Shown here: positions 1 through 64,000 of the stretch, piece by piece | Layout of the letters: the number at the start of each line of letters is the position of its first letter | Position numbering within the stretch: position 1 is the first letter of the stretch | From: Candidatus Omnitrophota bacterium | Lineage (GTDB): Bacteria; Omnitrophota; Gorgyraeia; Gygaellales; Profunditerraquicolaceae | DNA: 64,000 bases | Direction of reading: 5' to 3' | Assembly: GCA_030650425.1 (NCBI GenBank) | Contig: JAUSED010000009.1 | Coordinates: 142,846-206,845, forward strand | Notes under the pieces: model-generated | The model's input: only the letters and a program-made list of their open reading frames with translations | The model's database searches: none | Told to the model about the DNA's origin: nothing | Position numbers and translations under genes: made by a program

Positions 1-3000
1 GGCCGATAGGAGGAGACTTTAACGGAGACGCAAAGACCGACGTCGGAATTTATAACAATACCACCGGAGAATTAAAAATCATTCTCTCCAATGGAGGCGA
101 TGCTAAAACCAGCCAAGGTTCATTTTCCGCTGGAAGTACCTGGTTTAATTTTTCCGGAGCGTCTTATTCCTGGCAGCCGTTTACCGGTAACTTTAATGGC
201 GACAAATACACTGACTTTGGCCTCTATAATGTCGATACCGGCGAAGTAAAAGCCGCCTTAGGCATCCCGCCACAAGGCGCGGGACAGGCAGGCAGCGGTT
301 TTGGGCCACTGACTACTTGGGCAAGCAGCGCAGGGGGCTATACCGCGCTCTCAGGAGATTTTAACGCGGATGGTTTAACTGATCTTTGTTTATTTAAGAA
401 ATCCAGCGGCGAATTCAAGGTAGCTTTTTCTAACTCCAAGTCTTTTGTTGATGAATCAACTTGGATTACCGGCTATGCTACGGATAAAGACGCGCTGGTT
501 TCTGACTTTAACAATGACGGCTTAACCGATATTGGTTATTGGGATAAGACAACAGGCAGGTGGTATTACGCCATCTCCACCGGTGATAAATTCGTCGATA
601 AAGGGGTTTGGCTAGATAGTTTTGGCTCAAGTAATGATGAATCCGCTACCACCGGTGATTTTAACGGTAACGGTATCACCGACGCTGCTACCTTTGATAA
701 AGACCAGCTCGGGATTGACCGTTGGACCACCCGCCTCTCTACCAATCAACCCGCGGATCTCCTCACTGAAATCGATAACGGCATCGGCGGCAAGACTAAA
801 ATTACCTACACTTATGCCGCAAGCGAAGACAATCTCGGCTTGCCATTCCCGGTTTATGTGGCTTCATCTATCAGTCTAATTAATACTTTTCCAACTGAGC
901 GCGCGGCTACCTACACCCAAAACTTTAGCTTCTCCGGCGGTTATTTCGATACCACTGAGCGCGAATTCCGCGGCTTTGCCAAAGTAAGGGTAACAGATCC
1001 AATTACCCATAACTACAGCGAAACCTACTTTTATCAGGGTAAGTCCGATGAAACCGATCCTTTCAAAAAGGATGGCGCGCTCAAAGGACAAATTGATAAG
1101 GTGATTGCTTATGATGGGAGTAACCGTAAAATCAGCGAAACAGTAAACACCTACGAAGTCAAAAAGGCCGGGCCTGAGGACAGGTTCTTAGGCTTTCCCA
1201 GCCTAAAAGAACAAAACACCACGGTCTACGAAGAAAACGGCAGCTCGCTTGCAACCAAAAACACCTTTAGCTATGACAATATCGGTAATCTCACCGGAGA
1301 AACAAGCTACGGCGATATTACCAAAACCGGAGATGAAAAATCAACCTCAAATACCTACGCCCAAGCCTATAGCTACAACACCACTGCTAGCTCCGGCTTT
1401 AACCGTCCGCTAGAATCCTCTCTCAAAGACAAAGATGGGAATATCGTCACCCAGAAAAACTTTGAGTATGACGCAAAAGGAAACCTCGCTAAAGATATTG
1501 TCTTGATCTCCAACCCGCTCACCAGTTCAGTCGTTACCACCCAAACCCAATACAGCTATGACGACTACGGCAACCTCACCTCAACCACCAATGCCTTAGG
1601 TAAGTCTGTTACCACCGAATACGAAACCGACCTTTACACCTATCCAGCCAAAGTCACTAACTCCCTAGCTCATTCCATAAGCTATATTTATGACCCGAAG
1701 TTTGGTGTGGTTAAGTCTGTCACCGATACTAATGGCGCTACCTCAAGCACAACCTATGATTCCTTTGCTAGGCCAGTACAAGTAAAGAATGCCTATGATC
1801 AAGTAGTGACAACCTATACCTACCCTGATTTTAACACTAAAACCACCACTAACGCCGTAGGCCTCTTTAAAACCGAGTATATTGACGGCTTAGGCAGAAA
1901 ATATAAAGCTATCTCCAGCGGTGAAGATGGCGCGTCTCAAAGGAATATCTCTAGCGAGGTTTTCTACAATGAAAGGGGATTAACCGCTAGCGAATCCCTG
2001 GCGCATTATGTTGATGAAGACGCCGGTAATATTTCCTATATCAGATATAGATATGACAAAAGAGGCAGGATAGCCGAGACTATCTCTGATTTCGCTACCC
2101 CAATGCAAGAGACAGGAGAACCTGGCGATTACAGCCAGCTTACTGGTAAAGATACCTTTAGCTCGATTTCTTACCTTACTCCTCTCTATGTGGAAACCAC
2201 TGACCCTCTAGGCCACCGCAAAGGCACGCTTAAGGATGTTTACGGTAATATCCTGGAAGTAAGAGAGTTTATCCATGCGGATAACGAAACCAAGCCTGAT
2301 GGCGCATTCCACACCTACTATGAATACGACACCCAGAATAACCTCACTAAAACCACGGATAACAAAGGTAACACTACCCAAATCTTCTATGACTCCATCG
2401 GCAGAAAGCTGAAGATGATTGACCCGGATATGGGTACCTGGAGCTATGAATATGATATACTAGGTAACCTAAAGAAGCAAACCGATGCCAAGGGCCAAAT
2501 CCTCACTTTTGAATACGACGATCTCAACCGCCTTGCAAAGAAATCGTCATTGCGAGGCAGCGAAGCTGCCGAAGCAATCTCTGAATATTTCTACGATGAC
2601 CCAGCTAAAGACAACTGCGTAGGAAGGCTATCTAAAATCACCGACCTCTCCGGCTCAACCGAATTCTTCTATGATAAGCTAGGCAGGGAAGTAAAAAGCA
2701 TTAAGTCATTGCGAGGCACCGAAGGTGCCGGAACAATCTCCTACACTGTCCAGCGCGAATACGATGTTTTAGACCGCCTGACTAAATTAACCTATCCCGA
2801 TGGCGAAGCAGTAAATTACACCTACGACACCAACTCCGGCTTACTTAAGTCATTGCGAGGCACCGCAGGTACCGAAGCAATCTCTTACGTCCAGAATATG
2901 TCCTACAACGCCAAAGGCCAATCCACCAATATCCTCTACGGCAACAATGTCCAGACTACTTACACCTATGGCCAAGACTTACGTCTTGCGAATATATCCA

Positions 3001-4787
3001 CTATCCACAGTCCATCATCTACCATCCTTCAAAACTTAGATTATACCTTCGACCACAACGGTAACCTGACTGATCTAAACGATGCCATAAGGAATAAAAA
3101 GCGTAACTATACTTACGATGACTTAGACCGTTTAATCAGCGCAAAAAATACTCCTGCGCCCGGAGGCCTATATGGAGATTTCTACTATAGCTATAACTCG
3201 ATAGGTAATATGTTTGAAAAAACTGAACCAAACAACTCTACCATAACTATGGGCTATGGCAAGGACGCAGGACCGCATGCTTTAACTAGCGTAGGAAATT
3301 GTAACTACCAATACGATGCCAATGGTAATATGACTGTCGGTAAAAACAAAATTCTTAGCTACGACACTGAGAACCGATTACTGAGCGTAAATGAACAAGG
3401 TATAATCACTTCATTCCTTTATGATGGAGATGGAGGGAGGGTAAGAAAGACCACCGGCTCAAATTCTACCACCTACATCGGCTCGCTCTTTGAAAAGGAT
3501 TCCAGCGGTAAAATCACTAAACATATCTTCGCCGGCTCAAACCGGGTAGCCTCTGCTATAGCGAACCCTGATGGAACTAAACAAACTCTATATTACCACA
3601 GCGATCACTTAGGTTCATCTAACGTGATTACCGATCAAACCGGCTCACTTGTGCAATATTGCGAATACACTCCTTATGGTTCGCTTGCCCGTAACGAAGG
3701 CACTGATGTAGCAACCCATAAATTCACCGGTAAGGAACTGGATAGGACTGGACTCTACTTCTACGGGGCGAGGTATTACGACCCGGAGATCGGCAGATTT
3801 ATTACTGCCGATACGATTGTCCAAGCTCCTTACAACCCCCAAACCTTAAACCGCTACACTTATTGTGGTAATAATCCGATTAATTATGTGGACCCAACGG
3901 GGCATTGGTTCTGGGCGTTAGTTTGGGTAATAATAGAGGCGGTAAAGGCGTATGCCATAGCACATCCTATCATCGCTGGAGCCATTGCAGGTGCAATTTT
4001 TAATACTGCTATGAATGCCTCTAATATCAATAGCTTCGGCAGTTTTATGACTTATGCAGCTATAGGCGCAGTAGCGGGCGCGGCTGGTGGAGGTGTTGGA
4101 GCATATATAGGAGCTAGTAGCGCGTTCTGGGGAACGGCCGCAGGCGCTTTTACAGGGGGATTTATTGCTGGGGCTGGAAACGCAGGTTATGGGGGAGCAA
4201 GCTTTGGCCAAGCTATGCTCTCTGGATTAATGGCTGGCGGTATTGCCGCAGCTACAGCAGTGGTAGTTTATGGAGCAATAAAGGTAGGCGAAAAGATAAT
4301 TTCATCAACGCAAAAGGTAGCCACTGCCCAAGCAAAAGCCGTGGGAGAAAAAACACCAGTAGGACAAAAAGATAGCGGTTTAACTACAGAAGTAGGAAAA
4401 GGCACATCTGGTGATCCCATAATTGATGACCCTGGAGTAAAAAAGACGATGGACAGAGCATGGCAAGAATCACTAGATGGTCAAGCAAACGTACATGAAC
4501 AAGGCGGATGGATAGAAGAACATGGTGGATATCGTTGGCCGCAAGGAGAAAGTGGCAGCATTTCGGTTCCAAACACTCGACCATCTGGAACTATAGCGGA
4601 ATTTCACACACACCCCTATTCATCTAGCGAAAGGTTTTTTCCTGGACCGAGTCCGAGTGATTTTTCAGGATTCAATGATCCATCATCAAGCGTATATGGC
4701 ATAAGACATTTTATTGTAGACAGGCAGGGAGTTATCGAATATCATGCTGATGGAAATTGGAATTATATAAAATCTTCTTCAGATTAA
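1..4787 (+). CDS. Rhs/YD-repeat polymorphic toxin, 5'-partial (continues upstream of window): FG-GAP-like repeats, YD repeats, RHS core, ~294-aa C-terminal toxin tip
   Basis: Frame 3 is open from nt 3 with no stop before the ORF-track TTG at 840. Five DFNGDGxTD FG-GAP-like repeats in 1..700; many YDxxGN YD repeats; RHS core RYYDPEIGRF...YVDPTGH at ~3760..3903; variable C-terminal tip follows. Confidence 0.9.
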   Translation, partial: PIGGDFNGDAKTDVGIYNNTTGELKIILSNGGDAKTSQGSFSAGSTWFNFSGASYSWQPFTGNFNGDKYTDFGLYNVDTGEVKAALGIPPQGAGQAGSGFGPLTTWASSAGGYTALSGDFNADGLTDLCLFKKSSGEFKVAFSNSKSFVDESTWITGYATDKDALVSDFNNDGLTDIGYWDKTTGRWYYAISTGDKFVDKGVWLDSFGSSNDESATTGDFNGNGITDAATFDKDQLGIDRWTTRLSTNQPADLLTEIDNGIGGKTKITYTYAASEDNLGLPFPVYVASSISLINTFPTERAATYTQNFSFSGGYFDTTEREFRGFAKVRVTDPITHNYSETYFYQGKSDETDPFKKDGALKGQIDKVIAYDGSNRKISETVNTYEVKKAGPEDRFLGFPSLKEQNTTVYEENGSSLATKNTFSYDNIGNLTGETSYGDITKTGDEKSTSNTYAQAYSYNTTASSGFNRPLESSLKDKDGNIVTQKNFEYDAKGNLAKDIVLISNPLTSSVVTTQTQYSYDDYGNLTSTTNALGKSVTTEYETDLYTYPAKVTNSLAHSISYIYDPKFGVVKSVTDTNGATSSTTYDSFARPVQVKNAYDQVVTTYTYPDFNTKTTTNAVGLFKTEYIDGLGRKYKAISSGEDGASQRNISSEVFYNERGLTASESLAHYVDEDAGNISYIRYRYDKRGRIAETISDFATPMQETGEPGDYSQLTGKDTFSSISYLTPLYVETTDPLGHRKGTLKDVYGNILEVREFIHADNETKPDGAFHTYYEYDTQNNLTKTTDNKGNTTQIFYDSIGRKLKMIDPDMGTWSYEYDILGNLKKQTDAKGQILTFEYDDLNRLAKKSSLRGSEAAEAISEYFYDDPAKDNCVGRLSKITDLSGSTEFFYDKLGREVKSIKSLRGTEGAGTISYTVQREYDVLDRLTKLTYPDGEAVNYTYDTNSGLLKSLRGTAGTEAISYVQNMSYNAKGQSTNILYGNNVQTTYTYGQDLRLANISTIHSPSSTILQNLDYTFDHNGNLTDLNDAIRNKKRNYTYDDLDRLISAKNTPAPGGLYGDFYYSYNSIGNMFEKTEPNNSTITMGYGKDAGPHALTSVGNCNYQYDANGNMTVGKNKILSYDTENRLLSVNEQGIITSFLYDGDGGRVRKTTGSNSTTYIGSLFEKDSSGKITKHIFAGSNRVASAIANPDGTKQTLYYHSDHLGSSNVITDQTGSLVQYCEYTPYGSLARNEGTDVATHKFTGKELDRTGLYFYGARYYDPEIGRFITADTIVQAPYNPQTLNRYTYCGNNPINYVDPTGHWFWALVWVIIEAVKAYAIAHPIIAGAIAGAIFNTAMNASNINSFGSFMTYAAIGAVAGAAGGGVGAYIGASSAFWGTAAGAFTGGFIAGAGNAGYGGASFGQAMLSGLMAGGIAAATAVVVYGAIKVGEKIISSTQKVATAQAKAVGEKTPVGQKDSGLTTEVGKGTSGDPIIDDPGVKKTMDRAWQESLDGQANVHEQGGWIEEHGGYRWPQGESGSISVPNTRPSGTIAEFHTHPYSSSERFFPGPSPSDFSGFNDPSSSVYGIRHFIVDRQGVIEYHADGNWNYIKSSSD
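2546..2579. repeat. GTCATTGCGAGG...GAAGCAATC palindromic element, copy 1, in frame inside rhs (encodes SLRGSEAAEAIS)
   Basis: gtcattgcgaggcagcgaagctgccgaagcaatc; internal hairpin ggcagc-gaa-gctgcc. Confidence 0.8.
2705..2738. repeat. Same element, copy 2, in frame inside rhs (encodes SLRGTEGAGTIS)
   Basis: gtcattgcgaggcaccgaaggtgccggaacaatc; hairpin ggcacc-gaa-ggtgcc, compensatory relative to copy 1. Confidence 0.8.
2849..2882. repeat. Same element, copy 3, in frame inside rhs (encodes SLRGTAGTEAIS)
   Basis: gtcattgcgaggcaccgcaggtaccgaagcaatc. Confidence 0.8.
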
Positions 4788-4791
4788 TAAA

Positions 4792-5202
4792 ATGCGTAAA
4801 TTATCAAATAACAGTTTTTTAACTATTAAAGTCTCTATAAAGATCTTACTAATTGTATCCTTATTGACTGGGATGTCTTATGTTAACAAGAAGGAAAATA
4901 TGAAAATTAAATATGAAGACGCGATAAAGATCTCAAATAATTTTCTTCAAAGTAAAGGTTTTGATACGCAAAAAACCGAGACTATTCTTGATCCAAAGAA
5001 TGAAAAGTGGGTTAAGTATTACTCAAACAACAAACTCCTTATTGAATACTATAGTGAACTATTGAAAACGTTAGAAGACAAGAATTACTGGGCAATCCAT
5101 TATGTGCCTAAAAAAATGACTTCTATAATTAAGGGAGGTGGAGCCTGGGTTTTTATTGATGTAACTACTGGAAAAGTGATTTCGTATTTTCTTGAAAAAT
5201 AG
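4792..5202 (+). CDS. Small AT-rich protein with N-terminal hydrophobic segment; candidate cognate immunity protein for the Rhs tip
   Basis: Starts 5 nt after rhs stop, same strand, strong AT shift; N-terminal TM/signal-like segment LLIVSLLTGMSYV; position typical of Rhs immunity genes. Confidence 0.5.
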   Translation: MRKLSNNSFLTIKVSIKILLIVSLLTGMSYVNKKENMKIKYEDAIKISNNFLQSKGFDTQKTETILDPKNEKWVKYYSNNKLLIEYYSELLKTLEDKNYWAIHYVPKKMTSIIKGGGAWVFIDVTTGKVISYFLEK

Positions 5203-5214
5203 AGTCTGTTGCAC

Positions 5215-5295
5215 AGATAATAAGATAACAAAGATAAAAAGATACCAAAAAAAATAACAAAAGATAACGATAACAAGATAACAAGATAACAGATC
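5215..5295. repeat. Degenerate tandem array of (a)GATAACA(a) heptamers
   Basis: gataataagataacaaagataaaaagatacc...gataacgataacaagataacaagataacagatcagg; about 8 units between the immunity gene and the transposase 3' end. Confidence 0.7.
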
Positions 5296-5304
5296 AGGAC
5301 TTTG

Positions 5305-6567
5305 TTAATTTTCAAGGCGTTGGATAAGCCTTTGGGATTTGATTCTTAAGGTTTCAGCGATAGCTTTGTTCTTTGATAAGAGGCAGGTGGAATCAATGAT
5401 GATAAGAGCCGCAATGGCCTCTTTGCATTGGCCGAGGGAAGCGGGTGAGTCTTGGAGTATCTTGGAGAGACAAGCGTTCTGTTTGATCCAGTAAGTCAAT
5501 GACCAGACTAAGAAGGAAATAATCCAATGACGTTGGATCTGTTCTTGGTCGTGGACTTGATACTGGTCAAAACAGAAGTTGTCTTTAAGTTCGCGGAATG
5601 ATTCTTCAATACCCCAGCGCAGAAGATAAGTATCAATAGCGGTTTTAACGGACATCGCGGGGTTATTGGTAATCAGGACATGCGTATCTTTTTCATCGGT
5701 ATCAGACCATTTGTCAAATATAAAGAAGATTTGTAAAGGGGTAGAACAATCCTTGAGTTTGGATTTGATGGCATAAGTAAATATGTGCTTAACTTTGCCG
5801 TTTTGTTGAAGGATTTCAACATGTTTGAGGCGGTGGGCATAGAATTGTTTGATTAGCGGAATAATTTCCTCAGCGCGCATATGCGCTTGTTGTTTAGTTT
5901 TAGGATGAGCAAAAAAGATAGAACGGTTAATTTTTGTTTCAGCGACGAAAACTAAATTTTTTGAGGCGATGAACTCAATCATCTCAGAGGAAGTGTACCA
6001 AGCATCAAAGACGATACTAGAGAAGGGGATATTTTTAGCGACAGCTTCGCTAATCAGCTCTTTAGCCAGATCAGGTTTACTTTTAAAATTCTCCGGCGGC
6101 TGGCCTTGTACAGGGATATAAGATTTAAAGTTGATCGGGAAGTGTTTAGTGTTGGAGACAAAACAGGAAGCGACGGCGACATTGCAATTTTCCTTTTTGC
6201 CCAAAGAGCCGCAGTATTGGAATTGAGCGCCTTCGGTTTTCTTGGCGTGAGGTTTAGGGCAGCCGGTATCATCAAGGGCGAAGACACCATTGGGCGTGGC
6301 GCGCGTTGTTGATTGATTCTGGATGATTTTAAGGCGCGTGTCATTGAGCTTATTGATATCCCAGGAAGAGTCAGAGAAGAAGTATTGGAGTTTTTGATAA
6401 TGAGTATTTGTTCTTCGGGCGATGGCGGATAATGATAAACGTTTGTAGTCGAAGAACATGCCATAGATAAGTCCGCGTAAGGCGGACATTTGGGTATTTG
6501 AAAAAACAGGCTGGAAGCGCGCAAGAAACTGATCGATAAAACGTAAACGAGCGTTGAAATGAGCCAT
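5305..6567 (-). CDS. DDE transposase, IS4/IS701-like
   Basis: 420 aa with transposase-like architecture; DDTG motif in the catalytic region; antisense shadow ORFs inside it. Confidence 0.7.
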   Translation of the reverse strand: MAHFNARLRFIDQFLARFQPVFSNTQMSALRGLIYGMFFDYKRLSLSAIARRTNTHYQKLQYFFSDSSWDINKLNDTRLKIIQNQSTTRATPNGVFALDDTGCPKPHAKKTEGAQFQYCGSLGKKENCNVAVASCFVSNTKHFPINFKSYIPVQGQPPENFKSKPDLAKELISEAVAKNIPFSSIVFDAWYTSSEMIEFIASKNLVFVAETKINRSIFFAHPKTKQQAHMRAEEIIPLIKQFYAHRLKHVEILQQNGKVKHIFTYAIKSKLKDCSTPLQIFFIFDKWSDTDEKDTHVLITNNPAMSVKTAIDTYLLRWGIEESFRELKDNFCFDQYQVHDQEQIQRHWIISFLVWSLTYWIKQNACLSKILQDSPASLGQCKEAIAALIIIDSTCLLSKNKAIAETLRIKSQRLIQRLEN

Positions 6568-6684
6568 AAGCGTTGCTCCTTGTTATGGGTGGAATAATTG
6601 TTCGTATAGGTATATAATAGCAGAGGTTAGGAAGGAAAATCAACAAGAATTTTGACGCAACGCATTGATATGCCGTAAGTTATG

Positions 6685-8287
6685 TAGTTACCGCTGAAAA
6701 ACCCCGTTTATGATTACGCGGGTTAGAAGACAAGATTCTACACTCTGTTTTTATTGTTTGTTTTATTTATTTTTTGTTTTTTCATCCCGTTCATTGAAAA
6801 TCCTTGCCTTTAGCCGTATGCCGTAGCAGTTTTAAGGTTCATTGCCATAAGCCCTAAACGTATCCACATCTCTTCACCATCGGGAATATGGTAACGAATA
6901 CGGTCAAGGCCGTATTTGCGCTTAGCCAGGCTTATCTTTGCTTCAATAGAGCACCTTAAGCGGCGTAGGCGCTCCCTAAAAGGCTTGTGCTCTAGATAAG
7001 AGGATTTACCTTTATTCTCAATGGCAATTTTAGAGATATTTTTCTCTTCGGCCAAGAGGTAATTCTTTTTTGACCAGAATCCTCTGTCGGCAGATAACTG
7101 GCTGGGGTATGATCCAAAGCGTTCTTTGTAAGCGTCAATAGCGGTTCCTAATAAGTTTGAGTCTGAGATATTGGCGAAATTTAAGCTTTCTAAAAAGAGG
7201 CACTTGTTTTTAAGGTTAAGCAGGATTTTTGGCCCAAACTCAACCTCAACCGGGTATTTGCCCCTGACCATAGGCCGGAGATGCGGCTTATGCACAGAGA
7301 CGATGCGTTCCTTTACCGGCAGGCCATGATAAACATCTTTTTGCTGGGTAAGGATTGTACTGGCGGTATCTAGAAAACGTTGCGCCTCTTTGATAAATTC
7401 ATCCTTGGCTTTATCGGCAGTATTCTGATTGGGAGCGGAGATGTTATCCGTTGCTTCCTTAAGCTGGTTTATGTTCCTGCGGGAGAATTGCAGGAGTTTT
7501 CTCTGCGCTCTCCCGCGTGATTGCTTGGTATGATGCCTGATCTTTTGATAGGTGATAAATACTCTTCGAGCTGTGCGTTTGTAGGTGCGGTATGCCTTGG
7601 CGCCGAATTGTTTGGCAGTCTCCAGGTATTTTACCGCTTTCCGGCGCACCTTATCCAGCAGTGACACATCTGTAGGATAGGCGATATCAGCAGGCACAAC
7701 CGTAGTGTCGCAGACTAACCGCCTGCCTTTTAGGAGCCTTGTTCTTTGTAAACTTTTGAAGACTTCCTGTTCAATAAGCTTTACTCCTTCAACGCCGATC
7801 TGCTTCCTGAACTTGCTTAAGGTTGAAGGGTTGATAAAATTCTTAGCCTCTTTAAGAGAGACATCGCAGAGGTATTGAGCATAGATATCACGCTTGATAA
7901 GATCAACCAGTCCGGCATCTGAGTAACGGTATAAGTGCTTTAAGATTAACAGCCCGACCTTGGCACGGGATGGCTTGGCTGGACGGCCGTTATCAGCGCA
8001 ATAGAAACGGGAGAGCTTCTCTGATACCGACACCCAGTCTATTGCCTTGGATATCTTGATAAGCTCGTGGTTTTCATCAACTTCTGGAACGACGAACCAG
8101 TCGTGGGTGAAGCTAAACTGATGCTCTTCTGATTCTTTGGTATACATTTTTTAGGCCTCCTCATTTGTGGTTAAATGCACGATTCTCGACGATATTATAC
8201 CAAATTCCGTGCACTTTGAGGAGAATTATTACAACTATTTTTAACCACTCTCGTCGATAAACATCGAGGGTTTTTCAGCGGTAACTA
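6685..8287 (-). mobile_element. IS1182/IS5-family insertion sequence with 20-bp terminal inverted repeats
   Basis: tagttaccgctgaaaaaccc at 6685..6704 and its exact reverse complement at 8268..8287 flank the transposase ORF. Confidence 0.85.
6810..8147 (-). CDS. IS1182/IS5-family transposase (InsH-type N-terminal domain plus DDE)
   Basis: 445 aa; N-terminus FTHDWFVVPEVDENHELIKISKAIDW...YSDAGLVDLIK matches the InsH/DUF772 N-terminal domain. Confidence 0.8.
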   Translation of the reverse strand: MYTKESEEHQFSFTHDWFVVPEVDENHELIKISKAIDWVSVSEKLSRFYCADNGRPAKPSRAKVGLLILKHLYRYSDAGLVDLIKRDIYAQYLCDVSLKEAKNFINPSTLSKFRKQIGVEGVKLIEQEVFKSLQRTRLLKGRRLVCDTTVVPADIAYPTDVSLLDKVRRKAVKYLETAKQFGAKAYRTYKRTARRVFITYQKIRHHTKQSRGRAQRKLLQFSRRNINQLKEATDNISAPNQNTADKAKDEFIKEAQRFLDTASTILTQQKDVYHGLPVKERIVSVHKPHLRPMVRGKYPVEVEFGPKILLNLKNKCLFLESLNFANISDSNLLGTAIDAYKERFGSYPSQLSADRGFWSKKNYLLAEEKNISKIAIENKGKSSYLEHKPFRERLRRLRCSIEAKISLAKRKYGLDRIRYHIPDGEEMWIRLGLMAMNLKTATAYG

Positions 8288-8545
8288 TGTATTTTCAAAA
8301 GTTACATAAAGACAGTTTTTGAAAATAATCGGGAAGAAAAATATTTTTTAACAATGTACTGAACAGATAACAGACACTTTCCCAGCCAATCGGTACAGTG
8401 TACCGCGCTCAAGATGGAGGGTGTACCTTTGGATCCTAACGGTATTCTTCCGCTGAGTTTACAATTTTTGCCCTGACAGGTTACAAGGGGTATTGATGAG
8501 GTGTAAGGATGAGTTTTATCCCGGCATAAAAATATCCTACTCCTA

Positions 8546-8574
8546 CTTGACAACTCTAAAAGTATGGTGTATAC
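8546..8574 (+). promoter_or_regulatory. Consensus sigma70 promoter for TA module 1
   Basis: TTGACA-17 nt-TATACT. Confidence 0.6.
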
Positions 8575-8621
8575 TTTAAATGTGGCGACATTTGTTGCCA
8601 CATAATAAAAAGGGGGTTATC

Positions 8622-8930
8622 ATGAGCGCAGTAATTGATTTAATAAAAGCAGAGCATGTAGGAGTAAGGGAATTAAGAGACCACTTGTGTGGATTTATGA
8701 AAAACAAAAAACCTGCCATAGTGGTAACCGAAAGAGGGGAACCTATAAGGGTAATTATGTCTTACGCAAAGATGGTTGAATTACTAGAATTCTTTGATGA
8801 AGTTTCAGATCCGGATACTATGAGGAATATCCATGAAGGCGTAGAGGCAATTAAACAAGGTTCTAAAGGCGTTTCTTTTTCGGGAACCTATAAAAAATAT
8901 CATTCAGCGGTCCAAGCGGTAAAAAAATGA
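8622..8930 (+). CDS. Phd/YefM-family antitoxin (module 1)
   Basis: AGGGGG RBS then ATG at 8622; N-terminus ...VRELRDHL...KPAIVVTERGEPIRVIMS typical of Phd/YefM; 4-nt overlap with downstream toxin. Confidence 0.75.
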   Translation: MSAVIDLIKAEHVGVRELRDHLCGFMKNKKPAIVVTERGEPIRVIMSYAKMVELLEFFDEVSDPDTMRNIHEGVEAIKQGSKGVSFSGTYKKYHSAVQAVKK

Positions 8931-9238
8931 GCTACGATATTAGATATCCAACACCAAGGCTGAAAAAGTATTTTGACGAATTTTTGCAAAAAAAGATCCC
9001 GCATAAAAATCAGAGGGAAAAAATAGTAGATGAAGTAGATGGCCTCAGAGACAACCCCAGGCCATTCCATAAAAAAGGGTTTACGGAAATCAAACCGCCG
9101 ATGGCTGTTTCTTATCATTTGGCAGAATACAGATTAAGAATTGGGGATTATCGGATTTTGTATAATGTGGACGATAAGCAGAAGATCGTCTGGATATTAG
9201 ATATAAGGATACGCACGGAGAAAACTTATAGAGGATAG
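8927..9238 (+). CDS. RelE/ParE-family toxin (module 1)
   Basis: C-terminus YRLRIGDYRILYNVDDKQKIVWILDIRIRTEKTY matches the RelE/ParE signature. Confidence 0.8.
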   Translation: MSYDIRYPTPRLKKYFDEFLQKKIPHKNQREKIVDEVDGLRDNPRPFHKKGFTEIKPPMAVSYHLAEYRLRIGDYRILYNVDDKQKIVWILDIRIRTEKTYRG

Positions 9239-9330
9239 AGAAGAAGAAATGAAATGGTAACGGGAAACAGACACTTTCCCAGCCAATCGGGACATAGAAG
9301 AGGGTATACTAGTCATTAAAATAGTCATTT

Positions 9331-9372
9331 TAACCTTGACGGGTTTAGAATTATGATTTATACTTTAAATAG
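9331..9372 (+). promoter_or_regulatory. Sigma70 promoter for TA module 2
   Basis: TTGACG-17 nt-TATACT; same TATACTTTAAAT block as module 1. Confidence 0.55.
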
Positions 9373-9404
9373 CAGGAAGAAAAATATTTATGGAGGCAAA
9401 AGAT

Positions 9405-9674
9405 ATGACTACATTAACTGTTACTGAAGCAAAGGCGCATTTTTTGGAGCTTATCAGAAATTCTGACGAAAGGCTTGAAAGATTTATCATAACTAAGCAG
9501 GGAAAGCCGGCAGCGGTAGTAATGAATGCCGATGAATTTGAAGGGTGGCTTGAAACTTTAGAAATAATGTCTGATAAAAAAGCTTTAGGAGAAATTAGAA
9601 AGGCAAAAAGAGAATTAGGACTGGGCAAGACTAAGAGCTTTAAAGAAGTTGTTGGCAGGCTGCAAAAAAATTAG
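9405..9674 (+). CDS. Phd/YefM-family antitoxin (module 2)
   Basis: GGAGG RBS before ATG 9405; MTTLTVTEAKAHFLELI...GKPAAVVMNADEFEGWLETLEI. Confidence 0.75.
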   Translation: MTTLTVTEAKAHFLELIRNSDERLERFIITKQGKPAAVVMNADEFEGWLETLEIMSDKKALGEIRKAKRELGLGKTKSFKEVVGRLQKN

Positions 9675-9675
9675 T

Positions 9676-9933
9676 ATGAGCTATCCTATCAGATTTTCGA
9701 ATACCGCTTCAGGCCAATTCCAAAAACTCAAAGATAAAAAACTTAAGGGAAGAATTACTTCAACATTAGAGTATATTGCCAGCGAACCCCTTATGGGCAA
9801 ACCCTTACAGGCGGAATTCAAAGGCTGTTATTCATATCGGGTTAGTGATTACAGAGTAATATATGCTTTCTCAAAGGCAGAAAAATCTATTGGCATAATT
9901 AGAATTGATCATAGAAGGGAAGTTTATAGGTAA
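9676..9933 (+). CDS. RelE/ParE-family toxin (module 2)
   Basis: ATG at 9676 two nt after antitoxin stop; C-terminus GCYSYRVSDYRVIYAFSKAEKSIGIIRIDHRREVY. Confidence 0.8.
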   Translation: MSYPIRFSNTASGQFQKLKDKKLKGRITSTLEYIASEPLMGKPLQAEFKGCYSYRVSDYRVIYAFSKAEKSIGIIRIDHRREVYR

Positions 9934-9987
9934 AACGCCCCAGGTTAAGCTGGAAAGCGTACCTTGTGTGCTTAGGAGGGCAGAAAG

Positions 9988-11022
9988 ATGAGAAAAATAT
10001 TCAAGCTATTTACCTTAATAATATTATTAGCTATGTTCGTTTTGCCTTCTGTTTATGCCGAAGTTCCGCACCTTATCAATTACCAAGGCCGGCTGACTGA
10101 TGCAAACGGAGTATCTTTAAATAACGCCTACAAAATTACTTTTAGGATATACGACGCTGAGAATGCCGGAACATTGCTCTGGCAAGGAACCTACAATAAC
10201 GTCTCAATCACCAAGGGCATCTTTAGCATCTTATTAGGTGATACCAATGACACCGGCTATAACTTCCAAATCCTTGCCTTTGATAAACCCTACTGGCTAG
10301 AGATTAAAGTCGGGGAAGATGCGCCGATGAAGCCGAGGCAGAGAATAACCAGTGTTGGATACGCGATAAAAGCGGAGAAGGCAGACTTTTTAACTACGCC
10401 GGCAGATCAAGGCGATATTCTTTATTATAATGGTTCTGCTTGGACAAAATTACCCGCAGGATCTCCAGGGCAATTTTTACAAACTCAAGGTGTTGGAAGT
10501 AGTCCTCAATGGGTTGCGCCTGCTTTTTCGAATATGCAAGTATTTACCTCCTCTGGAACTTGGATTAAACCAGCAGGAATAACTAAAGTATTGGTAAAAG
10601 TAATTGGTGGTGGAGGTGGTTCGAGTGGTAATTACAGTGGTCAGTATTCAGCATCAGGCGGTGGATCAGGTGGATATGCAGAGAAAATTTGCACAGTTAC
10701 CGGAAATGTTACGGTTACCGTAGGCGTAGGGGGAACTGGAAGCACCAATGCATCAATCATCCCTGGCGGAAACGGTGGAGATAGTTCTTTTGGAACTTTC
10801 TGTACTGCTGGTGGTGGTCAAGGTGGACAGATGACAGCTGCCCCTGGAACAGGTGGAACTGCAACTGAGGGAGATTTAAATGCAACCGGTTTTACTGGCA
10901 ATAAAGGAACCGGCAAAATGGACATACCTAATACCCAGAGTATGTTAGGTATCTCTTATGGATATGGTGGTGGCCCTAATGGAACTAATGGCGGTGCGGG
11001 TTTAGTTGTAGTTTATTGGTAA
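9988..11022 (+). CDS. Secreted glycine-rich protein (phage-tail-fibre-like Gly-rich C-terminal region)
   Basis: Signal peptide MRKIFKLFTLIILLAMFVLPSVYA; C-terminal half dominated by GGGGG/GxG runs; GGAG RBS. Confidence 0.55.
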   Translation: MRKIFKLFTLIILLAMFVLPSVYAEVPHLINYQGRLTDANGVSLNNAYKITFRIYDAENAGTLLWQGTYNNVSITKGIFSILLGDTNDTGYNFQILAFDKPYWLEIKVGEDAPMKPRQRITSVGYAIKAEKADFLTTPADQGDILYYNGSAWTKLPAGSPGQFLQTQGVGSSPQWVAPAFSNMQVFTSSGTWIKPAGITKVLVKVIGGGGGSSGNYSGQYSASGGGSGGYAEKICTVTGNVTVTVGVGGTGSTNASIIPGGNGGDSSFGTFCTAGGGQGGQMTAAPGTGGTATEGDLNATGFTGNKGTGKMDIPNTQSMLGISYGYGGGPNGTNGGAGLVVVYW

Positions 11023-11201
11023 TACGTTCAGAGAGACAGCCGAGAAAAAAATTAAAATTAAAAAATTAAAAAACACTTGACAAATAACGGGTTATATGTT
11101 AAAAAATAAAAAGTGCTGATGAATATCATCTAGGCAAATAAATTCTTTAGCCTAGTTTCAATATAAAAAACAAGGTATCATAAAAAAGGAGGAGAAAGAA
11201 A

Positions 11202-12500
11202 ATGAGTAAACGCTTAATTGTGGTATTAGCGCTTGTTTTTGTAGTCGGCTTAACCTTCGCCGCCTACGCTGAAGTGCAAAATGTGAAGGTGTCCGGAGAC
11301 TTGAATTTCTTGGCCATTGGCCGGGATAATTTCGATCTCGGAGTCGGAACACCAAACCTTAACAAAGGAAGGCTTTTTGGTACTCAGGCCCGTATCAGGA
11401 TTGACGCTGATCTGACTGATAATGTTATGACTACGATCAGGTTGATTAACGAAAGGAACTGGGGAAATAATACAACCGCTAACACTAACGCTAAAATTGA
11501 TCTGGATTTAGCCTATGTAACCCTGAAAGAATTCCTTTATTCTCCTTTGAGCGTTACAGTTGGCCGCCAAGAGATGAGATTCGGTAATGCTTTGATTATC
11601 GGTAACGGCAACCTTTTAACTAACGGTGCAGCCGATCTTTTTGGTTTCCCGAGAGACCTATCCTTACGGAAAGCGTTTGACGGCATCAAAGCAGTATTAA
11701 ACTACGATCCTTTGGTTGTTGATCTCATTTACGCAAAGGTCAGCAACGTTAATACCAACACTTCAGATTCCGACAATCTATTTGGTGTCAATGTTTCGTA
11801 TGATGTGAATAAGAAATTAAACGTTAATCCTTATGTGTTCGTCAAAGAAGATAAATCAGCAGTAGGAAATGCAGCTGGTATCGATAAAAAGAGAAACTCG
11901 GTTGTCACAACCGGTGCCCTCATCAGCGGTTCACCGATTGAAAATTTAAATACATCCTTAGAAGGCGCAGTACAATTTGGTAACAATAGGAACACTGCTG
12001 TTGCGAAAAAGCATGGCGGGTTCGCCTTACAAGGCTTGGCAGATTATACTTTCGCTAAAGTAAAATATACTCCGATGTTAGGGGCAGGTTACACTTATCT
12101 CTCCGGTAACAATAAAAAGGCTGGATGGGATGCAATGTTCACTGATCAGAGGCTAAACAGCATTACCTATGCGATATTGCCTTTTACTAACATGCAAGTA
12201 GTTAATATTAAAGGTAGCGCAAAGCCAATTGATGACGTGACTCTTATGGCGAATTACGGTTTCTATCGCTTAAACAAAGCAGTCACTACCATTACCAATG
12301 CTTATACCTCAACTGCTATGAACATGAATACTAGTAAAAAAGACTTAGGCAGTGCCCTTGATTTAACTGCACTGTATGACTATACCGAAGATGTACAAAT
12401 AGGTCTTACCTATGGTGTATTTTGGAAAGGTACTGCTTTCGTCGGGAGTAAAGGCGACTCAGCTACTCAGTTAATCGGTTCAATGAAAGTTACATTCTAA
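11202..12500 (+). CDS. Outer-membrane beta-barrel (porin-like) protein
   Basis: Signal peptide ...LTFAAYA; alternating beta-strand pattern; C-terminal ...SMKVTF with terminal Phe; AAGGAGG RBS. Confidence 0.6.
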   Translation: MSKRLIVVLALVFVVGLTFAAYAEVQNVKVSGDLNFLAIGRDNFDLGVGTPNLNKGRLFGTQARIRIDADLTDNVMTTIRLINERNWGNNTTANTNAKIDLDLAYVTLKEFLYSPLSVTVGRQEMRFGNALIIGNGNLLTNGAADLFGFPRDLSLRKAFDGIKAVLNYDPLVVDLIYAKVSNVNTNTSDSDNLFGVNVSYDVNKKLNVNPYVFVKEDKSAVGNAAGIDKKRNSVVTTGALISGSPIENLNTSLEGAVQFGNNRNTAVAKKHGGFALQGLADYTFAKVKYTPMLGAGYTYLSGNNKKAGWDAMFTDQRLNSITYAILPFTNMQVVNIKGSAKPIDDVTLMANYGFYRLNKAVTTITNAYTSTAMNMNTSKKDLGSALDLTALYDYTEDVQIGLTYGVFWKGTAFVGSKGDSATQLIGSMKVTF

Positions 12501-12522
12501 GTCAGTTTATGTAAAGCAATAC

Positions 12523-12558
12523 CTACCCTCGGGAGAGAAATCTCCCGAGGGTTTTTTA
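12523..12558 (+). terminator. Rho-independent terminator
   Basis: ccctcgggagagaaatctcccgagggtttttt: 10-bp GC stem plus T-tract right after the OMP stop. Confidence 0.8.
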
Positions 12559-12565
12559 ATATAGA

Positions 12566-12614
12566 GTCATCCCCGTGAAAACGGGAAACTGATCCCCGCT
12601 TTCGCGGGGATGAC
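12566..12614. repeat. GTCATCCCCG...CGGGGATGAC double-hairpin palindromic element
   Basis: gtcatccccgtgaaaacgggaaactgatccccgctttcgcggggatgac: 10-bp outer inverted repeat plus two inner hairpins. Confidence 0.75.
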
Positions 12615-12626
12615 AATACGAATAAT

Positions 12627-14186
12627 ATGTTATATCTCGCCTTTATCTTCCATATGCACCAGCCGTATTATAAAGATCTGCTCACGCGCCAGACAGATCT
12701 GCCTTGGGTTAGGCTGCATGGGGTCAAAGACTATCTGGATATGGTGCAAATCCTTGAGAAATTCCCCAAGATTCATCAAACCTTTAACATTGTTCCGTCA
12801 TTACTGGAACAGGTCGAAGATTACACTGCCAGAGAGGTTAAGGATAAATTCCTCGAGCTTTCCTATAAACGAGCCGAAGATTTAGCCCCTAATGATAAAG
12901 ATTTTATCCTCAGTAATTTCTTTTCAATCAATAAAGAAAAGGTCATCGCGTTTTTCCCGCGTTATTATGAATTGTATTTCAAGAAGCAAAAGAAACAGGA
13001 ATTCAACACTCAAGATTTCTTAGACCTGCAGGTCTGGTTCAATTTAGCCTGGATTGACCCGTGTTTCCGCCAAAGATTTCCGGAATTAAAAAATCTTGTT
13101 TCCAAAGGAAGATTTTTTAGCGAAGAGGAGAAACAAATAGTTCTAGATAAGCAACTGGCTATCTTGGAAGAAATTATTCCTAATTACAAAAAGTTTTGCG
13201 GCTCCGAACAAATAGAATTAAGCGTTAGCCCGTATTATCACCCGATATTGCCGCTGCTTTACAGCACTAATGCCGCCAAAGAAGCTAATCATCAAAGCCT
13301 TTTGCCAAAGTCGGAATTCCGATATCCCGATGACGCAAAAGCTCAAATCGAATCTTCGGTTAAGTTTTACCGGGAGAGATTTAGAATAGCCCCAAAAGGG
13401 ATGTGGCCTTCCGAAGAATCAGTCTGCGAAAATATCCTGCCGCTTATGATCAACGCCGGAATAAAATGGATTGTCACCGACGAGGCCATACTCTTTAAGT
13501 CCTTAAAAAAGAAAAAACGGGAAACGGCGCTGCTTTATCAGCCGCATTTATTAAAGAGAGATAACGGGGAATTAAAAATAATCTTCCGTGACCGCAATCT
13601 TTCGGACTTACTCGGCTTTGTTTACCATACTTGGAAAACGGAAAACGCGGTAGCGGATTTCATAGAGCACCTGAATAATATAAACAAGGCATTTAAGGGT
13701 GAGGATACTCTAGTCACAATAGCTATGGACGGAGAGAATGCCTGGGAATATTATACTAATGATGGCCATGATTTCTTAGAGCTGCTTTACCAGCGTTTAT
13801 CCGAATCCGATTTTATCAAGGTAACCAGAGTATCCGAATATTTGGAAAAACATCCGGTTAAATCTAAAATCCGGCATTTAAGCGCGGGTTCATGGATCTA
13901 CGGAAATTTTAATAAATGGATGGGGAATCCTTATAAGGTAAAAGCCTGGGAATGGCTGCTTGAGGCAAGAAAAAAACTCGAGAAAATTAACGCGGATGGA
14001 ACAAATACAAAAACCGCATTGGCTTGGAAACAAATATATATCTTAGAAGGAAGTGATTGGTTCTGGTGGTACGGTGAAGACCCGGATGGCTCTTTTGATA
14101 AGCTCTTTCGCCTGCACTTAAGAAACTTCTATACGATCATCGAAGAACCCATTCCGAAATATTTAGAGAACCCTCTAAGTACTTGA
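12627..14186 (+). CDS. Glycoside hydrolase family 57 enzyme (alpha-glucan branching enzyme or amylase-like)
   Basis: N-terminal FIFHMHQPYY (GH57 HQP motif); MDGENAWEYY catalytic-region motif; 519 aa, in the size range of GH57 branching enzymes. Confidence 0.75.
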   Translation: MLYLAFIFHMHQPYYKDLLTRQTDLPWVRLHGVKDYLDMVQILEKFPKIHQTFNIVPSLLEQVEDYTAREVKDKFLELSYKRAEDLAPNDKDFILSNFFSINKEKVIAFFPRYYELYFKKQKKQEFNTQDFLDLQVWFNLAWIDPCFRQRFPELKNLVSKGRFFSEEEKQIVLDKQLAILEEIIPNYKKFCGSEQIELSVSPYYHPILPLLYSTNAAKEANHQSLLPKSEFRYPDDAKAQIESSVKFYRERFRIAPKGMWPSEESVCENILPLMINAGIKWIVTDEAILFKSLKKKKRETALLYQPHLLKRDNGELKIIFRDRNLSDLLGFVYHTWKTENAVADFIEHLNNINKAFKGEDTLVTIAMDGENAWEYYTNDGHDFLELLYQRLSESDFIKVTRVSEYLEKHPVKSKIRHLSAGSWIYGNFNKWMGNPYKVKAWEWLLEARKKLEKINADGTNTKTALAWKQIYILEGSDWFWWYGEDPDGSFDKLFRLHLRNFYTIIEEPIPKYLENPLST

Positions 14187-14785
14187 CAGGCAATGCTTTT
14201 TATGCTATAAATAGTAAAATTGAAATGGATAAAAAAGAGATCTACGAACATTTAGCCAAGATTTATCTGGATGCCTCATCTAAAAAAAAGAAAAGGCATA
14301 AAGCCTACCCGAAACTTTTAAATAATCTGTTTATCATAGGAATATTTATAGTCATCGGGCTGACTACTACATTATTTTCTTCCGCAACTAGAAAAAACCT
14401 AAATACTGAAACCGCGCTCATCCTGCAAAATGACCACGCAAAGATAAACTTCAATTTTGACCCGGCAAAAAAAGAAACTTACACCCTGAATTTAAAACGG
14501 CTTAACCTAACTCACTCCAAGCAACTGGCTTTCTCAGTGAGAAATATAAATCCTAAAGATAAAATAACCCTGCGCGTTGAATTTACCAATGCCTTCAAAG
14601 AAAAATCCGAAGTCTACGTCAGAAACATCCCTTCTAAATGGAAGGATTTTGAAATCAGCCTCTCTGAATTTAAAAATATAAATGACTGGTCTGAAATCAC
14701 AAGCCTTGTTTTTTCGGTCGAAGAGTGGAATGCCTCGCAGAAAAAAGGCGTAGTTTATATAGATAATGTCCGGCTTTTAAAGTAA
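14183..14785 (+). CDS. Hypothetical membrane-anchored protein, translationally coupled to the GH57 gene
   Basis: Overlaps GH57 stop by 4 nt; one TM segment LFIIGIFIVIGLTTTLF; exact start uncertain. Confidence 0.4.
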   Translation: MTGNAFYAINSKIEMDKKEIYEHLAKIYLDASSKKKKRHKAYPKLLNNLFIIGIFIVIGLTTTLFSSATRKNLNTETALILQNDHAKINFNFDPAKKETYTLNLKRLNLTHSKQLAFSVRNINPKDKITLRVEFTNAFKEKSEVYVRNIPSKWKDFEISLSEFKNINDWSEITSLVFSVEEWNASQKKGVVYIDNVRLLK

Positions 14786-14819
14786 ACCGGGGTTATACAA
14801 CCCAAAGGAGGAAAATTTT

Positions 14820-15956
14820 ATGCGCATAATCGCTATCACTAATCAAAAAGGCGGTTGCGGTAAAACGACGACATCGGTTAATTTAGCGGCATCTTTAGCT
14901 ACCAATGGCCGGAAGGTACTACTCATAGACATTGACCCGCAGGCGCACGCTAGCTTAGGGCTGAACATAAAATCTTCTTTAAGTATTTATAATGTCTTAT
15001 CCAAAATCGCGCATCAAAGGGCAAAATTAGAAGATATCATTCAAAACATAGGCCCGGACTTCGACATCGCCCCATCCAGCATCATCTTGAGCACATTAGA
15101 ACAGGAATTAGCCGGAGAGATAGGCAGAGAATCCCGGCTCTGGGATACCCTAAGCAATCTTAAGGGAGTCTACGATTACGTGCTGATTGATTGCCCTCCA
15201 AACCTTGGAATCTTGACCATTAACGCTATCCGCGCAGCCAACGAAGTGATTATACCGGTAGAAGCCAGCAGGTTCTCGTTGGAAGGAATGGACCAATTAA
15301 TCAGCATAGTGAACTTAGTCAGGGACCGCCTGAATCATACGGTGAGCGTGAGAGTATTAGTCACTAATTTCGATTCGCGCCTCGCGCATTCTTTTAAAAT
15401 GCTGGAAAAGATAAAGGTCGATTTTAAGGATAAGCTCTTCAGTAACATTATCCACGTGAACGTAAGGTTAAAAGAAGCTCAAAATCAAGGAACACATATC
15501 TTTAATTATGATAAATACAGCCGCGGCGCCAAAGACTACTTTAGCCTTTCACGGGAAATTATTACTCTGGAAGATGGGTCTAAGGCTCCGCTTAAACCGG
15601 AAAAAGAACTTAAGATCACGGTTAAACCTGCCGCGGCTTTAGAGAAAAAAATGAATGAAATACTTAAAAAAGAACTCCCTAAGCTTACGGAAGTGAAATT
15701 CTCGATCCTTGCCCCGGAAGCAAAAGACGTCTATGTTGCCGGCGAATTCAATAACTGGAAACTTGAAGACGCCACCCGAATGACTAAGAGTAACGGAAAC
15801 GGAACTTGGAGCAAGGCGTTAAGTTTATCCAACGGTAAATACCGCTATCGTTTTGTGATTGACGGAAATTGGGTCGAAGACTCCAGCAACCCTTTAAAAG
15901 AAGTTAATCCTTACGGCTCAGTTGATTCCCTGATTGAAATCAGCGCTAAAAAATAG
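14820..15956 (+). CDS. ParA/MinD-family ATPase fused to a C-terminal CBM48/AMPK-beta-type glycogen-binding module
   Basis: Deviant Walker A KGGCGKTT; C-terminus VKFSILAPEAKDVYVAGEFNNWK...GTWSKALSLSNGKYRYRFVIDGNWVEDSSNP matches the CBM48/GBD pattern; AAAGGAGG RBS. Confidence 0.8.
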   Translation: MRIIAITNQKGGCGKTTTSVNLAASLATNGRKVLLIDIDPQAHASLGLNIKSSLSIYNVLSKIAHQRAKLEDIIQNIGPDFDIAPSSIILSTLEQELAGEIGRESRLWDTLSNLKGVYDYVLIDCPPNLGILTINAIRAANEVIIPVEASRFSLEGMDQLISIVNLVRDRLNHTVSVRVLVTNFDSRLAHSFKMLEKIKVDFKDKLFSNIIHVNVRLKEAQNQGTHIFNYDKYSRGAKDYFSLSREIITLEDGSKAPLKPEKELKITVKPAAALEKKMNEILKKELPKLTEVKFSILAPEAKDVYVAGEFNNWKLEDATRMTKSNGNGTWSKALSLSNGKYRYRFVIDGNWVEDSSNPLKEVNPYGSVDSLIEISAKK

Positions 15957-16012
15957 CACCCCGCGCTTATAAGGAATTGCGCGGGTATGCCTTTCCGGGC
16001 AAGGAGGTGCGT

Positions 16013-16408
16013 ATGGTATTAAAAAAGAAGACTAAGAAAAAGGTGGTTACGGTTAAGAAAAAGGCGTTAAAAAATAAAACTCCGAAGAAAATAGCTACAA
16101 AGAAACCCGCGAAGAAAAGCGTATCCAAAAAGAAACCGGCAGTTATCAAAGTTAAGAAAGCAAAGGAGAGAGTAATAGGAACCATTACGCATTATTTCCC
16201 GCATGTGCAGGCAGCGGTAATCAAATTAAAGGCTCCTTTAGCGGCGGGACAGACAATTAAAATTAAGGGCCATACCACAGATTTTATCCAAGCCATAACC
16301 TCGATGCAGATTGACCGCGTTCCAATAAATTCAGCTAAGGCCGGCCAAGAGATCGGATTATTGGTTAATTCCAGGGTCAGGCAGGGAGATTTAGTTTATA
16401 AAGCCTAA
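16013..16408 (+). CDS. Lysine-rich histone-H1-like protein with a C-terminal beta-barrel-like domain
   Basis: AAGGAGG RBS then ATG; about 50 N-terminal residues are more than 50% Lys (KKKTKKKVVTVKKKALKNKTPKK...). Confidence 0.5.
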   Translation: MVLKKKTKKKVVTVKKKALKNKTPKKIATKKPAKKSVSKKKPAVIKVKKAKERVIGTITHYFPHVQAAVIKLKAPLAAGQTIKIKGHTTDFIQAITSMQIDRVPINSAKAGQEIGLLVNSRVRQGDLVYKA

Positions 16409-16421
16409 AAAGGAGGGAGAG

Positions 16422-16604
16422 TTGAGACTTTCAGAGGTTGAAAAAAAAGCTAAGAACTTAGGGATCAAAGACACGTGGAGGTTATCGAAGAAAGACTTAA
16501 TCAAAACTATCCAGCGCACCGAAGGAAATACCGCCTGCTTTGCCACAGCTCGTAATTATTGTGACCAGCTGATCTGCTGTTGGAGGAGCGACTGCGTAAA
16601 ATGA
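16422..16604 (+). CDS. Small Rho_N-like (Rho termination factor N-terminal domain-like) protein with Cys-rich tail
   Basis: LSEVEKKAKNLGIKDTWRLSKKDLIKTIQ resembles Rho_N/SAP-like motif; CFATARNYCDQLICCWRSDC tail. Confidence 0.4.
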   Translation: MRLSEVEKKAKNLGIKDTWRLSKKDLIKTIQRTEGNTACFATARNYCDQLICCWRSDCVK

Positions 16605-16786
16605 AATATAAATGCCAGATCTGCGAACGAGATATCGATGATTTTGCCAGCTTGGCCCACATTAAGGCTGAGGAATATCTGCTGGAGCTAATCAGGCGCG
16701 ACCATCCTGAATGGCATGAAAGTAAGAAAACCTGCCATAAATGCGTCGATTACTACCGTAAATTAGTCAAAGAAAACGAAGTTTAG
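16580..16786 (+). CDS. Small zinc-finger protein (CxxC...CxxC)
   Basis: KCQICERD...CHKCVDYY; likely starts at the internal Met near 16601. Confidence 0.4.
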   Translation: MEERLRKMKYKCQICERDIDDFASLAHIKAEEYLLELIRRDHPEWHESKKTCHKCVDYYRKLVKENEV

Positions 16787-16899
16787 GATTAGCTAAATAA
16801 AGTTAGATACAAGCCGTAGCGGACACTTAAATGTCCGCTACGATTACAATAAGGCTATCTTTTAGAGTAGGTACCCATAATAAATACGGCGTTAAAACT

Positions 16900-16915
16900 C
16901 GGTAAGTTTAAGTAA
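16900..16915. repeat. Left 16-bp inverted repeat bracketing the DUF134-LAGLIDADG-HTH module
   Basis: cggtaagtttaagtaa; exact reverse complement at 18316..18331. Confidence 0.8.
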
Positions 16916-16922
16916 GCTTCTT

Positions 16923-17249
16923 ATGCAGACACGCGGCAGGCCAAAAAAATACAGGATAGTGCATCTTGACCCTAAAATAAGCCAGTTTAGCCCAAGGGGC
17001 AGGCCCGGCAGGCCTAATGAAGTGGACCTGAGCATGGATGAATTCGAGTCATTACGGCTGGCTGATCATATGGGATTACCGCAGAAAGAGGCAGCTAAAT
17101 CCATGCGTATATCTCAACAAACCTTTAGCCGGATATTAAAGAGAGCGCATAGAAGCATTGCTAACGCATTAGTTAATGGCAATACCATAAGAATACAGGG
17201 CGGCCATTACGTAATCAGTTCCCGAGAAGAGAATGAGAAAACTATCTGA
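16923..17249 (+). CDS. DUF134/UPF0251-like HTH DNA-binding protein
   Basis: PRGRPGRP...LSMDEFESLRLADHMGLPQKEAAKSMRISQQTFSRILKRAHRSIANAL (sigma-70 region 4-like HTH). Confidence 0.65.
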   Translation: MQTRGRPKKYRIVHLDPKISQFSPRGRPGRPNEVDLSMDEFESLRLADHMGLPQKEAAKSMRISQQTFSRILKRAHRSIANALVNGNTIRIQGGHYVISSREENEKTI

Positions 17250-17895
17250 CTTAAGCAAAGAAAAATTAACCAGCCTATACCTTAACGAAAAGAAATCCAT
17301 GGGAGATATAGCTAAAATCTATGGCGTTTCCCGGACAGCGATATATAAAAGACTGAAAATATATGCTATAAAACAACGTTCTAAGTCAGAAGCAAGGATT
17401 GAAGCACAGAAACAAGATAAACTTCCCCAATTAATTGAGAAGGTTAAAAAGGTTACTGGCTCAGAACATAAAATAACGCCATCTAGACACCAGAAAGGAT
17501 TATATTACTTTCATTTCGCCAGAGAAAAACTTGCGGCGGATTTAGCGAAACTCGGTGTTTTACCCAGAAAGAGCCTAACAGTCAAATTCCCGCAGGTTCC
17601 AGAAAAACACCTGGCTGATTTCATAAGAGGAATCTTTGACGGTGATGGCAGTGTGTTCTTTGATAAGCGCCGGCCAAAATTCCCCTTACGATCAAAGTTT
17701 GTTAGTGGTTCGGAGGCCTTTATAGAAGGATTACAAAAGGCCATTGAAGATTATTTAGGTATGCCTAAAAGGACAATTTATAAACAAAAAACCAAGAATG
17801 GATGGAGTCATATGTTTATATATGGACATAAAGACAGCACAAAATTGTTTGAAATTTTATATAAAAATACCCAAAATGGGCTATTTAGAACGTAA
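17233..17895 (+). CDS. Free-standing LAGLIDADG-family homing-endonuclease-like protein with N-terminal HTH
   Basis: LAGLIDADG motif FIRGIFDGDGSV; N-terminal HTH MGDIAKIYGVSRTAIYKRLK; overlaps upstream gene by 17 nt. Confidence 0.7.
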   Translation: MRKLSDLSKEKLTSLYLNEKKSMGDIAKIYGVSRTAIYKRLKIYAIKQRSKSEARIEAQKQDKLPQLIEKVKKVTGSEHKITPSRHQKGLYYFHFAREKLAADLAKLGVLPRKSLTVKFPQVPEKHLADFIRGIFDGDGSVFFDKRRPKFPLRSKFVSGSEAFIEGLQKAIEDYLGMPKRTIYKQKTKNGWSHMFIYGHKDSTKLFEILYKNTQNGLFRT

Positions 17896-17945
17896 ATACA
17901 ACCGTTTTTTAGAGGGTTTAAAAGGAATTTAAGGAAGCATATACT

Positions 17946-18131
17946 ATGGATGGACGGCTTAAAGAATGGGTAGATTGGCATAAAGGACAGATTAGCAGTT
18001 TCCACACCAAGGACTTAGCGGCAAATTTAGGAGTTTCAACCCGGACAATTCAACGCTGGATAAAAGAACAGACAAAGCCCAAGGAAGATCAATTACAGAG
18101 AATCACGCAGTACGTAAAGGAAAACAGTTAA
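17946..18131 (+). CDS. Small HTH protein
   Basis: LAANLGVSTRTIQRWIKEQ helix-turn-helix. Confidence 0.45.
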   Translation: MDGRLKEWVDWHKGQISSFHTKDLAANLGVSTRTIQRWIKEQTKPKEDQLQRITQYVKENS

Positions 18132-18315
18132 AGGGGAAGCACAAAGGCAATTAACCGATAAAAACAGTCGGTTTTCTTATATGCTTGTATGTCGCACAAG
18201 TGCCCATAATATATCTTATGTTAACTTCAACATATTGGCTAATCTGCTCTAAAGCCTTGGTTGGTAATGGGTTGAATGAGGCCTGTGTTTTCCTGTGGAT
18301 AAGCACTTTTTCATT

Positions 18316-18331
18316 TACTTAAACTTACCGC
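18316..18331. repeat. Right 16-bp inverted repeat (partner of 16900..16915)
   Basis: ttacttaaacttaccg is the reverse complement of cggtaagtttaagtaa. Confidence 0.8.
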
Positions 18332-18406
18332 CTTCTTTTAGGCTTAACATTTCTGGGAAGATTTATAGATGAAACTACCGGGATTTTTTGGCTTTAATCG
18401 CCTATT

Positions 18407-19510
18407 TTATCTACGGGTTAAAATAACTTGGCTGGGATAAATTGTACCATCTCCAAAACGAGCGTTAATCCTATCTACTGCCTTCACCAAAGCCTCTCTT
18501 CGTTTTTCCTCAACTAATAAAGGAAGGTAGCCTTGCCGGCTTAAACCACTGGCAGTTACTCCCAGAGCCCGGATTTTATGGCCTTTTTTGGACATCCTAG
18601 CCATTATTTTAAGGGATCTCAGGTAGATCTCATAACTATCATTAGTGGCCATAGAGAAGGTTTTTTGGGCCTCAACATTGCCTATCTGTGGGCCATTTAG
18701 CCAAAGGTGAACCGTCTTAGCGGTCAGGCTTTGCTGGCGCAGACGCTCACCAACCATCTCAGATAACAGCCTAATCCAAGCAGTAATAAACTGGGGGTTT
18801 GCAAAAGCCCTTGGTAAGGTATATGAATGGCTTATAGACTTAGGGTACTTTTGAGTTTCCTCGGTTTCCTCAAACTTACCGGGATTTGCATCAAAGAATT
18901 CCGGTAAGTTTAGGTATACGTCCCAACAGGTTTTTAAGCCTTGAGCTCTTAAGCTTTGGCCGGTTTTGCCAGCCATCCCGCAGAGTTTCTCAAGCGGAGC
19001 GCGGCTTAGAATCTCCTTAAAATTACTCTCATCGATTAAAGTTATACCTTTTGGCTTATTAATTTTAGAGGCGAGCTTGGCTAAAAGCCAATTTTTAGCA
19101 ATACCAACCGAAGCAGTGATATTAAAGTTTGCATATATCTGCGCTTGAATTTGGACAGCTAATTGAAGCGGTTCAGAATAATCCTGAAGATCCATCTGGA
19201 ATTCATCCACTGAAGCATAATTCAGGCTGAAGCCGTAACCCTTAAGCAGCTCAAAGATCTGCTCTGAGGTCCAAATATACTTACCTTGGCTAGCCGCCAC
19301 AAATTCCAAATTTGAGCAAATACTAAAAGCTTCCCTTGAAGGCATACCGGAATGAATCCCTAAACGCTTGGCTTCATAACTGGCGGCGCAAACCACGGTA
19401 TGCATTTTATTAGCGCGCGAACCGATAATTAAGGGTTTATCTTTAAGGCGCGGGTTAATCGCCTGTTCAATTGAGGCAAAAAACGCATCCATATCAATAT
19501 GCAGGATCAT
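18407..19510 (-). CDS. dinB: DNA polymerase IV (Y-family)
   Basis: MILHIDMDAFFASIEQ N-terminus and overall Y-family architecture. Confidence 0.85.
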   Translation of the reverse strand: MILHIDMDAFFASIEQAINPRLKDKPLIIGSRANKMHTVVCAASYEAKRLGIHSGMPSREAFSICSNLEFVAASQGKYIWTSEQIFELLKGYGFSLNYASVDEFQMDLQDYSEPLQLAVQIQAQIYANFNITASVGIAKNWLLAKLASKINKPKGITLIDESNFKEILSRAPLEKLCGMAGKTGQSLRAQGLKTCWDVYLNLPEFFDANPGKFEETEETQKYPKSISHSYTLPRAFANPQFITAWIRLLSEMVGERLRQQSLTAKTVHLWLNGPQIGNVEAQKTFSMATNDSYEIYLRSLKIMARMSKKGHKIRALGVTASGLSRQGYLPLLVEEKRREALVKAVDRINARFGDGTIYPSQVILTRR

Positions 19511-19531
19511 ACTTAAACGAACCCGAGATTT

Positions 19532-19840
19532 TTATTGGATTATTTTATCAATCTGCCAGCGGAAGGTGGAATTATTAAATGATATTTGATAGAGCTGGCC
19601 GGCGCAAGCTACCGAAAAGTAATTGATTAAGGCCTGGCCAAAGCGTTCCTGCCAGTTATAGGTTATGTTATCGATCTTGTATTCCTTATTATTCCAAAGG
19701 AAAGTTTTAGGATAAATCCTGGCGTGCTTAAAATATGCCAGGACTTCGATACGTTCGGATAGATCATCCGGATTAAAACCGCATTTTTCCGGCTCAAACC
19801 TGTCCCAGCGAGCTTTAGGATTAAAACTATTTTGGTTCAT
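19532..19840 (-). CDS. Hypothetical protein
   Basis: 102-aa ORF downstream of the KilA-N gene, same strand. Confidence 0.3.
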   Translation of the reverse strand: MNQNSFNPKARWDRFEPEKCGFNPDDLSERIEVLAYFKHARIYPKTFLWNNKEYKIDNITYNWQERFGQALINYFSVACAGQLYQISFNNSTFRWQIDKIIQ

Positions 19841-19858
19841 TTTTACAAAGGCGTCAAC

Positions 19859-20674
19859 TCATCTCCTTAGCTTTCTTACCCCTCGATCATCGGTAAGTAA
19901 TTTCATCTGTTGAATGGCAATTCTATTCAGCTTTAATAATCTTTCTTCCTGATTAAAGTTTTCGCTAATAAATAAGGCGTTTAAATTCTCAAGATTTGAA
20001 AGACACACTAATTGAGATATATCAGCATAATCTCTAATGTTGCCCTTCTTCTCGGAATTTTTATCGCGCCAATCTCCGGCTGTCATACCAAACAAAGCCA
20101 TATTCAAAACATCAGCTTCTGAAGCATAAATATTATTTATTTGCGCTTTTGTAAGCTCATCAGGAATCAAATTTTCTTTTATGGCGTCAGTATGTATACG
20201 ATAGTTAATTTTTGTAAGATTACGCCGAATATCCCAACCAAGCTGTTTTAGTTCCTGATCTTTTAAACGCTGGAATTCCTTAATGAGATAAAGCTTAAAC
20301 TGAGGCGATATCCAAGATGCGAACTCGAAAGCAATATCCTTATGGGCGTAGGTGCCGCCGTTTCGGCCAGATTTAGATATTAATCCAATCGCGCTCGTTG
20401 TCTCTATCCATTTTTGCGGAGATAATACAAAGTAATTTACCCCAGCTTCATTCCTAAACTGGTCGAATTCGACCAGTTTAAAACCGGAATTGTTTAATTT
20501 CTCCCATAGGCCCAAAAATTCAATAGTACTTCTGCTTCGTAACCAATTTTTAACAATGTCAGCAGGCGCATCGCTATTTCTGTATTTGGCGATATCAGTC
20601 AGAGATATGTAACTCTGCTGTTCTCTGGATATTATGGAAATATCTCTACCTTGAACGTATAATATTTCTGCCAT
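19859..20674 (-). CDS. KilA-N domain protein
   Basis: N-terminus ILYVQGRDISIISREQQSYISLTDIAKYRNSDAPADIVKNWLRSRSTIEFLGLWEKLNN matches KilA-N. Confidence 0.7.
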   Translation of the reverse strand: MAEILYVQGRDISIISREQQSYISLTDIAKYRNSDAPADIVKNWLRSRSTIEFLGLWEKLNNSGFKLVEFDQFRNEAGVNYFVLSPQKWIETTSAIGLISKSGRNGGTYAHKDIAFEFASWISPQFKLYLIKEFQRLKDQELKQLGWDIRRNLTKINYRIHTDAIKENLIPDELTKAQINNIYASEADVLNMALFGMTAGDWRDKNSEKKGNIRDYADISQLVCLSNLENLNALFISENFNQEERLLKLNRIAIQQMKLLTDDRGVRKLRR

Positions 20675-20804
20675 TTTATCTTTAGCTCCTCTTTTAGCTT
20701 TGGCTATCTTTCCTCTTTTTGTACTATTTACCCTTATGTCTACCTTTTCAAGGGAAAATCATGATTACTGCTTAAAAACTGTTCAAATGTTTGGACCCTG
20801 GCAG

Positions 20805-21410
20805 TTAATATTTCCTAATCACCGTCATCAACTTACCAATGATCTTGAATTCTTCAAAAATTGGCGGGTAATTCGGGTTAGCCGCTTCCAAATGATATTT
20901 ATTACTTTTACGCGCCAGCCTTTTTAAGGTAACTTCGTTATTCTCCAAAAGCGCGGCCACAATTTCATTATTCTCGGCATAGGGCTGTTTCTTGATGATC
21001 GCCACATCGCCATCCAGGATCCCGGCATCAATCATACTGTCGCCTTTAACCCTTAAAGCAAAAACATCATCAAAGCCTAAACGGCCCAGAAACAAATTAT
21101 CCACATCGACATAACCCTGGATTTCTTCATAAGCCAGATTCGGCTTACCAGCCATGATCGTACCAATTATAGGAATCTTATTAAAACCAGCGCGTTCAGT
21201 TAACTCAATCGCCCGAGATTTATTATTCATCCGCCTGACCAATCCTTTCTGCTCTAAAGCCTTTAGATAGTCCCTTACTGTACCGGTAGATTTAAACCCC
21301 AGCTCCCCTGCTATTTCCCTAATCGTAGGAGGCAGCCTCTCCCCTATCCGTTTACGGATAAAATTAAGCACTTTTTCCTGCTTTGGAGTCAAAAACGGTT
21401 TATCTCGCAT
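20805..21410 (-). CDS. lexA: LexA repressor
   Basis: N-terminal wHTH (LTPKQEKVLNFIRKR...VRDYLKALEQKGLV) plus S24 peptidase region GDSMIDAGILDGDVAIIKKQ; starts 3 nt after recQ stop. Confidence 0.85.
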   Translation of the reverse strand: MRDKPFLTPKQEKVLNFIRKRIGERLPPTIREIAGELGFKSTGTVRDYLKALEQKGLVRRMNNKSRAIELTERAGFNKIPIIGTIMAGKPNLAYEEIQGYVDVDNLFLGRLGFDDVFALRVKGDSMIDAGILDGDVAIIKKQPYAENNEIVAALLENNEVTLKRLARKSNKYHLEAANPNYPPIFEEFKIIGKLMTVIRKY

Positions 21411-21412
21411 AG

Positions 21413-23260
21413 TTATTCCTTTTTCCTTTCAGTATATTCTTTAATAATGGCAATAAATTGCTCAGCATATAACTTAAGCTTATGCTCACCGACTCCGAAA
21501 ACCGTGGCAAAGGCCTCAGATGTAAGCGGCTTGATCATCGACATATCCTTTAATGACCTGTCCCCGAAAATAATATAGGCCGGCACACCCTGCTTCTGAG
21601 CTAATTGGGCCCTCTTTCTACGCAATAACTCAAACAGTGTTCCATCCACCTGCGCCCAATCCTTAGCCTTCTTTTCTCTTTGCTTGGCACTAATCTCTTT
21701 TCTCTTCTTTGCTATTAACGGCTTGGCTAAAATCGGAGTTACCTCGCCGCCTAAAAGCCGCCGGCCGAAATCAGTTAAAGAAAGCGTGGCATATTCTCCA
21801 TCGCGCCTCAAAAAACCCTGGCCAACAAGCTGCTCAATCATAAAACGGATAAATACCAGCGGCTCCTCCGGCATACTCCCAAAACACGCTGCCTGCTGAT
21901 GCCGCCAGCGGCTAATCTGCTCGGTAAGATTCCCCTTTAAAAGATTAGCGATATACCCCGCGCCAAACCCCTGCCCATGCTCAAAGCTTATGCTCTGGAC
22001 GCATCTCAATATCCCCTGTCCGATTTTCAAAGGCTCATCCACCATCTCTACTTCTTGCAGGCAATAATCACAGGCCTGACAGTTCTGGCCGCGGTAATCT
22101 TGATTGAAATAATCCACGATGATCTTATGCCGGCATTGCGGCCGGGCGCAGAAGTTATAGATTGCCTGCAGTTTATCCATCATCACCTCTTTATTCGGTG
22201 ATTGTTTTAAAAAGAAGCTCCAAACGCGAAAATCCCCTCCTCCATAAAACATATAACAATACGCGGACAAACTATCCCTTCCCGCGCGGCCGGTTTCCTG
22301 ATGATAGTGCTCGATGCTCTTAGGCATCGCGGCGTGGATCACAAAACGAATATCCGGCCGGTCTATACCCATGCCAAACGCGACAGTAGCGACAATGATA
22401 TCGACTTCCTCGCGGATAAAACTCTCCTGATTGGCATGACGCTCTCCATCGGAAAGTCCGGCGTGATAAGGAAGATTCTTGAATCCAAGTTCATTAAGCC
22501 GCGCGGAGATATCATCCACATCATCGCGGCGCAAACAATAAATAATCCCGGCTTCCAGCCGGTGCCGTTCTAAAAGCTCGGTAATCTGTGAAATGATATT
22601 TAGGCGCGGCATAACCCGATAAACCAAATTAGGGCGGTCAACTGAAGCAATGTTGATGAATGGATGACCAAGATTTAACTGCCCGAGTATATCCAAACAA
22701 ACCTCTTTAGTAGCTGTGGCGGTAAAAGCATGGATATTGGCCGAAGCGAAATTTTCTTTAATAAAGTTTAAGCCCCGGTAATCTTCCCGGAAATCATGGC
22801 CCCAGTGGCTGATGCAATGCGCCTCATCAATCACAAAAAATGAAAGCGGAACTGACTTTAGTAAACTAACGGTTGGTTCCGCGCGCAGGCGCTCAGGAGA
22901 AATATACAAAAGCTTAATCCGGCTTTGGCGGATACGCGCGGCCACAGCGCGTTGCTCTTCAACCGGCTGGCTGGAATTAAGGCATTCCGCCTCAATTCCC
23001 ATCTCCTTAAGCCCATCCACCTGATCTTTCATTAGAGAAATTAAGGGTGAAATCACTACCGCCATCCCTTCTTTCAGTAAAGCCGGAAGCTGAAAACACA
23101 GAGACTTACCGCCGCCAGTGGGCAATACCGTAAGACTATCCCGCTCATCCAGAATCGCCAAAATAGTATCCTCCTGCCACGGACGGAATCGCGCGTACCC
23201 CCAGTAGCGTTTTAAACAATCGAGCATTTCCCCAGATATATACTTCTTAGTTAGTTCCAT
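21413..23260 (-). CDS. recQ: RecQ-family ATP-dependent DNA helicase
   Basis: LPTGGGKSLCFQLPAL, DEAHCISHWGHDFR, RQC zinc region, C-terminal HRDC-like. Confidence 0.85.
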   Translation of the reverse strand: MELTKKYISGEMLDCLKRYWGYARFRPWQEDTILAILDERDSLTVLPTGGGKSLCFQLPALLKEGMAVVISPLISLMKDQVDGLKEMGIEAECLNSSQPVEEQRAVAARIRQSRIKLLYISPERLRAEPTVSLLKSVPLSFFVIDEAHCISHWGHDFREDYRGLNFIKENFASANIHAFTATATKEVCLDILGQLNLGHPFINIASVDRPNLVYRVMPRLNIISQITELLERHRLEAGIIYCLRRDDVDDISARLNELGFKNLPYHAGLSDGERHANQESFIREEVDIIVATVAFGMGIDRPDIRFVIHAAMPKSIEHYHQETGRAGRDSLSAYCYMFYGGGDFRVWSFFLKQSPNKEVMMDKLQAIYNFCARPQCRHKIIVDYFNQDYRGQNCQACDYCLQEVEMVDEPLKIGQGILRCVQSISFEHGQGFGAGYIANLLKGNLTEQISRWRHQQAACFGSMPEEPLVFIRFMIEQLVGQGFLRRDGEYATLSLTDFGRRLLGGEVTPILAKPLIAKKRKEISAKQREKKAKDWAQVDGTLFELLRRKRAQLAQKQGVPAYIIFGDRSLKDMSMIKPLTSEAFATVFGVGEHKLKLYAEQFIAIIKEYTERKKE

Positions 23261-23277
23261 CTTCTTATTAACTTTGT

Positions 23278-23724
23278 TTATAATGTATTATCGAAATTAT
23301 GCTCGGTCGGTGACAATTTGTCACCGACTCGCTGCCCTCTTTTTTCAATCTTTCTTTCAGCTTGTTCCAGTATTTTCTCGCGGTTTGAAAATCCTTCTGC
23401 CTGGCGAAAACGCGTGGCAATATTAGATTTGACCCGATATCCAACGGAAATAATCATATCCAGATTATAATATAATGTCTTATAAGATTTCCGATCTAAA
23501 GCAGTTGTCAAGAATTCCTTGACAACTGAATCCTTGTCAAGCTCCCCTTCTTCAAAAATATTCTTAATATGAAGACTTACGTTTTGCTTAGTAGTCTGAA
23601 ACAGTTCCGCCATCAACTGCTGAGTCAGCCAGACCGTTTCATTTTGGAAACGAACATCAATTTTAATTTTTCCGTCTTCAGCCTGATAGATTATCAACTC
23701 AGATTTATTTTCTTTATTTTTCAT
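23278..23724 (-). CDS. RhuM-family (virulence RhuM-like) protein
   Basis: LIIYQAEDGKIKIDVRFQNETVWLTQQLMAELF...YNLDMIISVGYRVKSNIATRFRQ matches RhuM N-terminal signature. Confidence 0.7.
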   Translation of the reverse strand: MKNKENKSELIIYQAEDGKIKIDVRFQNETVWLTQQLMAELFQTTKQNVSLHIKNIFEEGELDKDSVVKEFLTTALDRKSYKTLYYNLDMIISVGYRVKSNIATRFRQAEGFSNREKILEQAERKIEKRGQRVGDKLSPTEHNFDNTL

Positions 23725-23855
23725 TGACTCGCTCCTTTTAAACTTTTACCTTTAGCCCACCTTTACTTTTTAACTTTTATACATTACCACACATTTGTGT
23801 GGTTTGTCAAGAAAAAAGAGAGATACGAAGTATCGTATCCCCGAATTGGCGCTTT

Positions 23856-24107
23856 TTAAGCTTTTCTTTTTAAATTATCAGGCGAATTAACCGCGGTAAT
23901 ATTTGTTGATTGTATGACATACAGAGGATTGCCTTCGTTATCATACTTACTATCCACCCGAAGCACTTTTGTAGCAACGAGTTTGATTTTGACAACCGTG
24001 CCATCATCTAATAAGTACTGATTCCAGTATTCATTTGTCTGATTAATATCAACTGGCGTAGCTTCCATTTCTTCACCGCCAAAATTAATCTTTACTTTAT
24101 TCGACAT
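23856..24107 (-). CDS. Hypothetical small protein
   Basis: 83-aa ORF with no recognisable family. Confidence 0.3.
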   Translation of the reverse strand: MSNKVKINFGGEEMEATPVDINQTNEYWNQYLLDDGTVVKIKLVATKVLRVDSKYDNEGNPLYVIQSTNITAVNSPDNLKRKA

Positions 24108-24321
24108 AGGATTCTCCTGTTTTGTAACTGAAAATCACCAATCTTACTTTCAAGAAAAAATAAATTGGGGAATTTAATTTCAAAAGCTACTTCTCTTACG
24201 GAAAGATAGCTTTATTATAGACCATTCCTACAAAAAAGCATCAAAAATTATAGCTTAACAAGCTCTTTTTGCAACTCTCCCCACAGGTTTAGATTACCTC
24301 ATTCTTTAATCAGGGTAATCA

Positions 24322-24375
24322 GGGGGACACTTTCCTTTTAAGAGTTTCTGATAGCCCTGACAGAAAATGTCCCCT
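24322..24375. repeat. GGGGACACTTTCC...GAAAATGTCCCC hairpin element
   Basis: 13-nt arms separated by ~27-nt loop containing ctgatagccctgaca. Confidence 0.8.
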
Positions 24376-24394
24376 GCCCCGTTGCTGTTGTTGA

Positions 24395-25843
24395 CTAAGC
24401 GCTTTTCAATAATAGAATCACCTGTGAGAGGTCGCGGAAGCCGGATTCGCGGCGGTTGGAGGCGACCGCGGAATTTACATCCCTTACCTTTGCATAGCCG
24501 TAGGTTTTGATTAACCCTATATAAATCTCGATCTTCTCCAAGTCTTTAGGTTCATTAAGCTGGCTGGAGAGTTCACTGGCTTTCTGGGTTATATCCGAGC
24601 CGTATTTATCGTATAGGGCCTGAAGCGAATGTTGAAATTGCTCCTGAGATTGCAAAGGATTGAGGCGGTAGTCGTTGGCTGGGCGATCGTCGAATTCTCC
24701 GGGCTCTTCTGGCCTGTGGCTTTGGCTATCGGAAGGCAAACCACTGCCTTGTGGCTTGTGGCGGTAAACCTCTAAGATATTTTCTTTCTCCAGTTCGGTT
24801 ACGGCGTCGGTAATCGAACGCTCGGAGATGTAATATATCCGGCTTAAGTCCTCGTTACTTCTGAACCAGTAGGGATTATGCTTCGATTTTTGAGCCTCAC
24901 TGAGAGAAACCAGCAACATATATTTTGCCGGGAAGGAGAGTTTTTGGCAGAAACCATACTCCCAGTAAGTATCCGGAATAGTAATCTCTGACTCAGAAGA
25001 TGTGTATACCAGATTAAGGTCTTTGCTCCAAGGTTTATGCTGGATAAGGCCGTATTTTCGGGTTAGTTTGCTTAAGGGCTGAAAGAGATTAAAGTAGTAA
25101 TTTCTAGTGTAACCCAAGGCCTGAGCGAATTCCTGATAGTTAATTTTTATTGTGTTTGAATGCTGATTTTGGGCTTTTTTTGCCAGATATAGATACAGAT
25201 CAAAGGCTTTTTCTGAATGACTGGTGAAAAGATCAAATAAAAGAGGTTTAGGCGGAGAAGTTAGCAGACTAACAGGCAGTTTTAGGCCTTGTGGATGTTC
25301 AGGCTGGATAGGCGGCTGAAGGCTTAGTTCTATATTAGAGATATACTCCAGTAATTTCTTCGCCTGTCGCGGGTTCTCTATGTAAGCGGCGAATTCGTAG
25401 TTATTGTATAAAGAGGCGCGGGACCAGTTAAAGCTGCCAAGGATAGAGATTTTGGAATCAATGACTATGCCTTTAGCGTGGAGCACGGCTTTAGTACTAT
25501 CAATGAATACGTCTATGCCGGCTTGTTGCAGGCGTTTATAGGCATTGTAATTAACTTTGAAGATAGTGTCATCTAAGATGACCTTGACGTAGACGCCTCT
25601 TTTTTTGGCGCTGATCAGATCTTCCAGAAGGATTGAGGCGGGACTATCGGTAGGGGTGGATTCTACATTAATGAGATACATCGCCATGTAGATTGATTCT
25701 TTGGCATTCTGAATGGCCTGACGCGTGCTTTGGAAATAGTCCGGCCCAAGAAGGATGTTAGTTTCGGAGGTAAAGCCGGGGGTGACGGTGAATACGATTG
25801 AAATTATAAGAATTGAGAATAAGATACGGCGCATTTTAATCAA
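24395..25843 (-). CDS. Secreted phospholipase D/Nuc-family (single HKD) protein with C-terminal wHTH-like repeats
   Basis: Signal peptide MIKMRRILFSILIISIVFTVTPGFTS; HKD motif HAKGIVIDSKISILGSFNWSRAS; two wH-like segments in the C-terminal half. Confidence 0.65.
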   Translation of the reverse strand: MIKMRRILFSILIISIVFTVTPGFTSETNILLGPDYFQSTRQAIQNAKESIYMAMYLINVESTPTDSPASILLEDLISAKKRGVYVKVILDDTIFKVNYNAYKRLQQAGIDVFIDSTKAVLHAKGIVIDSKISILGSFNWSRASLYNNYEFAAYIENPRQAKKLLEYISNIELSLQPPIQPEHPQGLKLPVSLLTSPPKPLLFDLFTSHSEKAFDLYLYLAKKAQNQHSNTIKINYQEFAQALGYTRNYYFNLFQPLSKLTRKYGLIQHKPWSKDLNLVYTSSESEITIPDTYWEYGFCQKLSFPAKYMLLVSLSEAQKSKHNPYWFRSNEDLSRIYYISERSITDAVTELEKENILEVYRHKPQGSGLPSDSQSHRPEEPGEFDDRPANDYRLNPLQSQEQFQHSLQALYDKYGSDITQKASELSSQLNEPKDLEKIEIYIGLIKTYGYAKVRDVNSAVASNRRESGFRDLSQVILLLKSA

Positions 25844-25936
25844 TTGTAGCTTTTTCGCAAATCTATGTCAATAATAATAAGGGCTGGATAGTTAAACCCA
25901 GCCCTTAAGAGAAAAACCCGATTCTCAAACTTTAAA

Positions 25937-26305
25937 CTAACTTCTTGCTGCCTCCTTATAGACCCCGAGCACTTCACCGGTATCCTTATCAACAAATACC
26001 CAGATGTCCGGAAGTGATTCTTTATAATCAAAAAAGACTATCTTGTAATTCTTGAGAAAACCATTTCGCATAATTCCATGATTTGGCGACTTATCTTCGC
26101 CTACCAGATAACCCACTCTCTCGCTCCAGAGTTTTCCACCCTCATCATAAATAACAGCAACATCCTTTAAATCAAAATTATTCGCTTTTACCGCTTCAGT
26201 AGCTATAGCAATAACCTCAGTATTTGTTTTCTCCTCAGCGCAAAGCAAAGATACGGCTGAAAATAAAAACATTACCATTAACGCTACTACTGTGAACCTC
26301 TTCAT
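25937..26305 (-). CDS. Secreted hypothetical protein
   Basis: N-terminal signal peptide MKRFTVVALMVMFLFSAVSLLCA. Confidence 0.4.
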   Translation of the reverse strand: MKRFTVVALMVMFLFSAVSLLCAEEKTNTEVIAIATEAVKANNFDLKDVAVIYDEGGKLWSERVGYLVGEDKSPNHGIMRNGFLKNYKIVFFDYKESLPDIWVFVDKDTGEVLGVYKEAARS

Positions 26306-26364
26306 CTTCTCCCCCTTTCTGATATAAAAACCAAGAACCTTCTCCTACGAGGAACGGCCCTCTG

Positions 26365-26877
26365 TCACCGTGCAGCCATAAGATAACCCCTTGCCCTTTC
26401 AGCCAATTTATAACGCGCAACAATATCCCAGAATGCCTTGCTGTGATTTGGTTCGATTAAATGCGCCATTTCGTGTATTACAACATACTTTCTGACCCAC
26501 TCCGGCATCAGGCCTATTTTATGCGAGATGCGAATCCTGGCGGCGCGATAATTACAGCAACCAAACCTGCTATTCTGCGTAGTGACATACTCTATTGATT
26601 CTAATTTAACCTTATTACCAAAATATTTTTCATTCAACGAACTCGCCAAATCCAAAAGATTCTGTTCTTTATCCAACTCCGCCTTAATCTTTTTTCTTTC
26701 GAATTTTAATTTAAAACCACTTACAATCTTATCCAAACGCTCTTGAGCCAGCATTAAGGGAGCATTAACTAAAAGCAGGTCATTAACTAATCTAGCGCTC
26801 ACTGTTCTGCGGCGCCTCGAACTACGGATTATTTTTACTTCCATATTTTTCCAATACTCTGGCAAATACCCGTACAA
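26365..26877 (-). CDS. YgjP/DUF45-family metal-dependent hydrolase (SprT-like HExxH)
   Basis: VVIHEMAHLIEPNHSKAFW zinc-binding motif. Confidence 0.7.
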   Translation of the reverse strand: MYGYLPEYWKNMEVKIIRSSRRRRTVSARLVNDLLLVNAPLMLAQERLDKIVSGFKLKFERKKIKAELDKEQNLLDLASSLNEKYFGNKVKLESIEYVTTQNSRFGCCNYRAARIRISHKIGLMPEWVRKYVVIHEMAHLIEPNHSKAFWDIVARYKLAERARGYLMAAR

Positions 26878-28240
26878 CCTCAGGACTAAACTGGGTTCCC
26901 GCGCATTTTTCTATCCTCGCCAACGCCTCTTTTTTGGTTAACGCCGTATTATAAGAACGCGAGGTAATCATCGCGTCATACGCATCCGCGACCGCGACGA
27001 TCTGCGCGAAAATATCGATCTGATCGGCTTTCAAGCCGTCAGGATAACCTTTGCCGTCATAATGTTCATGATGCGACCGAACCACAGAAAGCATTTGCGG
27101 ATCCGAGACTACGGGTTTTAATATCTCTTCTCCTACCTCAGGGTGTTTATGGACGATATCCCATTCACTTTCCGACAGGCCCTCTTTCTTATTCAATATA
27201 TCCTCATGGATGCCTAATTTTCCGATATCATGCAGCTGCGCTGTTTTTTTCAGTAATTCCGCCTTTTCAAGAGGCACCCCCATTTCCAGCGCGATCCCAT
27301 AGGCATATTCCCCAACCCTGTCCGAGTGGCCGCGGGTATAAGGATCTTTTGCTTCTAAGCTGCGCACCATTGCCTGCACCACGCGATAAAAATAATCGCG
27401 TAATTTGTCCCGGGCAGCTGCCAGGCTTGAGGCCATATTATTAAAAGAGGCGGCGAGTTGGCCAATCTCATCCTGAGAGGAAATCTCCACTCGATATTCC
27501 AAGTCGCCTTTGGTTATATGCTTAGTGCCGTCAATTAATTTTTTAATCGGAGCGATTATTCTGGCGGAAAATATGAAACCGAGGCCCAAGGCAATAATCA
27601 CACCCATAAACAAGACAAATATACCCCTGTATAATAAATCTCTTCCGGCAGAATAGACATCAGCGGCATCTATATCTATACCCAAAATAGCAACAGGACT
27701 GTTTCTCTGATCAAAAATAGGCGCATACCCTGAAAGAAGTTTACCCCATTCATCAATAGTCAAGTTAGTGTCCACGCTGGCTCCGGTAAAGGCCTTAAGC
27801 ATTTCGGGAAAACGCTGGGCATCGTATTTATCACCGGGATAAGATGTCGCTCCCAACCTGGTAATTCTTTCTGTCAGCGCGTCAGGATCAACCACAAACT
27901 GCCAGATACCCGGCTGATCTGTTTTGGCCATTATATAGATATACCTAATAACCGGATTAACCTGTTTTATTTTTAACAACTGGATAGCAATGTTCTTAAA
28001 GGAAGGGTTATTTATTCCCTCACGATTGAGTGGAATATTATTCAGCGCGGCGGCATCAATGGAAAGAGCGGCTGTTTGAGTAATTACCTTAAGTTTATCT
28101 CTAAGCTGATCGAACTGTGATTTTAAACTGTATCTAAAAAGGATAAAATTCCCCAGCAGCGCCACAAATAATAAAGAGAGAGTAAAAGACAGGGTTACCT
28201 TTACGTAAAAACTATTAAAAATTGATCTTTTCTTTTTCAT
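26822..28240 (-). CDS. Membrane sensor with periplasmic (Cache-like) domain, HAMP and HD-GYP c-di-GMP phosphodiesterase domain
   Basis: Two TM segments; HAMP; HD...HHEHYDGKGYPDGL HD-GYP signature. Confidence 0.75.
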   Translation of the reverse strand: MKKKRSIFNSFYVKVTLSFTLSLLFVALLGNFILFRYSLKSQFDQLRDKLKVITQTAALSIDAAALNNIPLNREGINNPSFKNIAIQLLKIKQVNPVIRYIYIMAKTDQPGIWQFVVDPDALTERITRLGATSYPGDKYDAQRFPEMLKAFTGASVDTNLTIDEWGKLLSGYAPIFDQRNSPVAILGIDIDAADVYSAGRDLLYRGIFVLFMGVIIALGLGFIFSARIIAPIKKLIDGTKHITKGDLEYRVEISSQDEIGQLAASFNNMASSLAAARDKLRDYFYRVVQAMVRSLEAKDPYTRGHSDRVGEYAYGIALEMGVPLEKAELLKKTAQLHDIGKLGIHEDILNKKEGLSESEWDIVHKHPEVGEEILKPVVSDPQMLSVVRSHHEHYDGKGYPDGLKADQIDIFAQIVAVADAYDAMITSRSYNTALTKKEALARIEKCAGTQFSPEVVRVFARVLEKYGSKNNP

Positions 28241-28258
28241 ATATCTTAAGTGAAGCTA

Positions 28259-28311
28259 AGGGACAGTTTCCTGTCCGGCCTCCGTGAATAGCCATCTACG
28301 GAAACTGTCCC
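28259..28311. repeat. Variant hairpin element GGGGACAGTTTCC...GGAAACTGTCCC (compensatory variant of the GGGGACACTTTCC family)
   Basis: C-to-G change in left arm matched by G-to-C in right arm; loop retains gaatagccatctacgg. Confidence 0.75.
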
Positions 28312-28336
28312 TTGAACCGCTTTATTGATTACTTCT

Positions 28337-28528
28337 TTAACGTCCTTCGTTCTTACGCTTGGAATAACATTCCTTGCAGTATATCGGACGGTCTTCTCTG
28401 GGTTTAAAAGGAACTTCGCACTCTTTTTTACATTCTGAACAAACCGCTTTGTGCATCTCCCTTGGCCCGCCAAATCCACCGCCACCACCACCTTGATACG
28501 CCATCTTGCTGCCTCCTTGTTGGTACAA
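28337..28528 (-). CDS. Small Gly-rich protein with C-terminal CxxC...CxxC zinc ribbon
   Basis: GGGGGGFGG then CSECKKECEVPFKPREDRPIYCKECY. Confidence 0.4.
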   Translation of the reverse strand: MYQQGGSKMAYQGGGGGGFGGPREMHKAVCSECKKECEVPFKPREDRPIYCKECYSKRKNEGR

Positions 28529-28567
28529 CTTTGCTACACCCGAAAGGTGACCATCACCTTTCTTATT

Positions 28568-29062
28568 TTACCTATAATTCCCAAAATTAAGCGGGATAGA
28601 AAAATCCAAACCGCGTAGATGCGCGATCACTCCCTGCAGTTCATCTTTCTTTGGGGAGCTTACCTTTATCTTCTCCCCTTCGATCTGGGTTTGTACCTTG
28701 AGCCCCAAACCTTTAATGATATTCACCAATTCTTTGGCCTTTTCCTTCTCAATCCCCATGCAAATCTCCGCTGCCTGACGCAGATAACCTTCAAAAGCCT
28801 TTTCAGGCTGATTAAATTTAAGCGATTTAAGCGAAACTCCCCTTTTGGCCAGCCGCGTAGCCAGCATATCAGTAAGAGCGCGCAGTTTGAATTCATCATC
28901 CGCAACCAGAGTAATCTTATTCTCTTCGCGGTCAAAGGCAATCGAGGCCTTGCTATCTTTAAAATCATAACGCTGGGAGAGCTCCTTACAGGCTTGATTT
29001 ACCGCGTTATCCACTTCTTGTAAATCCACCTCCGAGATAATATCAAAAGAAAAATTTGCCAT
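28568..29062 (-). CDS. yajQ: YajQ-family (UPF0234) nucleotide/c-di-GMP-binding protein
   Basis: MANFSFDIISEVDLQEVDNAVNQ...SFDIV-type signature throughout. Confidence 0.8.
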   Translation of the reverse strand: MANFSFDIISEVDLQEVDNAVNQACKELSQRYDFKDSKASIAFDREENKITLVADDEFKLRALTDMLATRLAKRGVSLKSLKFNQPEKAFEGYLRQAAEICMGIEKEKAKELVNIIKGLGLKVQTQIEGEKIKVSSPKKDELQGVIAHLRGLDFSIPLNFGNYR

Positions 29063-29073
29063 TACCTATCTCC

Positions 29074-29481
29074 CTATTTTTTAATTACCTTAAAGGAATT
29101 AAAACTTTTATCACTCTTCTCTCCGCCGAAGGCAACCCGTATCAGACTCCAGGTATAAATTTGACTGTCATCAAATAAATCAGCTTTAATTTTAATCGAA
29201 GATTCTCCCGGAGATATATTTTGTTTATAGATCAGGGCTGATTCGTACATACTATAACCTCTATATATTTTAAAGATGAAATGATCTGTCCCTATGTAGG
29301 TATTAAACCATCGAAACTCCAATGGGTTATTTCCGAACAATATAGCCGTATCATAGATAGGATAAAGCAGCCGTGGCTCCGGCGGCGTGCCCATACGAGT
29401 AAACCTGACATCGTTGGCAGAAAGATAGGTGGTAAAAAATAAAACCAAAGCCACAACTATCAATACCCAACTCTTTTTCAT
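29074..29481 (-). CDS. Secreted hypothetical protein
   Basis: Signal peptide MKKSWVLIVVALVLFFTTYLSA. Confidence 0.35.
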   Translation of the reverse strand: MKKSWVLIVVALVLFFTTYLSANDVRFTRMGTPPEPRLLYPIYDTAILFGNNPLEFRWFNTYIGTDHFIFKIYRGYSMYESALIYKQNISPGESSIKIKADLFDDSQIYTWSLIRVAFGGEKSDKSFNSFKVIKK

Positions 29482-29988
29482 TTACTTGGAGCGATCCAAA
29501 TCGATGATTTTAGTATTGCCAAATATTGTCCTAGTCACAGGCTTGGAAAGATTGCTTAACTTGTCCGTAACATCACTTATACGTTCGAAATTACCTTTGA
29601 TTGTACTCAATCTATCTCTTATCTCTTGAGGAAGATTGAGTTTCTTAGCCTCGTCTTCAATCAATTGGAAATTGCCTCGGATGACTAAAAGCGGATTACT
29701 AATCTGGTCGCCTAAGGTTAAAGTAGTTTCGGTGATGGCGGCAAGCCTGTTCTTTTCAACCAGCTCAGAGATCAATGCCATGAGCATCTTCCTCCCCACC
29801 ACTATCCCCAAAATAAAAACTATCACCGTAAAAAACATAACATAGCCTATCTGGCCGACGAAAACCTTAAAGGAAGAAACCTTGCTTACCAAAAGATAAA
29901 CGAAAACCAAGAAAGGAATGACGCCGATAAGGCAAACCGCCAGGTTAAAATTACGCCTTTCTTTTACAATTAGTTCTTTAACAGACAT
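29482..29988 (-). CDS. Hypothetical membrane protein
   Basis: Two N-terminal TM helices, coiled C-terminal region. Confidence 0.35.
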   Translation of the reverse strand: MSVKELIVKERRNFNLAVCLIGVIPFLVFVYLLVSKVSSFKVFVGQIGYVMFFTVIVFILGIVVGRKMLMALISELVEKNRLAAITETTLTLGDQISNPLLVIRGNFQLIEDEAKKLNLPQEIRDRLSTIKGNFERISDVTDKLSNLSKPVTRTIFGNTKIIDLDRSK

Positions 29989-30437
29989 CGCTTTCTCCTT
30001 TTAAGTATTAACAAAAGCGCTGCGTAAGAAATCAGGCCTAAAATTAAAGAGATTACAAGATATCCGCAGATGACCGGAAGGATAATCTTTAAAAGGGATA
30101 CACTGAATAAGTTTTGCCAATGCCAGTTAGTTAAAAGCAAAGACCAGTCATTCTTCAAACCCTGCCAGCTAACCTTAAATATAGCAGAACCGGTTTTAAT
30201 TGCCAAGAGAAAAGTTACTAAACTTAACCAGGTATTAGTAAGGATGCTCCCTGCTAAAGCGCTGGCCCGGTTTACCCTAAACACGAATGCCAGGAATAAA
30301 GCCGCTAGCGGCCCGGCCCCGGGTAAAATCCCCGCGAATACCCCTATGCCGAAACCCGCGGCAATCTTTTGCGGCGTATCATTAATGATAAAGAGTTTCT
30401 GGTATAAAAAATCCTTAATTCTCAAAATTCTATTCAT
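29970..30437 (-). CDS. DUF2062-like membrane protein
   Basis: IAAGFGIGVFAGILPGAGPLAALFLAFVFRVN pattern. Confidence 0.5.
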   Translation of the reverse strand: MNRILRIKDFLYQKLFIINDTPQKIAAGFGIGVFAGILPGAGPLAALFLAFVFRVNRASALAGSILTNTWLSLVTFLLAIKTGSAIFKVSWQGLKNDWSLLLTNWHWQNLFSVSLLKIILPVICGYLVISLILGLISYAALLLILKRRKRCLLKN

Positions 30438-31416
30438 CTTTTAAGACTGATTTTATATTCACTCCGGCAAATCTCTCTAAACCGTAAGATTCCTGGATCC
30501 AACCCTTCCCTAAACCATACTTCTCCATAATCTCTCTTGCCTCTTTATATTCTTTAAGTTTCAGCCTGCGATTAATCTCTTTAAATTCCGCCGCCCGATG
30601 ATACGGTAGATACTGGCTCATCAGGCTGATATAAGTATCGCGGGATAATTCCTCAGCAATAAATTTCATAATCTTTTCTGTACCAGATAGATTATTGGGT
30701 AGCACAAGGTGCCTGATGATTATTCCGCGCTCAATGATCCCTGATTCATCCATCCGCGCTATACCGGCCTGTCGATACATCTCCTTAATTATCTTGCGGT
30801 TATATTTTGGATAACCCGGAGCATTGGAGAACTTAACCGAAAATTCCTCATCGGCATAGCGCATATCCGGTAAATATATATCGATGATTCCATCCAACAA
30901 TTTTATTATTTCTGGTAGTTCATAACCACTGGTATTATAGACTAATGGTATATTTAACCCCGCTGATATGGCGATTTCCAAGCTCTTAAGTATCTGCGGC
31001 AAAACATGGGTAGGAGTAACTAAATTGATATTGTGGCACCCCATTCCCTGCAATTCCAGCATAAATCCGGCTAAATCCTCAAATTCAACTTCCCTCCCCT
31101 GGCCTAGCTGGCTAAATTCATAGTTTTGGCAATAAAGGCAACCCATGTTGCAGTTTGCAAAGAAGATTGTGCCGGAACCCTTGATGCCGGATATTGCCGG
31201 CTCTTCCCCCTGATGCGCCATATAGCTGTAAACCTTAGGTTTTAACCCCGTCTTACAGAAACCTTTTTCATTCTTAATCCGGTTTACTTTACACTTCCGC
31301 GGACAGATGGAACAGAATTCCAGCTCTTTAAAAAGCCTATCGATTGCCTTATCAAGGCTTCCGTTTTCAAAAGCCTCTAAATAAACGGGTTTATTTATCC
31401 TTGATCTGTTTGGCAT
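30430..31416 (-). CDS. AmmeMemoRadiSam-system radical SAM enzyme
   Basis: N-terminal CSICPRKCKVNRIKNEKGFCKTG plus radical SAM CNMGCLYC; length and overall sequence fit this family. Confidence 0.75.
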   Translation of the reverse strand: MPNRSRINKPVYLEAFENGSLDKAIDRLFKELEFCSICPRKCKVNRIKNEKGFCKTGLKPKVYSYMAHQGEEPAISGIKGSGTIFFANCNMGCLYCQNYEFSQLGQGREVEFEDLAGFMLELQGMGCHNINLVTPTHVLPQILKSLEIAISAGLNIPLVYNTSGYELPEIIKLLDGIIDIYLPDMRYADEEFSVKFSNAPGYPKYNRKIIKEMYRQAGIARMDESGIIERGIIIRHLVLPNNLSGTEKIMKFIAEELSRDTYISLMSQYLPYHRAAEFKEINRRLKLKEYKEAREIMEKYGLGKGWIQESYGLERFAGVNIKSVLKDE

Positions 31417-31918
31417 ACAATTCTCTGATTTGATTAAAAATCTCTATGTATTCAGGGGTTCTAAAATCAGGGTAGGTCCATTGCCACGCTTCAAAGCTTT
31501 TTCCCCGGTAAAACAAAGTAGTTTCCGCGTATATACCTTTATCCAGATATACCCGGTGAATATAGTCCTTAGTTGAAACTAAGATAAGCTTCGCCAAATC
31601 CAGGTATCCCGGATCAATATTGACCAGACGATGGCCTTTAGAAGATAATCTATTTTCTATCTTATTAGTTAAAATTTTTATACCGGTGATTTCCCGCGGC
31701 TGGATAAGCTTGCTAAAGCTTACAAACACCCGAGACAAATCTTTACCAAATTCTTCCTGATAATATTCCGTAAGCGTAAACGGAATAACCCGGCTTTCAA
31801 AATCAATTTTTCCAAAACGCCGGATAAGGAGAAATTTTGACCTGCAAAACGCCTGCTCATCTTTAAAAATAAAACCGACAATAAGCTTAACTGGCTTAGT
31901 GGGAGCTATTTTCCCCAT
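31391..31918 (-). CDS. Hypothetical protein overlapping/coupled with the radical SAM gene
   Basis: 175-aa ORF, 26-nt overlap with downstream gene. Confidence 0.35.
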   Translation of the reverse strand: MGKIAPTKPVKLIVGFIFKDEQAFCRSKFLLIRRFGKIDFESRVIPFTLTEYYQEEFGKDLSRVFVSFSKLIQPREITGIKILTNKIENRLSSKGHRLVNIDPGYLDLAKLILVSTKDYIHRVYLDKGIYAETTLFYRGKSFEAWQWTYPDFRTPEYIEIFNQIRELYAKQIKDK

Positions 31919-32304
31919 CTCTTGCCTGGAGAAGCTGCTCTGGCTGGATCTTGAGGCAGAAACTGATTGATGTATTCAGTGATAATCTTACGCTGGGAAT
32001 TGTTTATCCGGCTAAAAAAGATAGCAATATTAAAATTATCTTTATCTTTATCCTCTGTCCGGACAATTGTGCCCTGGCAATCAATGGTGCAGTGTTTATC
32101 GCTCTCTTTGGCCCTAATCGGAAGAGTTAATTTAATGGAGACCCTCGTAAAAGGAGGTATATATTTGTTGATCTGGCAATAAGCGCCTAAACAGCTTATA
32201 TTCTCTGTAGTCGTGGAAAAATCATAGCCATTGGCAGCAACCTTAAAAGGAAGATTCTGTTGGAGACGCGGATGCACCCTTCTCTCTAGTCCGGACTTTT
32301 TCAT
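31906..32304 (-). CDS. PilZ-domain protein
   Basis: RRVHPRL...ENISCLGAYCQ (RxxxR...D/NxSxxG). Confidence 0.65.
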   Translation of the reverse strand: MKKSGLERRVHPRLQQNLPFKVAANGYDFSTTTENISCLGAYCQINKYIPPFTRVSIKLTLPIRAKESDKHCTIDCQGTIVRTEDKDKDNFNIAIFFSRINNSQRKIITEYINQFLPQDPARAASPGKRWGK

Positions 32305-32486
32305 TTCTGGGCTGTTTTAGCTTTCTTAATAAAATTCGACCAGCATCTTTTGGTACAATAATATTTGCCGTCACGATAATAACGCCTTATTTTCTTAATC
32401 GGTTTGTTACAGCTTAAACAATTTGTTTGCTTCTCTTCTTTGGGTTTAGCCTCTGCTTGAACGGGGGCCTTAGATTCAGTTGCCAT
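32301..32486 (-). CDS. Small Cys-rich (zinc-ribbon-like) protein
   Basis: CLSCNKPI...YYCTKRCW. Confidence 0.35.
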   Translation of the reverse strand: MATESKAPVQAEAKPKEEKQTNCLSCNKPIKKIRRYYRDGKYYCTKRCWSNFIKKAKTAQK

Positions 32487-32504
32487 CTTGCTTAGTTTCC
32501 TTTC

Positions 32505-32852
32505 TTAAAACCTGTTAGTTTGCATGTGAATATAATCTTCCAAATAATGCCTCTCAAACTGATCCATCTCCAGAAATTCTACTCCTAAACTTCGCTGATC
32601 AGAATGAGGTAAAGGCTGGCACCAGGCAACTCTTCCGATTGGATGCAGGACTCTGGATAATACATTAATTTCCAGCATGAGCGGGGTCTGAGGCGCAATG
32701 TATTTATGCGTGTTAAAACCTACGCCGAAAATACTTATATTATTAGAAATAACGTTAGCAAATTCCGAAGCAACCCCTCTTACGTGATAGCGCATTTCGG
32801 CTCGTAAGCCTACTCTTGGGGATCGCCTCCTGACTTCTTGATTCGTAACCAA
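32505..32852 (-). CDS. PilZ-domain protein
   Basis: RRRSPRVGLR...NISIFGVGF. Confidence 0.65.
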   Translation of the reverse strand: MVTNQEVRRRSPRVGLRAEMRYHVRGVASEFANVISNNISIFGVGFNTHKYIAPQTPLMLEINVLSRVLHPIGRVAWCQPLPHSDQRSLGVEFLEMDQFERHYLEDYIHMQTNRF

Positions 32853-32965
32853 GACCCTCCTTTTTTTAAACAGGAGAAACCGTGGTTCTCTTCTTTTTTA
32901 AAGAATACCATAAATTTTAGAAGATGTCAACTTTACAAATTAATTATTTTTGCTATAATGCATTT

Positions 32966-33793
32966 ATGTATTGTAAATTCTATGGACTTAAAGAACGGCC
33001 TTTCAATGTTACCTCTGACCCGGATTTCTTTTTTTTAAGCGCCAGGCATAAAGAAGCCCTGGCCCACCTGCACTACGGAGTGAACCAACGTAAGGGCATT
33101 ATTGTTTTAAGCGGCGAAATAGGCACAGGGAAAACGACTATCTGCAGATTCTTTATTAATCAGTTGGAAAAGAATGTGCGTACCGCCCTCATCCTAAACC
33201 CTCATTTTTCGGAAATACAACTATTAGAAGCGATTGTCAGGGATTTCGGCATAAACGCGGACAATCAAAACCGTCTGGGCTTGGTCAGAGAATTAAATTC
33301 TTTTTTACTTAATGAATCGGGGTGCGGGAATAACGTGGTTCTGATTATCGATGAAGCTCAGAATTTAAAGCCCGCGGTGCTTGAGCAAATCCGCCTCCTT
33401 TCAAATTTGGAGACTGAAAAAGAAAAACTCCTGCAGGTTATCCTCGTGGGACAACCGGAATTAAACACCCGGCTAAATCTTTATGAATTACGCCAGTTAA
33501 GGCAAAGGATAATGGTCAGGTACCATATCCTCCCCTTAGAACGCGCTGAAATAAGGGATTATATTAAACACCGGCTTGACGTCGCGGGATTAGCCAGCAC
33601 AGAGATAGAGTTCAGCGAAGAAGCGATCATGGCTATCGCGGATTTTTCCTGCGGGACTCCGCGCTTAATTAATATGCTTTGCGATCGGGCGCTGCTGGCG
33701 GGATTTAACGCTGAAACCCGTAAAATCGATCAGAATATTATTAATAAGTGCCTCGAAGAATTAAATAGTTACGTTACGGAGTTTAAGGTATGA
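32966..33793 (+). CDS. ExeA/GspA-like AAA ATPase
   Basis: FYGLKERPFNVTSDPDFFF...LSGEIGTGKTT Walker A; typical ExeA N-terminus. Confidence 0.75.
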   Translation: MYCKFYGLKERPFNVTSDPDFFFLSARHKEALAHLHYGVNQRKGIIVLSGEIGTGKTTICRFFINQLEKNVRTALILNPHFSEIQLLEAIVRDFGINADNQNRLGLVRELNSFLLNESGCGNNVVLIIDEAQNLKPAVLEQIRLLSNLETEKEKLLQVILVGQPELNTRLNLYELRQLRQRIMVRYHILPLERAEIRDYIKHRLDVAGLASTEIEFSEEAIMAIADFSCGTPRLINMLCDRALLAGFNAETRKIDQNIINKCLEELNSYVTEFKV

Positions 33794-34293
33794 GCATAAT
33801 CTATGACGCTTTAAAAAAAGTGCAGAAGAATAATGGCAAAGATGAAACTCCGCAGGAAGAGACCGCCCAACCTGTCAAAACTAAGATAAAAATTAACCCT
33901 ATGCTTATTTATATACTAGTAGTCTGCCTCGGGTTAGCATTAGGCAATCTTGCCTATAATTTTTTTGGCCATTCCAATAATATGGTTCCATCTAACAAAG
34001 AGGTTGCTGGTCAGTCAAAAGCAAACCCTCCCCTTCAAACTCTTAGCCAAACAGGAACAGCTCTACCCCTAAAGCCGGATACTTCCGCTAATCCCACCCC
34101 CCCGGCTAACCCAGAACCAACTCTGGCCTTAAATGGCGTATTCTTTGAACAAGGAGAAGGCTACGCTTTGATTAATAACAAGATTGTCAGGGTGGGAGAC
34201 GAAATCAGCAACGCAAAGGTAAAAGAAATCGCTATAACTGGCGTAGAACTGGAATTTGAGGGTAAAACGATTAAACTTGCCAGCCCTTCTTAG
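33790..34293 (+). CDS. GspB-like protein (partner of ExeA)
   Basis: MSIIYDALKKVQ N-terminus, single TM, Pro/Thr-rich linker; 4-nt overlap with exeA-like gene. Confidence 0.55.
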   Translation: MSIIYDALKKVQKNNGKDETPQEETAQPVKTKIKINPMLIYILVVCLGLALGNLAYNFFGHSNNMVPSNKEVAGQSKANPPLQTLSQTGTALPLKPDTSANPTPPANPEPTLALNGVFFEQGEGYALINNKIVRVGDEISNAKVKEIAITGVELEFEGKTIKLASPS

Positions 34294-35407
34294 ATTGCTT
34301 CGCCACTCGCTTTGCTCGTGGCTCGCAATGACAAAGTATCGCCGCCTCGATAATTTCTAGAGGAACATTCTCTACGATTTTAGTCTTTCCTAATCCGGTA
34401 AGTAAAACCAATCTGTTTTTAGCTCCCCTAAATTTTTTATCCCGGTGAAAAGACTTGATTATGCCTTTAAGGGAGACGCCCTTAATCACCGCTGGAAGCC
34501 CGAATTCTTTTATAAGATTTTCTACTCTTGCTTTTAAACGGCTATTGATCAGGCCCATCTTTTGGCTTATCTCTAAAGCAATCAGCATTCCTAAAGCCAC
34601 TGCCTCCCCATGCGCATACCGGCTAAACCCCGACGCGGATTCAATAGCGTGCCCTAGCGTATGGCCAAAGTTCAAGACCGTCCTTATTCCTCTTTCTTCC
34701 CTTTCATCAGCCTGCACAATATCCGCCTTTATTTTACTGGAAACGCTGACGATATGTTCCAAGGCGGAGTTCTTAAGGCTAAAAATATTTTTTCGCTCAT
34801 TTTCTAAATACGCGAAAAGCCGCGGATCTTTGATTACGCCGTATTTAATTACCTCGGCTAAGCCGGCGCGCAGTTGCCTGAGGCTAAGGGTCTCTAGCAG
34901 CCCAACATCGCTAAGCACCAAACGCGGCTGGTAAAATGCCCCGATTAAGTTCTTCCCCTCTTCCAAGTCAACTGCTGTTTTCCCTCCGATAGCAGAATCT
35001 ACCTGCGCCAGTAAAGTCGTGGGTACTTGCAGATAAGGGATCCCGCGCTTATAGATCGAGGCAACTAACCCGCTTAAATCTCCAACCACGCCTCCGCCCA
35101 AGGCAATAATGAAAGTTCGTTTCTTCAGGTCAAATTTAGCTAAATCTTTAATCACGGCAGATAACACGGGAATGGATTTACTTTTTTCAGTATCGGGGAT
35201 AGTCTTAATCTTAAAATTAAAACCGGTTTTTTCCAATTCCCTGACTAAGGCAGGGAAACATTTATGCTTGACTAAAGGATTAGTAATGATATAAGCGCTC
35301 TTACCCAGATTGAGTTTTTTGATATATTTACCCAACAGGCGGATTGAATTTTTACCTACGACTATATCGTAAGAACGCAAACCCAACTTTAGTCTGATAA
35401 TGCGCAT
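34271..35407 (-). CDS. aroB: 3-dehydroquinate synthase
   Basis: GGGVVGDLSGLVAS...VPTTLLAQVDSAIGGKTAVD; C-terminal ~20 aa are repeat-encoded. Confidence 0.85.
   Translation of the reverse strand: MRIIRLKLGLRSYDIVVGKNSIRLLGKYIKKLNLGKSAYIITNPLVKHKCFPALVRELEKTGFNFKIKTIPDTEKSKSIPVLSAVIKDLAKFDLKKRTFIIALGGGVVGDLSGLVASIYKRGIPYLQVPTTLLAQVDSAIGGKTAVDLEEGKNLIGAFYQPRLVLSDVGLLETLSLRQLRAGLAEVIKYGVIKDPRLFAYLENERKNIFSLKNSALEHIVSVSSKIKADIVQADEREERGIRTVLNFGHTLGHAIESASGFSRYAHGEAVALGMLIALEISQKMGLINSRLKARVENLIKEFGLPAVIKGVSLKGIIKSFHRDKKFRGAKNRLVLLTGLGKTKIVENVPLEIIEAAILCHCEPRAKRVAKQSKKGWQV
34293..34332. repeat. GTCATTGCGAG...GAAGCAATC element (reverse orientation) forming the C-terminal tail of aroB
   Basis: gattgcttcgccactcgctttgctcgtggctcgcaatgac; read on the minus strand it gives ...HCEPRAKRVAKQS at the aroB C-terminus. 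Confidence 0.75.
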
Positions 35408-35408
35408 A

Positions 35409-36170
35409 TCAACCGGCTACCTCGATAATTTTTACCTCTATCACAGGGTATTTTACTTTTAATCCGTTGATTATCGATCCTACGACTTTTACTTTCTGGC
35501 GGTTAAGGGCATCCAAACTCGCGCGGTTACCCTTTAAAAGGAAGGTTTTATGATCTGGAGTAATCAGCTTATGCGTAGCCGGCCGCATAAATACTATACC
35601 GTACGGCTGCACTATGCCCGTAAAGACCATAAGATTATCGGGGTTTTCCTGAGGAATGCTGGTTTTGTTTTGGGATACAACTTTATCAACAAACTTTTTG
35701 TGCACCCAACCGAAACTATTTTGAATGGGTTCTATTTTATACCAACCACCGGATTCAGAGACTACATCCACTATTTCATCTTTATCAGCTATGCCGACAA
35801 TAGGAGCGCTCTCGCTGGGTTTAATCCGGATATTCACCCGATCTCCCAAGATTTTAGCGCTTAAACACCGCTCAATAGAAGAAGGCCCTGCCATTTGGCT
35901 ATCCGCGTACTTTATGCAGGCGGCCAAATTTTTCTTCATGTAAACAGGGATATTTTTGGGGAGCCTGATTTTATACCAGTCGTAACTCTCTGAAACCACC
36001 TCTATCCGTTCACCCTTATTTAAGGCAGATATAACCGTCGCGCTGGTCGTCGCGTCTGAACGCAGGTTAATCTGCTTAGCGTTAATTTCACCGAAAAAAG
36101 GTGTTTCTTCGGCATAGGCCTGAGTAGAAGAAAGCGCCAAAACAGAAAACGCTAAAAAAAGAAGTTTCAT
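35409..36170 (-). CDS. Secreted protein with two bacterial SH3 domains
   Basis: Signal peptide; two SH3b-like segments (...ERIEVVSESYDWYKI..., ...EIVDVVSESGGWYKI...). Confidence 0.6.
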   Translation of the reverse strand: MKLLFLAFSVLALSSTQAYAEETPFFGEINAKQINLRSDATTSATVISALNKGERIEVVSESYDWYKIRLPKNIPVYMKKNLAACIKYADSQMAGPSSIERCLSAKILGDRVNIRIKPSESAPIVGIADKDEIVDVVSESGGWYKIEPIQNSFGWVHKKFVDKVVSQNKTSIPQENPDNLMVFTGIVQPYGIVFMRPATHKLITPDHKTFLLKGNRASLDALNRQKVKVVGSIINGLKVKYPVIEVKIIEVAG

Positions 36171-36472
36171 TTCTTTTCCTGAGCTTTAGAGGCTCCTTTT
36201 GGAGCAGCTGTTTTTGACGCAACCGCTTCTTTGGCGCCTGCTGCCGGCGCAGCTGCTGTGGTTTGTCCGGCAGTTGTGCCATCCGCTGCTTTTTCAATTT
36301 TCTCTTTCTTAATCTTAATCCTGATCGTCTTTATCTTCGGTAAACCGTAGACCTTATCCCCTTCTTTCCACTGCCCTTTTTCCAGCATATTTCTGATTCT
36401 TTCCGTGCGTTTTAATACCGATCTTTGTTTCTTGTCACTTTCCGATATTGCTAATGATGGATGTATTGACAT
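36167..36472 (-). CDS. Hypothetical Lys/Ala-rich protein
   Basis: 101-aa ORF coupled to the flanking genes. Confidence 0.3.
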   Translation of the reverse strand: MSIHPSLAISESDKKQRSVLKRTERIRNMLEKGQWKEGDKVYGLPKIKTIRIKIKKEKIEKAADGTTAGQTTAAAPAAGAKEAVASKTAAPKGASKAQEKK

Positions 36473-36476
36473 GTTT

Positions 36477-37010
36477 TTACAACCTCCTTATTTGACAACT
36501 TCCATAACGTTTATTTAATTCCACGAGCACAGATTGCGCGGCCTGCTTATTTGGAAAATTTCCCGCGCACAAAATGAAATAACCGCCTTTATTGAATAAT
36601 ATCGCGCTTAATCCTCTTTTTTTGATATTCTCCGCTTCTTTCAAGGCATTAGCTCTAGCTTTGAAGCTGGCTACCTGTATAGTAAAACCTCCTGATTGCC
36701 GGGCGGAAAGAGTATTGACCTGCTTAACCGCCTCTTCCTTTTTGACGATCAGCTGAGCAGGAACCGGCGCGCTATTAGGCACAGCTAACTTCAATTGATT
36801 ACTCCGCTCATCTAATACACTCCTTTTCCCTCTTTCAACGCCTAGAGAAAAAGCGATGATCCCGGTAACCAATACGGCTATGATAATCAAAACTGTTTTT
36901 TCGTAATTCCAGACGCGCTCAAGAAATGAATTAGCGGAATGAGCCTTAAAACCTTGCGCGTCATTCGACTGCGAAAATAATTCTAACTGAGGGTTAGTCT
37001 GCCTTTCCAT
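36477..37010 (-). CDS. SPOR-domain protein
   Basis: Single TM then C-terminal FTIQVASFKARANALKEAENIKKRGLSAILFNKGGYFILCAGNF. Confidence 0.7.
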   Translation of the reverse strand: MERQTNPQLELFSQSNDAQGFKAHSANSFLERVWNYEKTVLIIIAVLVTGIIAFSLGVERGKRSVLDERSNQLKLAVPNSAPVPAQLIVKKEEAVKQVNTLSARQSGGFTIQVASFKARANALKEAENIKKRGLSAILFNKGGYFILCAGNFPNKQAAQSVLVELNKRYGSCQIRRL

Positions 37011-37032
37011 ACCGCTATTAATTTCCCGCTAC

Positions 37033-38103
37033 CTAACTGTTTTTCAGGTAGACCTTAGTATTGATTTTTTTGATGATCTTTAAGAAAGCGTCCACTACGC
37101 GAGGGTCGAATTGAGTCCCGCTCTTCTTTTTAATCTCTTTTATCGCCGAGTTGATATCTTTTCTTTCGCGGTACGGCCGTCCGTAGACCATCGCTTCAAA
37201 AGCATCCGCCACCGCCATAATCCGCGCTCCCTCGGGAATCTGGCCTTTTTTTAGGTGAGATGGATACCCTGTGCCGTTATATTTCTCATGATGATGCATG
37301 ATAATCGGAATCACCGGCTTAAGTACTTGTAACGGCCGTAATATTTGGGCTCCTTTAAGAGGGTGTCTCTTGATAATATTGAACTCCTTAGCTGTAAGCT
37401 TGGTGGTTTTAGTGAGTATCTCCGGAGGAATATCCACCTTGCCGGTATCGTGAAGTAAGCTGGCATATTTTAAACTCTGGATCTGTTTATCATCCAAATG
37501 CATCTGATGGCCTATCGCCGCGACCAAACGGCTAAAATATGGGGAATGCGTGTATTCCTGAGGCACCCGCATATCCAATAAAGTAACCAGCGATTTTATG
37601 CTCCCTAAAACTATTTTTTGCTGATCTTCATAAAGTTGAAGGTTCCTGATCCCCATGATCGCCTGTTCGATCAAAGTCATCAAGGCCTCCTGATCCGTAC
37701 TTTCAAAGGCATACGTATTTTTCTTGCGTTTTAATAAGATGACGCCTATCAGGTCGTCAGAAATAAAAGGAGCTCCGATAAAATTTCCGCGGATAATCAC
37801 GGAACTGGTCCGGATTATTCTTTTTTCCTCCCGGTTGACGATCCTAATCTTTTCCTCGGTGCAAAATTTACTTTTACCGTCGATAATACACCTTAAAATA
37901 GAGTACCTCTTTGTCGCGTCCAGCATAGTGATCTGGCAATAATCGGCGTTTAATATCTGGCTGATCAGGCGGGCTAGGCGCGGGATTAGATCCATCAATT
38001 CGTAAGTAGAATTCACCAGCCGGTAAATACTATGAATGGTGGAGATTAAGTTCTTATACCTTTTCGTAGGGGTCAAATAATTTTTTGTATTCATCCAGGG
38101 CAT
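37033..38103 (-). CDS. GAF plus HD-GYP domain protein (c-di-GMP phosphodiesterase-like)
   Basis: HD...HHEKYNGTGYP signature; N-terminal GAF-like domain. Confidence 0.75.
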   Translation of the reverse strand: MPWMNTKNYLTPTKRYKNLISTIHSIYRLVNSTYELMDLIPRLARLISQILNADYCQITMLDATKRYSILRCIIDGKSKFCTEEKIRIVNREEKRIIRTSSVIIRGNFIGAPFISDDLIGVILLKRKKNTYAFESTDQEALMTLIEQAIMGIRNLQLYEDQQKIVLGSIKSLVTLLDMRVPQEYTHSPYFSRLVAAIGHQMHLDDKQIQSLKYASLLHDTGKVDIPPEILTKTTKLTAKEFNIIKRHPLKGAQILRPLQVLKPVIPIIMHHHEKYNGTGYPSHLKKGQIPEGARIMAVADAFEAMVYGRPYRERKDINSAIKEIKKKSGTQFDPRVVDAFLKIIKKINTKVYLKNS

Positions 38104-39208
38104 ACCTGTCAGTCATTCCAGCAATATAGTCGCAGACCGTTCTCCTTACGCCGTCCTGACTGATCCGATTTTGAATTTTTTCAGGAAGCTGTTTTGGGTT
38201 AGCTAAGTAAACCTTAAACAATTCCTGTATAAAATGCTTGGCTTTGATACTCATGCGCACTACGCGGTAATGGTTATAAAGCCTCTCCATCAAGAATAGC
38301 CTGAGCGGTTTCCTTAATTGTAGCATATCCCGGCTAAAAGTGACGATTTTTTTATCAATTTTCTTGGCATCTTTACAAGACTTAAGCTTTAATTTCAGGA
38401 TGTTTTTTTGCGTCTCTTGAATTAAATCCGTGGCCTGAAGGTCAATTAATGACCTGATGATCAAATACCTTCTTTTTTCCGGGGAGATATGGTCATATTT
38501 CCTGGCAATATTCTTATTCAGCCTGTCCCAGATGGAAAGCTTCTCAAGCTCGGCTTCCCTGATTAACCCCGAAGCCAGTCCGTCATCAAGATCGTGATTA
38601 TCATAGGCTATCTCGTCGGCAATATCAACCACCTGAGTCTCTAAGGTAGGCGATTCTTCAGGAGACAACCCCTTTAATCTCGAACTTACATCGAAAGCTG
38701 TTGAATGCTTGGCTATCCCCTCCCTCACTTCCCAAGTCAGGTTAATTCCGGGAAAATCAGGGTATCTTTCTTCAAGATAATCTACCACTCTTAAACCTTG
38801 GGTATTATGATTGAACCCTCCGTGTTTAGACATCAGCTCGTTTAAGGCCTCTTCACCGGAATGGCCGAAGGCGGTATGCCCTAAATCATGGGCAAGGGCA
38901 ATTGCTTCGGTTAAATCGATATTTAAACGCAGGACGCTGGCGATTGTCCGGGCGATCTGGGCTACCTCAATGGTATGGGTAAGCCTTGTCCGATAGTAGT
39001 CACCCTCGTGATTTACAAAAACCTGAGTCTTATATTCCAGCCTTCTAAAAGCGGCAGAATGTATGATCCTGTCGCGATCGCGCTGATAACCAGACCTGTA
39101 CGGATGTTCTTTTTCCGGATAGATCCTTCCCTTACTATGTTCGCTCTTCATCGCGTAAGGAGCAAGGATCATATTTTCTATTTCTTTAAGCTGTTTTTGA
39201 TAAGGCAT
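38054..39208 (-). CDS. dGTP triphosphohydrolase-like HD-domain protein
   Basis: YQRDRDRIIHSAAFRRLEYKTQVF...HDLGHTAFGH. Confidence 0.8.
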   Translation of the reverse strand: MPYQKQLKEIENMILAPYAMKSEHSKGRIYPEKEHPYRSGYQRDRDRIIHSAAFRRLEYKTQVFVNHEGDYYRTRLTHTIEVAQIARTIASVLRLNIDLTEAIALAHDLGHTAFGHSGEEALNELMSKHGGFNHNTQGLRVVDYLEERYPDFPGINLTWEVREGIAKHSTAFDVSSRLKGLSPEESPTLETQVVDIADEIAYDNHDLDDGLASGLIREAELEKLSIWDRLNKNIARKYDHISPEKRRYLIIRSLIDLQATDLIQETQKNILKLKLKSCKDAKKIDKKIVTFSRDMLQLRKPLRLFLMERLYNHYRVVRMSIKAKHFIQELFKVYLANPKQLPEKIQNRISQDGVRRTVCDYIAGMTDRYALDEYKKLFDPYEKV

Positions 39209-39710
39209 TTTTCAATTCCTTATATAGTTCATCCAATGATTGCGAGATTATTTTAGTATCGAACATTGCCGGCATAAAATTGCTGTCTCCCAGCCAACGC
39301 GGAACGATATGTATATGCAGGTGCCCGGTTATACCGGCTCCTGCTGCCCGGCCCATATTTAGGCCTATGTTATAACCTTGGGGCTTGACCACCTTATCCA
39401 ATAGTTTTTGCGCTCTTTTGATAGCCCGGAATAAATCTAAAGCCTCTTCATCTTTTAACTGATCAATTCCAGCCACATGCCTGAGCGGGCTAACCATCAT
39501 ATGCCCGTTATTATATGGGAAAATATTCAACAGGGCAATCGCGTGCGCGGTCTTGAAGATAATATAATCCTTCCGCTTCCTGGCGCTTCCCCCGCAGAAT
39601 AAGCACCCTTTCTGTTTTTTATTCCTGATATAATTTATTCTCCATGGCGCCCAAAGTTTATCCATATTATATTCTAAGTATTTTCGCCTGTATGCCATCG
39701 TTAATTTCAA
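39186..39710 (-). CDS. HIT-family protein
   Basis: Histidine triad GHLHIHIVPR. Confidence 0.75.
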   Translation of the reverse strand: MKLTMAYRRKYLEYNMDKLWAPWRINYIRNKKQKGCLFCGGSARKRKDYIIFKTAHAIALLNIFPYNNGHMMVSPLRHVAGIDQLKDEEALDLFRAIKRAQKLLDKVVKPQGYNIGLNMGRAAGAGITGHLHIHIVPRWLGDSNFMPAMFDTKIISQSLDELYKELKNALSKTA

Positions 39711-40155
39711 TTACGCCGTAAGTATTACAATCCTCGCATAACTTATCCGTCGGGCTGCCCGGGTTAAAAAAGATGGTATTATCCCGTTTCTCATTTAAGG
39801 CGGAATGAGTATGTCCGAAGACGATGATATCTAATTTCTCGCTCTTAAATTCCGAGTTAAGGATATCAAAGATCCTGTGCGGCGCGCCAAAGCCGTGAAA
39901 TAAGCCGATTTTGAAATTTCCGGCCTTGAAGATTTCTTTCTGCGGCAAGATATTTTTAATCTCCAAAGGATCCATATTTCCGCAAACCGCCTTAAGGTTT
40001 TTACAGATGGACTTCAGTCTTTGTAGAAAGTCAACGGCTACAAAATCACCGGCGTGAATAACCATATCCGCGCTTTTTATCTCTTCAATTAATTTTAGGG
40101 GCAGGCTGGCAGCCCGGTCCGGTATATGCGTATCGGAAATCACCACTATTTTCAC
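39667..40155 (-). CDS. YfcE-like metallophosphoesterase
   Basis: MKIVVISDTH...HAGDF...GNMD...FGHTH. Confidence 0.75.
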   Translation of the reverse strand: MKIVVISDTHIPDRAASLPLKLIEEIKSADMVIHAGDFVAVDFLQRLKSICKNLKAVCGNMDPLEIKNILPQKEIFKAGNFKIGLFHGFGAPHRIFDILNSEFKSEKLDIIVFGHTHSALNEKRDNTIFFNPGSPTDKLCEDCNTYGVIEINDGIQAKILRI

Positions 40156-40169
40156 TTAAACTCTCTCCT

Positions 40170-41759
40170 CTATGCGATTACGCGTGGCTTGGAATATAAA
40201 TCGAGAATCTGGTTCAAACTATTGATATCCCAAGTCCAGATTTTTTCCTCTAATGCCCTTAGCCTGGTATTCATGTCGATATCTTTGAGGGTTACGATGA
40301 TCTTCCTCTGGAGCTTATGCCGGTATTTCCGGCATTCCCGGGAAAACTCCAAAACATCTTCTTCCGTAAGCACCTCCTGCTTTACCGCGACAATCCAAAG
40401 GCTCTCGTTAGAGCGTCCAATCAAGCCATGCGAAAGCACAGGGCTGCGGAATTGCAGGGGTTTAATTTCGCGAAAATGGTTCAGGCGCACCTTTCTTCTT
40501 TCTAGCTGCACTATTTCGTCCTCAAATGAACCCAAAAGTTCGTTCACCCTCTCCATCAGCGGTTTTTGCGCCTGAACGATAAATTCCTGAATCATCTCAT
40601 CCAGATTATCGCGAAACTTGACCTTCTGGTTCTTGGCGTCAAAGGTAAGCGACTGAAGCTTTCCCTGATAAACAAATTTCATCCAAAAGCTAAAAACCCG
40701 GTCATTGATTTTTAAGAAATCACCGCTGCGCGTAATCGTATCAAGTTCAAGCAAATGATTAATCCTGGAAATTAAATCTTTTTTGGTCATATGTAAAAGA
40801 TGGGCAATCTCTTTTATCTTGTTCCTGCCGCTGGAGATCAGGTAAAGAATAGCAATATAGTCATTGCTATGTGCCTGGCCAAGAAAACTCCTGATATAAT
40901 TATAAAACCTCTGATTCAAGATTCCGGTTGAATCGAAAAGCTCATCCTCTAATATCTCCGCGAGATTGCTTCCTTTGTTTTCCAGTAAAGCGTTGGCAAT
41001 AACTTCAAGATACAAAGGATACCCGCCGGTGAAATGGACGATAAAACTAACCAACGGAACGGCTAAATTGACGCTGCCAAGCCTATTCTGTAAATATTCT
41101 CCGCTTGTCCTGATATCAAACGGTTCAACCGTGATCACTTCAAAATTACCGAATAATAGAGAGAGGTTCTTAGAAAGGATGTTTTTAGTTTTAAGCTTCA
41201 TCGAGCTTATGATGATATACATTGTATTTTTACTGGAGATAAGTAATCTGGACCATTCGCGGTAGAGATTTAAGAAACCTATTTGTTCCAGGTTCTGGAA
41301 TTCATCAAATATAACTACGCAGAATTTTCCTGTCTCCTGATGCAGGGATTCGCAGAGCAGGTTTAGTTCGCTAAACACATTTTTCGTTTTCCTCTTGCTT
41401 AGGCTATCCAGGATCGATCTTACTTTATTAACTGTATCGGGAAGGTATTTTTCGGATTTAGCTATCAGAAATTCAAGGTCTTCTTTTAGCGCGATATCGC
41501 TGTTAATCAGAAAATTATAGAGTAAGACACCGATAAACCTCTTGGCAAATGAAGCGACCGGCTCCGGCCTGACATCAAGATAAAGAGGAACAATTCGATT
41601 ATCCTGGAATTTATCCAGAAAGTTAAAGATTATGGAAGTCTTACCTACAAGCTCATCTCCGACTATAGCGATGTTCTGGCGGTAATTATCCTTCAAACCG
41701 CTTACCCGTTTCTCTAATATCTCTTCGTAAGCTTTACGGCCAAAAAATATTTTTTTCAT
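40170..41759 (-). CDS. Arch_ATPase-type AAA ATPase with C-terminal DUF234-like region
   Basis: Walker A IAIVGDELVGKTS, Walker B VVIFDEFQ; 529 aa. Confidence 0.55.
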   Translation of the reverse strand: MKKIFFGRKAYEEILEKRVSGLKDNYRQNIAIVGDELVGKTSIIFNFLDKFQDNRIVPLYLDVRPEPVASFAKRFIGVLLYNFLINSDIALKEDLEFLIAKSEKYLPDTVNKVRSILDSLSKRKTKNVFSELNLLCESLHQETGKFCVVIFDEFQNLEQIGFLNLYREWSRLLISSKNTMYIIISSMKLKTKNILSKNLSLLFGNFEVITVEPFDIRTSGEYLQNRLGSVNLAVPLVSFIVHFTGGYPLYLEVIANALLENKGSNLAEILEDELFDSTGILNQRFYNYIRSFLGQAHSNDYIAILYLISSGRNKIKEIAHLLHMTKKDLISRINHLLELDTITRSGDFLKINDRVFSFWMKFVYQGKLQSLTFDAKNQKVKFRDNLDEMIQEFIVQAQKPLMERVNELLGSFEDEIVQLERRKVRLNHFREIKPLQFRSPVLSHGLIGRSNESLWIVAVKQEVLTEEDVLEFSRECRKYRHKLQRKIIVTLKDIDMNTRLRALEEKIWTWDINSLNQILDLYSKPRVIA

Positions 41760-42421
41760 CAGGGTAGGTAAAATAATGGGTTTTGCGGGACAGCGCCCCG
41801 CCTTACTTCAAAATGTAAATAAGTGTTCCTCTCTCGTCCGGCTGCTCCGGCTTTAGCTATAATCGTCCCTTTTTGCACGCTATCTCCGGCCTTCACGAAT
41901 ATCCGCGCGTTCCTTCCATAAACAGTGAATAAACCGTCATTATGCTCAATAATTACTGTCTTACCAAAACCCGCAAAATCATTGTCTATAAAGACAATCT
42001 TACCGCTTCGGGAAGCCAAAATATCCAGAGAAGCACTAGGCTGAATGTTAATCCCTTTATTCAGTATATTATTAATCGTCTGTCCAAAAGATCCGCATAA
42101 TCGGCCGCGCAGAGGCCAGATGAAATCATCATTATCATTATATTTAACATCCCGCGCGGGAGGATTTACGCGGTTAGGAATAAAAACCTGCTGGCCTACT
42201 TCTACTGCCGTAGTATCGGCTATCTTGTTTACCCGGGCTAATTCTTCAAGATCAATCCCATAAATTTTGGATATTCTCCAAAGTGTTTGGCCCTTTTCAA
42301 CACGATGATATATGCCGGGCATAGCCTGAACAGGCGGTAAACCCGGTTTAACGAGCGTAGGAGCAGTACTACATCCAGCCAGCCCTAAAGCTAATAGAAT
42401 TGTCACTAATATTTTATTCAT
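41759..42421 (-). CDS. Lipoprotein with LysM and M23 peptidase domains
   Basis: Lipobox LALGLAGCS; LysM GQTLWRISKIYGIDLEELARVN; M23-like C-terminus. Confidence 0.7.
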   Translation of the reverse strand: MNKILVTILLALGLAGCSTAPTLVKPGLPPVQAMPGIYHRVEKGQTLWRISKIYGIDLEELARVNKIADTTAVEVGQQVFIPNRVNPPARDVKYNDNDDFIWPLRGRLCGSFGQTINNILNKGINIQPSASLDILASRSGKIVFIDNDFAGFGKTVIIEHNDGLFTVYGRNARIFVKAGDSVQKGTIIAKAGAAGRERNTYLHFEVRRGAVPQNPLFYLP

Positions 42422-42433
42422 TCTTCATCTAAA

Positions 42434-42504
42434 AGCGGGTGAGCGGAATCGAACCGCCATATCCAGCTTGGGAAGCTGGTGTTCTACCACTGAACTACAC
42501 CCGC
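42434..42504 (-). tRNA. tRNA-Gly (anticodon CCC)
   Basis: Minus-strand sequence gcgggtgtagttcagtggtagaacaccagcttcccaagctggatatggcggttcgattccgctcacccgct folds as a cloverleaf with 7/7 acceptor stem and T-loop GGTTCGATTCC. Confidence 0.85.
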
Positions 42505-43778
42505 AGGCATTCATCCATAAGCTTAATCGAACAATATGCCCCGCACATTGTGCATACCTCTTGATTCTCCGGCTGTGATTGATTACGGTATTCCTGGGCC
42601 TTTAGCGGGTCTATGGAGAGTTTAATCTGTTTCTTCCAATCGCGTTTTTTACGCGCCAAAGACATATCCCTATCCCATTTTATGGCTAATTTATTGTTTT
42701 TTACCAAATCGGCCGCGTGAGCAGAAATCCTTGAGGCAATCACCCCTTCCCTGACATCTTCGGCTGACGGATGCCTTAAGTGTTCAGCCGGAGTAACGTA
42801 ACATAAAAAATCCGCTCCAAAACTGGCAGCGATTGCCCCGCCGATCGAAGCATTAATATGGTCATAACCGCTAGCCACGTCCGTTACCAGCGGACCCAAA
42901 ACATAAAATGGGGCCTGGTGGCAGTATTTTTTCTCTAAGGCTATATTTTCTTCTATCTGATTCAACGGAACATGTCCCGGGCCTTCGATCATCACCTGAA
43001 CGTTTCTTTTTTTCGCCCGCAGCGCAAGTTCCCCGAGAGTTTTGAGCTCGCCTAGCTGAGCCTTATCTGTAGCATCTAAAATTGAACCCGGACGCATCCC
43101 ATCCCCCAAGCTCAAAACTACGTCATATTTATAGGCTATCTCCAATATTTCATCAAAATATTCATAAAACGGATTTTCCGCTTGATGAAAAGACATCCAG
43201 TTGGCGATGATCGCCCCTCCCCTTGAAACAATATCCAGTATTCGCTTGTGCTTTTTAAGCGTATCCAGATTTTTCCTGTTCACCCCCGAGTGAATAGTAA
43301 AAAAATCAACCCCTTCTTCCGCCTGCTCTTCTAAAACTCTCAGCATATCGGCTGGAGTAAATTTCAGAAAATTCTTATTTTTATTCTGGGCACCAACGGC
43401 AATTTCATATACCGGGACAGTCCCGACGGGGATGGCTGAACGCTTGATTATTTCTTTACGCAGGCCTTTCAAATTAAGGCCGACACTCAAATCCATTACA
43501 CTATCCGCTCCATATTCAATAGAAATGTCTAATTTTTTTAATTCTTCTTTAAGGCTGGATTTATCGGTGGAAGTACCGAGGTTCGCGTTTACTTTCGTAC
43601 GCAAAGAGAAGCCTACCCCGCAAGGTTTAGCAAGATGATGGATTCTATTTTTAAGTATGACTACCCTGCCTTCTCTGATATATCTTAGAAGATTTTGGGG
43701 AGAAATCTTTTCATCGCGCGCAATCTTGCGCATAAGCGGGGTAATTTTATTGCTTTTTGCGGATTCAAGTTGGGTCAT
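42495..43778 (-). CDS. thiC: Phosphomethylpyrimidine synthase
   Basis: Full-length ThiC with C-terminal CTMCGAYCSIK Fe-S motif. Confidence 0.85.
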   Translation of the reverse strand: MTQLESAKSNKITPLMRKIARDEKISPQNLLRYIREGRVVILKNRIHHLAKPCGVGFSLRTKVNANLGTSTDKSSLKEELKKLDISIEYGADSVMDLSVGLNLKGLRKEIIKRSAIPVGTVPVYEIAVGAQNKNKNFLKFTPADMLRVLEEQAEEGVDFFTIHSGVNRKNLDTLKKHKRILDIVSRGGAIIANWMSFHQAENPFYEYFDEILEIAYKYDVVLSLGDGMRPGSILDATDKAQLGELKTLGELALRAKKRNVQVMIEGPGHVPLNQIEENIALEKKYCHQAPFYVLGPLVTDVASGYDHINASIGGAIAASFGADFLCYVTPAEHLRHPSAEDVREGVIASRISAHAADLVKNNKLAIKWDRDMSLARKKRDWKKQIKLSIDPLKAQEYRNQSQPENQEVCTMCGAYCSIKLMDECLRV

Positions 43779-44209
43779 TTTATCTCCAAGATTCTTCCAG
43801 CCGCCTTCTTTTCGACTGCGTATATTCTATACCTGACCTTCTTAAACTCGAGGGCGGAATTTATATCGACCAGTTTACTGAATTCCTCTAAAACTCTTAC
43901 CGACTCCTTGACCCGTTGAATATTGGCAAAGAAAATATCCTGGAGGCTCCTTCTATTTAATTCATTAGCACGGATATTTCTACCCACATCTTCCTGAACC
44001 AATCTTTCCTGGAGTAATTCTTTCTTGGCGGCTAAATCATTGGCAATCGCGTCAATTTCGTGCCTCAGTGTTTTTAACTCCAAACTAAGACTATGGCTAT
44101 TAAGTATAAATCTGGTAATTTCTTCGCAGACGCGCAGGCCTTCTTTGGCGCGATTAATATTGGCGTCGATGATCCGATTGACTGTGCTTTGCTTAGCGCG
44201 AGTTGACAA
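43775..44209 (-). CDS. Hypothetical helical protein, operon-coupled between the heptose transferase gene and thiC
   Basis: Overlapping start and stop codons with both neighbours. Confidence 0.3.
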   Translation of the reverse strand: MSTRAKQSTVNRIIDANINRAKEGLRVCEEITRFILNSHSLSLELKTLRHEIDAIANDLAAKKELLQERLVQEDVGRNIRANELNRRSLQDIFFANIQRVKESVRVLEEFSKLVDINSALEFKKVRYRIYAVEKKAAGRILEIK

Positions 44210-44693
44210 TTTTTTTAACTAGACTAGTAGTAGAAAGCCCCTTTACAAGCTTGATAGTGATGACTTTCCCGCCGTAAGATTCCACAAAACCGCTTCCGAT
44301 AATCTTACTCTTCTCCCAATCCGCTCCCTTGATTAAAATATCCGGTTTAATTTTTTTTATTACCTCTAAAGGAGTAGCCTCTTTAAATAAAGTGAGGTAA
44401 TCAACGCTGGCTAACGCGGATAATAATTTCAGCCGGTTACGCTCATCCACGATCGGCCTATTCTTTCCCTTAATCTTCCTAATCGAAGAGTCGCTGTTCA
44501 CCGCAACCACTAAAATATCACCTTTATTCTTGGCATCCTGAAGGTATTTGGCATGGCCATAGTGCAAAAGGTCAAAACAGCCGTTGGTGAAAACTATTTT
44601 TTGGCCTTGCCGTTTAAGCCTGTTGATTTCTCTTTGCAGCGCGCCTTGCGTTTTTATTTTCAAGAGAGGCTTGCCTCTTCGATTAGTTCGCAT
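44193..44693 (-). CDS. D-glycero-beta-D-manno-heptose-1-phosphate adenylyltransferase (RfaE domain II-like)
   Basis: FTNGCFDLLHYGHAKYL cytidylyltransferase HxGH motif. Confidence 0.75.
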   Translation of the reverse strand: MRTNRRGKPLLKIKTQGALQREINRLKRQGQKIVFTNGCFDLLHYGHAKYLQDAKNKGDILVVAVNSDSSIRKIKGKNRPIVDERNRLKLLSALASVDYLTLFKEATPLEVIKKIKPDILIKGADWEKSKIIGSGFVESYGGKVITIKLVKGLSTTSLVKKIVNSR

Positions 44694-45229
44694 AGAATAT
44701 GTCCTATGGTAATGTGGGCTTCCTGGATCCGGGCAGTAATGTTTGAAGGGGCAACCAAGGCTATATCCGCTAATTTCACCAATTCTCCGCCATCTCCTCC
44801 GGTTAAGGCTATGGTTTTCAAGCCCATCTTTTTGGCCTGCTTAAGGCCCAAGGCCACATTCTTAGCCTTACCGCTGGTAGATATGCCAAACGCTACATCG
44901 TTTTTTCCAGCTAACGCTTCAATTTGCCGGGCGAAAACCACTTCATAACCAAAATCATTGGCTAAAGCAGTAATAATGGAAGTATTCGTAGTGAGGGCTA
45001 TCGCGGCCAAGGCCGGACGGTCTTTCTTAAATCTACCCACGAGCTCCGCGGCTATATGCTGGGAGTCGCTGGCTGAGCCGCCATTACCAAAGATAATTAA
45101 TTTTCCGCCTTTCTTAAGCGCTTCTATTATTACCTCAGAGATTCGCAATATCTGGCTGATATTACTTTTTAACAACCCTTCTTTAACCTGAATACTCTCA
45201 AGGATAATCTCTTTGACTCTATCTCTCAT
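44660..45229 (-). CDS. gmhA: Phosphoheptose isomerase (SIS domain)
   Basis: LIIFGNGGSASDSQHIAAEL...STSGKAKNV. Confidence 0.8.
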   Translation of the reverse strand: MRDRVKEIILESIQVKEGLLKSNISQILRISEVIIEALKKGGKLIIFGNGGSASDSQHIAAELVGRFKKDRPALAAIALTTNTSIITALANDFGYEVVFARQIEALAGKNDVAFGISTSGKAKNVALGLKQAKKMGLKTIALTGGDGGELVKLADIALVAPSNITARIQEAHITIGHILCELIEEASLS

Positions 45230-45243
45230 TTTGCCTGCCTTTT

Positions 45244-46275
45244 TTAACCAAAGAATACTTTGGCAATATCGTAGAGTTCCATATCTACGGTCTTTAGCGC
45301 TTTCACCGCGTCAGCCAATGGCACATCGATTATCTTAACCCCTTGCAAAGCGACCATTCTCCCAAATTTATTATTCTTGATTAATTCGACCGCCTTTACG
45401 CCAAACCTGGTCCCCAAAACCCTATCGAAAGCTGTTGGCGAGCCGCCCCTCTGTATATGGCCAAGCACGCTCACCCTTGTTTCGAAACCAGTCCTTTTTT
45501 CTATTTCTTCGCCTAAGGCATCGCCAATCCCTCCTAAACGCACGTGGCCAAAGGCATCCAGCTTCTTCTCCCGGGTAATCATCCCCGTATCTTTAAATTG
45601 AGCTCCTTCAGCTACTACGACAATACTGAAAGTTTTTCCGCGTTCATGTCTTTTTTTGATTATATCGCATACCTCTTCAATATCTATTGGAATTTCAGGT
45701 ATCAGGACTACATCCGCGCCTCCGGCAATCCCTGCTTCAATGGCGATCCAACCAGCGTGCCTTCCCATTACTTCAGCCACGATGATCCGATGATGGCTTT
45801 CAGCGGTTGTATGCAGGCGGTCAATACATTCTGTCGCGACATTTAAAGCAGTATCAAAACCAAAGGTATAATCTGTCGCCGAAAGATCATTGTCGATAGT
45901 TTTAGGTACGCCGACAATATTAGGTATCCCGTCCCGGGTTAACTTTGAAGCTACCCCCAAAGTATCTTCTCCGCCTACAGCCACCAACGCGCTTAAACCC
46001 ATCTTCTTGAAATTTTCTTTAACTTTTTTTAAATCTTCTTCCTTCTTATAGGGGTTAGTCCTGGATGTACCCAAAATTGTTCCGCCTTTAGGCAATATTC
46101 CGGAAACAGCGGCTAAATTTAAAGCCAAAGTATCATTTTCAACTAAGCCCTTCCAGCCGTTTTTAATTCCTACTACCTCATAACCTTCCAATAAAGACTT
46201 CCTCACTACCGCCCGGATAACCGGGTTTAATCCGGGGCAATCCCCGCCGCCTGTAAGTATGCCGATCCTTTCCAT
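45244..46275 (-). CDS. pfkA: 6-phosphofructokinase
   Basis: MERIGILTGGGDCPGLNPVIRAVV and GGDGT-family motifs. Confidence 0.85.
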   Translation of the reverse strand: MERIGILTGGGDCPGLNPVIRAVVRKSLLEGYEVVGIKNGWKGLVENDTLALNLAAVSGILPKGGTILGTSRTNPYKKEEDLKKVKENFKKMGLSALVAVGGEDTLGVASKLTRDGIPNIVGVPKTIDNDLSATDYTFGFDTALNVATECIDRLHTTAESHHRIIVAEVMGRHAGWIAIEAGIAGGADVVLIPEIPIDIEEVCDIIKKRHERGKTFSIVVVAEGAQFKDTGMITREKKLDAFGHVRLGGIGDALGEEIEKRTGFETRVSVLGHIQRGGSPTAFDRVLGTRFGVKAVELIKNNKFGRMVALQGVKIIDVPLADAVKALKTVDMELYDIAKVFFG

Positions 46276-46289
46276 CCAAATGCCTCCTC

Positions 46290-46895
46290 TTATGCCCTTC
46301 CGTATCCGCTAAATGGAGCCGTAGGTTCTTCTTTTTCAAAATCCTTTTTCTTTTTTTCTTTATCGTCTAAAGGGACGATCTTGGCCACGTGTATCTTGAC
46401 GGTTATCCGCTCTTCAATCCCTAAGACCTCCTGTATTTTAGATTTAGTAATATCCTGCAGCCTCGCGGTTAAATCCGGAATATTCGCCTCTCTTTTTAAG
46501 ACTACTCTTAGATCGACGAGGATCCCTTTTTTAGTAGCGATAACATCCGGCCTTAATTCTTTTATTTCGGGAAGAACACCGGTGAGCCTGCGGATCAAAT
46601 CTTCAACCGCTGAGAGCGCGATAGTCACTTCTCCCGAAGCAGTTTCAAAGGCAATGGTTTTTTCGCGCTGCAGGCGCCCCAAAATAAGCCGGGCAAAAGC
46701 AACGCTCAAGAAAATAAGTAAAAGCCCGCAGAGGCCGCTTGAAATCCGGGCATTAGGGCTGGATCTTAGGTAGTCAAAAAAGTTAGTTACATATTGCGGC
46801 TGCGGCAGGTTTAAAGAAAAGGCGATTAAGACGATACCGGCTAAAATAATTACTGCCGCGTAAAAAAATATTCCGAGCACCGTAAATATACGCAT
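46290..46895 (-). CDS. Hypothetical membrane protein (possibly Asp23/Gls24-like)
   Basis: Two N-terminal TM helices; weak Asp23-like C-terminus. Confidence 0.35.
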   Translation of the reverse strand: MRIFTVLGIFFYAAVIILAGIVLIAFSLNLPQPQYVTNFFDYLRSSPNARISSGLCGLLLIFLSVAFARLILGRLQREKTIAFETASGEVTIALSAVEDLIRRLTGVLPEIKELRPDVIATKKGILVDLRVVLKREANIPDLTARLQDITKSKIQEVLGIEERITVKIHVAKIVPLDDKEKKKKDFEKEEPTAPFSGYGRA

Positions 46896-46912
46896 AGTTT
46901 ATCCTTTCTGTA

Positions 46913-47040
46913 CCCTAGTAGGGGACACTTTCCAGACTCGGACAGTAGGGGACACTTTCCAACAAGCAGTAAACGAGCGTAGGAAAATGTCCCCTACTGC
47001 GTCTAGGAAAGTATCCTCTGAGCGCGCCCTGAGCGCGGGT
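46913..47040. repeat. Composite cluster of GGGGACACTTTCC-family units
   Basis: Two direct cagtaggggacactttcc copies, one inverted ggaaaatgtcccctactg arm, one degenerate ggaaagtatcc unit; 35-nt module shared with 61190..61235. Confidence 0.8.
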
Positions 47041-47041
47041 A

Positions 47042-48403
47042 TCATTCTCCCTTTGCCTCTTCCTTAAACATATCCTGTACAAAATGCGTGGAGATGTCCC
47101 CTTTTAAGAAAAGTGAATTTTCCATAAGTTTAAGGTGAAACGGAATGGTCGTCTTGATCGGCGAGATATAAAATTCACTTAACGCCCGATGCATAACTTT
47201 AATCGCTTCCTGCCGGTTATTTCCGTGAACGATTAATTTAGCCACCAGAGAGTCGTAATATGGAGGGATCTCGTAACCCGCGTAAATATGCGTATCCACG
47301 CGGACATTCGGGCCTCCGGGTAAAATCAAATGCTCAATTTTTCCCGGAGAAGGAAGAAAATTATTATCCGGGTCTTCGGCGTTAATCCGGCATTCGATAG
47401 CCGCGCCTCTGATATGCACATCTTCCTGTTTAATCTTTAATCTTTCTCCGGCGCTGACCCTGATTTGCTCCTTAATCAAATCTATGCCCGTAACCATCTC
47501 CGTAACCGGATGCTCAACTTGGATACGGGTATTCATCTCCATAAAATAAAGGTTATTTGTTTTTTCATCGAGCAGGAACTCAATCGTTCCACAGCTGACG
47601 TAATTTATAGATTTCATCCCTTTAAGCACCAATTCTCCGAGCCGCTTACGCATCTTACTGCCGACTACCGGCGAAGGAGATTCTTCCAGCAGCTTTTGAT
47701 GCCGCCTTTGAATGCTACAATCTCTTTCACCTAACTGCAAGATATGGCCCAAGCGGTCGCCGATAATCTGAACTTCGATATGCCGGGGTTCTTCGATATA
47801 TTTTTCAATATAGACATTGGGATTTCCAAAATTTGCTTCGGCTTCGGTTTGCGCGGTCATCAGGCTGGAAACTAAGGTCAGGTCATTGTGACAGATACGC
47901 ATCCCTTTTCCGCCTCCGCCGGCAGCGGCTTTTATGATTACCGGATAACCTATTGCCTTGGCTGTCTTAAGCGCCTCTTCTTTGTTTTTAATTACTGACG
48001 CGCTTCCCGGAATAATCGGCAGCCCGGCCTTACGCATAGTTTCGCGCGCGGCTGTCTTGTCACCCATCAGCCGGATATTTTCCGGGGTAGGGCCGATAAA
48101 GGTAATTTTACAGGATTCGCAAATTTCAGCAAAATGAGGATTTTCCGCTAAGAAGCCGTAACCCGGGTGGATTGCTTCAACATCGGTGATTTCCGCGGCG
48201 CTGATGATCGCGGGGATATTTAAGTAACTGTTGGATGAGGCTGCCTGGCCAATGCAGATAGCTTCGTCAGCCAGACGCACTGGCAGAGAATCCCGGTCTG
48301 CCTGCGAGTAGACAGCAACAGTACGGATACCTAATTCGCGGCAGGCACGGATTATTCTTAAGGCGATTTCGCCCCGATTGGCAATAAGTATTTTTGAGAA
48401 CAT
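47042..48403 (-). CDS. accC: Acetyl-CoA carboxylase biotin carboxylase subunit
   Basis: [26 protein letters not shown] and ATP-grasp motifs throughout. Confidence 0.9.
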
Positions 48404-48409
48404 AATTCT

Positions 48410-48862
48410 TTAGAGTGGTTCGATTAAAAATATAGACTGGCCAAATTCCACGGGCTCAGCATTATCAACTAAAATTTCCAGAATCTTACCCCTTACCTCT
48501 GACTTTATCTCATTCATTAACTTCATTGCTTCGATTATACAGATAACCTGACCCGGTTCGATAGTCTGGCCCACATCCACATAAGAAGCTGCCTCGGGAC
48601 TGGGTGAACGGTAAAAGGTACCAACCATAGGAGATTTTACTTCTAAGGTTTTAACCAGCGCTTCTTTAGGGGATTCAACAATTTGCTTTACCCCCGCATC
48701 CGCTACTGCCTGCCTCTCGACGACAATAGGGCCGCTGAACCCTTCAGAACCAACCATAGTTTTCTTAAGCCTAATACGCATTCCTTCTTTCTCAATCTCC
48801 AGCTCAACCAAGCCATTCTCATTCATCAGGTTGACCATCTCTTTAATTTCCTTGACGTTCAT
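48410..48862 (-). CDS. accB: Acetyl-CoA carboxylase biotin carboxyl carrier protein
   Basis: Biotinyl-lysine motif IEAMKLMNEI. Confidence 0.85.
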   Translation of the reverse strand: MNVKEIKEMVNLMNENGLVELEIEKEGMRIRLKKTMVGSEGFSGPIVVERQAVADAGVKQIVESPKEALVKTLEVKSPMVGTFYRSPSPEAASYVDVGQTIEPGQVICIIEAMKLMNEIKSEVRGKILEILVDNAEPVEFGQSIFLIEPL

Positions 48863-48874
48863 TTAAGGCTCCTT

Positions 48875-49438
48875 TTAGCTGACCCGCTCAACGTATTGAC
48901 CGCCGCGGGTATCCACTTTAATCCTGTCGCCTACATCAATGAACAAAGGCACCTGAATGCTGGCGCCTGTCTCGATCTGGGCCGGTTTAGTCCCGCTTTT
49001 AGCGGTATCTCCCTTTATCCCGGGTTCAGTATTGATAATCTCTACCTCAATGAAATTCGGAAGATTAACCGTAAGCACATCGTCTTTATAAAAATATCCC
49101 ATTACCTCTATATTATCCTTGAGGAACCTTTTGTTATCCCCTATGCTCTCTTCGGAAATGGCGATCTCTTCAAAATTATCCTGATCCATAAAATGATACA
49201 GTTGGCCGGAGGTATACTGATATTGCAGTTTTCTTTCATCAACAAACGCCTGCTCAATTTTATCGTCGCCCCGGAAAGTCTTTTCCTGAATATTGGAGGT
49301 TTTCATATCTCTTAACTTAGCCCGCACAAAGGCCGCGCCTTTTCCGGGCTTGATATGCTGGGCGTCAACAACCACATAGACTATCGCATCAACTAATATA
49401 GTTACCCCTGATTTAATTTCATTTATCGATAAAGCCAC
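48875..49438 (-). CDS. efp: Elongation factor P
   Basis: KPGKGAAFVRAKLRDMKT conserved loop. Confidence 0.85.
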   Translation of the reverse strand: MALSINEIKSGVTILVDAIVYVVVDAQHIKPGKGAAFVRAKLRDMKTSNIQEKTFRGDDKIEQAFVDERKLQYQYTSGQLYHFMDQDNFEEIAISEESIGDNKRFLKDNIEVMGYFYKDDVLTVNLPNFIEVEIINTEPGIKGDTAKSGTKPAQIETGASIQVPLFIDVGDRIKVDTRGGQYVERVS

Positions 49439-50480
49439 TGAGCACCTCGCATCCCTTATTGGTTACTAATACCATATCCTCTATCCTTATTCCAAACTTA
49501 CCCGGAAGGTAAATCGCGGGCTCAACCGTAAAGACCATACCCGGAACTAAAATACCGTCATTTTTTGCTGAGATTGACGGAGCTTCATGGGTTTCTAAAC
49601 CGATCCCGTGGCCTAAGCTATGGCCAAAGAATTTCGCGTAGCCCTTGTCAGCAATATAGTTACGGCTCAGGCCATCAATCCGGGCTATCTCTATTCCCGG
49701 TTTAATACTCGCGATTGACCGGCTTTGCGCTTCGAGCACAACCTCGTAAATCCGGCGATTAAGACCTTTTATTTTATCTAAAAAGAATACCCTTGTCAAG
49801 TCGGATTTATAACCAAGATAATCCACTCCCAGATCAATCAGTAAAGGAAGACCTTTTTGAGTTTTTGTACCCCCCGGACGATGATGCGGATAAGCTGAAT
49901 TAGGGCCTGAGGCGACAATAATATCAAAGGCTGCCTCTCCCGCGCCGTTATAGCGGATAAACCGCTCCAGTTCTCCGGCAATCTCAAGCTCTGCCAGACC
50001 CGGCCTGATAAAATCCTTGATAAATTCCAAAGCTGAGCCCGTAATCCTAAGCGCTTCCCTGATTTTTTCAATTTCTTTAGGCTCTTTAACCTGTCTTAAG
50101 TTTTCAATTAAATTATGGCTGGGGATTAAATATAGCTTAGCCTTAAGGAATTCCTTAATCTTTTTATATTCGGCATAAGGCAGATGCCTCTCCTCAAAAC
50201 CAACCCTCTCTAGGCCAAGGCCGATGCAGGTATCCGCTATAAGGTTAAACACAGAACCTTCAATCTTCTTTAGGCTGGCGACGGTCTTAAGCTTAGGACG
50301 CACCTCTTCCATATACCGCGAGTCGGTAAAATAAATGCAATCTTTTTTTGATACTAGAAAATAGGCATCGGAGGAGATAAAACCGCTAAGATAGGATATA
50401 TTCGCCGGAGAAGAAACAATTAACCCATCCAGATTCTCTTGTTTTAAGCGGCTTAATAGTTTTTGCAGGCGAGGCTTCAT
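49419..50480 (-). CDS. M24-family Xaa-Pro aminopeptidase
   Basis: Creatinase-like N-terminal domain plus [11 protein letters not shown] metal site. Confidence 0.8.
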
Positions 50481-50914
50481 ACATCAAGTAGGTCTAACAA
50501 GGCTTGCAGGCCTAATACGTAACTTTTAGCGCCAAAGCCCATAATCGTGCCTTTGACTACCGGGCTGATCAGGGATTTATGCCTGAATTCTTCGCGGGAA
50601 TAAATATTGGATAGATGTACTTCTATGGTTAGTATTCCTGAGGCAGCGAGCGCGTCTCTTATAGCCACGCTGGTATGGGTGTAAGCAGCCGGATTAATTA
50701 AAATAGCGTTAAATTTATTTTTTGCCTTTCCGATTAAATCCACGATTTCACCTTCGTGGTTAGACTGCTTAATCACCAAGCTCGCCTTGCGAATTTTGGC
50801 GATTTTCTTTAATTCACTATTGATCGCGTCCAAAGTAACTCTGCCGTAAATCTTAGGCTCTCTTTGGCCAAGTAGGTTTAAATTCGGGCCGTGAATGACT
50901 AAAATTTTTTTCAT
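50477..50914 (-). CDS. aroQ: Type II 3-dehydroquinate dehydratase
   Basis: [22 protein letters not shown]; start placed at the internal ATG. Confidence 0.85.
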
Positions 50915-50916
50915 TT

Positions 50917-51069
50917 TCATTCTGCCTCATCAATCAGCATTACCGGAATCCCGTCTTTGACAGGATACTTCTTTCCGCATTTTTTGCAGACAATCTTCTT
51001 ATCTTTTAGTTCAACATCCCCTTTACATCCGGGGCAGGCTAAGATATCTAATAATTCCTTATCAATCAT
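50917..51069 (-). CDS. Trm112/YcaR-like zinc-ribbon protein (50 aa), absent from the ORF track
   Basis: Minus-strand [53 protein letters not shown]. Confidence 0.7.
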
Positions 51070-51350
51070 TTACTTTCTCCTTTATTTTTAGATAAATAGA
51101 TTGTTCTTAATTCGTAAAGAAGATGTTCTAATAACTCTGTTTCCTCCGCGGATAGATTACCTTTGGTCTTCTCCTGAAGCATACCCAAAGTATCGATGAT
51201 AAATTTGGCTTGCGGAAGGTCCTCTTCGGTTTTTTGGCTTACCGGATTCGGGATCTGACCCAAAAAAATCGTAGCCTGTAAAGAAAGGGTGCTGATAAAA
51301 AATTTAAAATCGGGGACAGGCGGAATAAAATCGTTTTTATTTTCGTCCAT
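51066..51350 (-). CDS. Hypothetical protein
   Basis: 94-aa ORF, operon-coupled. Confidence 0.35.
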   Translation of the reverse strand: MDENKNDFIPPVPDFKFFISTLSLQATIFLGQIPNPVSQKTEEDLPQAKFIIDTLGMLQEKTKGNLSAEETELLEHLLYELRTIYLSKNKGESK

Positions 51351-51351
51351 A

Positions 51352-52173
51352 TTATTTTATAATTATGCCGGCATAACCAACAACCGAACTTTTATCGCCG
51401 GTTACATCTCCACTGGTTTGATAATTTACTAACTGGCCGCCTTTAGCGCCTAAAGATTTAGCCGCACTCAGCATAGCTGCTACGGGGCTTACGCCGCACA
51501 TAGAGATATGAAAACGTTTTACTTCGGCCATTAGCTTATCCGGGCTTAATTCCAATATCGCGGAAATTGCTTTTTTATCTTTTACTGCAGCCTCTTCTTG
51601 CGCTTCATAATGAGTCATATCAGAACTAGCTACCAATAGAATTTTATCCTTTAAACCCAATTCTCTAATTACCCCGGCAATCTCTTCGCCTACTTTTTTA
51701 AGCGCAATTAAGTCATCCGACATGAACGCAATCGGTACGATTTCAAAATCTTGCTTAAAATACTGCAAAATCGGAAGCTCAACTTCTAAAGAATGCTCTC
51801 CGGCGTGCGCCAAAGAATCATCCTTTAAATATTCCGAAGTATCTAATATCTTCTTGGCTAGCCGGCTGTCAATATTTACCTCTCCCAAAGGGGTTAACCA
51901 TCTCCCTTCCGTCATTATACTGAAATTCGCGCCTTCTCCGGTATGATTAGGGCCAAAAAGAATTATTTTTTCCTTGAGCTTTATTTTCGAGAGCGTCTGA
52001 GAGGCAACCCTACCCGAATAAATATAACCGGCATGCGGAAGCATACAGGCTATAGCGTCAAGCTTAGGCTCTTTAGCGTCAATAAAACCGCTGATCTGTT
52101 TCTTTATATCTTGAGCCGAAGCCGGATAAAACCGTCCCGCTACTACGGGTTGGCGTATCTTAAAGGACACCAT
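51352..52173 (-). CDS. AmmeMemoRadiSam-system protein B (MEMO1 family)
   Basis: [10 protein letters not shown]...[10 protein letters not shown]...GPNH MEMO signature. Confidence 0.8.
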
Positions 52174-53083
52174 CGAATATATTTTCCAGCAATTCTTTGC
52201 TTTTCTTAATATCCTTTGGCGTAGCCGGGTAGTGCGCCTCTATAACCTTGAGTGTTTCTTTATTGAGATAGGATTTTAGTTCTGAAAAATCAATCTGCCC
52301 ATTTACCGGCGCCTGATGATCAAGGCAACCTACCACGTTATGTATGTGCACCCCAATCATTGCCTTACCATATAAACTCAAATAGTCATTGTGGCTGACA
52401 AAACCCAGATTCTCCATCACTTGCGCGTGGCCTGTGTCATGCCAATAAAAAATACGCGAAGTTTTAAATTCATCTAAAATTATGCCTATTTCTTCAAAGT
52501 TAGGAATTTCGCGGTAATAAAACCGATTCTCTATGCCTAAACTTATAGACTTAGTTTCGGCATATGCGTTTAATTCTTCCAAACTACGCAGGGCATGCTC
52601 AAGAAATGGCTGGGCAATACTTGCCCTTTCCCTTAAGAATTCTTCTTTTAGCGAACGGAAGTTCTCGGTATCCTTGAGGCCACGCTCATATAAGCCGATA
52701 AGTTCCCGGGTTTTATCCTGCATCTCGACCCTGCCGCAGTGCATAACAACAGCCTGAGCTCCCAAAAGACTGGCTGTATCAATACTCCTTTTAGTATATT
52801 CCACCGCCAGTTTCCTCTCTTCTTCATCAAAAGACGCGATGGAATAACAGTCAGGTAATGCTTCCTGACGCTTAAATGCTTCCGGGTAGGGACAAAAATT
52901 ATGCACGCTGCGCACCTTAAATACATTCTTCTTGATCAACTCGGTAATCTCGGATACCATCAAAGAAGTTAAATTAAAACTAAGCTCTAAATCCGAAAAA
53001 CCCAGTTTTTTTATTTCAAAGAGCATATCCTTGACTTTATCGAAACGAAAGGCATTCCAAGAAGTTGAAAAAACAAGCGGCAT
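52160..53083 (-). CDS. Sugar phosphate isomerase/epimerase (xylose-isomerase-like TIM barrel)
   Basis: 307 aa; conserved E/H/D metal-site pattern of the family. Confidence 0.55.
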
Positions 53084-53085
53084 TA

Positions 53086-53259
53086 TTATTTTCTTCTCTC
53101 TTTGGCTTTCTTTCTCTTACGCTCGCTTGGTTTCTCGTAATGCTTACGGTCCCTGACTTCCCTGAGGATGCCTTCCTGTTCTATCTTCTTCTTAAAACGG
53201 CGCAAAGCTGACTCAAAAGACTCATCTCTCTTAACTTCGACTTCTGACAATATAATCAT
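53086..53259 (-). CDS. rpsU: 30S ribosomal protein S21 (57 aa), absent from the ORF track
   Basis: Minus-strand [60 protein letters not shown]. Confidence 0.85.
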
Positions 53260-53357
53260 CTCCTTTCTTAAGCAAATAATGGTTTTAAATTCCTAAATAT
53301 TCGTACTAATATACCACTCTTTTATAGCAGTGTCAACAGGTTAGCAGGCCTGCTGTA

Positions 53358-54041
53358 TTATTCTCTTCCAAAAAAGATGATAATGTTGAAAGAAAGCTGG
53401 GAATAATCCACCTCTTTGGGAAAATTGGGGAAAGGAGAGGCATTCTTGACGCTGGCTAAAGCAATATCTTTTAGGGAGTTTGAGGCCTTAGACCGCTCTT
53501 CCACCAGCCGCACATCTGTTAAGTAACCCGCGCTTGAGATGGTAAAAGTTACGCACACCTCCCCAGTTTGGCTGCCGCTGTAATTCTGGTAAGCTGAGCG
53601 CCGGATCTTTTCATAGACATCCTGATAATAGATGATGTAAGAATGGTTGTCGATTTTTCTCATATCTACTTGGGGAAGGATTATCTTCGTCTTTATAATG
53701 ATTATATCCGGTTTAATCAATGCCGGCCGGACAATTGGCAACTCTTTACGTATAGCCCGCATATCGGCTTTTAAAAGAGCTTCCCTATCTATAAATGGGG
53801 GAGGATTCCTTCTCCGCATATTAATCTTAGATGATAGGCCTAATAACGGTTCGCTTCTTGGGAGGCCGGCTTTTTTTGAACCCGGGTTATTGGGCTTCGT
53901 AGTTTTGATATAATTTACTTCTACCTTCCGGCTTTTACCTTGGGGAGAAAAAAACAGATAACCCGGGTTTTGGGTAACCACAAGAATGTGCGTGGCGAAA
54001 GAAAGCAAAAAAGCAACTTGTAAGGTGTGGTTTAAGAACAT
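53358..54041 (-). CDS. TonB-family protein (C-terminal TonB domain)
   Basis: N-terminal TM, Pro-rich spacer, C-terminus YQNYSGSQTGEVCVTFTISSAGYLTDVRLVEERS... Confidence 0.55.
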   Translation of the reverse strand: MFLNHTLQVAFLLSFATHILVVTQNPGYLFFSPQGKSRKVEVNYIKTTKPNNPGSKKAGLPRSEPLLGLSSKINMRRRNPPPFIDREALLKADMRAIRKELPIVRPALIKPDIIIIKTKIILPQVDMRKIDNHSYIIYYQDVYEKIRRSAYQNYSGSQTGEVCVTFTISSAGYLTDVRLVEERSKASNSLKDIALASVKNASPFPNFPKEVDYSQLSFNIIIFFGRE

Positions 54042-54853
54042 AAATTATAGCCTCGCGGTGTAATCATAAATTTATCTTTTATATAAGTTTTGGAATTGCC
54101 GATAATAATAGTGGTTACCATATTTATTTTTTCAAAGGAGGATAACTTACTCAAAGTAGTAAGACTAACTCTCTGCTTATCCCTATAGGCATTCTCTACG
54201 ATACCAACCGGTGTAGACGGTGATTTGTGCTTTAGCAAAATACGGCATGCTTCTTTAAAGGGGGTGACTCTTTTGGCGCTCTTAGGATTATAAAGCACAA
54301 TCACAAAATCGGCTGCCGCCGCCAGCTCAATCCTGCGTTTAATCAAATTCAAGTCAGTCAAAAGATCGCTTAAAGAAATAGCCGCGAAATCATGGGTAAG
54401 CGGCGCTCCTAAAAGAGCGGCGCAGCTGGTCGCGGCAATAATTCCGGGAATAATCTCTACTCTCAATTCATTCAGCCCGCTTTTCTTTAAAAGTTCTAAA
54501 ACTAAACCCGCCATGCCATAAACTCCGGAATCACCGCTGGAAACAATACAAACCCTTCTTCCTTTTTTAGCATCTTCTATAGCGCGCTTAGCCCTTTTTA
54601 CCTCCTCCATCATGCCGAAAGATTTCACTTCTTTATTATCCACCAAGTTTCCCAGCAGATTAATATAAGTCTTATAGCCAAAGATTACCTGACATTCTTT
54701 TATCGCTTCCCGGGCGCGTTGGCTTAAGTGGCCAATATCTCCCGGGCCGGTCCCGACTATCTTTAGGCTTCCCTGGCTACCGCTACGGTAACCCTGCCTA
54801 TTTTTGTTTTGGCTAAAATTAATTTTGGATTTCTTGCTACAATAAGCGCGCAT
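54032..54853 (-). CDS. cbiH: Cobalt-precorrin-3B C17-methyltransferase
   Basis: LKIVGTGPGD...VCIVSSGDSGVYGMAG; 5' end overlaps cbiG, true start uncertain. Confidence 0.75.
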   Translation of the reverse strand: MRAYCSKKSKINFSQNKNRQGYRSGSQGSLKIVGTGPGDIGHLSQRAREAIKECQVIFGYKTYINLLGNLVDNKEVKSFGMMEEVKRAKRAIEDAKKGRRVCIVSSGDSGVYGMAGLVLELLKKSGLNELRVEIIPGIIAATSCAALLGAPLTHDFAAISLSDLLTDLNLIKRRIELAAAADFVIVLYNPKSAKRVTPFKEACRILLKHKSPSTPVGIVENAYRDKQRVSLTTLSKLSSFEKINMVTTIIIGNSKTYIKDKFMITPRGYNLCS

Positions 54854-55512
54854 GGTTCACTCACCCCCTCAACCCCGATTTTTTCTTTGACAAAAGATGA
54901 TCTTCCGTATTCCCCGCTAAATTTTCTTATCAACTCAGTGGGAACTATTCTCAAAGAAACACCTAATTCCATACATGCCTCTTGTAAGCCCAATTCTTTT
55001 TGCTTTAAGTCTATGGTAGCAAAACACCTAACTTTTTTAATTGAGCATTTAACCCTACTCAAGGCATATCGCACTCCCTTAATGATCTCCTTTTTATCTA
55101 TACCGCGACGGCAACCTATACCGATGACTAATTTTTTACGGGATTCGGAAGCTGTGGTCACAACCGGCTGAGCACCTAAGCTATTTGCAACTTTGATCGC
55201 CAAATTGTTCGCGCCGCCTTCATGGCCGGATAAGAGGCTAATCGCAAAACGTCCCTCTTCGTCCACTACGACTACTGCCGGATCGCTATATTTATCTTTT
55301 ATATAGGAAGCGATAACCCTAACCACAATACCCGCAGCCATACAGAAGACGATCCCTTCGTATTCAGAGAATAGTTTTTGCGCTAAATCCCTTAGCCCGC
55401 CCTTCAATGACAAAGCATATACTTTGCATCCCGGAATACTCTTTTTAATCCTTAAAGCTGCATGCTTACCTTTTTTGGTTATCGCGACAATAGCGACCTT
55501 CATCCCGCACAT
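54763..55512 (-). CDS. cbiG: Cobalt-precorrin-5A hydrolase
   Basis: MKVAIVAITKKG...VVTTASESRKKLVIGIGCRRG. Confidence 0.7.
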   Translation of the reverse strand: MCGMKVAIVAITKKGKHAALRIKKSIPGCKVYALSLKGGLRDLAQKLFSEYEGIVFCMAAGIVVRVIASYIKDKYSDPAVVVVDEEGRFAISLLSGHEGGANNLAIKVANSLGAQPVVTTASESRKKLVIGIGCRRGIDKKEIIKGVRYALSRVKCSIKKVRCFATIDLKQKELGLQEACMELGVSLRIVPTELIRKFSGEYGRSSFVKEKIGVEGVSEPCALIVARNPKLILAKTKIGRVTVAVAREA

Positions 55513-55519
55513 TCTTTCT

Positions 55520-55630
55520 TATAGGGGACACTTTCCTTTAGTCATAGGGGACACTTTCCTTTTGGGTGTTCCCTGATAGCCCTGACGGAAAATGTCCCCT
55601 TCTGGGCTGATGGAAAGTGTCCCCTGCTGT
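55520..55630. repeat. Cluster of two nested/tandem GGGGACACTTTCC...GGAAARTGTCCCC hairpin units
   Basis: Left arms at 55524 and 55547; right arms at 55597 and 55612; loop ctgatagccctgac. Confidence 0.85.
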
Positions 55631-56381
55631 TAGCCCTCTTCCTAAACATATGCCCAAAATCCTTAGCGTACAGTTTAGATTTTTGGTAATTCTTTTTGAA
55701 AACATCCCCAATGATGATTAAAGCCTGGCGGTTAATCCCTGCCATTTTAACTTTTTTTACGATATCCCGCACTGTACCGGTTATTTTTCTTTCCTGCGGC
55801 AGGGAAACTTTTTCGATCACGGCAACCGGCGTATTCAATCCATAGCTTTTCTTTATTTTTTTTACCACGTCTTCTATTCGGTCAATACTTAAAAAAATAA
55901 CCAAAGTAGCTCTAATCCGGGCCAATCTTGCCAAATCCTCTTTTACCGGCACTTTGGTTCTGCCTGAAATTCTAGTCAATATCACTGTCTGGCTGACTCC
56001 GGGAAGCACAAGCTCCTGCCTCAAGCTCGCGCTAGCTGCCTGAAAAGAACTTACTCCCGGAATAACTTCATAGGCTATCCGCTCTTTTTCGCACCAATCC
56101 ATTTGTTCTTGAATCGCGCCATAGATAGACGGATCGCCGCTATGCATTCTCGCTATAATCTTATCACTATGCTTGTGCTCTTTAAAAACCCCTAACACCT
56201 CATCTAGGTTCATACTGCTGGAATCATAAAGCCGCGCGTCTTTCTTAGCTAATTTAATTATATCTTTATTGATTAACGAACCAGCATAAATGACAATATC
56301 GGCTTTTTCAATAATCTTCTTTGCTTTAATCGTCAACAATTCAGGGTCACCGGGCCCGGCGCCGATAAAATAGACTTTCAT
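55542..56381 (-). CDS. cbiF: Cobalt-precorrin-4 C11-methyltransferase
   Basis: MKVYFIGAGPGDPELLT...IYAGSL; last ~30 aa (NSRGHFPSAQKG...) are repeat-encoded. Confidence 0.8.
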   Translation of the reverse strand: MKVYFIGAGPGDPELLTIKAKKIIEKADIVIYAGSLINKDIIKLAKKDARLYDSSSMNLDEVLGVFKEHKHSDKIIARMHSGDPSIYGAIQEQMDWCEKERIAYEVIPGVSSFQAASASLRQELVLPGVSQTVILTRISGRTKVPVKEDLARLARIRATLVIFLSIDRIEDVVKKIKKSYGLNTPVAVIEKVSLPQERKITGTVRDIVKKVKMAGINRQALIIIGDVFKKNYQKSKLYAKDFGHMFRKRANSRGHFPSAQKGTFSVRAIREHPKGKCPL

Positions 56382-57211
56382 TCCGCACCTACTTTTGGAT
56401 AGGGGACACTTTCCTTTAAAGGGCTTCGCGATAGCGCTGATGGAAAGTGTCCCCTGCGGTTGGGGTTTGGAAAGTGTCCCCTTCGACTGATGTTTCTCAC
56501 TATAATTACCGAAAGGTATCCTAAATTTTTATCCTCCAGAGAAGCGAGATCCCTAACAATCCTTTCATTAGCTTGTCCTGCATGGCTAATCAGCACTGAA
56601 GAAGCTAAAAGTTTCATCTTTTTAAGAAGCCGGATAATACTCTCTAACTTTGAGCCTATTTTCATTAATACCACTGTGTCAAATTCTTTTAGGGCTTCCT
56701 TTAAGCCTTTAAGATTCTTGACTACTGGTAAGATAGCCATTTTTTCATCACCCTTTAAGAGAGGTAAACCAATAGATGCCGCCGCGGCGCCAAACGCGCT
56801 AATTCCCGGAATAGTCTCTGTTTCCAGATAAGGAAAATTACTGCGCAGGGTCTCTAGAAGGTAAATATAGGTACTATAGATAAATGGATCCCCTATGGTA
56901 ACAAATGCGGCAGCCTTATTCTTTTTTAATTCCTCAACAATTATCTTAGCTGCGTTTAGCCAATAAGATTGCAGCTTATTCTTATCCTTAGTCATCGGAA
57001 AAGTAAGTTCAATAAAATTCTTATCTCCCAAAGCAAGTGCCTCTACTATGGAGCGGGCGCAAGATTTTCCGCCTTCGCTTGCCTTAGGAACAAAAATCGT
57101 CTTAACTTCATTGAGTATTTCTTTTGCCCTTAAGGTAAGCAGCTTTGGGTCACCCGGCCCAATACCTACCCCATAAAGTTTGCCCTTTATTTCGTTACTA
57201 CCATTACGCAT
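56378..57211 (-). CDS. cbiL: Cobalt-precorrin-2 C20-methyltransferase
   Basis: LYGVGIGPGDPKLLTLRA; C-terminal ...RRGHFPNPNRRGHFPSAL tail is repeat-encoded. Confidence 0.75.
   Translation of the reverse strand: MRNGSNEIKGKLYGVGIGPGDPKLLTLRAKEILNEVKTIFVPKASEGGKSCARSIVEALALGDKNFIELTFPMTKDKNKLQSYWLNAAKIIVEELKKNKAAAFVTIGDPFIYSTYIYLLETLRSNFPYLETETIPGISAFGAAAASIGLPLLKGDEKMAILPVVKNLKGLKEALKEFDTVVLMKIGSKLESIIRLLKKMKLLASSVLISHAGQANERIVRDLASLEDKNLGYLSVIIVRNISRRGHFPNPNRRGHFPSALSRSPLKESVPYPKVGAE
56400..56485. repeat. GGGGACACTTTCC hairpin unit with duplicated right arm
   Basis: Left arm 56402..56414; right arms 56442..56454 and 56469..56481; loop cgcgatagcgctga. Confidence 0.85.
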
Positions 57212-57807
57212 AAGCCAAATCCTCGCATTTTAGATAAACTTATTAAATTAGTCTTAACTATCCGTTCATCAGCATAGCTAAGATTCTCAAAGACAACCGT
57301 CTTTCTATTTTTTATCCCCCGTTCAAGTAAATATCCCGCAATTTTTTGAGGAGGAAATTTTCGATCGGTAAGCAAAAATACCTTAGCGGCAGCATTTACT
57401 TCTTCCGCTAAATTGCCGGGGGGCCGGCCATGAACACTGATAATCTTGGCGTCTTGCCAGCTTTCACCCATCCTGGCAAAGGCAAGCTGGAGCGTGCTTA
57501 TTCCCGGGATAATTATATATTCTTTTTTCTTTAAAATCAATTCTACCTGCCGTAGAAAACTGTACAGTCCCGGATCTCCTGAAACCAGAAGAACGATCCT
57601 TTTCTTATCTTTATTCTTTTTTATAAATGAGCCGGCTTCTTTAAAATGTCCTTCAAGGTATATTTTTTTTTGATCCGGAGAATAAAACTGCGCTAATATG
57701 CGCTTTGCCCCGATTAAACAATCCGCCTTTTCTATTTCCCTGATGGCTGCAGGAAGTAAATAGTCAAGTGTTCCCGGGCCTGCTCCGATGATATACAGTT
57801 TAGACAT
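57187..57807 (-). CDS. cbiE: Cobalt-precorrin-7 C5-methyltransferase
   Basis: MSKLYIIGAGPG...; start placed at the internal ATG 57807 (the ORF-track start at 57834 lies inside the repeat). Confidence 0.7.
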   Translation of the reverse strand: MSKLYIIGAGPGTLDYLLPAAIREIEKADCLIGAKRILAQFYSPDQKKIYLEGHFKEAGSFIKKNKDKKRIVLLVSGDPGLYSFLRQVELILKKKEYIIIPGISTLQLAFARMGESWQDAKIISVHGRPPGNLAEEVNAAAKVFLLTDRKFPPQKIAGYLLERGIKNRKTVVFENLSYADERIVKTNLISLSKMRGFGLCVMVVTK

Positions 57808-57812
57808 ATTTA

Positions 57813-57970
57813 TGCATCTTGTTGTAGGGGACACTTTCCTTTAAGCCGTCTCTTATAGCTCTGACGGAAAATGTCCCCTGCGGTTGTGCATCTTGTTGTA
57901 GGGGACACTTTCCTTTAAGCCGTCTCTTATAGCTCTGGTGGAAAGTGTCCCCTTCCGGGGTCCCCTACGG
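57813..57970. repeat. 74-nt tandem duplication, each unit carrying a complete GGGGACACTTTCC...GGAAARTGTCCCC hairpin
   Basis: tgcatcttgttgtaggggacactttcctttaagccgtctcttatagctctg(a/g)(c/t)ggaaa(a/g)tgtcccc occurs twice, period 74. Confidence 0.85.
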
Positions 57971-59040
57971 CTTTTAGGATATTCTGCTAATACCTCTCCC
58001 TGCAAGGAAAGCAGCACGCAGTCAATCGAAAGCTGATGATTTACAAATTCATTCAGCACATCTACCGTTCTTTTTGCGAGCATATCAAAAGTCCGCGTAA
58101 ACTTGTGTTTCTTTAATATATCAACAGCGGCTTCGGCTGATACTTGTCTGGACACCTCTTCAATAATCTCTTTTCCCGCTCCGCAAAGCAAGGCAAAATT
58201 CGCGATTGTCTTGATACGATTATCCCCGAATTTGATATTGGTGTCAAGCTGGCCATGCGCAACCTTCACTAATTTACCAATATAACCTACCAAAAGCACT
58301 TTTTTTATTTTCTTATTCAAGCATTCAGAGAGCATAAATCCGACATGGTCCCCAATTTTGACGATGGAATCCGGTTTAAGTTTAAGCCTTTCTTGACAAA
58401 ATTTTTCTCCCACATACCCTAAAACAAGAGTAGCCCTTCTATATCCCGCGGCCTTCAGCACGTCGAGTTGAAGAGATAAAGATGTCTTGTAGGCATCCGT
58501 TGATTTAGGCTCGACTATCCCGGTTGTACCGATTATAGATATGCCTCCCACAATGCCCAGCCTGGCGTTAAATGTGCGTTTGGCTATCTCCCTTCCTTTG
58601 GGAACGCTGATGATCGCCTCGATCCCTTTCCCTTGGTGGAGTAGATGCCTGACAATTTCTTTAAGAATCATCGATCTTGGCGTAGGATTAATCGCGTATT
58701 CGCCGACTCTCACCGCTAATCCCGGCTTGGTAACTATACCAACTCCTTCTGCGCCTCGCAAGAAAATCCCTTTTTTCCCGGAATATTGCACCCGCGCACA
58801 GATCCTAACGCCATTAGTTACATCAGGATCATCTCCGGCATCTTTAATTACCCCGCACTGAGCAAAATCCCTGCCTATTTTTTGGCCAACGATCTTCAGC
58901 TTAAGCTTTACGCCTTTAGGAGTTTCCACCTCAACGCTTTTTACCGGCTTTTTGGCGGCAAGCATAAGGCTCGCGGCTTTAGCAGCTGCCTGAGCACAGG
59001 TACCGGTGGTAAATCCTTTCCTTAGTGGTATTGAGTTCAT
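57853..59040 (-). CDS. cbiD: Cobalt-precorrin-5B C1-methyltransferase
   Basis: LRKGFTTGTCAQAAAKAA; C-terminal ~35 aa are repeat-encoded. Confidence 0.8.
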   Translation of the reverse strand: MNSIPLRKGFTTGTCAQAAAKAASLMLAAKKPVKSVEVETPKGVKLKLKIVGQKIGRDFAQCGVIKDAGDDPDVTNGVRICARVQYSGKKGIFLRGAEGVGIVTKPGLAVRVGEYAINPTPRSMILKEIVRHLLHQGKGIEAIISVPKGREIAKRTFNARLGIVGGISIIGTTGIVEPKSTDAYKTSLSLQLDVLKAAGYRRATLVLGYVGEKFCQERLKLKPDSIVKIGDHVGFMLSECLNKKIKKVLLVGYIGKLVKVAHGQLDTNIKFGDNRIKTIANFALLCGAGKEIIEEVSRQVSAEAAVDILKKHKFTRTFDMLAKRTVDVLNEFVNHQLSIDCVLLSLQGEVLAEYPKSRRGPRKGTLSTRAIRDGLKESVPYNKMHNRRGHFPSEL

Positions 59041-59957
59041 TGTGTTAATTGAGTCGTAGGGGACACTTTCCTTTTGAGAGTCCCCGGATAGCCCTGACGG
59101 AAAATGTCCCCTTCTGCGCGCCCTACGGTTGGTAAACTCTTTATAGCTTCTCTTGCCTCACCAATAGTAAGCGGAAGGCTGTTAAAATTAAATCCATCTT
59201 TTTTCCTTAAAATCTCGAATAAATGCCCTATGCGGGGTAATCTCAATTTGGCCTCCCGGATTACCTGGGCCTGAGAAAAAACATTTTCGGGCTTACCATC
59301 AAGTATAATTCTTCCTTGATTTAAGATAATCACACGATCGATGAACAAAGGCACCAGATCCACAGAGTGCGTGGACATCACCATAGTGATTCCATTTTCT
59401 TTGTTTAATTTTCTCAATAGCCGCATAATGGCGCTCGCTCCCATCGGGTCCAGGGATGAAGTTGGTTCATCCAAAAGCATCACCTCCGGCCCCATAGCTA
59501 AAACGCCGGCTAAACAAATCCTTTTCTTCTCGCCGAAACTTAAATTATGTATAGGCTTATCAGTAAATTCTAACATACTGACCGCGCCAAGCGCGTACTC
59601 TATTCTTTTAGAGACCTCCTCTTTGGTAAGCCCCATATTCACCGGGCCAAAGGCGATATCTTCGCCTACGGTCGAAGCAAACAGCTGGTCATCGGGATTT
59701 TGAAAACAAGTACATATTTTTCTAAATAGCATATCCTTGTTGATGGATCTAATATTCTTCCCTTCCAAATAAATCTCGCCTTTCGCGGTTTTTAGAAGGT
59801 GGTTCAGTATTTTTAAGAGCGTTGTTTTACCGGAACCATTGGCGCCTAAGACACCTAAAAACTCACCTTTCTTGACCGAAAGATTGATACTCCGCAAAAC
59901 GGATTTTCCGTCAGGATAACTAAAGTGGAGATCTTTTGCTTCCAGAATATCGACCAT
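59037..59957 (-). CDS. cbiO: Cobalt ECF transporter ATPase component
   Basis: GANGSGKTT, LSFGEKKR, LLDEPTSSLD; C-terminal ~25 aa are repeat-encoded. Confidence 0.8.
   Translation of the reverse strand: MVDILEAKDLHFSYPDGKSVLRSINLSVKKGEFLGVLGANGSGKTTLLKILNHLLKTAKGEIYLEGKNIRSINKDMLFRKICTCFQNPDDQLFASTVGEDIAFGPVNMGLTKEEVSKRIEYALGAVSMLEFTDKPIHNLSFGEKKRICLAGVLAMGPEVMLLDEPTSSLDPMGASAIMRLLRKLNKENGITMVMSTHSVDLVPLFIDRVIILNQGRIILDGKPENVFSQAQVIREAKLRLPRIGHLFEILRKKDGFNFNSLPLTIGEAREAIKSLPTVGRAEGDIFRQGYPGTLKRKVSPTTQLTQ
59053..59130. repeat. GGGGACACTTTCC hairpin unit with extended outer stem CGTAGGG...CCCTACG
   Basis: Arms at 59059..59071 and 59099..59111; loop ccggatagccctgac. Confidence 0.85.
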
Positions 59958-59998
59958 AAAATTATTGCTAATTAGTTAATGCTGAAAAACCCTCTTTT

Positions 59999-60090
59999 CG
60001 TCATTCTGAGGACCCTGAGTGTAACGAAGGGGACGAAGGATCTCAAGAGATTCTTCGTCGTCCGCCTGCGGCGGACTCCTCAGAATGACG
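59999..60090. repeat. GTCATTCTGAGGA...TCCTCAGAATGAC composite palindromic element (~92 nt)
   Basis: 13-bp perfect outer inverted repeat; inner hairpins gacgaagga.../...ttcgtc and gtccgcc-tgc-ggcggac. Confidence 0.8.
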
Positions 60091-60820
60091 ATAGGAAGAG
60101 ACTGTTCAATATTAAAAGCGCCCCTAAAATTATAATGAAAATGATAACGGCGGCAGTATCTTTGAAACTAAACTCTTTTTCTCCGGAGATATTCCGCGTC
60201 GAACCGTCGTATCCGCGCAGCAGCATAGATTCATATACCGCGATCGAGCGATCATAGGCCCTGATCACGGTTGAGCCCATTAATTCGCCAAAAGATTTCA
60301 AACTCCGGCCTAAACTGCTGTATCCTAAACGCGCTCTTTGGGCATTCCTGATCGTAACCGCGTCCTCCAGCAATACAAAGCTGTAGCGATAACTAAGCAT
60401 AGCTATCTCAACCCAGGTATTCGGCACTTGAAACCAGCGGGCCGCATGGAGCAGCTTATTTACCGGCGTGGTCATCGATAAGCATATAATTAAAGAAACG
60501 GCGCCTAAGACCCTTGCCACAATTAAGAAACCGGCTGCCAATCCATCGGCCATTCCATAAAAGAAGATCTGCATAATAAAAATCGCGCCTACCACACCCA
60601 AGGGGACGGCTAATCTAAGTAGAATAATCTTCGGCGGTATGCCGATCCCTAAAAGGATAACCAAAGATGAGAAAAAAACAATCAATGGCAGATAAGCATT
60701 ACGCGAAGAAACTACGATCATTATAGCCGCGGCTATAAAAAGCGCCTTGGCTCTCGCGTCCACCTCCGTTAAATAGTTTACCTTTTGAGCAAAATGATCA
60801 CTAAATACTTCGTTCAGCAA
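60080..60820 (-). CDS. cbiQ: Cobalt ECF transporter T component
   Basis: Multi-TM CbiQ pattern; 7-nt overlap with cbiM-N start. Confidence 0.7.
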   Translation of the reverse strand: MLNEVFSDHFAQKVNYLTEVDARAKALFIAAAIMIVVSSRNAYLPLIVFFSSLVILLGIGIPPKIILLRLAVPLGVVGAIFIMQIFFYGMADGLAAGFLIVARVLGAVSLIICLSMTTPVNKLLHAARWFQVPNTWVEIAMLSYRYSFVLLEDAVTIRNAQRARLGYSSLGRSLKSFGELMGSTVIRAYDRSIAVYESMLLRGYDGSTRNISGEKEFSFKDTAAVIIFIIILGALLILNSLFLSSF

Positions 60821-61986
60821 TTATGTCCCTTTTTCTCGGTAAAAAGCTTTCTAAAATTATAACCCATTACAAATCCTCCTGCCGCGCCTGCCAGAAGGAA
60901 AACAAAAAGCAACAGATCCCCTTGGTCGGTATTGATAAACGGCGTCCAGGCAGGCCGTCCATGTTCCGCGCTAATCTTCTCCACCACGCTCTCATCTACT
61001 CCGCTCCATTTAGGTAACAGTTCAACTAGCAAAAGAACTCTGTCGTAGGGGATGTCGTAGGGGACACTTTCCTTTTCAGGGCTTCGCGATAGCGCTGATG
61101 GAAAGTGTCCCCTGCGGTTAGGGCTTAACGCGCGCGAAGACAAGACGGCTATTGACGCAGGGGCACTTTCCTTTGAGTCTTGAGGGGACACTTTCCTACT
61201 CGCGTTTACTACTTGTTGGAAAGTGTCCCCTATGCGTGGAAAGTGTCCCCTACGGTTAAGGTTTAACGCGAAGGCAGGCTGGCTATTGGCGCATAAAAGC
61301 AGGCATATGAATAGAACGCCTATACTCTTTTTTACCACTCCCAGCGAAACTAAAATCTCAGGCCTTCTTTTATAGACAAAAACAATCATTCCCCCGGTCA
61401 AAAATCCCTCTAATATGCCTAAAGGAAGTTGCGTAGGAATAAAGGCAATCAGTACAGTGTAAAAAAGCGCTAACATCGGTTTGCTTCCATGAAGGGCCGA
61501 GGCCAATTCCAAGGAAGTTGTGATATAGGTAGCCCAATCCGCTAAAAGCCCGGCTGCAAATCCACAAAAGAATAAAGGAAGTTTAAATTTTCTTAATATC
61601 TTGAATGCGATGAAGGCGGCAAATGAACCGGCTATACCCATAGATACAATATCCGCGCCCCAAGTAGTCAGGCCGCCATGGGCTAAAAATAAAGCCTGGA
61701 TAAGCAAGGCAATGGAAGTTACAAATATGCTCATTATCGGCCCGATTAAAATGGCTGATATTCCGGTTCCGGCAGGATGAGAACAGGTGCCAGCGGTAGG
61801 CACAGGCACAGGCATACAGGAGATAACAAAAACAAGGGCTCCCATCAGCCCTAAAAGAGGTTTAAAACTTGGAGTTAGTTTTACCTTCTTCTTTATATCA
61901 AAGATCCCCTTGATCAGAAAAGGAGCGGCTAGCGCAGACCAGATACCAGCCCACCACAAAGGAAGAATCCCTTCTGAAATATGCAT
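60814..61986 (-). CDS. cbiMN: CbiM fused in frame to CbiN through ~250 nt of repeat sequence
   Basis: N-terminus MHISEGILPLWW... (CbiM); C-terminus ...GVDESVVEKISAEHGRPAWTPF...LLLFVFLLAGAAGGFVMGY (CbiN); no stop through 61040..61292. Confidence 0.65.
   Translation of the reverse strand: MHISEGILPLWWAGIWSALAAPFLIKGIFDIKKKVKLTPSFKPLLGLMGALVFVISCMPVPVPTAGTCSHPAGTGISAILIGPIMSIFVTSIALLIQALFLAHGGLTTWGADIVSMGIAGSFAAFIAFKILRKFKLPLFFCGFAAGLLADWATYITTSLELASALHGSKPMLALFYTVLIAFIPTQLPLGILEGFLTGGMIVFVYKRRPEILVSLGVVKKSIGVLFICLLLCANSQPAFALNLNRRGHFPRIGDTFQQVVNASRKVSPQDSKESAPASIAVLSSRALSPNRRGHFPSALSRSPEKESVPYDIPYDRVLLLVELLPKWSGVDESVVEKISAEHGRPAWTPFINTDQGDLLLFVFLLAGAAGGFVMGYNFRKLFTEKKGHNC
61040..61292. repeat. 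Largest cluster of GGGGACACTTTCC-family units: two copies of a ~110-nt composite unit, inside the cbiM-N reading frame
   Basis: Arms at 61060, 61100, 61159, 61184, 61218, 61238; direct repeat gg(t)taacgcg...ggctattg(a/g)cgca at 61116..61160 and 61253..61292. Confidence 0.85.
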
Positions 61987-61987
61987 A

Positions 61988-62629
61988 TTATAGCTCCCCC
62001 CTCTCTCTTTCGGCTATTTTTAACAATGCATTCACGCAAGCTACGGTTTCACTGCTTCCTCCGTATCTGCTTTTATTGGTAATATAAGGAATATCTAAAG
62101 TTCGCAATTTTTTCTTAGCCTCTTTAGCTCCTACAAAGCCTACAGGCAACCCAATGATCAAGGCAGGCCTTGTTTTGCCTTGACTAACCAACGCGCAAAC
62201 TTCAAATAACGCGGTGGGGGCATTACCGATAGCCACGATTCCGCCATTCATTAATTTATGGGCCTTTCTCATCGCCAATATGGAACGCGTAATATTTAAA
62301 CGGGAGGCTTGCTTCAGGATATCAGGACTATGCATAAAACAAATTATCTTACCCCTGAAACCCGATAATATTTTTTGGTTAATTCCGGCTCCAACCATAC
62401 TCGCGTCTACAACAATATTCTTCCCTTTTCTTATCGCCAAGAGCCCCTCTTTTACGGCCTTTGGATGGAACACAAGATCTTTGATATACTTTAAATCGCT
62501 GGTTGCATGCAGCACTCTTTTTAAGACCTCTTTCTGAGGTTCTGGTAATTTTACATTCTTTAAATATCGATCGACTATTTTGAAGCTCTTGGCTTGGATA
62601 TCCTTCGGATTAGTAATTATTCTCACCAC
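61988..62629 (-). CDS. cbiC: Cobalt-precorrin-8 methylmutase
   Basis: IVAIGNAPTALFEV signature. Confidence 0.8.
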   Translation of the reverse strand: MVRIITNPKDIQAKSFKIVDRYLKNVKLPEPQKEVLKRVLHATSDLKYIKDLVFHPKAVKEGLLAIRKGKNIVVDASMVGAGINQKILSGFRGKIICFMHSPDILKQASRLNITRSILAMRKAHKLMNGGIVAIGNAPTALFEVCALVSQGKTRPALIIGLPVGFVGAKEAKKKLRTLDIPYITNKSRYGGSSETVACVNALLKIAERERGEL

Positions 62630-63293
62630 CTAAAGCCTCCTCTACTATATCTAGGGCTATATCAACGATCCTTTTGTCTGCACCCAAGTTTTTTGTATAG
62701 CTAAAATTGACTTTTGGGTATTTTGCTTTTTCTTCTTTAATCATATAGGGGATATCGCGTGTCACATGATTGCCGTTAAAGAGAAAAAATGGAATGATAA
62801 TTACTTTCCGGCATCCTTGCGTGATAAGCTTTTTCACGCCTTTTGCTAAATCAGGCTGGGCAAGCTGAAGGTAGGCGGAAACAACCTTATTTAATCCCGT
62901 CTTTTGCTTAACCGCCTTAACCGCTGCCTCTAGATTAACGTTTGCTTTTTTTAATCTGCTGCCATGGCCAAGAATAATAATCCCTATTTCGGAATTATTT
63001 GGATTAGATTGCTTCGCTCCCTTCGGTCGCTCGCAATGACGACGAAACGTTTCTTCTTCTATGCGGATTTTATTATTTCTAATCAAAGTGAATATGTTTT
63101 CTGTAACTTTTCTTTTATGGATCCAGCTGCAGGATGCGCAAGACCAGATACCCTCCTTACGCTTAGCTGAATACACAAAACTACCCTTTTTCCCATCCAA
63201 ACAAGGATAAAATGGGCAATAACAAAAGGTGCAATCTTCTAATCCTTTGTGGCAGGGGAAAAACTTACAGGCCTTGTTTAGTCTATTAAGCAT
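62610..63293 (-). CDS. cbiX: Cys-rich N-terminal domain fused via a repeat-encoded linker to small-form sirohydrochlorin cobaltochelatase CbiX
   Basis: N-terminus CKFFPCH...CTFCYCPFYPC...CASC; linker RHCERPKGAKQSNP from repeat at 63008..63040; C-terminus IIILGHGSR...IIPFFLFNGNHV (CbiX). Confidence 0.7.
   Translation of the reverse strand: MLNRLNKACKFFPCHKGLEDCTFCYCPFYPCLDGKKGSFVYSAKRKEGIWSCASCSWIHKRKVTENIFTLIRNNKIRIEEETFRRHCERPKGAKQSNPNNSEIGIIILGHGSRLKKANVNLEAAVKAVKQKTGLNKVVSAYLQLAQPDLAKGVKKLITQGCRKVIIIPFFLFNGNHVTRDIPYMIKEEKAKYPKVNFSYTKNLGADKRIVDIALDIVEEALGGENNY
63008..63040. repeat. GTCATTGCGAG...GAAGCAATC element (reverse orientation), in frame inside the Cys-rich/CbiX gene
   Basis: gattgcttcgctcccttcggtcgctcgcaatgac. 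Confidence 0.75.
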
Positions 63294-63343
63294 AGTTTAT
63301 TCTTGATAAATAGATAAATAGGGACAGCGCCCATTTTTTTAGC

Positions 63344-64000
63344 TTAACGAACAGAAAAAAAATGGGCGCTGTCCCTATTTATCCTACAGCTGTTAATAAA
63401 GTTTTTAGCGAAATCCGTATTAGAGGCAAAATGCAGATGCGCGTAGCTGGCTAAAACGTTCTTAGTGACTAAACCGTCGTAAAATAGATTATCCTTGTCT
63501 TTGATGATTCTATAGGCAAAGGTAGAATTTTTAGGAATATTCGTAAGGCGCGACCAGTGGAAGAGATGCGCCCGATTTCTATCACCTTGATTACTCAATA
63601 TATTATCTTTGATCACCTGTACATTCACATAACCCATCCTATGCAACCTGTTACCCATATTCACTGAGCATTTAAATACCCCCACCATAGGGAATTTTCT
63701 TTTTTGGAAATCGATTAAATTTTTGACTAAATACATTAATCCGCCGCATTCGGCATAGATCGGCAGGCCATCTTTAGCTTTTTGATAAATCGACTGCCTG
63801 AGGCTTGCGTTCTTCGATAAATCAGAGGCAAAAACTTCCGGAAACCCGCCGCCAATATATAAACCATCGATCCCCTTCGGTAATTCCCTATCCCTCAAGG
63901 GGCTAAAGGTAACAATCTCTGCCCCCAAATGCTTCAATATATCCAGATTGTCCTGATAATAAAAATGAAAAGCCTTATCCTTGGCAATCGCTATCGTCAC
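63344..64000 (-). CDS. cbiA: Cobyrinate a,c-diamide synthase, 3'-partial (glutamine amidotransferase domain only; N-terminal part beyond window end)
   Basis: KDKAFHFYYQDNLDILK...GLYIGGGFPE...AECGGLMYL GATase-1 pattern; ORF open to the window edge. Confidence 0.75.
   Translation of the reverse strand: MTIAIAKDKAFHFYYQDNLDILKHLGAEIVTFSPLRDRELPKGIDGLYIGGGFPEVFASDLSKNASLRQSIYQKAKDGLPIYAECGGLMYLVKNLIDFQKRKFPMVGVFKCSVNMGNRLHRMGYVNVQVIKDNILSNQGDRNRAHLFHWSRLTNIPKNSTFAYRIIKDKDNLFYDGLVTKNVLASYAHLHFASNTDFAKNFINSCRINRDSAHFFSVR

Follow-up and report, generated by a model that had tools for sequence, protein, structure and literature searches.

The Rhs gene at the left end of the window, by which we mean the whole 64,000-nucleotide stretch of Candidatus Omnitrophota DNA analysed here, carries three in-frame copies of a short palindromic element, and we consider it likely that these are selfish or neutral repeats of the REP class ('CGTC-tagged') retained in permissive beta-hairpin turns of the Rhs protein. 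The element itself is not new in kind. What is new is its presence at seven same-register, sense-oriented turn sites in Rhs orthologues, six of them in the SLR..EAIS frame, the occurrence of another palindrome or of heptamers at the same Rhs sites, and the replacement of loop codons rather than the addition of 12.

Intragenic short palindromic repeats are usually seen as Rickettsia curiosities. Here the same class of element is found in a candidate phylum with compact genomes, and all of its strong copies in 64 kb are intragenic. A repeat protein with look-alike beta-hairpin turns offers many equivalent landing places, and across orthologues these are filled, differently filled or unfilled. 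No dedicated enzyme is known for CGTC-type REPs, whose movement has been a question since 2013; the present sites provide material for testing it, namely their junctions, their orientation and the choice between replacement and insertion. In annotation, SLRG..EAIS, HCE..AKQS and VIA..KQS peptides, which occur in many phyla, should be read as repeat-encoded.

Copies in the window and their host genes

Three 34-nt copies start at 2546, 2705 and 2849 on a common plan (GTCATTGCGAG-variable hairpin-GAAGCAATC), and all are read in a single frame that leaves the Rhs ORF intact. Direct reading and a pattern search bear out an earlier note on this DNA, which had placed three in-frame copies in the gene, and put them on the plus strand; across the whole window the search gave 4 matches where 0.06 would be expected, and none of 100 shuffles gave as many. 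The spacing, put at about 150 nt in that note, measures 159 nt from A to B and 144 nt from B to C. The host gene and the family members in the window are as follows.

3..4787, plus strand: Rhs/YD-repeat ORF, predicted polymorphic toxin; intact, open from the window start and running off the left end
2546-2579, plus strand: copy A, GTCATTGCGAGGCAGCGAAGCTGCCGAAGCAATC, encoding SLRGSEAAEAIS in the Rhs frame; 58.2 bits
2705-2738, plus strand: copy B, GTCATTGCGAGGCACCGAAGGTGCCGGAACAATC, encoding SLRGTEGAGTIS; tag variant AGTC; 53.1 bits
2849-2882, plus strand: copy C, GTCATTGCGAGGCACCGCAGGTACCGAAGCAATC, encoding SLRGTAGTEAIS; tag variant AGTC; 56.7 bits
34293-34332, minus strand: family member with a longer inner hairpin; tag TGTC; 43.2 bits
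59999..60042, plus strand: sister subfamily, left half of an intergenic inverted doublet, CGTCATTCTGAGGA-hairpin-GACGAAGGATC; 14.2 bits, E 0.36
60049..60090, minus strand: sister subfamily, right half of the doublet, CGTCATTCTGAGGAGTCCGCCGCAGGCGGACGACGAAGAATC; 20.7 bits, E 0.011
63007-63040, minus strand: family member; tag CGTC; in frame (RHCERPKGAKQSN) in ORF 62610-63293; 57.0 bits

Copy A is intact. Its CGTC tag starts at 2545, and its structure comprises a 5-bp outer stem (ATTGC/GCAAT), a GAG/GAA internal loop, a 6-bp inner stem and a GAA loop. Copy B has two substitutions in its 3' arm (GGAACAATC), and the inner stem of copy C has one C.A mismatch, which is G.T on the opposite strand. As had been noticed before, the inner stems of the first two copies differ in a compensatory manner (GGCAGC/GCTGCC versus GGCACC/GGTGCC). 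RNA folding, proposed earlier as a check, gives modest energies (z-scores of -0.9 to -2.5), with B and C carrying structure-weakening changes. Rfam returned no family except one tRNA over the whole window at gathering threshold, and chance-level matches alone over 2400-3000 at E up to 10. Full-text literature searches with the element's DNA words and encoded peptides gave unrelated primer matches or nothing, and those combining Rhs with REP terms found nothing relevant.

The Rhs ORF is laid out as FG-GAP-like repeats, a TcdB_toxin_midN domain, RHS repeats, an RHS core motif and a C-terminal region without domain assignment. Pfam identifies RHS_repeat (7e-35) and TcdB_toxin_midN (1e-18), and the RHS match (1.8e-4, 21.7 bits) lies under the curated cut-off of 27.9. 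With a YD shell, an N-terminal plug region, a core, a variable C-terminal domain and a small ORF following it (4792-5202), the gene has the architecture of an Rhs and is a predicted toxin. The fold of its AF2 model (mean pLDDT 86.5) matches TcB/TcC, YenC and Rhs shells (E 1e-19, TM 0.72-0.74). The three 12-mers fall in strand-turn-strand elements E132-138/E145-152, E184-195/E198-208 and E236-243/E246-256, with local pLDDT of 84, 66 and 80 in surroundings of 90-95. As modelled, the 12-mer would take the place of a native turn and lengthen the beta-hairpin by a few residues, leaving the shell fold unbroken. The tolerant places in Rhs, as shown or modelled, are the turns after the 'Y(D/G)xxxR(L/V)xxx' strand of the YD repeat.

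Family members elsewhere in the window had been described as antisense and as encoding HCE..AKQS tails. They are antisense merely relative to the window's plus strand: the copies at 34293-34332 and 63007-63040 are each sense-oriented and in frame within their own minus-strand gene. The former is indeed a tail, the in-frame C-terminus (..CHCEPRAKRVAKQSKKGWQV, then the stop) of the 3-dehydroquinate synthase AroB (ORF 34271-35407), but the latter sits in the linker joining a zf-like Cys-rich domain and a CbiX domain. Each of the five strong copies in the window is read in frame within an ORF, where it forms part of a linker, a tail or a turn; their tags are CGTC (two), TGTC (one) and AGTC (two). 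The sister doublet at 59999-60090 is the only intergenic case. Its left half departs from the ATTGC/GCAAT outer stem at two stem positions; in its right half, located between cbiQ, whose final codons it overlaps, and a cbiO-like gene, both outer-stem differences are matched by complementary changes (ATTCT/AGAAT).

Anatomy, census and proposed mobility of the family

A collection scan with one genome per species found the element at at least 120 loci and, by the titles of the matches listed, in at least 15 phyla. We tallied flanks for 156 copies from 120 loci, among the matches listed. At positions outside the search pattern, -3 is C or T in 141 of 156, -2 is G in 153 and -1 is T in 152; the base after the stem (+1) is C or T in 149. 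The commonest continuation is CAG (44/156), which with the stem's last base reads ..AATCCAG, and the window copies read ..AATCTC or ..AATCTA. The element thus comprises an unpaired YGTC tag, a 5-bp ATTGC/GCAAT outer stem, a conserved GAG/GAA internal loop, a hypervariable, self-complementary inner stem of 2-10 bp that in most cases closes on a GAA loop (inner segment 8-30 nt), and a short tail that opens with a pyrimidine. Upstream of the tag the 156 copies show no conserved target sequence.

The outer stem is paired at 97% in 34 aligned copies. In an aligned covariation test, 6 of 6 inner-stem pairs are changed on both sides across the family, with a score of 0.286; shuffles give 0.097, none of 500 attaining the observed value, and slid partners give no more than 0.099. 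This test took over from a longest-perfect-stem statistic on the inner segment, which separated real from shuffled copies weakly (3.0 vs 2.2 bp); the commonest subtype, GAGCGAAGCGAC, pairs irregularly. Covariation supports a hairpin that is kept across the family. Wobble pairs in the stem (G.T 11, A.C 10) show no strand asymmetry. Intergenic copies from many phyla have identical arms, and inverted pairs 20-70 nt apart occur at L002, L022, L033, L060 and L124.

The earlier suggestion of an IS200/IS605-type TnpA-like mobiliser fails in the window, which holds no IS200/RAYT-like gene: the Pfam Y1_Tnp model matched none of the 62 window ORFs scanned, and phmmer searches with four Y1 seeds were negative for the window and for the 120 census loci. 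A single Y1 (RAYT-like) transposase gene was noticed close to an orthologous Rhs, that of L124; it was rejected as the mobiliser, having its own unrelated 28-nt terminal inverted repeats. A candidate REPtron in L033 was rejected as well; the genes between its two element dimers are an O-antigen ligase and a glycosyltransferase, and the dimers lie between ordinary glycosyltransferase genes. Mobility is something we infer, because these searches identified no mobilising enzyme.

Turn sites in orthologous Rhs genes

We compared the window's gene with 33 metagenomic Rhs orthologues of 52-68% identity. Recurrence at one register of the YD repeat, as the earlier note had it, extends to seven turn sites that hold the element across orthologues, all at that register and all sense. 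Ten Rhs sequences, namely nine of the 33 together with that of the window, hold 24 copies at these sites, all in open frames; L125 has six copies, yet retains an open 1573-codon ORF. The SLR..EAIS frame is used at 6 of the 7, the other two sense frames (HCE..KQS and VIA..KQS) serve other genes and site G, and two of the three antisense frames are stop-free. All seven sites lie within the C-terminal ~385 residues of the shell, with none in the ~570 upstream residues covered by most loci.

The element is absent from 11 database homologues and from 23 of the 33 aligned orthologues, in keeping with the proposal that the peptides derive from a dispersed palindromic family and not from the ordinary YD repeat. 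Their description as 12-aa insertions holds insofar as many homologues lack them, but the insertions are not clean. Because filled loops exceed the commonest loops by 4-8 residues, not 12, about 5-7 native codons have been replaced, and the net gain of +4 to +8 residues holds in the CbiX linker as well as in Rhs. Exact junctions were sought from the sister sequences L152 and L153, whose surrounding DNA is too diverged at 81% protein identity; these sisters have no filled site in common. Homologues carrying the same peptides at these positions as part of the normal repeat had been named as the refuting case. Orthologues with these peptides at these sites do exist, but there they are encoded by the element itself. 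Since the same element encodes the same peptides at the same sites in orthologues, the copies were probably in part inherited or exchanged, and not three private insertions.

In further orthologues these turn sites are occupied by a different palindrome or by heptamer repeats, amounting to three or four repeat types in all. Over the A-C region the window gene is closest to L126 (84%), which holds a different palindrome at all three sites. The second palindrome (GGACTGTCCCC; GGACTGTCCCCGCAGGGGACTGTCCC) is sense in 11 of 11 copies and was met solely inside Rhs ORFs in the DNA examined. Site B holds doubled copies in L130 and L139. Carriers of the element are scattered in the tree and form no clade, either globally or in the A-C region. 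Because the same turns in orthologues hold the element, the other palindrome or heptamer repeats, the Rhs turns act as sinks in which short repetitive DNA has settled repeatedly.

Between orthologues, identity at third-codon positions is ~0.8-1.0 within the element and ~0.5 in the flanks, and the middle of the encoded peptide is hypervariable. This third-position conservation could reflect selection for function at these sites. The earlier argument for selection on nucleic-acid structure gains from the family-wide covariation of the hairpin, but conservation above flanking synonymous sites can equally well follow from recent insertion or conversion from the genomic pool as from selection on DNA structure.

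On the reading we favor, the element would have multiplied at the DNA level, whether some activity acted in trans or existing genomic copies served as donors in template switching or gene conversion. The intragenic copies that persist in the compact Omnitrophota genome would be those that landed in a tolerant spot, kept the frame and brought no stop codon. The Rhs copies would owe their presence in part to inheritance and in part to exchange between sites or genes, and some (B and C) would be decaying; we infer that the element-encoded peptides have no function of their own. Certain findings count against retention by tolerance. Three of the five strong window copies lie within 340 nt of Rhs, at ~20-40 times the density elsewhere, and tolerance alone is not obviously a full account of this density. 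All 24 Rhs copies and all 11 second-palindrome copies are sense, though most antisense frames are open, and the gain of 4-8 residues per filled loop means that simple insertion is not the whole story.

Strictly sense orientation is among the features that argue for targeted, replacement-type integration, under which turn-coding DNA would be the preferred target for several repeat families and the shell loops would be actively diversified, not merely tolerant. Such DNA might be a target by exposing single strands or hairpins, or through microhomology, and the resident turn would then be overwritten. The confinement of the seven sites to one YD register and to the C-terminal part of the shell, the several repeat types at the same sites in different orthologues, the steadiness of the net gain in both Rhs and the CbiX linker, and the doubled site B copies all point the same way. 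However, the family has no conserved target upstream of the tag, selection for turn-compatible, stop-free peptides can yield an identical pattern of register, frame and orientation, loop alignments, at 50-80% identity, carry too much noise for defining junctions, and the second palindrome, being seen solely inside Rhs ORFs, may be a gene-internal cassette spread by conversion. We regard such targeting as unlikely. It is similarly improbable, in our estimation, that the one-register turn DNA of Omnitrophota Rhs is a true integration hot spot at which mutually unrelated short repeats (the CGTC-type REP, the GGACTGTCCCC palindrome and heptamers) overwrite each other in fixed orientation, replacing codons. 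If it were, the filled, empty and overwritten sites in these genes would form a natural archive for inferring how CGTC-type REPs are mobilised, and Rhs shells would owe some of their surface variation to remodelling driven by repeats.

Copies B and C share the AGTC tag, which is rare (A at -3 in 9 of 156 family copies), a TTAAG left flank and the inner stem GGCACC/GGTRCC, and are 89% identical over 44 nt; the same inner stem is found at site C of L125 and L127. At site F, L125 has a copy whose 32-nt core is that of copy A, and L132 has one that departs from it only by two arm substitutions; the A-B-C sites of L125 repeat the 159/144-nt spacing exactly. These resemblances suggest one or a few old insertions followed by spread within the family, with gene conversion or recombination carrying copies from turn to turn and from one Rhs paralogue or orthologue to another, instead of three independent transpositions. 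We hold this to be a real possibility, if somewhat doubtful: flanks past ~5 nt are not common to the copies, carriers are unclustered in global and local trees, and duplication of whole YD units with the element is rejected, element-free orthologues being collinear with the same repeat architecture. It is, moreover, compatible with tolerant retention rather than opposed to it. A co-opted nucleic-acid function in Rhs, such as transcript stability, translational pausing during shell folding or recombination-promoting identical tracts, would fit the element's DNA conservation, its sense orientation and its hairpin covariation, and REPs have been proposed to act as RNA elements (PMC3733652). We nevertheless think it quite improbable, given that most orthologues lack the element, that the sister sequences have no common filled site, that folding energies are modest and weakened further in B and C, and that G.T and A.C pairs are equally frequent and so lack the strand asymmetry expected of sense-strand RNA. 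That SLRG..EAIS is a selected peptide whose palindromy is incidental could explain the shared frame at six sites and the regular beta-hairpin extension of the model. Arms identical to intergenic copies in many phyla, the use of the HCE..KQS and VIA..KQS frames in other genes and at site G, conserved synonymous positions and a hypervariable peptide middle make this very hard to credit, and the census largely refutes it.

Relation to known palindromic repeats

The cyanobacterial small dispersed repeats that Elhai and colleagues are said to have described in 2008 (cited in PMC3116915) are alike by description, being hairpins of ~20-30 nt, seemingly mobile without a known enzyme, that can sit in genes; their families are restricted to cyanobacteria. 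GTAG REPs and the REPIN-RAYT system share with the element a short hairpin with an unpaired tetranucleotide tag, inverted doublets and compensatory stem variation, and GTAG REPs have occasional in-frame copies, for example inside subclass 2.4 tnpA-REP genes (PMC6006769). The window element falls outside that group, with a YGTC tag, not GT[AG]G, and no element-flanked RAYT gene found in the window ORFs and census loci scanned.

Rickettsia palindromic elements (RPEs), reportedly the subject of work by Ogata and colleagues in 2000, are likewise in-frame palindromes inside protein genes that add short peptides at tolerant places; the window element is also an in-frame palindrome whose peptide is absent from homologues, with a net gain of 4-8 residues. 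RPE-6 (peptides VIPAKAGI / SFPRKRES) has CGTCATT...AATCC ends in common with it. By sequence the element belongs to none of the RPE families and has just the CGTCATT...AATC ends in common with RPE-6/CGTC-1, whose peptides VIPAKAGI, SFPRKRES and DSRFRGND imply stems of the ATTCCCGC type as against ATTGC-GAG... here. The host here belongs to a free-living candidate phylum and is not an obligate intracellular alphaproteobacterium, multiple copies occupy one structural register of a repeat protein and recur across orthologues, and loop codons are replaced rather than simply added to. Neisseria dRS3 (CGTC-1) shares the tag and the overall plan CGTC-ATT...AAT-CC; it has another stem, and its copies are mostly clustered and intergenic.

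RPE-4 (CGTC-4), RPE-6 (CGTC-1) and dRS3 all belong to the CGTC-tagged REP superfamily, reported from five phyla, which as described has in-frame intragenic copies, inverted dimers and no dedicated transposase (Di Nocera, De Gregorio & Rocco 2013, BMC Genomics 14:522; PMC3733652). The Rickettsia analogy drawn in the earlier note is thus closer than it supposed, with the same tag found here. That description gives a single 8-9-bp stem with a loop of 4-5 nt, tag variants TGTC and CCTC, a short unpaired 3' tail with consensus CCA, and a mostly intergenic location. Neither ATTGCGAG nor its peptides (SLRG, HCE, KQS, LAMT) appear in the supplementary tables of PMC3733652, compared without the consensus figure, and bulged or unusual members may, according to the same source, have been missed by its authors' own search.

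The window element is bipartite, with a 5-bp outer stem, a 3x3 internal loop and a variable inner stem, unlike the single stem of the described families, and it occurs in at least 15 phyla versus the five reported in PMC3733652. In other respects the two agree: YGTC stands directly 5' of the palindrome, unpaired, in the unspecified flanks of the 156 copies; and ATTGC/GCAAT opens with complementary A-T and T-A pairs at positions one and two. The short 3' tail may be a further likeness: the commonest continuation here, ..AATCCAG, fits the CCA consensus, and the window copies have ..AATCTC or ..AATCTA. Both are dispersed and multicopy across several phyla, with intergenic inverted dimers (here at L002, L022, L033, L060 and L124), in-frame intragenic copies and no flanked transposase gene (here among 62 window ORFs and 120 census loci). 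Related Rhs genes with the same or other repeats at the same turns therefore extend this known habit of settling in tolerant loops.

Copies in an Rhs shell gene

The earlier note placed three in-frame palindromes at 2546, 2705 and 2849, and direct reading of 2300-3100, a pattern search and ORF translation all bear this out. The two-arm pattern matched the window four times, with 0.06 matches expected; none of the shuffles reached four. The copies start 159 and 144 nt apart and encode, in one common Rhs frame, SLRGSEAAEAIS, SLRGTEGAGTIS and SLRGTAGTEAIS. Folded as single-stranded DNA, each forms a 5-bp outer stem (ATTGC/GCAAT), a GAG/GAA internal loop, and a 6-bp inner stem closed by a 3-nt loop. 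Between copies 1 and 2 the inner stem differs at two paired positions, which is the compensatory difference that had been claimed; copy 3 has a single C.A mismatch, and the 3' arm of copy 2 carries two substitutions.

Strong copies of the element in the window
2546-2579, plus strand: copy 1 (A), Rhs gene, GTCATTGCGAGGCAGCGAAGCTGCCGAAGCAATC
2705-2738, plus strand: copy 2 (B), Rhs gene, GTCATTGCGAGGCACCGAAGGTGCCGGAACAATC
2849-2882, plus strand: copy 3 (C), Rhs gene, GTCATTGCGAGGCACCGCAGGTACCGAAGCAATC
34293-34332, minus strand: in frame, final 20 residues of 3-dehydroquinate synthase
63007-63040, minus strand: in frame, linker between a Cys-rich zf-like domain and a CbiX domain

The host ORF is open from the window's first base to 4787 and contains all three copies in its frame. 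It is an intact Rhs gene, with FG-GAP-like repeats, TcdB_toxin_midN and RHS repeats above Pfam's curated cut-offs and an RHS core motif scoring just under its own. An AF2 structure model (mean pLDDT 86.5) of the residues encoded by 2139-3143 matches TcC, YenC and Rhs shells with TM scores of 0.72-0.74, and in it all three 12-mers are predicted to be strand-turn-strand extensions, with local confidence of 84, 66 and 80 against 90-95 nearby. Past the core motif (..DPTGHW..), about 3900-4787 encodes a long hydrophobic Gly/Ala-rich stretch and a C-terminal domain lacking a Pfam match, which may be an undescribed toxin domain; the small ORF that follows (4792-5202), with no Pfam hit, is possibly an immunity gene. 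Farther along, genes of a mobile or SOS-like character cluster in 17233-24000.

Genes of the 17233-24000 cluster
17233-17895: LAGLIDADG-like ORF
18407-19510: DinB/ImuB-type polymerase
19859-20674: KilA-N protein
20805-21410: LexA
21413-23260: RecQ
23278-23724: RhuM-like fragment

Repeated occupation of Rhs turns

A scan of metagenome contigs guided by the protein gave 50 loci, and 33 of these were aligned with the window's gene (52-68% identity). The element lies inside the Rhs ORF in nine of these 33, on the sense strand in every case, and the 24 copies in the 34-sequence alignment occupy seven sites. The recurrence at one register of the repeat, first remarked on in the window alone, extends to all seven: each follows the motif Y(D/G)xxxR(L/V) plus three to five residues, a register that places the site in the turn following the second strand of a YD hairpin. 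None of the seven falls in the N-terminal part of the shell, which the loci also cover. The reading frame is SLR..EAIS at six sites and VIA..KQS at site G. One orthologue, L125, has six copies, again with A-B-C spacing of 159/144, in a 1573-codon ORF that is still open.

Turn sites in the aligned Rhs genes (L-numbers are metagenomic orthologue loci; loop lengths in residues between conserved anchors, from the window and the 33 aligned orthologues; basal, commonest length)
Site A, window 2547: window, L125, L132, L151, L153; basal 12, element-filled 17-19
Site B, window 2706: window, L125, L132, L130, L139; basal 14, filled 20, or 32-33 with two tandem copies
Site C, window 2850: window, L125, L127; basal 8, filled 13
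Site D, window ~3003: L152
Site E, window ~3453: L125
Site F, window ~3558: L125, L132, L142, L151; basal 10, filled 14 or 17
Site G, window ~3696: L125, L152; basal 14, filled 21-22

The 12-residue peptides had been read as insertions. They are indeed absent from all 11 database homologues (33-64% identity), none of which has the same peptide as part of a normal YD repeat, and codon alignments show unrelated sequence at all three places. However, the filled and basal loops do not differ by 12 residues but by fewer, and thus each copy replaces about 5-7 native codons. Deletion after insertion, replacement-type integration or overwriting of an older repeat could each give this arithmetic. At site B, two orthologues (L130:2560-2630 and L139:2540-2620) hold two tandem copies per turn (SLQGGAASSSVSLRGASTASDEAIS and SLRGVALSPVSLRGGAAGADEAIS). 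In both, truncation or decay of the upstream copy is suggestive of repeated hits on a single place.

Carriers are scattered over a star-like tree, and the sister sequences L152 and L153 (81% identity) have no filled site in common. In the A-C region the sequence closest to the window's is L126 (84%). It lacks CGTC-type copies and carries instead, at sites A, B, C, D and F, GGACTGTCCCCGCAGGGGACTGTCCC (GLSPQGTVP) or a sequence diverged from it. This second palindrome, unlike the first, contains one T.T mismatch; it is identically oriented in 11 of 11 copies and also carried by L127, L128, L130, L139 and L144. The 27-nt sequence is identical in 9 of the 11, in Rhs orthologues from different metagenomes (for example L126:2802, 3264, 3888; L127:2358, 3327; L139:2385, 3141), and in the DNA examined it was seen only inside Rhs ORFs, at turns holding the CGTC-type element in the window. 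Other orthologues have heptamer-based tandem repeats at the same turns, either CCACAGT in three to four units (STVHSQQS) or a GGACGAx (ACGAnGG-type) form (TKDDGRGT/TKDDGRGTI), at L130:2400, 2901 and 3363, L139:3351, L137:2376, and L156:80 and 950.

For some copies the relationship across genes and sites is clear. Window copies B and C have the rare AGTC tag and an inner stem in common, and the site C copies of L125 and L127 have that same inner stem; the 32-nt core of window copy A equals that of the L125 site F copy, and the L132 site F copy differs from copy A by two arm substitutions only. Taken together, Rhs turns collect short repetitive DNA repeatedly, and descent, exchange and replacement all contribute.

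The finding is real, and the earlier note was right in its main line. We found no description in the available literature of the concentration at one structural register of the Rhs shell, of several repeat types recurring there from one orthologue to another, or of the fixed orientation and replacement arithmetic. Register, recurrence, orientation and replacement are compatible with selection for tolerated turns, which we regard as the most likely reading and a probable one. They might instead reflect true targeting of Rhs turns by short repeats, an explanation we consider improbable.

Conserved structure, other copies and the search for a mobiliser

Covariation was scored on an alignment of 34 copies whose inner segment is 14 nt long; 16 come from the window and the Rhs orthologues, the other 18 from other phyla. 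Pairing in the outer stem, which hardly varies, is 97%. Each of the six inner-stem pairs has changed on both sides, and the covariation score is 0.286; shuffles give 0.097 (0 of 500 reach 0.286) and slid partners at most 0.099. The earlier note's structural reading of the compensatory changes therefore holds for the family. Mismatches show no strand asymmetry (G.T 11, A.C 10) and so no sign of one strand acting as RNA. Third-codon identity between orthologues is about 0.8-1.0 inside the element versus about 0.5 at synonymous flank positions, which fits either DNA constraint or copies that postdate the genes, whether newly inserted or converted from the genomic pool.

Searched with a covariance model of 34 family members, the window yields five strong copies, the three in Rhs and two on the minus strand. 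The latter, described earlier as antisense, are both in sense orientation within their own minus-strand genes; the description as tails suits the 3-dehydroquinate synthase copy but not the CbiX copy, an interdomain linker. Every strong copy in the 64 kb thus lies within an ORF. Homologues of the zf-like/CbiX protein share its two domains, joined by a linker that varies, and lack the element peptide; the element-bearing linker is about 6 residues longer. This gene (62610-63293, minus strand) fuses CbiX to an N-terminal Cys-rich 'zf-like' domain (PF04071), a fusion conserved, with a linker of highly variable length, in >100 homologues that are mostly unnamed metagenomic proteins, the named ones being mainly from Omnitrophota.

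The model also finds a weak inverted doublet, 59999-60042 (plus) and 60049-60090 (minus), between a cbiO-like ABC gene and cbiQ. It represents a sister subfamily, CGTCATTCTGAGGA-hairpin-GACGAAGAATC, and is intergenic, its right half overlapping the final cbiQ codons. Its outer stem differs from ATTGC/GCAAT at two positions; complementary changes match both in the right half (ATTCT/AGAAT), and the left half has one mismatch.

The IS200/IS605-type mobiliser raised earlier was not found in the window: Pfam scans of 62 of its ORFs gave no Y1 (IS200-like) domain, and phmmer with four Y1 seeds gave no Y1 protein there or in the 120 census loci listed. Two transposase genes directly downstream of the Rhs gene and small ORF are DDE-type, not Y1.

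DDE transposase genes
5305-6567, minus strand: DDE_5/DDE_Tnp_1
6810-8147, minus strand: DUF772 + DDE_Tnp_1

On contig L124, which has five element copies, four of them in intergenic inverted pairs, a Y1 gene does lie close to a fragmented Rhs orthologue. We rejected it as the element's mobiliser, since this gene (L124:13814-15030) has perfect 28-nt inverted repeats of its own (AGGGGTCAGCCCTTGAAATGTGAAATGA) on either side. The unit has a 200-nt tandem duplication of its left end and sits 1-2 kb downstream of the Rhs fragment, which has a TNT toxin domain. Genes between element dimers at L033 were likewise set aside, being ordinary cell-envelope enzymes. These results agree with the published account of CGTC repeats as having no dedicated transposase (PMC3733652).

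Spread and class of the element

A scan of one genome per bacterial or archaeal species (596 Gb) with the pattern CATTGCGAG-N(8-30)-GAAGCAATC gave at least 120 loci. The matches listed include Alpha- and Gammaproteobacteria, Chloroflexota, Patescibacteria, Cyanobacteria, Bacteroidota, Ignavibacteriota, Zixibacteria, Planctomycetota, Omnitrophota, Desulfobacterota, Campylobacterota, Armatimonadota, Latescibacterota, Spirochaetota, Myxococcota and others. By our own arithmetic, 18 specified bases and 23 allowed gap lengths make a few hundred chance matches possible in 596 Gb, so single matches need a check, which the flanks provide. Among the matches listed (156 copies), the positions free of the pattern read G at -2 in 153, T at -1 in 152 and C/T at -3 in 141; the base just past the element reads C/T in 149. 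Chance matches would not give such conservation, and the conserved unit as a whole therefore reads YGTC-ATTGC-GAG-[variable]-GAA-GCAAT-Y. Several of the matches listed are inverted pairs, 20-70 nt apart, between genes. Others, in other phyla, lie in very long open frames of putative genes (L023, 836+244 codons; L047, 226+705; L097, 979+307), and at L002 a dimer lies within an open frame of 197+345 codons; in-frame residence is thus not special to the window's genome.

No family in Rfam matches the element. Di Nocera, De Gregorio and Rocco (2013) named the CGTC-tagged REPs, which, in the available text, have a CGTC (often TGTC) tag, a stem opening with A-T pairs and a short tail, occur mainly as inverted dimers with intragenic copies too, span several phyla and have no repeat-flanked transposase gene (PMC3733652). 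The Rickettsia precedent raised in the earlier note proves close, RPE-6 and RPE-4 being classed there, with Neisseria dRS3, in what would be the element's own superfamily. Among the peptides in the intragenic tables are VIPAKAGI and VIAGLDPAIH, implying other stem sequences, and the supplementary text contains neither the present stem nor its peptides. The superfamily is thus already described, and in-frame residence in genes is part of its described behaviour. Because tag, A-T stem start, arrangement in inverted pairs and lack of an enzyme fit, and the tail may do so, the element can be assigned to the CGTC-tagged superfamily as that text defines it, with stem and loop size the one defining feature in which it departs: the published families have a single 8-9-bp stem, whereas that of the element is bipartite.

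Follow-up and report, generated by a model that had tools for sequence, protein, structure and literature searches.

The 5′ part of the window, the whole stretch of 64,000 nucleotides analysed here, contains an Rhs/YD-shell gene with a variable C-terminal tip, a small downstream gene and two transposase genes (Table 1). Reading frame 3 has no stop codon before 4785–4787, and because it is already open at nt 3, the rhs gene extends past the 5′ end of the window. The encoded body carries FG-GAP repeats (~357–533; Pfam FG-GAP_3) and a TcdB_toxin_midN region (~585–1019, Pfam) with RHS/YD repeats after it, and it matches both Pfam RHS_repeat (3.9e-36) and NCBIfam YD_repeat_2x. The Rhs_assc_core profile TIGR03696 aligns over its entire length (residues 1222–1301, nt 3666–3905; 2.5e-23; model positions 1–76 of 76), and its match terminates precisely at H1301 of DPTGH. 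The protein thus has the repeats and the core ending in DPxG[LH] before a variable tip that define Rhs/YD-shell proteins, and the core–tip boundary falls within 2 nt of the tip start at 3904 given in an initial annotation of this DNA. Rhs/TcC proteins are known to free their tips by autoproteolysis; by analogy, cleavage after DPTGH is predicted to release the tip encoded here within the shell.

Table 1 Features of the rhs locus and its 3′ neighbourhood in the window
Feature	Position (nt)	Strand	Basis or remark
Rhs/YD-shell body	3–3905	+	5′ end cut by window; Pfam and NCBIfam matches
DPTGH, final Rhs core motif	3891–3905	+	End of TIGR03696 match
Gly/Ala/Ile-rich hydrophobic segment, 132 aa	3906–4301	+	Composition, hydropathy, shuffle test
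Polar linker, 36 aa, rich in Lys/Thr/Gly/Gln/Ala	4302–4409	+	Translation
Tox-JAB-2 (DUF4329-like) JAMM-type toxin domain, 125 aa	4410–4784	+	
Predicted catalytic residues	E30 4497–4499; H66 4605–4607; H68 4611–4613; S81 4650–4652; D84 4659–4661	+	
Immunity gene, divergent Imm-NTF2-2, 136-aa ORF	4792–5202	+	Synteny, profile, 45% identity to L001 ORF
Transposase gene, DDE_5 / DDE_Tnp_1	5305–6567	-	Pfam 7e-33; directly downstream of cassette
Insertion sequence	6685–8287	-	Transposase 6810–8147, DUF772 and DDE_Tnp_1

Two transposase genes, both on the opposite strand, follow the immunity ORF, in agreement with the earlier statement that the locus abuts two IS elements. The second belongs to an insertion sequence whose terminal inverted repeats are 20 nt long and perfect (6685–6704 and 8268–8287). 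Base composition fits the earlier description less closely. The rhs body has a GC content of 0.455, the Gly/Ala segment 0.51, the linker with the C-terminal domain 0.42, the immunity ORF 0.30 and the whole window 0.424. Only the immunity ORF, together with the final ~140 nt of the toxin gene, is markedly AT-rich; the tip had been overstated as AT-richer than the rhs body, given its GC-richer first segment, and the argument for a recombined AT-rich cassette holds for the immunity ORF only.

The tip consists of two parts, as first proposed, with sizes of about 132 and 125 residues in place of the ~110 and ~135 estimated then, and the linker between them lies outside both the profile match and the structure model described below. 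The first part (residues 1302–1433) is 26% Ala, 19% Gly and 11% Ile, has 2 charged residues among its first 125 and reaches peak hydrophobicity at tip residues 1–36 and 102–128. On composition alone, we infer that this segment inserts into membranes. Its initial reading as a run of GxxxG/AxxxG zippers is accurate for the hydrophobic, Gly/Ala-rich character, but the periodicity is only marginally above compositional expectation (p about 0.04–0.05): small-xxx-small spacings number 37 versus 31.8 ± 2.9 in shuffled sequences (37 is reached by 95 of 2000 shuffles), and triple zippers number 22 versus 15.2 ± 3.5 (22 is reached by 76 of 2000). No Pfam family matches the segment, and a phmmer search with it against all relatives and loci returned itself only. 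Of 87 relatives, 29 have a compositionally similar segment ahead of the toxin domain and the other 58 have none; such segments also occur in loci L002–L004, L011, L013, L017 and L019.

The second part carries the motif E30...H66-T-H68-P...S81-P-S-D84 (nt 4497, 4605–4616 and 4650–4661). The motif residues are those first noted; the 12-residue spacer then placed between HTHP and SPSD is correct for the interval from HxH to SxxD, and 11 residues separate HTHP from SPSD. Alignments of 45 and of 20 relatives show E30, H66, T67, H68 and D84 to be invariant; S81 does not vary in the set of 20 and is conserved in at least 90% of the set of 45. The HxH–SxxD spacer varies in length among relatives, and the closest homologue, P0001, has an insertion between the Ser and Asp of SxxD. 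All residues of the canonical JAMM motif E-x(n)-H-x-H-x(7)-S-x-x-D are there, with a spacer of 12 where JAMM/MPN+ isopeptidases (Rpn11, CSN5, BRCC36, AfJAMM, PfJAMM1, CBASS Cap3 and BilC) have 7. These enzymes are intracellular, whereas the window protein is a secreted toxin tip and has no evident ubiquitin-like partner.

An exhaustive HMM search with the toxin domain recovered 334 relatives. In 128 of the 151 sequences matched, the domain is C-terminal, with no more than 30 residues following; the N-terminal regions of relatives include Rhs, PAAR and eCIS-core, and one relative is a LysM–JAB fusion. Among the best 150 of the 334 relatives, 74 match DUF4329 (E ≤ 0.01) and 30 match Prok-JAB, and a family consensus derived from relatives of the window's domain reaches 32.6 bits against DUF4329 (PF14220), for which the gathering score is 28.6. 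Searched by tblastn against plasmid and phage sequences, the family consensus had no match. The window's own domain does not match PF14220 even at E ≤ 1. Scanning the tip directly with Pfam and NCBIfam models yielded no match above any threshold, phmmer of the domain against the PDB returned noise only and a word-indexed (k-mer) protein search found a single homologue. Because the window's toxin and immunity sequences both fall below every Pfam and NCBIfam threshold, membership is assigned through profile-level links, and these place the C-terminal domain in Tox-JAB-2/DUF4329. The tip had at first been taken for an unrecognised toxin family, but the family already has a name, and the check for an unrelated known domain in the C-terminal tip matched none.

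Structure prediction supports this placement. In the model (pLDDT 88; AlphaFold with a 2-sequence input reached 44), H66 and H68 end a strand (63–67) and S81 and D84 open a helix (82–86), the arrangement of MPN folds in which HxH sits at a strand end and SxxD at the start of the next helix, within an alpha+beta fold of the JAB/deaminase-like kind that characterizes Tox-JAB-2. All 7 of 7 PDB profile matches are weak (E 0.2–0.5) and are JAMM proteins with HxH and SxxD aligned, and Foldseek against the PDB gave weak matches only (E>0.04), JAB- or deaminase-like. The best fold matches are the active isopeptidases Rpn11, JAMM1, BRCC36, CSN5 and Cap3, with RadC not among them, and further matches to iridovirus, NCLDV and Xanthomonas phage proteins agree with the published distribution of Tox-JAB-2. 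The model and the invariant metal-site residues E30/H66/H68/D84 bear out the initial comparison with JAMM/JAB enzymes, and the domain is accordingly modelled as a JAB/MPN fold with a complete E...HxH...SxxD site. Cytidine-deaminase-like toxins have a deaminase fold and a [HC]xE...PCxxC zinc site; a deaminase toxin was considered and rejected, the fold relationship being distant and CxxC absent.

Tox-JAB-2 was defined by the residues 'E, H[ST]H, S, D', by an association with RHS and TcdB/TcaC proteins and by its pairing with the immunity protein Imm-NTF2-2 (Zhang et al. 2012, PMC3482391). The window's domain has these residues, lies as a C-terminal tip in an RHS/TcdB–TcaC polymorphic toxin, shares the JAB/deaminase-like fold and neighbours an Imm-NTF2-2 gene. 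It departs from published members in having no PF14220 match of its own and in its host, as Omnitrophota are outside the published phylum list. Two features mark the branch to which it belongs, as far as the relatives and loci covered here go: the domain frequently follows a hydrophobic Gly/Ala segment, and most of the immunity proteins are exported. The sister family Tox-JAB-1, another JAB-clade Rhs toxin, has the motif NxxxE, HxH, S, D and is restricted to Bacteroidetes, unlike the window's domain, and its partner Imm65 is a lipoprotein and so exported; Pfam gave no Toxin-JAB1 or Imm65 match.

The 136-aa downstream ORF, the immunity candidate of the initial annotation, shares 45% identity with the ORF that follows the toxin of L001, the closest one. 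A profile of the window's ORF finds a homologue directly 3′ of the toxin in 13 other loci (14 with the window), and all of the closest tips (L001, L002 and L017–L020) keep a homologous ORF directly downstream, so that loss of the ORF beside the same tip, the case that would have spoken against the candidate, is not seen there. Against Imm-NTF2-2 (PF15631; cut-off 26), the window ORF scores 13.4 bits (E 0.09), the L002 homologue 23.5, the L017 homologue 26.9 and the profile consensus 19.5. PepSY, also considered for the immunity protein, gives equally weak matches (E 0.0009–0.01), and we prefer Imm-NTF2-2, the published partner and the only one of the two to pass its cut-off in any homologue. 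Through these homologues, the gene next to the toxin is placed in Imm-NTF2-2, as in known Tox-JAB-2 loci, and its homologues travel with the toxin domain in other genomes. Like Imm-NTF2-2, it encodes a small alpha+beta protein immediately after a Tox-JAB-2 toxin. Imm-NTF2-2 was listed as 'E. coli only' (Zhang et al. 2012, PMC3482391), whereas the hosts found here span several phyla and include Omnitrophota, Planctomycetales, Bacteroidota, Chloroflexota, Gemmatimonas, Acidimicrobiales and a Hydrogenedentales MAG. A search of the PDB with the immunity profile returned noise only, and a promoter and terminator scan around the gene gave nothing informative. By eye, the ORFs that follow the L003 and L043 toxins and the C terminus of P0024 also resemble the immunity family; the immunity profile does not detect them, and they are not counted as members.

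Intact reading frames bear on whether the locus is a decaying remnant, with two flanking insertion sequences and a gene possibly broken upstream of the window. The adjacency of the transposase genes, an in-frame TAA in the hydrophobic segment of the closest homologue, L001, and the failure of the k-mer protein search to return the window's own Rhs protein, which may therefore lack a protein annotation, would all suit such a remnant. We nevertheless consider decay highly improbable: the frame is open across all 4785 nt within the window, the catalytic and family-invariant residues are all intact, and the immunity ORF is undamaged and 100% identical to an annotated NCBI protein.

The distribution of the immunity family also bears on which part of the tip is toxic. 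The hydrophobic segment could itself be the toxin, a depolarising pore former like the Tse5 tip or EsxX, with the JAB-like domain accessory or inactive. It is long (132 aa), nearly chargeless and rich in small-xxx-small spacing, there are precedents both for pore-forming tips inside Rhs shells and for glycine-zipper toxins that depolarise membranes, and an exported or anchored immunity protein would be located at the membrane. By published description, the P. aeruginosa Rhs effector Tse5, which has an encapsulated pore-forming C-terminal domain, and the glycine-zipper depolarising toxins (EsxX, CDI ionophores) resemble the window protein in pairing an Rhs shell and hydrophobic C-terminal fragment with membrane- or compartment-specific immunity. 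Unlike Tse5 and the glycine-zipper toxins, however, the window's segment is followed by an enzyme domain, and it is this enzyme that immunity tracks: the immunity family is present in L006, L008–L010, L018 and L042, which have no such segment. Conservation of the JAMM catalytic residues family-wide argues for an active enzyme, most relatives (58/87) do without the segment, its zipper periodicity barely exceeds composition and it has no detectable homology to equivalents elsewhere. A pore-forming toxin is thus quite improbable.

Export signals point to where the enzyme acts. A signal peptide, lipobox or anchor is found in 11 of the 14 immunity homologues (lipoboxes include LGAC, LISC, FLGC and LGSC), including most of those in the taxa listed above; L006, L008 and L010 are the exceptions. 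Counting all distinct loci, the downstream ORF looks exported in 20 of 28, comprising 10/10 loci with a Gly/Ala segment versus 10/18 without (Fisher p=0.025). The LysM–JAB fusion and the lipoprotein nature of Imm65, the partner of the sister family, point the same way. Exported partners together with a frequent membrane-seeking segment suggest the cell envelope, rather than nucleic acids, as the site of action, and mostly exported immunity proteins fit poorly with the 'RNase' label that Tox-JAB-2 carries in the literature. In the window, the N-terminal 36 residues of the immunity ORF resemble a signal peptide or membrane anchor. An in-frame ATG at 4900 (codon 37) is preceded by the SD-like AAGAAGGAAAAT, and the NCBI protein starts at this M37, past the hydrophobic segment, where the ribosome-binding site is better; for these reasons an exported form in this genome is not certain.

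These features also bear on a second possibility, that the JAB-like domain is a cytoplasmic RadC-like nuclease carried across the inner membrane by the Gly/Ala segment, with the short form from M37 protecting in the cytoplasm. Toxin JAB domains are without the conserved ubiquitin-tail tunnel residues and were conjectured to be RadC-like nucleases (Zhang et al. 2012, PMC3482391), and later papers call DUF4329 an 'RNase' without experiments. The conserved internal ATG with its SD-like sequence, the form annotated by NCBI, would give a cytoplasmic immunity protein, and the three homologues devoid of export signals are consistent with one. Exported partners in 11/14 immunity homologues and in every locus with the hydrophobic segment would, however, be unexpected of a toxin and an immunity protein whose sole meeting place is the cytoplasm. 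Active isopeptidases, and not RadC, are the best fold matches, and the searchable literature yielded no member with demonstrated nuclease activity. We regard a cytoplasmic nuclease as rather unlikely.

We therefore conclude that the locus is probably a divergent Tox-JAB-2/Imm-NTF2-2 toxin–immunity cassette at the end of an Rhs/YD-shell protein of Candidatus Omnitrophota, for which we propose action at the envelope. In the proposed mechanism, the Rhs shell would enclose the tip until the core aspartyl autoprotease cuts after DPTGH, and the released fragment of ~290 aa would insert its hydrophobic segment into the inner membrane of the target. Insertion would keep the JAMM-type hydrolase, a zinc-dependent enzyme, membrane-bound and most likely facing the periplasm, where it would attack some component of the envelope at an amide or isopeptide bond. 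The immunity protein, exported or membrane-anchored through its N-terminal hydrophobic segment, would bind and block the enzyme, and a second, cytoplasmic form may arise from the conserved internal start. A more speculative generalization, which we put forward as doubtful, is that Tox-JAB-2 proteins are not RNases but envelope amide or isopeptide hydrolases, with peptidoglycan cross-links, lipoprotein–peptidoglycan links and lipid-linked precursors as examples of targets, anchored in this branch by the Gly/Ala segment at the periplasmic face of the inner membrane, and that one immunity gene protects in both compartments, through a long form that is exported or a lipoprotein and a short, cytoplasmic one that begins at the conserved internal start.

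The locus is a divergent member of a known toxin–immunity pair, rather than a new kind of system. Tox-JAB-2/DUF4329 is a widespread family: PAAR-Rhs-DUF4329 candidates have been reported from >150 Salmonella serotypes, and there are further reports of DUF4329 from E. coli O157 and Xanthomonas. Searchable literature holds no demonstrated activity and no toxicity or neutralisation test for any Tox-JAB-2/DUF4329 member, and the 'RNase' label rests on the 2012 conjecture. Current Pfam models miss a sizeable share of the family, with about half of the best 150 of 334 relatives lacking a DUF4329 match. The Tox-JAB-2/Imm-NTF2-2 pair now extends to Omnitrophota and several other phyla, and this divergent branch offers two sequence-level handles on mechanism, its partners, most of them exported or lipoproteins, and its frequent membrane-seeking segment.

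No stop codon interrupts frame 3 between nt 3 and the one at 4785–4787, and the Rhs gene therefore extends beyond the 5′ edge of the window. Its product has domain matches to FG-GAP repeats, a TcdB_toxin_midN region and numerous RHS/YD repeats, together with the NCBIfam Rhs-associated core (TIGR03696, model positions 1–76 of 76, E 2.5e-23), whose last matched residue is H1301 of the DPTGH motif at nt 3905. Position 3904, at which the initial annotation began its feature, is therefore the boundary between the conserved core and the variable tip. That annotation read the first part of the tip as a glycine-zipper region. A long, uncharged, Gly/Ala-rich hydrophobic segment is solid, but the strict zipper description is weaker, with a marginal excess over composition-matched shuffles in both small-xxx-small motifs (37 versus 31.8 ± 2.9) and triple zippers (22 versus 15.2 ± 3.5), each equalled by about 4–5% of shuffles. 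The claim that the tip and the following ORF are AT-rich holds for the downstream ORF (GC 0.30) and the final ~140 nt of the toxin gene but not for the remainder of the tip (Gly/Ala segment 0.51; linker and C-terminal domain 0.42; rhs body 0.455; window mean 0.424).

Features of the Rhs tip and its surroundings, in window positions
Feature	Position	Details
Hydrophobic segment, 132 aa	3906–4301	26% Ala, 19% Gly, 11% Ile; 2 charged residues within the first 125
Polar linker, 36 aa	4302–4409	
C-terminal domain, 125 aa	4410–4784	
Downstream ORF, 136 aa	4792–5202	4 nt after toxin gene
Transposase gene, DDE_5	5305–6567	Without convincing terminal repeats
Insertion sequence (putative)	6685–8287	Perfect 20-nt terminal inverted repeats (TAGTTACCGCTGAAAAACCC) around DUF772/DDE_Tnp_1 transposase gene
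Two small overlapping ORFs, 116 and 103 aa	8580–9238	103-aa ORF matches ParE_toxin (1.1e-08)
Genes for Gly_rich_2 domain protein, alginate-export-type outer-membrane protein and GH57 glycoside hydrolase	9988–14186	
tRNA-Gly(CCC)	42434–42504	Sole tRNA of the window

Direct Pfam and NCBIfam scans gave no match to the C-terminal domain, comparison with PDB sequences returned noise only, and an indexed protein search found a single homologue (P0001, 61% identity). An exhaustive HMM search with these two sequences as the query recovered 334 relatives at E ≤ 1e-3, including 33 that reach E ≤ 1e-10. The JAB domain is C-terminal in 128 of 151 matched sequences, behind carriers that include Rhs cores, PAAR and eCIS-core (DUF4157), among others, as is typical of polymorphic-toxin tips. 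Among 45 relatives, S21, E30, G32, H66, T67, H68 and D84 (domain numbering) are invariant and conservation is at least 90% at A17, F65, P69, P80 and S81; in the 20-sequence modelling set, the invariant residues are E30, G32, P58, H66, T67, H68, P69, P80, S81 and D84. The window's domain carries the JAMM signature E…HxH…SxxD with a spacer of 12 residues, compared with 7 in JAMM. An AlphaFold2 model built from the 20 sequences is confident (pLDDT 88, pTM 0.83) and puts H66 and H68 where strand 63–67 ends and S81 and D84 where helix 82–86 begins. Fold matches of this model (with unlabelled figures) are zinc-bound Rpn11 (8.9), Pyrococcus JAMM1 (8.8), BRCC36 (8.8), CSN5 (8.4), CBASS Cap3 (8.2), AfJAMM (7.3) and RadC (5.3). 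Fold, motif conservation and synteny support the initial JAB-like reading of the domain.

The tip had not been recognized as a named family, but matches of its relatives and their consensus assign it to Tox-JAB-2/DUF4329. Among the best 150 of the 334 relatives, 74 match DUF4329 (PF14220) and 30 match Prok-JAB at E ≤ 0.01, and the family-profile consensus scores 32.6 bits against DUF4329 (cut-off 28.6) and 21.2 bits against Prok-JAB. The published 'Tox-JAB-2 (DUF4329 in Pfam)' has a deaminase-like α+β fold with conserved E, H[ST]H, S and D, is borne by RHS proteins and exported via T2SS, T6SS, T7SS or TcdB/TcaC routes, has Imm-NTF2-2 as its immunity protein, and is related to proteins of iridoviruses, other NCLDVs and Xanthomonas phage OP1 (Zhang et al. 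2012, PMC3482391). Our fold search of viral proteins returned iridovirus and NCLDV proteins and Xanthomonas phage Xop411 p25, in agreement with these published relatives. Judged by sequence, the window's domain is a divergent Tox-JAB-2 member that itself falls under every curated threshold.

The closest toxin, on a groundwater metagenome contig (L001), shares the window's layout, from the end of the Rhs core through a hydrophobic segment and the toxin domain to a 136-aa ORF with 45% identity to that of the window. A single in-frame TAA at 417–419 of L001, within the hydrophobic pre-toxin segment, leads the gene caller to divide the Rhs tip into two ORFs; possible explanations are a pseudogene, an error in sequencing and an orphan cassette. 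A further 40 loci came from scanned genomes and metagenomes. A profile of three immunity sequences placed a homologue directly 3′ of the toxin in 14 loci, spread over at least seven phyla (the window, L001, L002, L006, L008–L011, L013, L017–L020 and L042). The downstream ORF, with homologues right after the toxin in 13 other loci, is the predicted cognate immunity gene, as initially proposed. Against Imm-NTF2-2 (PF15631, cut-off 26 bits), the L017 homologue scores 26.9 bits, the L002 homologue 23.5, the profile consensus 19.5 and the window ORF 13.4; PepSY is about as weak a match and never passes its own cut-off.

In Mycobacterium sp. OTB74 (L043; JARXVD010000002.1, 1715–5354), the genes beside a JAB toxin relative are of phage-sheath and gp19-like tube type, hinting at an extracellular contractile injection system. 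The ORF that follows the toxin relative, 95 aa long, looks by eye like the immunity family and is undetected by the immunity profile. A 392-aa relative (P0024) apparently joins a JAB domain, a hydrophobic stretch and a C-terminal region like the mycobacterial downstream ORF in one polypeptide, and could be a toxin–immunity fusion or a gene-calling artefact. In Gemmatimonadota MAGs (L014–L016 and L041), weakly related HTHP-containing proteins (score about 25) carry an anchor at the N-terminus, and the gene that follows them is a conserved one of ~295 aa in place of a small immunity ORF; a role as toxins is improbable, and the counts exclude them. In the window itself, two transposase genes lie 3′ of the immunity ORF, the one between inverted repeats looking like a complete insertion sequence, and the ParE_toxin match makes the small overlapping ORFs beside these elements a probable type II toxin–antitoxin pair.

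The window immunity ORF has an in-frame ATG at codon 37 (nt 4900), the first residue of its globular domain, preceded by AAGAAGGAAAAT, a Shine–Dalgarno-like purine run inside the coding sequence; a 100% identical NCBI protein from a Candidatus Omnitrophota MAG starts at this M37. An internal ATG with GAGG, AAGG or GGAG 5–12 nt upstream also occurs in L001, L002, L003, L017, L019 and L020, where the purine runs encode different amino acids, and 8 of 13 aligned homologues keep the Met at this column. Dual initiation could yield a long exported and a short cytoplasmic immunity protein, or the ATG could encode a Met conserved for structural reasons in a coding stretch rich in Lys, Glu and Gly. The window's own immunity protein is therefore not certain to be exported.

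Our literature search turned up no experiments on Tox-JAB-2. Of the 14 immunity homologues, 11 carry a signal peptide, a lipobox (LGAC, LISC, FLGC, LGSC and others) or an anchor at the N-terminus; L006, L008 and L010 have none of these. The downstream ORF looks exported in 20 of the 28 distinct loci having one, a count that includes unrelated families. In 29 of 87 relatives the domain follows a hydrophobic segment of similar composition, and exported partners occur in 10/10 loci with the segment versus 10/18 without (Fisher p = 0.025). One relative is a LysM–JAB fusion, and Imm65, the immunity partner of the sister family Tox-JAB-1, is a lipoprotein. Together these features favour a model in which the enzyme would be kept on the periplasmic side of the inner membrane and would cleave an amide or isopeptide bond in the envelope. 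The immunity variants without a signal show that neutralization of the toxin can be needed in the cytoplasm too. The domain could instead be a nuclease brought across the membrane by the hydrophobic segment, which we consider unlikely; the 'RNase' label given to DUF4329 in Salmonella and E. coli papers derives from conjecture. A reading in which the segment would act as the toxin, by analogy with the pore-forming P. aeruginosa Rhs effector Tse5, is disfavoured because the immunity family follows the JAB domain rather than the segment, because the segment is absent from most relatives and because the predicted catalytic residues are conserved across the family.

With the corrections to the zipper and AT-richness claims, the initial observation stands. 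The window's putative toxin–immunity pair is a new, divergent representative of the known Tox-JAB-2/Imm-NTF2-2 pair, on an Omnitrophota Rhs protein. It is no new kind of system, and its value lies in the hints it gives on where the Tox-JAB-2 family acts.

What the first reader, a model, noticed from the sequence alone, without database searches (positions are those of the whole stretch)
12627..15956. ParA/MinD ATPase fused to a CBM48 glycogen-binding module, in a GH57 glucan-enzyme cluster
The 378-aa protein has a deviant Walker-A ParA/MinD ATPase domain (KGGCGKTT) and a C-terminal domain that matches the CBM48/AMPK-beta glycogen-binding fold well (W...GTW...L..GKYRYRFVIDGNWVEDSSNP). The GH57 branching-enzyme-like gene and a coupled membrane protein sit immediately upstream on the same strand. 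ParA-family ATPases position chromosomes, plasmids, carboxysomes, chemoreceptor arrays and other cargo. A ParA hard-wired to a polysaccharide-binding module suggests spatial positioning or segregation of glycogen granules. I am not aware of a characterised example.
Basis: partly seen in the sequence, partly recalled or inferred. Interest (0 to 1): 0.65.

Follow-up and report, generated by a model that had tools for sequence, protein, structure and literature searches.

The report
ParA ATPase fused to glycogen-binding module
This Omnitrophota gene encodes a chromosome-partition-type ParA ATPase fused to an AMPK-type glycogen-binding module; it belongs to a large, undescribed family found in about a dozen bacterial phyla and most likely tethers or positions glycogen granules on the nucleoid.

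Summary
Window 14820-15956 encodes a 378-aa Soj-type ParA ATPase joined by a disordered linker to a CBM48/AMPK-beta-type module, both above Pfam's curated cut-offs. Three details need correcting. The upstream GH57 resembles the Aquifex amylopullulanase, a glycogen-degrading and debranching enzyme, not a branching enzyme. The '200-aa coupled ORF' starts at 14225 and does not overlap GH57; it is a membrane protein with an invariant cytoplasmic helix and a CBM11-like beta-sandwich predicted to lie outside the cytoplasm. The Lys-rich protein carries an EF-Tu-domain-II-like barrel.

The fusion is not sporadic. At least 127 clusters at 50% identity carry it, as do 72 of the 80 genome loci kept from more than 594 hits, spanning about 12 phyla. 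Catalytic, DNA-binding and sugar-binding residues are nearly invariant in 205 members.

Outside the window's clade the GH57 neighbourhood disappears. The conserved partners there are a degenerate ParA paralogue (d1) and a second protein (d2), and the first gene downstream starts with a ParB-type 'LGRGL' ParA-activating peptide. One genome places that peptide on a DUF4912 protein next to a GH57.

Best reading, inferred and untested: a ParA-type system that positions or tethers glycogen granules. I found no published description.

The parts
14820..15956 (+). ParA-CBM48 fusion gene (378 aa)
   Evidence: ORF; Pfam AAA_31 1.6e-55 plus AMPK1_CBM 3e-13; identical NCBI protein from an Omnitrophota MAG
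14820..15584 (+). Soj-type ParA ATPase domain (aa 1-255): deviant Walker A K10/K15 with the family-specific C13, motif 2 D37/D39 with the family-specific H43, Walker B D124, DNA-face R187/R216/K218, and partner-peptide pocket L129/I131/I134/L166/L171/E96/Y57
   Evidence: PDB 8ray (M. xanthus ParA) E 2e-52 with residue mapping (residues from 10.1101/2025.03.14.642875); Foldseek TM 0.87 to Soj/ParA; conservation in 205 members
15585..15680 (+). Flexible linker (aa 256-287) containing a clade-specific conserved helix (aa 272-284)
   Evidence: AF2 pLDDT 31-54 with helix 272-284; linker length varies from 1 to 376 aa across the family
15681..15953 (+). CBM48 / AMPK-beta-type glycogen-binding module (aa 288-378), with W313, R344, W351, Y365 and D369 aligned to AMPK beta1 W100, K126, W133, L146 and N150
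   Evidence: Pfam; PDB alignment to 1z0m/1z0n; beta-sandwich at pLDDT 85-91; conservation
12627..14186 (+). GH57 glycoside hydrolase, Aquifex-amylopullulanase-like, catalytic pair intact (WPSEES and DGENAW)
   Evidence: Pfam 4.8e-64; PDB 9jlq/8zyi E 2.5e-88 over the full length; conserved regions and dyad from PMC12106739
14225..14785 (+). ORF200 (186 aa from the true start): invariant cytoplasmic N-terminal helix, one TM helix, and a CBM11-like beta-jelly-roll predicted to lie outside the cytoplasm; always directly upstream of the fusion in this clade
16013..16408 (+). ORF143 (131 aa from the true start): histone-H1-like Lys-rich tail plus an EF-Tu-domain-II-like barrel ('translation elongation factor-like protein')
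   Evidence: Alignments; profile hits to SelB/EF-Tu/eIF5B domain II, E 0.03-0.15; NCBI names; found within 8 kb of the fusion in most clade loci
12525..12552 (+). Terminator-like hairpin (12-bp stem, T-tract) separating the porin gene from the GH57-ORF200-fusion-ORF143 unit
   Evidence: gaps inside the unit are 38, 34 and 56 nt
11202..12500 (+). Alginate_exp-family outer-membrane porin; a syntenic neighbour, probably a separate transcription unit
   Evidence: Pfam 8.3e-30; synteny; terminator

Best explanation
The gene encodes a member of a large, undescribed subfamily of Soj-type ParA ATPases whose cargo-binding element is built into the ATPase itself: a C-terminal CBM48 on a flexible linker. 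Proposed mechanism: the ATP-bound dimer binds the nucleoid non-specifically through R187/R216/K218, while the two CBM48 modules hold alpha-glucan (glycogen) particles. Granules are thereby tethered to and spread over the nucleoid, instead of being excluded to the poles, and both daughters inherit them. ATP hydrolysis releases the tether and makes it dynamic. In most phyla hydrolysis is predicted to be triggered by a ParB-type 'LGRGL' peptide on the protein encoded immediately downstream. In the window's Omnitrophota clade that partner is missing; the ATPase is instead co-transcribed with a glycogen-degrading GH57, a membrane protein with an invariant cytoplasmic helix (ORF200) and a Lys-rich protein (ORF143), one of which may take over the partner role. 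Shown: the domain architecture, conservation of the catalytic, DNA-face, peptide-pocket and sugar-binding residues, the family's breadth, and the partner peptide in other lineages. Inferred: glycogen as the ligand, nucleoid binding, positioning as the outcome, and the partner's identity in this genome.
For: Architecture and folds. Across 205 fusion proteins, K10/K15/D37/D39/D124 are conserved in 204-205, R187 in 189, K/R216 in 177, K/R218 in 178, W313 in 205, W351 in 200, R/K344 in 197 and N/D369 in 190, so all three activities are under selection together. The ParB-peptide pocket defined experimentally in M. xanthus ParA is mostly retained: L150/L152/L155/L187/L192/E117/Y81 map to L129/I131/I134/L166/L171/E96/Y57. 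Single origin and wide spread: KGGCGKTT in 109 of 127 representatives and H43 in 199 of 205; 127 of the top 150 clusters at 50% identity are fusions; more than 594 species-level loci, with 72 of the 80 kept carrying the fusion, across about 12 phyla. A dedicated partner: an '(K)LGRGLxD[VI]SHxFLS' peptide occurs in 34 of 5,270 ORFs, and every one is immediately downstream of the ATPase except one second copy. It covers 32 of the 62 fusion loci outside the window's clade. d1 is a ParA paralogue with a degenerate Walker A, and d1 and d2 are fused in Planctomycetota. Links to alpha-glucan beyond the CBM: GH57 lies in the same putative operon in 12 of 16 loci of the window's clade. In L036 a DUF4912 protein directly upstream of a GH57 carries a copy of the partner peptide that is 14/15 identical to the one on d1, and DUF4912-GH57 pairs lie 2-9 kb from the fusion in L037 and L052. 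No parB and no second ParA occur in the 64-kb window. Rationale: in E. coli, glycogen is excluded from the nucleoid, accumulates at the old pole and is inherited unequally (PMC12706056).
Against: There is no functional test. Outside the window's clade the neighbourhoods show no enrichment for glucan metabolism. In canonical ParA systems the cargo carries the activator, not the ATPase, so a cargo-bound ParA would give dynamic tethering rather than a classical gradient ratchet. The window's locus has no LGRGL-type partner. ORF200's CBM-like domain is predicted to lie outside the cytoplasm, so it cannot bind cytoplasmic glycogen. V116 and D110 of the M. xanthus pocket are not conserved (Q95, I89). 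Whether these genomes make glycogen, and whether they have a separate parAB, was not tested genome-wide. d2 may have a DNA-binding nuclease fold (sub-threshold), which could point to a DNA cargo.
Confidence: 0.5

Rival explanations
1. Glycogen-status sensor. As in AMPK, the CBM48 is a regulatory module, and alpha-glucan binding switches the ParA ATPase cycle, which acts on some other target such as the nucleoid, the cell cycle, division-site choice or a DNA locus bound by d2.
For: The CBM is of the AMPK-beta subtype (PF16561 scores better than CBM_48). The conserved partners d1 and d2 show no carbohydrate-related domain, and d2 faintly resembles the NucS nuclease fold. Neighbourhoods outside Omnitrophota are not glucan-related.
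Against: The linker is disordered and varies from 1 to 376 aa, which suits a tether better than an allosteric contact. No alternative cargo is evident. The partner peptide appears on a GH57-associated DUF4912 protein in L036.
Confidence: 0.15
2. Organiser of a glucan-handling or envelope complex, working like BcsQ or FlhG. In Omnitrophota the ATPase localises or assembles a membrane complex made of ORF200 (with its periplasmic CBM11-like domain), the porin and GH57, for uptake, export or turnover of a polysaccharide, rather than moving granules.
For: ORF200 is always adjacent, down to 52% fusion identity. It has an invariant cytoplasmic helix and a CBM-like ectodomain. An Alginate_exp porin is a syntenic neighbour. 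Pfam CBP_BcsQ matches at 6.5e-11.
Against: A terminator-like hairpin separates the porin from the operon. The BcsQ equivalog scores 75 bits against a cut-off of 158, and structural similarity to BcsQ (TM 0.73, 18-20% identity) is well below that to Soj (TM 0.87, 36-44% identity). ORF200 and the porin are absent from the family in all other phyla. The Soj DNA-binding residues are retained.
Confidence: 0.12
3. It is simply the housekeeping chromosome-partition ParA (Soj) of these organisms with an accessory domain, as JGI's label 'chromosome partitioning protein' implies.
For: The closest solved relatives are chromosomal ParA/Soj proteins. The DNA face and the ParB-peptide pocket are retained. 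Conservation within Omnitrophota is high, at 70% identity or more in over 120 clusters. The partner peptide is of the ParB type.
Against: There is no parB next to it in any of 79 loci; the genes downstream are d1/d2 or ORF143. No ParB GERR motif occurs in the 64-kb window. It falls below the NCBIfam ParA_partition equivalog cut-off (112.6 against 180). The family-specific C13 and H43 set it apart from canonical Soj. It occurs in Myxococcota and Planctomycetota, phyla that have canonical ParABS systems (established knowledge; M. xanthus in 10.1101/2025.03.14.642875).
Confidence: 0.08
4. The CBM48-like module binds something other than glycogen, such as a protein or another glycan, so the cargo is not a glycogen granule.
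For: Ligand binding is untested. Some CBM48-fold domains act in protein contacts, as in AMPK (established knowledge). Related giant proteins carry up to 18 copies of this module, which could be extracellular.
Against: The residues that contact cyclodextrin in AMPK beta1 (W100, K126, W133, N150; from memory of Polekhina et al. 2005) are the best-conserved positions of the domain.
Confidence: 0.08

Closest known systems
Chromosomal ParABS (Soj/ParA with the ParB N-terminal LGRGLxxLI peptide)
   Same: Same ATPase fold and closest sequence relatives (36-44% identity). Deviant Walker A, DNA-binding Arg/Lys residues and most of the ParB-peptide pocket are retained. In other phyla the partner starts with an LGRGL-type peptide.
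   Different: There is no ParB (no HTH or CTPase domain, no parS context). The ATPase carries a C-terminal CBM48. Family-specific C13 and H43. The partner is a degenerate ParA paralogue plus a second protein, and in the window it is absent.
McdAB carboxysome positioning and other orphan ParA/MinD cargo systems (ParC/PpfA, FlhG, PomZ)
   Same: A ParA-family ATPase dedicated to a non-DNA cytoplasmic cargo, encoded next to a small dedicated partner.
   Different: In those systems the cargo adaptor is a separate protein that both binds the cargo and stimulates the ATPase. Here the cargo-binding module is fused to the ATPase. Sequence similarity to McdA is low (PDB 6non, E 2e-12).
PhaM / PhaF tethering of PHB/PHA granules to the nucleoid
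   Same: The concept is the same: a storage-polymer granule is attached to the nucleoid for equal inheritance, using Lys-rich histone-H1-like tails (compare ORF143 and the L036 DUF4912 protein). This comparison rests on my own knowledge.
   Different: PhaM and PhaF are not ATPases and are unrelated in sequence. Here the tether would be driven by ATP.
AMPK beta-subunit CBM, plant PTST proteins and yeast Atg45 (CBM48 used as an adaptor to glycogen or starch)
   Same: A CBM48 is used non-catalytically to bring another activity to glycogen or starch, and the key Trp residues are conserved (papers listed).
   Different: These are eukaryotic, and the attached activities (kinase, coiled-coil scaffold, autophagy receptor) are not positioning ATPases.
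BcsQ (ParA/MinD-family organiser of cellulose secretion)
   Same: A ParA/MinD-fold ATPase linked to polysaccharide biology; the Pfam CBP_BcsQ domain matches.
   Different: It falls below the equivalog cut-off, structural similarity is weaker, and there are no bcs genes nearby.

Membership tests
ParA/MinD (deviant Walker A) ATPases | Deviant Walker A KGGxGK[ST] with the signature N-terminal lysine | tested here: met
   K10-G-G-C-G-K15-T-T; K10 and K15 conserved in 204/205 family members
ParA/MinD (deviant Walker A) ATPases | Motif 2 aspartates, Walker B aspartate and the overall fold | tested here: met
   D37, D39 and D124 conserved in 204-205/205; Foldseek TM 0.87 to Soj/ParA; Pfam AAA_31 at 188 bits against a cut-off of 27
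Chromosomal Soj/ParA of a ParABS system | Encoded with parB (and parS), and reaching the equivalog score | tested here: not met
   No ParB-like gene adjacent in 79 loci; no GERR motif in the window (a crude test); NCBIfam ParA_partition 112.6 bits against a cut-off of 180
Chromosomal Soj/ParA of a ParABS system | Non-specific DNA-binding basic residues (B. subtilis Soj R189; M. xanthus ParA R238) | tested here: met
   R187 in 189/205 and K/R216 in 177/205; actual DNA binding was not tested
CBM48 / AMPK1_CBM glycogen-binding modules | Profile match above the curated threshold and a beta-sandwich fold | tested here: met
   PF16561 at 50.2 bits (cut-off 26.8) and PF02922 at 33.9 bits (cut-off 22.4); seven predicted strands at pLDDT 85-91
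CBM48 / AMPK1_CBM glycogen-binding modules | Conserved sugar-contacting residues (AMPK beta1 W100, K126, W133, N150) | tested here: met
   W313, R344, W351 and D369 align to them; conserved in 205, 197, 200 and 190 of 205 members
CBM48 / AMPK1_CBM glycogen-binding modules | Binding of glycogen or alpha-glucan | not testable with these tools
   Needs pull-down or ITC with the purified domain
ParA-type cargo-positioning system (McdAB-like) | A dedicated partner carrying an ATPase-activating N-terminal peptide, encoded next to the ATPase | tested here: inconclusive
   Met for the family: an LGRGL-type peptide is on the gene immediately downstream in 32 of 62 loci outside the window's clade. Not met in the window: no such peptide, d1 or d2 in 64 kb. 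ORF200's helix and ORF143's basic tail remain untested candidates.
   NF041566 at 17.4 bits against a cut-off of 920. The best match is the Aquifex amylopullulanase, with all five conserved regions and the Glu/Asp dyad.
BcsQ | Equivalog score and a bcs gene context | tested here: not met
   TIGR03371 at 75.3 bits against a cut-off of 157.85; no cellulose-synthase genes nearby
MinD | Equivalog score and a C-terminal amphipathic membrane-targeting helix | tested here: not met
   TIGR01968 at 65.5 bits against a cut-off of 212.9; the C-terminus is a CBM48, not a helix

The most novel reading that the evidence does not exclude
Bacteria in about a dozen phyla possess a dedicated ATP-driven system that positions and partitions glycogen granules on the nucleoid. 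It consists of a ParA whose cargo adaptor (CBM48) is fused to the motor, and it is switched by a ParB-type LGRGL peptide carried by a pseudo-ParA/NucS-like partner or, in one genome, by a GH57-associated DUF4912 protein. Glycogen would then be an actively segregated 'organelle' like carboxysomes, with ParA on the cargo instead of on the matrix only.
Probability: 0.4. Interest if true: 0.8.

Novelty: new variant of a known kind. Interest (0 to 1): 0.68.

Why it matters
ParA/MinD ATPases are the general bacterial solution for placing large cargos: chromosomes, plasmids, carboxysomes, chemoreceptor arrays and flagella. Storage polysaccharide is not on that list. In E. coli, glycogen is passively excluded from the nucleoid, builds up at the old pole and is inherited unequally, with consequences for ageing and cell asymmetry (PMC12706056, PMC4836754). 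A widespread ParA with a built-in glycogen-binding module makes it directly testable whether some bacteria actively partition their carbon reserve, because it names the protein, the point mutants to make (W313/W351, K15, R187) and the activating peptide. It would also be the first ParA system in which the cargo-binding element is part of the ATPase, which constrains models of how ParA gradients move cargo. In addition, it gives a function-linked handle on three unannotated families (d1, d2 and DUF4912) and on two Omnitrophota-specific proteins.

Tried and rejected
1. 'GH57 branching enzyme': rejected; it is amylopullulanase-like.
2. Translational coupling of ORF200 to GH57: rejected; the real start is 14225.
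3. ORF143's '[RK]x[IV]GxITHYF' as a ParB-like peptide: a regex hit looked specific, but the motif is the first strand of a conserved EF-Tu-domain-II-like barrel, and the motif profile does not hit ORF143. Rejected.
4. ORF200's N-terminal helix as a ParB-like peptide: the hydrophobic spacing i, i+4, i+7, i+8 matches ParB L11/L15/L18/I19, but position i+2 is Glu rather than Arg/Lys, and any amphipathic helix shows this spacing. Left open, weak.
5. Guilt by association outside Omnitrophota: Pfam on 119 neighbours found no enrichment for glucan genes. I did not scan the remaining two batches.
6. The porin as part of the operon: unlikely, because of the terminator-like hairpin.
7. Alternative cargo domains on ParA-only members of the clade: none recognised.
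9. Technical: greedy longest-ORF calling lost the real genes in high-GC loci, so I redid it with all ORFs. An iterated profile merged d1, d2 and the Planctomycetota fusion, so I replaced it with separate non-iterated profiles.
10. d1, d2, motif, second ParA or second CBM48 elsewhere in the 64-kb window: none.
11. Literature searches for any ParA-CBM48 or glycogen-positioning system found nothing.


Full report
OBSERVATION. The window comes from a Candidatus Omnitrophota metagenome-assembled genome; the fusion protein is identical to an NCBI entry on a 290-kb contig. The 378-aa product of 14820-15956 matches the ParA/MinD ATPase domain (AAA_31, E 1.6e-55) and the glycogen-binding modules AMPK1_CBM (E 3e-13) and CBM_48 (E 3.9e-8), all above Pfam's curated cut-offs. 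Its closest solved relatives are the chromosomal ParA of Myxococcus xanthus (8ray, E 5e-52), Thermus and Helicobacter Soj, and, for residues 300-375, the AMPK beta1/beta2 CBM. An AlphaFold model built on 51 homologues gives a Soj-like ATPase (Foldseek TM 0.87, 36-44% identity to Soj/ParA), a disordered linker (aa 254-286) and a confident beta-sandwich (pLDDT 85-91).

CORRECTIONS TO THE DESCRIPTION. The GH57 at 12627-14186 is not branching-enzyme-like. It aligns over its full length with the Aquifex aeolicus GH57 amylopullulanase (E 2.5e-88), which hydrolyses glycogen, pullulan and starch. It keeps all five conserved GH57 regions and the Glu/Asp catalytic pair (PMC12106739). It scores only 17 bits against the Thermus branching-enzyme equivalog, whose cut-off is 920.

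The Lys-rich ORF starts at 16013 (131 aa). After its histone-H1-like tail comes a barrel with weak but consistent profile matches to domain II of SelB, EF-Tu and eIF5B (E 0.03-0.15). NCBI names some homologues 'translation elongation factor-like protein'.

A terminator-like hairpin at 12525-12552 separates the Alginate_exp porin gene from GH57. GH57, ORF200, the fusion gene and ORF143 follow one another with gaps of 38, 34 and 56 nt and no comparable terminator, so these four genes probably form one operon.

HOW WIDESPREAD THE FUSION IS. Within Omnitrophota more than 120 clusters (at 90% identity) share 70% identity or more with the window protein, and all carry both domains. An exhaustive search of cluster representatives at 50% identity found 127 fusions among the best 150 hits. 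They are 279-698 aa long and 35-52% identical to the window protein.

Of the 80 kept, 72 encode the fusion. By record title they come from Planctomycetota (Phycisphaerae, Sedimentisphaerales, Tepidisphaerales, Pirellulales, Planctomycetales), Myxococcota, Desulfobacterota/Thermodesulfobacteriota, Omnitrophota, Auribacterota, Rokubacteria, Eisenbacteria, Zixibacteria, Gemmatimonadota, Acidobacteriota and one Spirochaetaceae bin. A Nitrospirota member came from a cluster look-up. Submitters' labels for some bins may be wrong: three 'Planctomycetales' bins carry the Omnitrophota-type cluster.

Two sequence signatures, Cys in the Walker A (KGGCGKTT; 109 of 127 representatives) and His in place of the motif-2 Asn (199 of 205), argue for a single origin. 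Eight ParA-only relatives share these signatures.

CONSERVATION OF FUNCTIONAL SITES. I examined 205 fusion proteins.
- ATPase catalysis: K10, K15, D37, D39 and D124 are conserved in 204-205.
- DNA binding: R187, which aligns with B. subtilis Soj R189, is conserved in 189. Position 216, which aligns with M. xanthus ParA R238, is K or R in 177. Position 218 is K or R in 178.
- Partner pocket: the hydrophobic pocket that binds the ParB N-terminal peptide in M. xanthus ParA (L150, L152, L155, L187, L192, plus Y81 and E117; 10.1101/2025.03.14.642875) maps to L129, I131, I134, L166, L171, Y57 and E96 and stays hydrophobic. V116 and D110 are not conserved.
- Sugar binding: the residues aligned with AMPK beta1 W100, K126, W133 and N150 (the cyclodextrin contacts, from my own knowledge of Polekhina et al. 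2005) are W313 (205/205), R/K344 (197), W351 (200) and N/D369 (190).

ATP turnover, a Soj-like DNA face, a partner pocket and a sugar site are therefore all maintained together.

NEIGHBOURHOODS. In the window's clade (the window plus 15 independent loci, with 46-84% fusion identity) ORF200 lies directly upstream of the fusion in 15 of 16 loci, down to 52% identity. ORF143 is nearby in 15, GH57 in 12 and the porin in 12.

In the other 62 fusion loci none of these genes is conserved. Pfam on 119 neighbours from 24 such loci shows no glucan-metabolism signal. Instead the fusion is followed by two fast-evolving genes.
- d1 (about 280-330 aa) is a ParA paralogue. Its profile hits the ATPase domain of the fusions at 1e-6 to 1e-11, and its Walker A is degenerate.
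- d2 (about 190-270 aa) has an acidic C-terminal 'L[ST]xEE..F' tail. Its only, sub-threshold, similarity is to the nuclease-fold domain of NucS.
- In Planctomycetota d1 and d2 are fused into one protein.

The first downstream protein begins with '(K)LGRGLxD[VI]SHxFLS'. This is the LGRGLxxLI ParA-binding and ATPase-activating motif of chromosomal ParB, that is L11, R13, L15, L18 and I19 in M. xanthus. A profile of this peptide finds 34 matches at iE below 0.05 among 5,270 ORFs. All are immediately downstream of the ATPase gene except one. They cover 32 of the 62 fusion loci and two ParA-only loci. In Gemmatimonadota, Rokubacteria and Acidobacteriota the peptide sits directly on d2.

The one exception is informative. 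In Omnitrophota locus L036, a DUF4912 protein with a long Lys-rich tail carries a copy of the peptide that is 14/15 identical to the one on d1, and it lies directly upstream of a GH57 gene. DUF4912-GH57 pairs also lie 2-9 kb from the fusion in L037 and L052.

The window itself contains no LGRGL-type peptide, no d1 or d2, no second ParA or CBM48 and no ParB motif.

MECHANISM. The best-supported reading is a ParA-type system whose cargo is alpha-glucan. The ATP-bound dimer binds the nucleoid, the two CBM48 modules on flexible linkers hold glycogen particles, and hydrolysis resets the tether. In most lineages hydrolysis would be triggered by the LGRGL peptide of the neighbouring protein. Because the ATPase rather than the activator is attached to the cargo, the likely outcome is dynamic hitch-hiking on the nucleoid rather than a classical gradient ratchet. 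That would still counteract the nucleoid exclusion, old-pole accumulation and unequal inheritance of glycogen seen in E. coli (PMC12706056; PMC4836754).

In the window's clade the d1/d2 partner has been replaced by ORF200 and ORF143. ORF200's invariant cytoplasmic helix or ORF143's basic tail may take over the partner role, but nothing here demonstrates it. The co-transcribed GH57 suggests that granule handling is coupled to degradation.

I put 0.5 on this mechanism. The architecture and family-level facts are near-certain. Glycogen as the ligand, nucleoid binding and positioning as the outcome are inferences.

RIVALS.
- An AMPK-like glycogen sensor that regulates another ParA function (0.15).
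- A BcsQ-like organiser of a membrane or envelope glucan complex in Omnitrophota (0.12). The terminator, the weak BcsQ similarity and the absence of these neighbours elsewhere count against it.
- The housekeeping Soj with an add-on domain (0.08). The lack of parB in 79 loci, the sub-threshold equivalog score and its occurrence in phyla with canonical ParABS count against it.
- A non-glycogen ligand for the CBM (0.08).

COMPARISON AND NOVELTY. The protein is a member of the ParA/MinD superfamily and its C-terminus is a member of CBM48. It is not a member of the chromosomal ParABS, MinD, BcsQ or McdA families by their own criteria (see the membership table). It would work most like McdAB-type cargo positioning and, conceptually, like the PhaM/PhaF tethering of PHB granules, but with the adaptor fused to the motor.

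I found no paper that describes a ParA-CBM48 protein or active glycogen positioning in bacteria. The held library is incomplete, so this is absence in that library, not proof of absence. I rate it a new variant of a known kind, with interest 0.68.

Noticed in passing
L005-L086 (for example L025:3339-4277, L029:3770-4695, L085:11052-11711): The gene immediately downstream of the fusion in most non-Omnitrophota lineages starts with '(K)LGRGLxD[VI]SHxFLS', a ParB-type ParA-activating peptide. It is carried by a degenerate ParA paralogue (d1) or placed directly on d2. d1 and d2 are fused in Planctomycetota (L015, L020, L050).
   Followed up: yes
L036:13725-15608 with GH57 at L036:15806-17386; also L052:8249-9343 and L037:3-503: DUF4912 proteins sit directly next to GH57 genes in all three d1/d2-type loci that have a GH57. 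In L036 the DUF4912 protein has a Lys-rich tail and a copy of the ParA-binding peptide that is 14/15 identical to the one on d1. DUF4912 is uncharacterised.
   Followed up: partly
P0121 (1812 aa), P0177, P0211, P0228, P0251: Giant proteins made of 6-18 tandem copies of a CBM48 module about 40% identical to this one, with no ATPase domain.
   Followed up: no
L027:10001-10753, L028:9953-11230, L039, L043, L048, L054, L072, L076: ParA-only relatives share the Cys13/His43 signatures. They come from Vulcanimicrobiota, Desulfobacteraceae, Atribacterota and an Actinomycetota-labelled bin. Two of them (L027, L028) also have an LGRGL-peptide gene downstream, so the ATPase-partner pair exists without the CBM48.
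   Followed up: partly
L036:12053-12748 and the d2 family (alignment A9): d2 has a 'G.IDLLAVD...IIDFE' core and a sub-threshold match to the NucS C-terminal PD-(D/E)xK nuclease fold (PDB 2vld, E 0.05; Pfam NucS_C, E 0.0023). It lacks the catalytic Lys, so it may bind DNA without cutting it.
   Followed up: partly
window 6810-9933: An IS transposase (DUF772/DDE_Tnp_1, 6810-8147) and two ParE/RelE-Phd toxin-antitoxin pairs (8580-9238, 9390-9933) are inserted here relative to the syntenic relatives L002 and L003.
   Followed up: no
window 17233-17895: An ORF with an HTH and a LAGLIDADG_3 homing-endonuclease-like domain (Pfam E 1.9e-6) overlaps the end of the DUF134 gene (16923-17249). It is absent from L002 and L003.
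   Followed up: no
window 18407-21410 (- strand): A DinB-type polymerase (18407-19510), a conserved 102-aa ORF, a KilA-N protein (19859-20674, Pfam E 9e-23) and LexA (20805-21410). The DinB-102aa-LexA arrangement is syntenic in relatives; the KilA-N gene is an insertion in this genome.
   Followed up: no
window 840-4787: A 1315-aa RHS-repeat / TcdB-like protein, a polymorphic-toxin type (Pfam RHS_repeat E 3.9e-36).
   Followed up: no
L002:11098-11424 and six other Omnitrophota loci: A roughly 108-aa membrane protein (weak MamF_MmsF match) lies between the fusion and ORF143 in 7 clade loci but is absent from the window.
   Followed up: no
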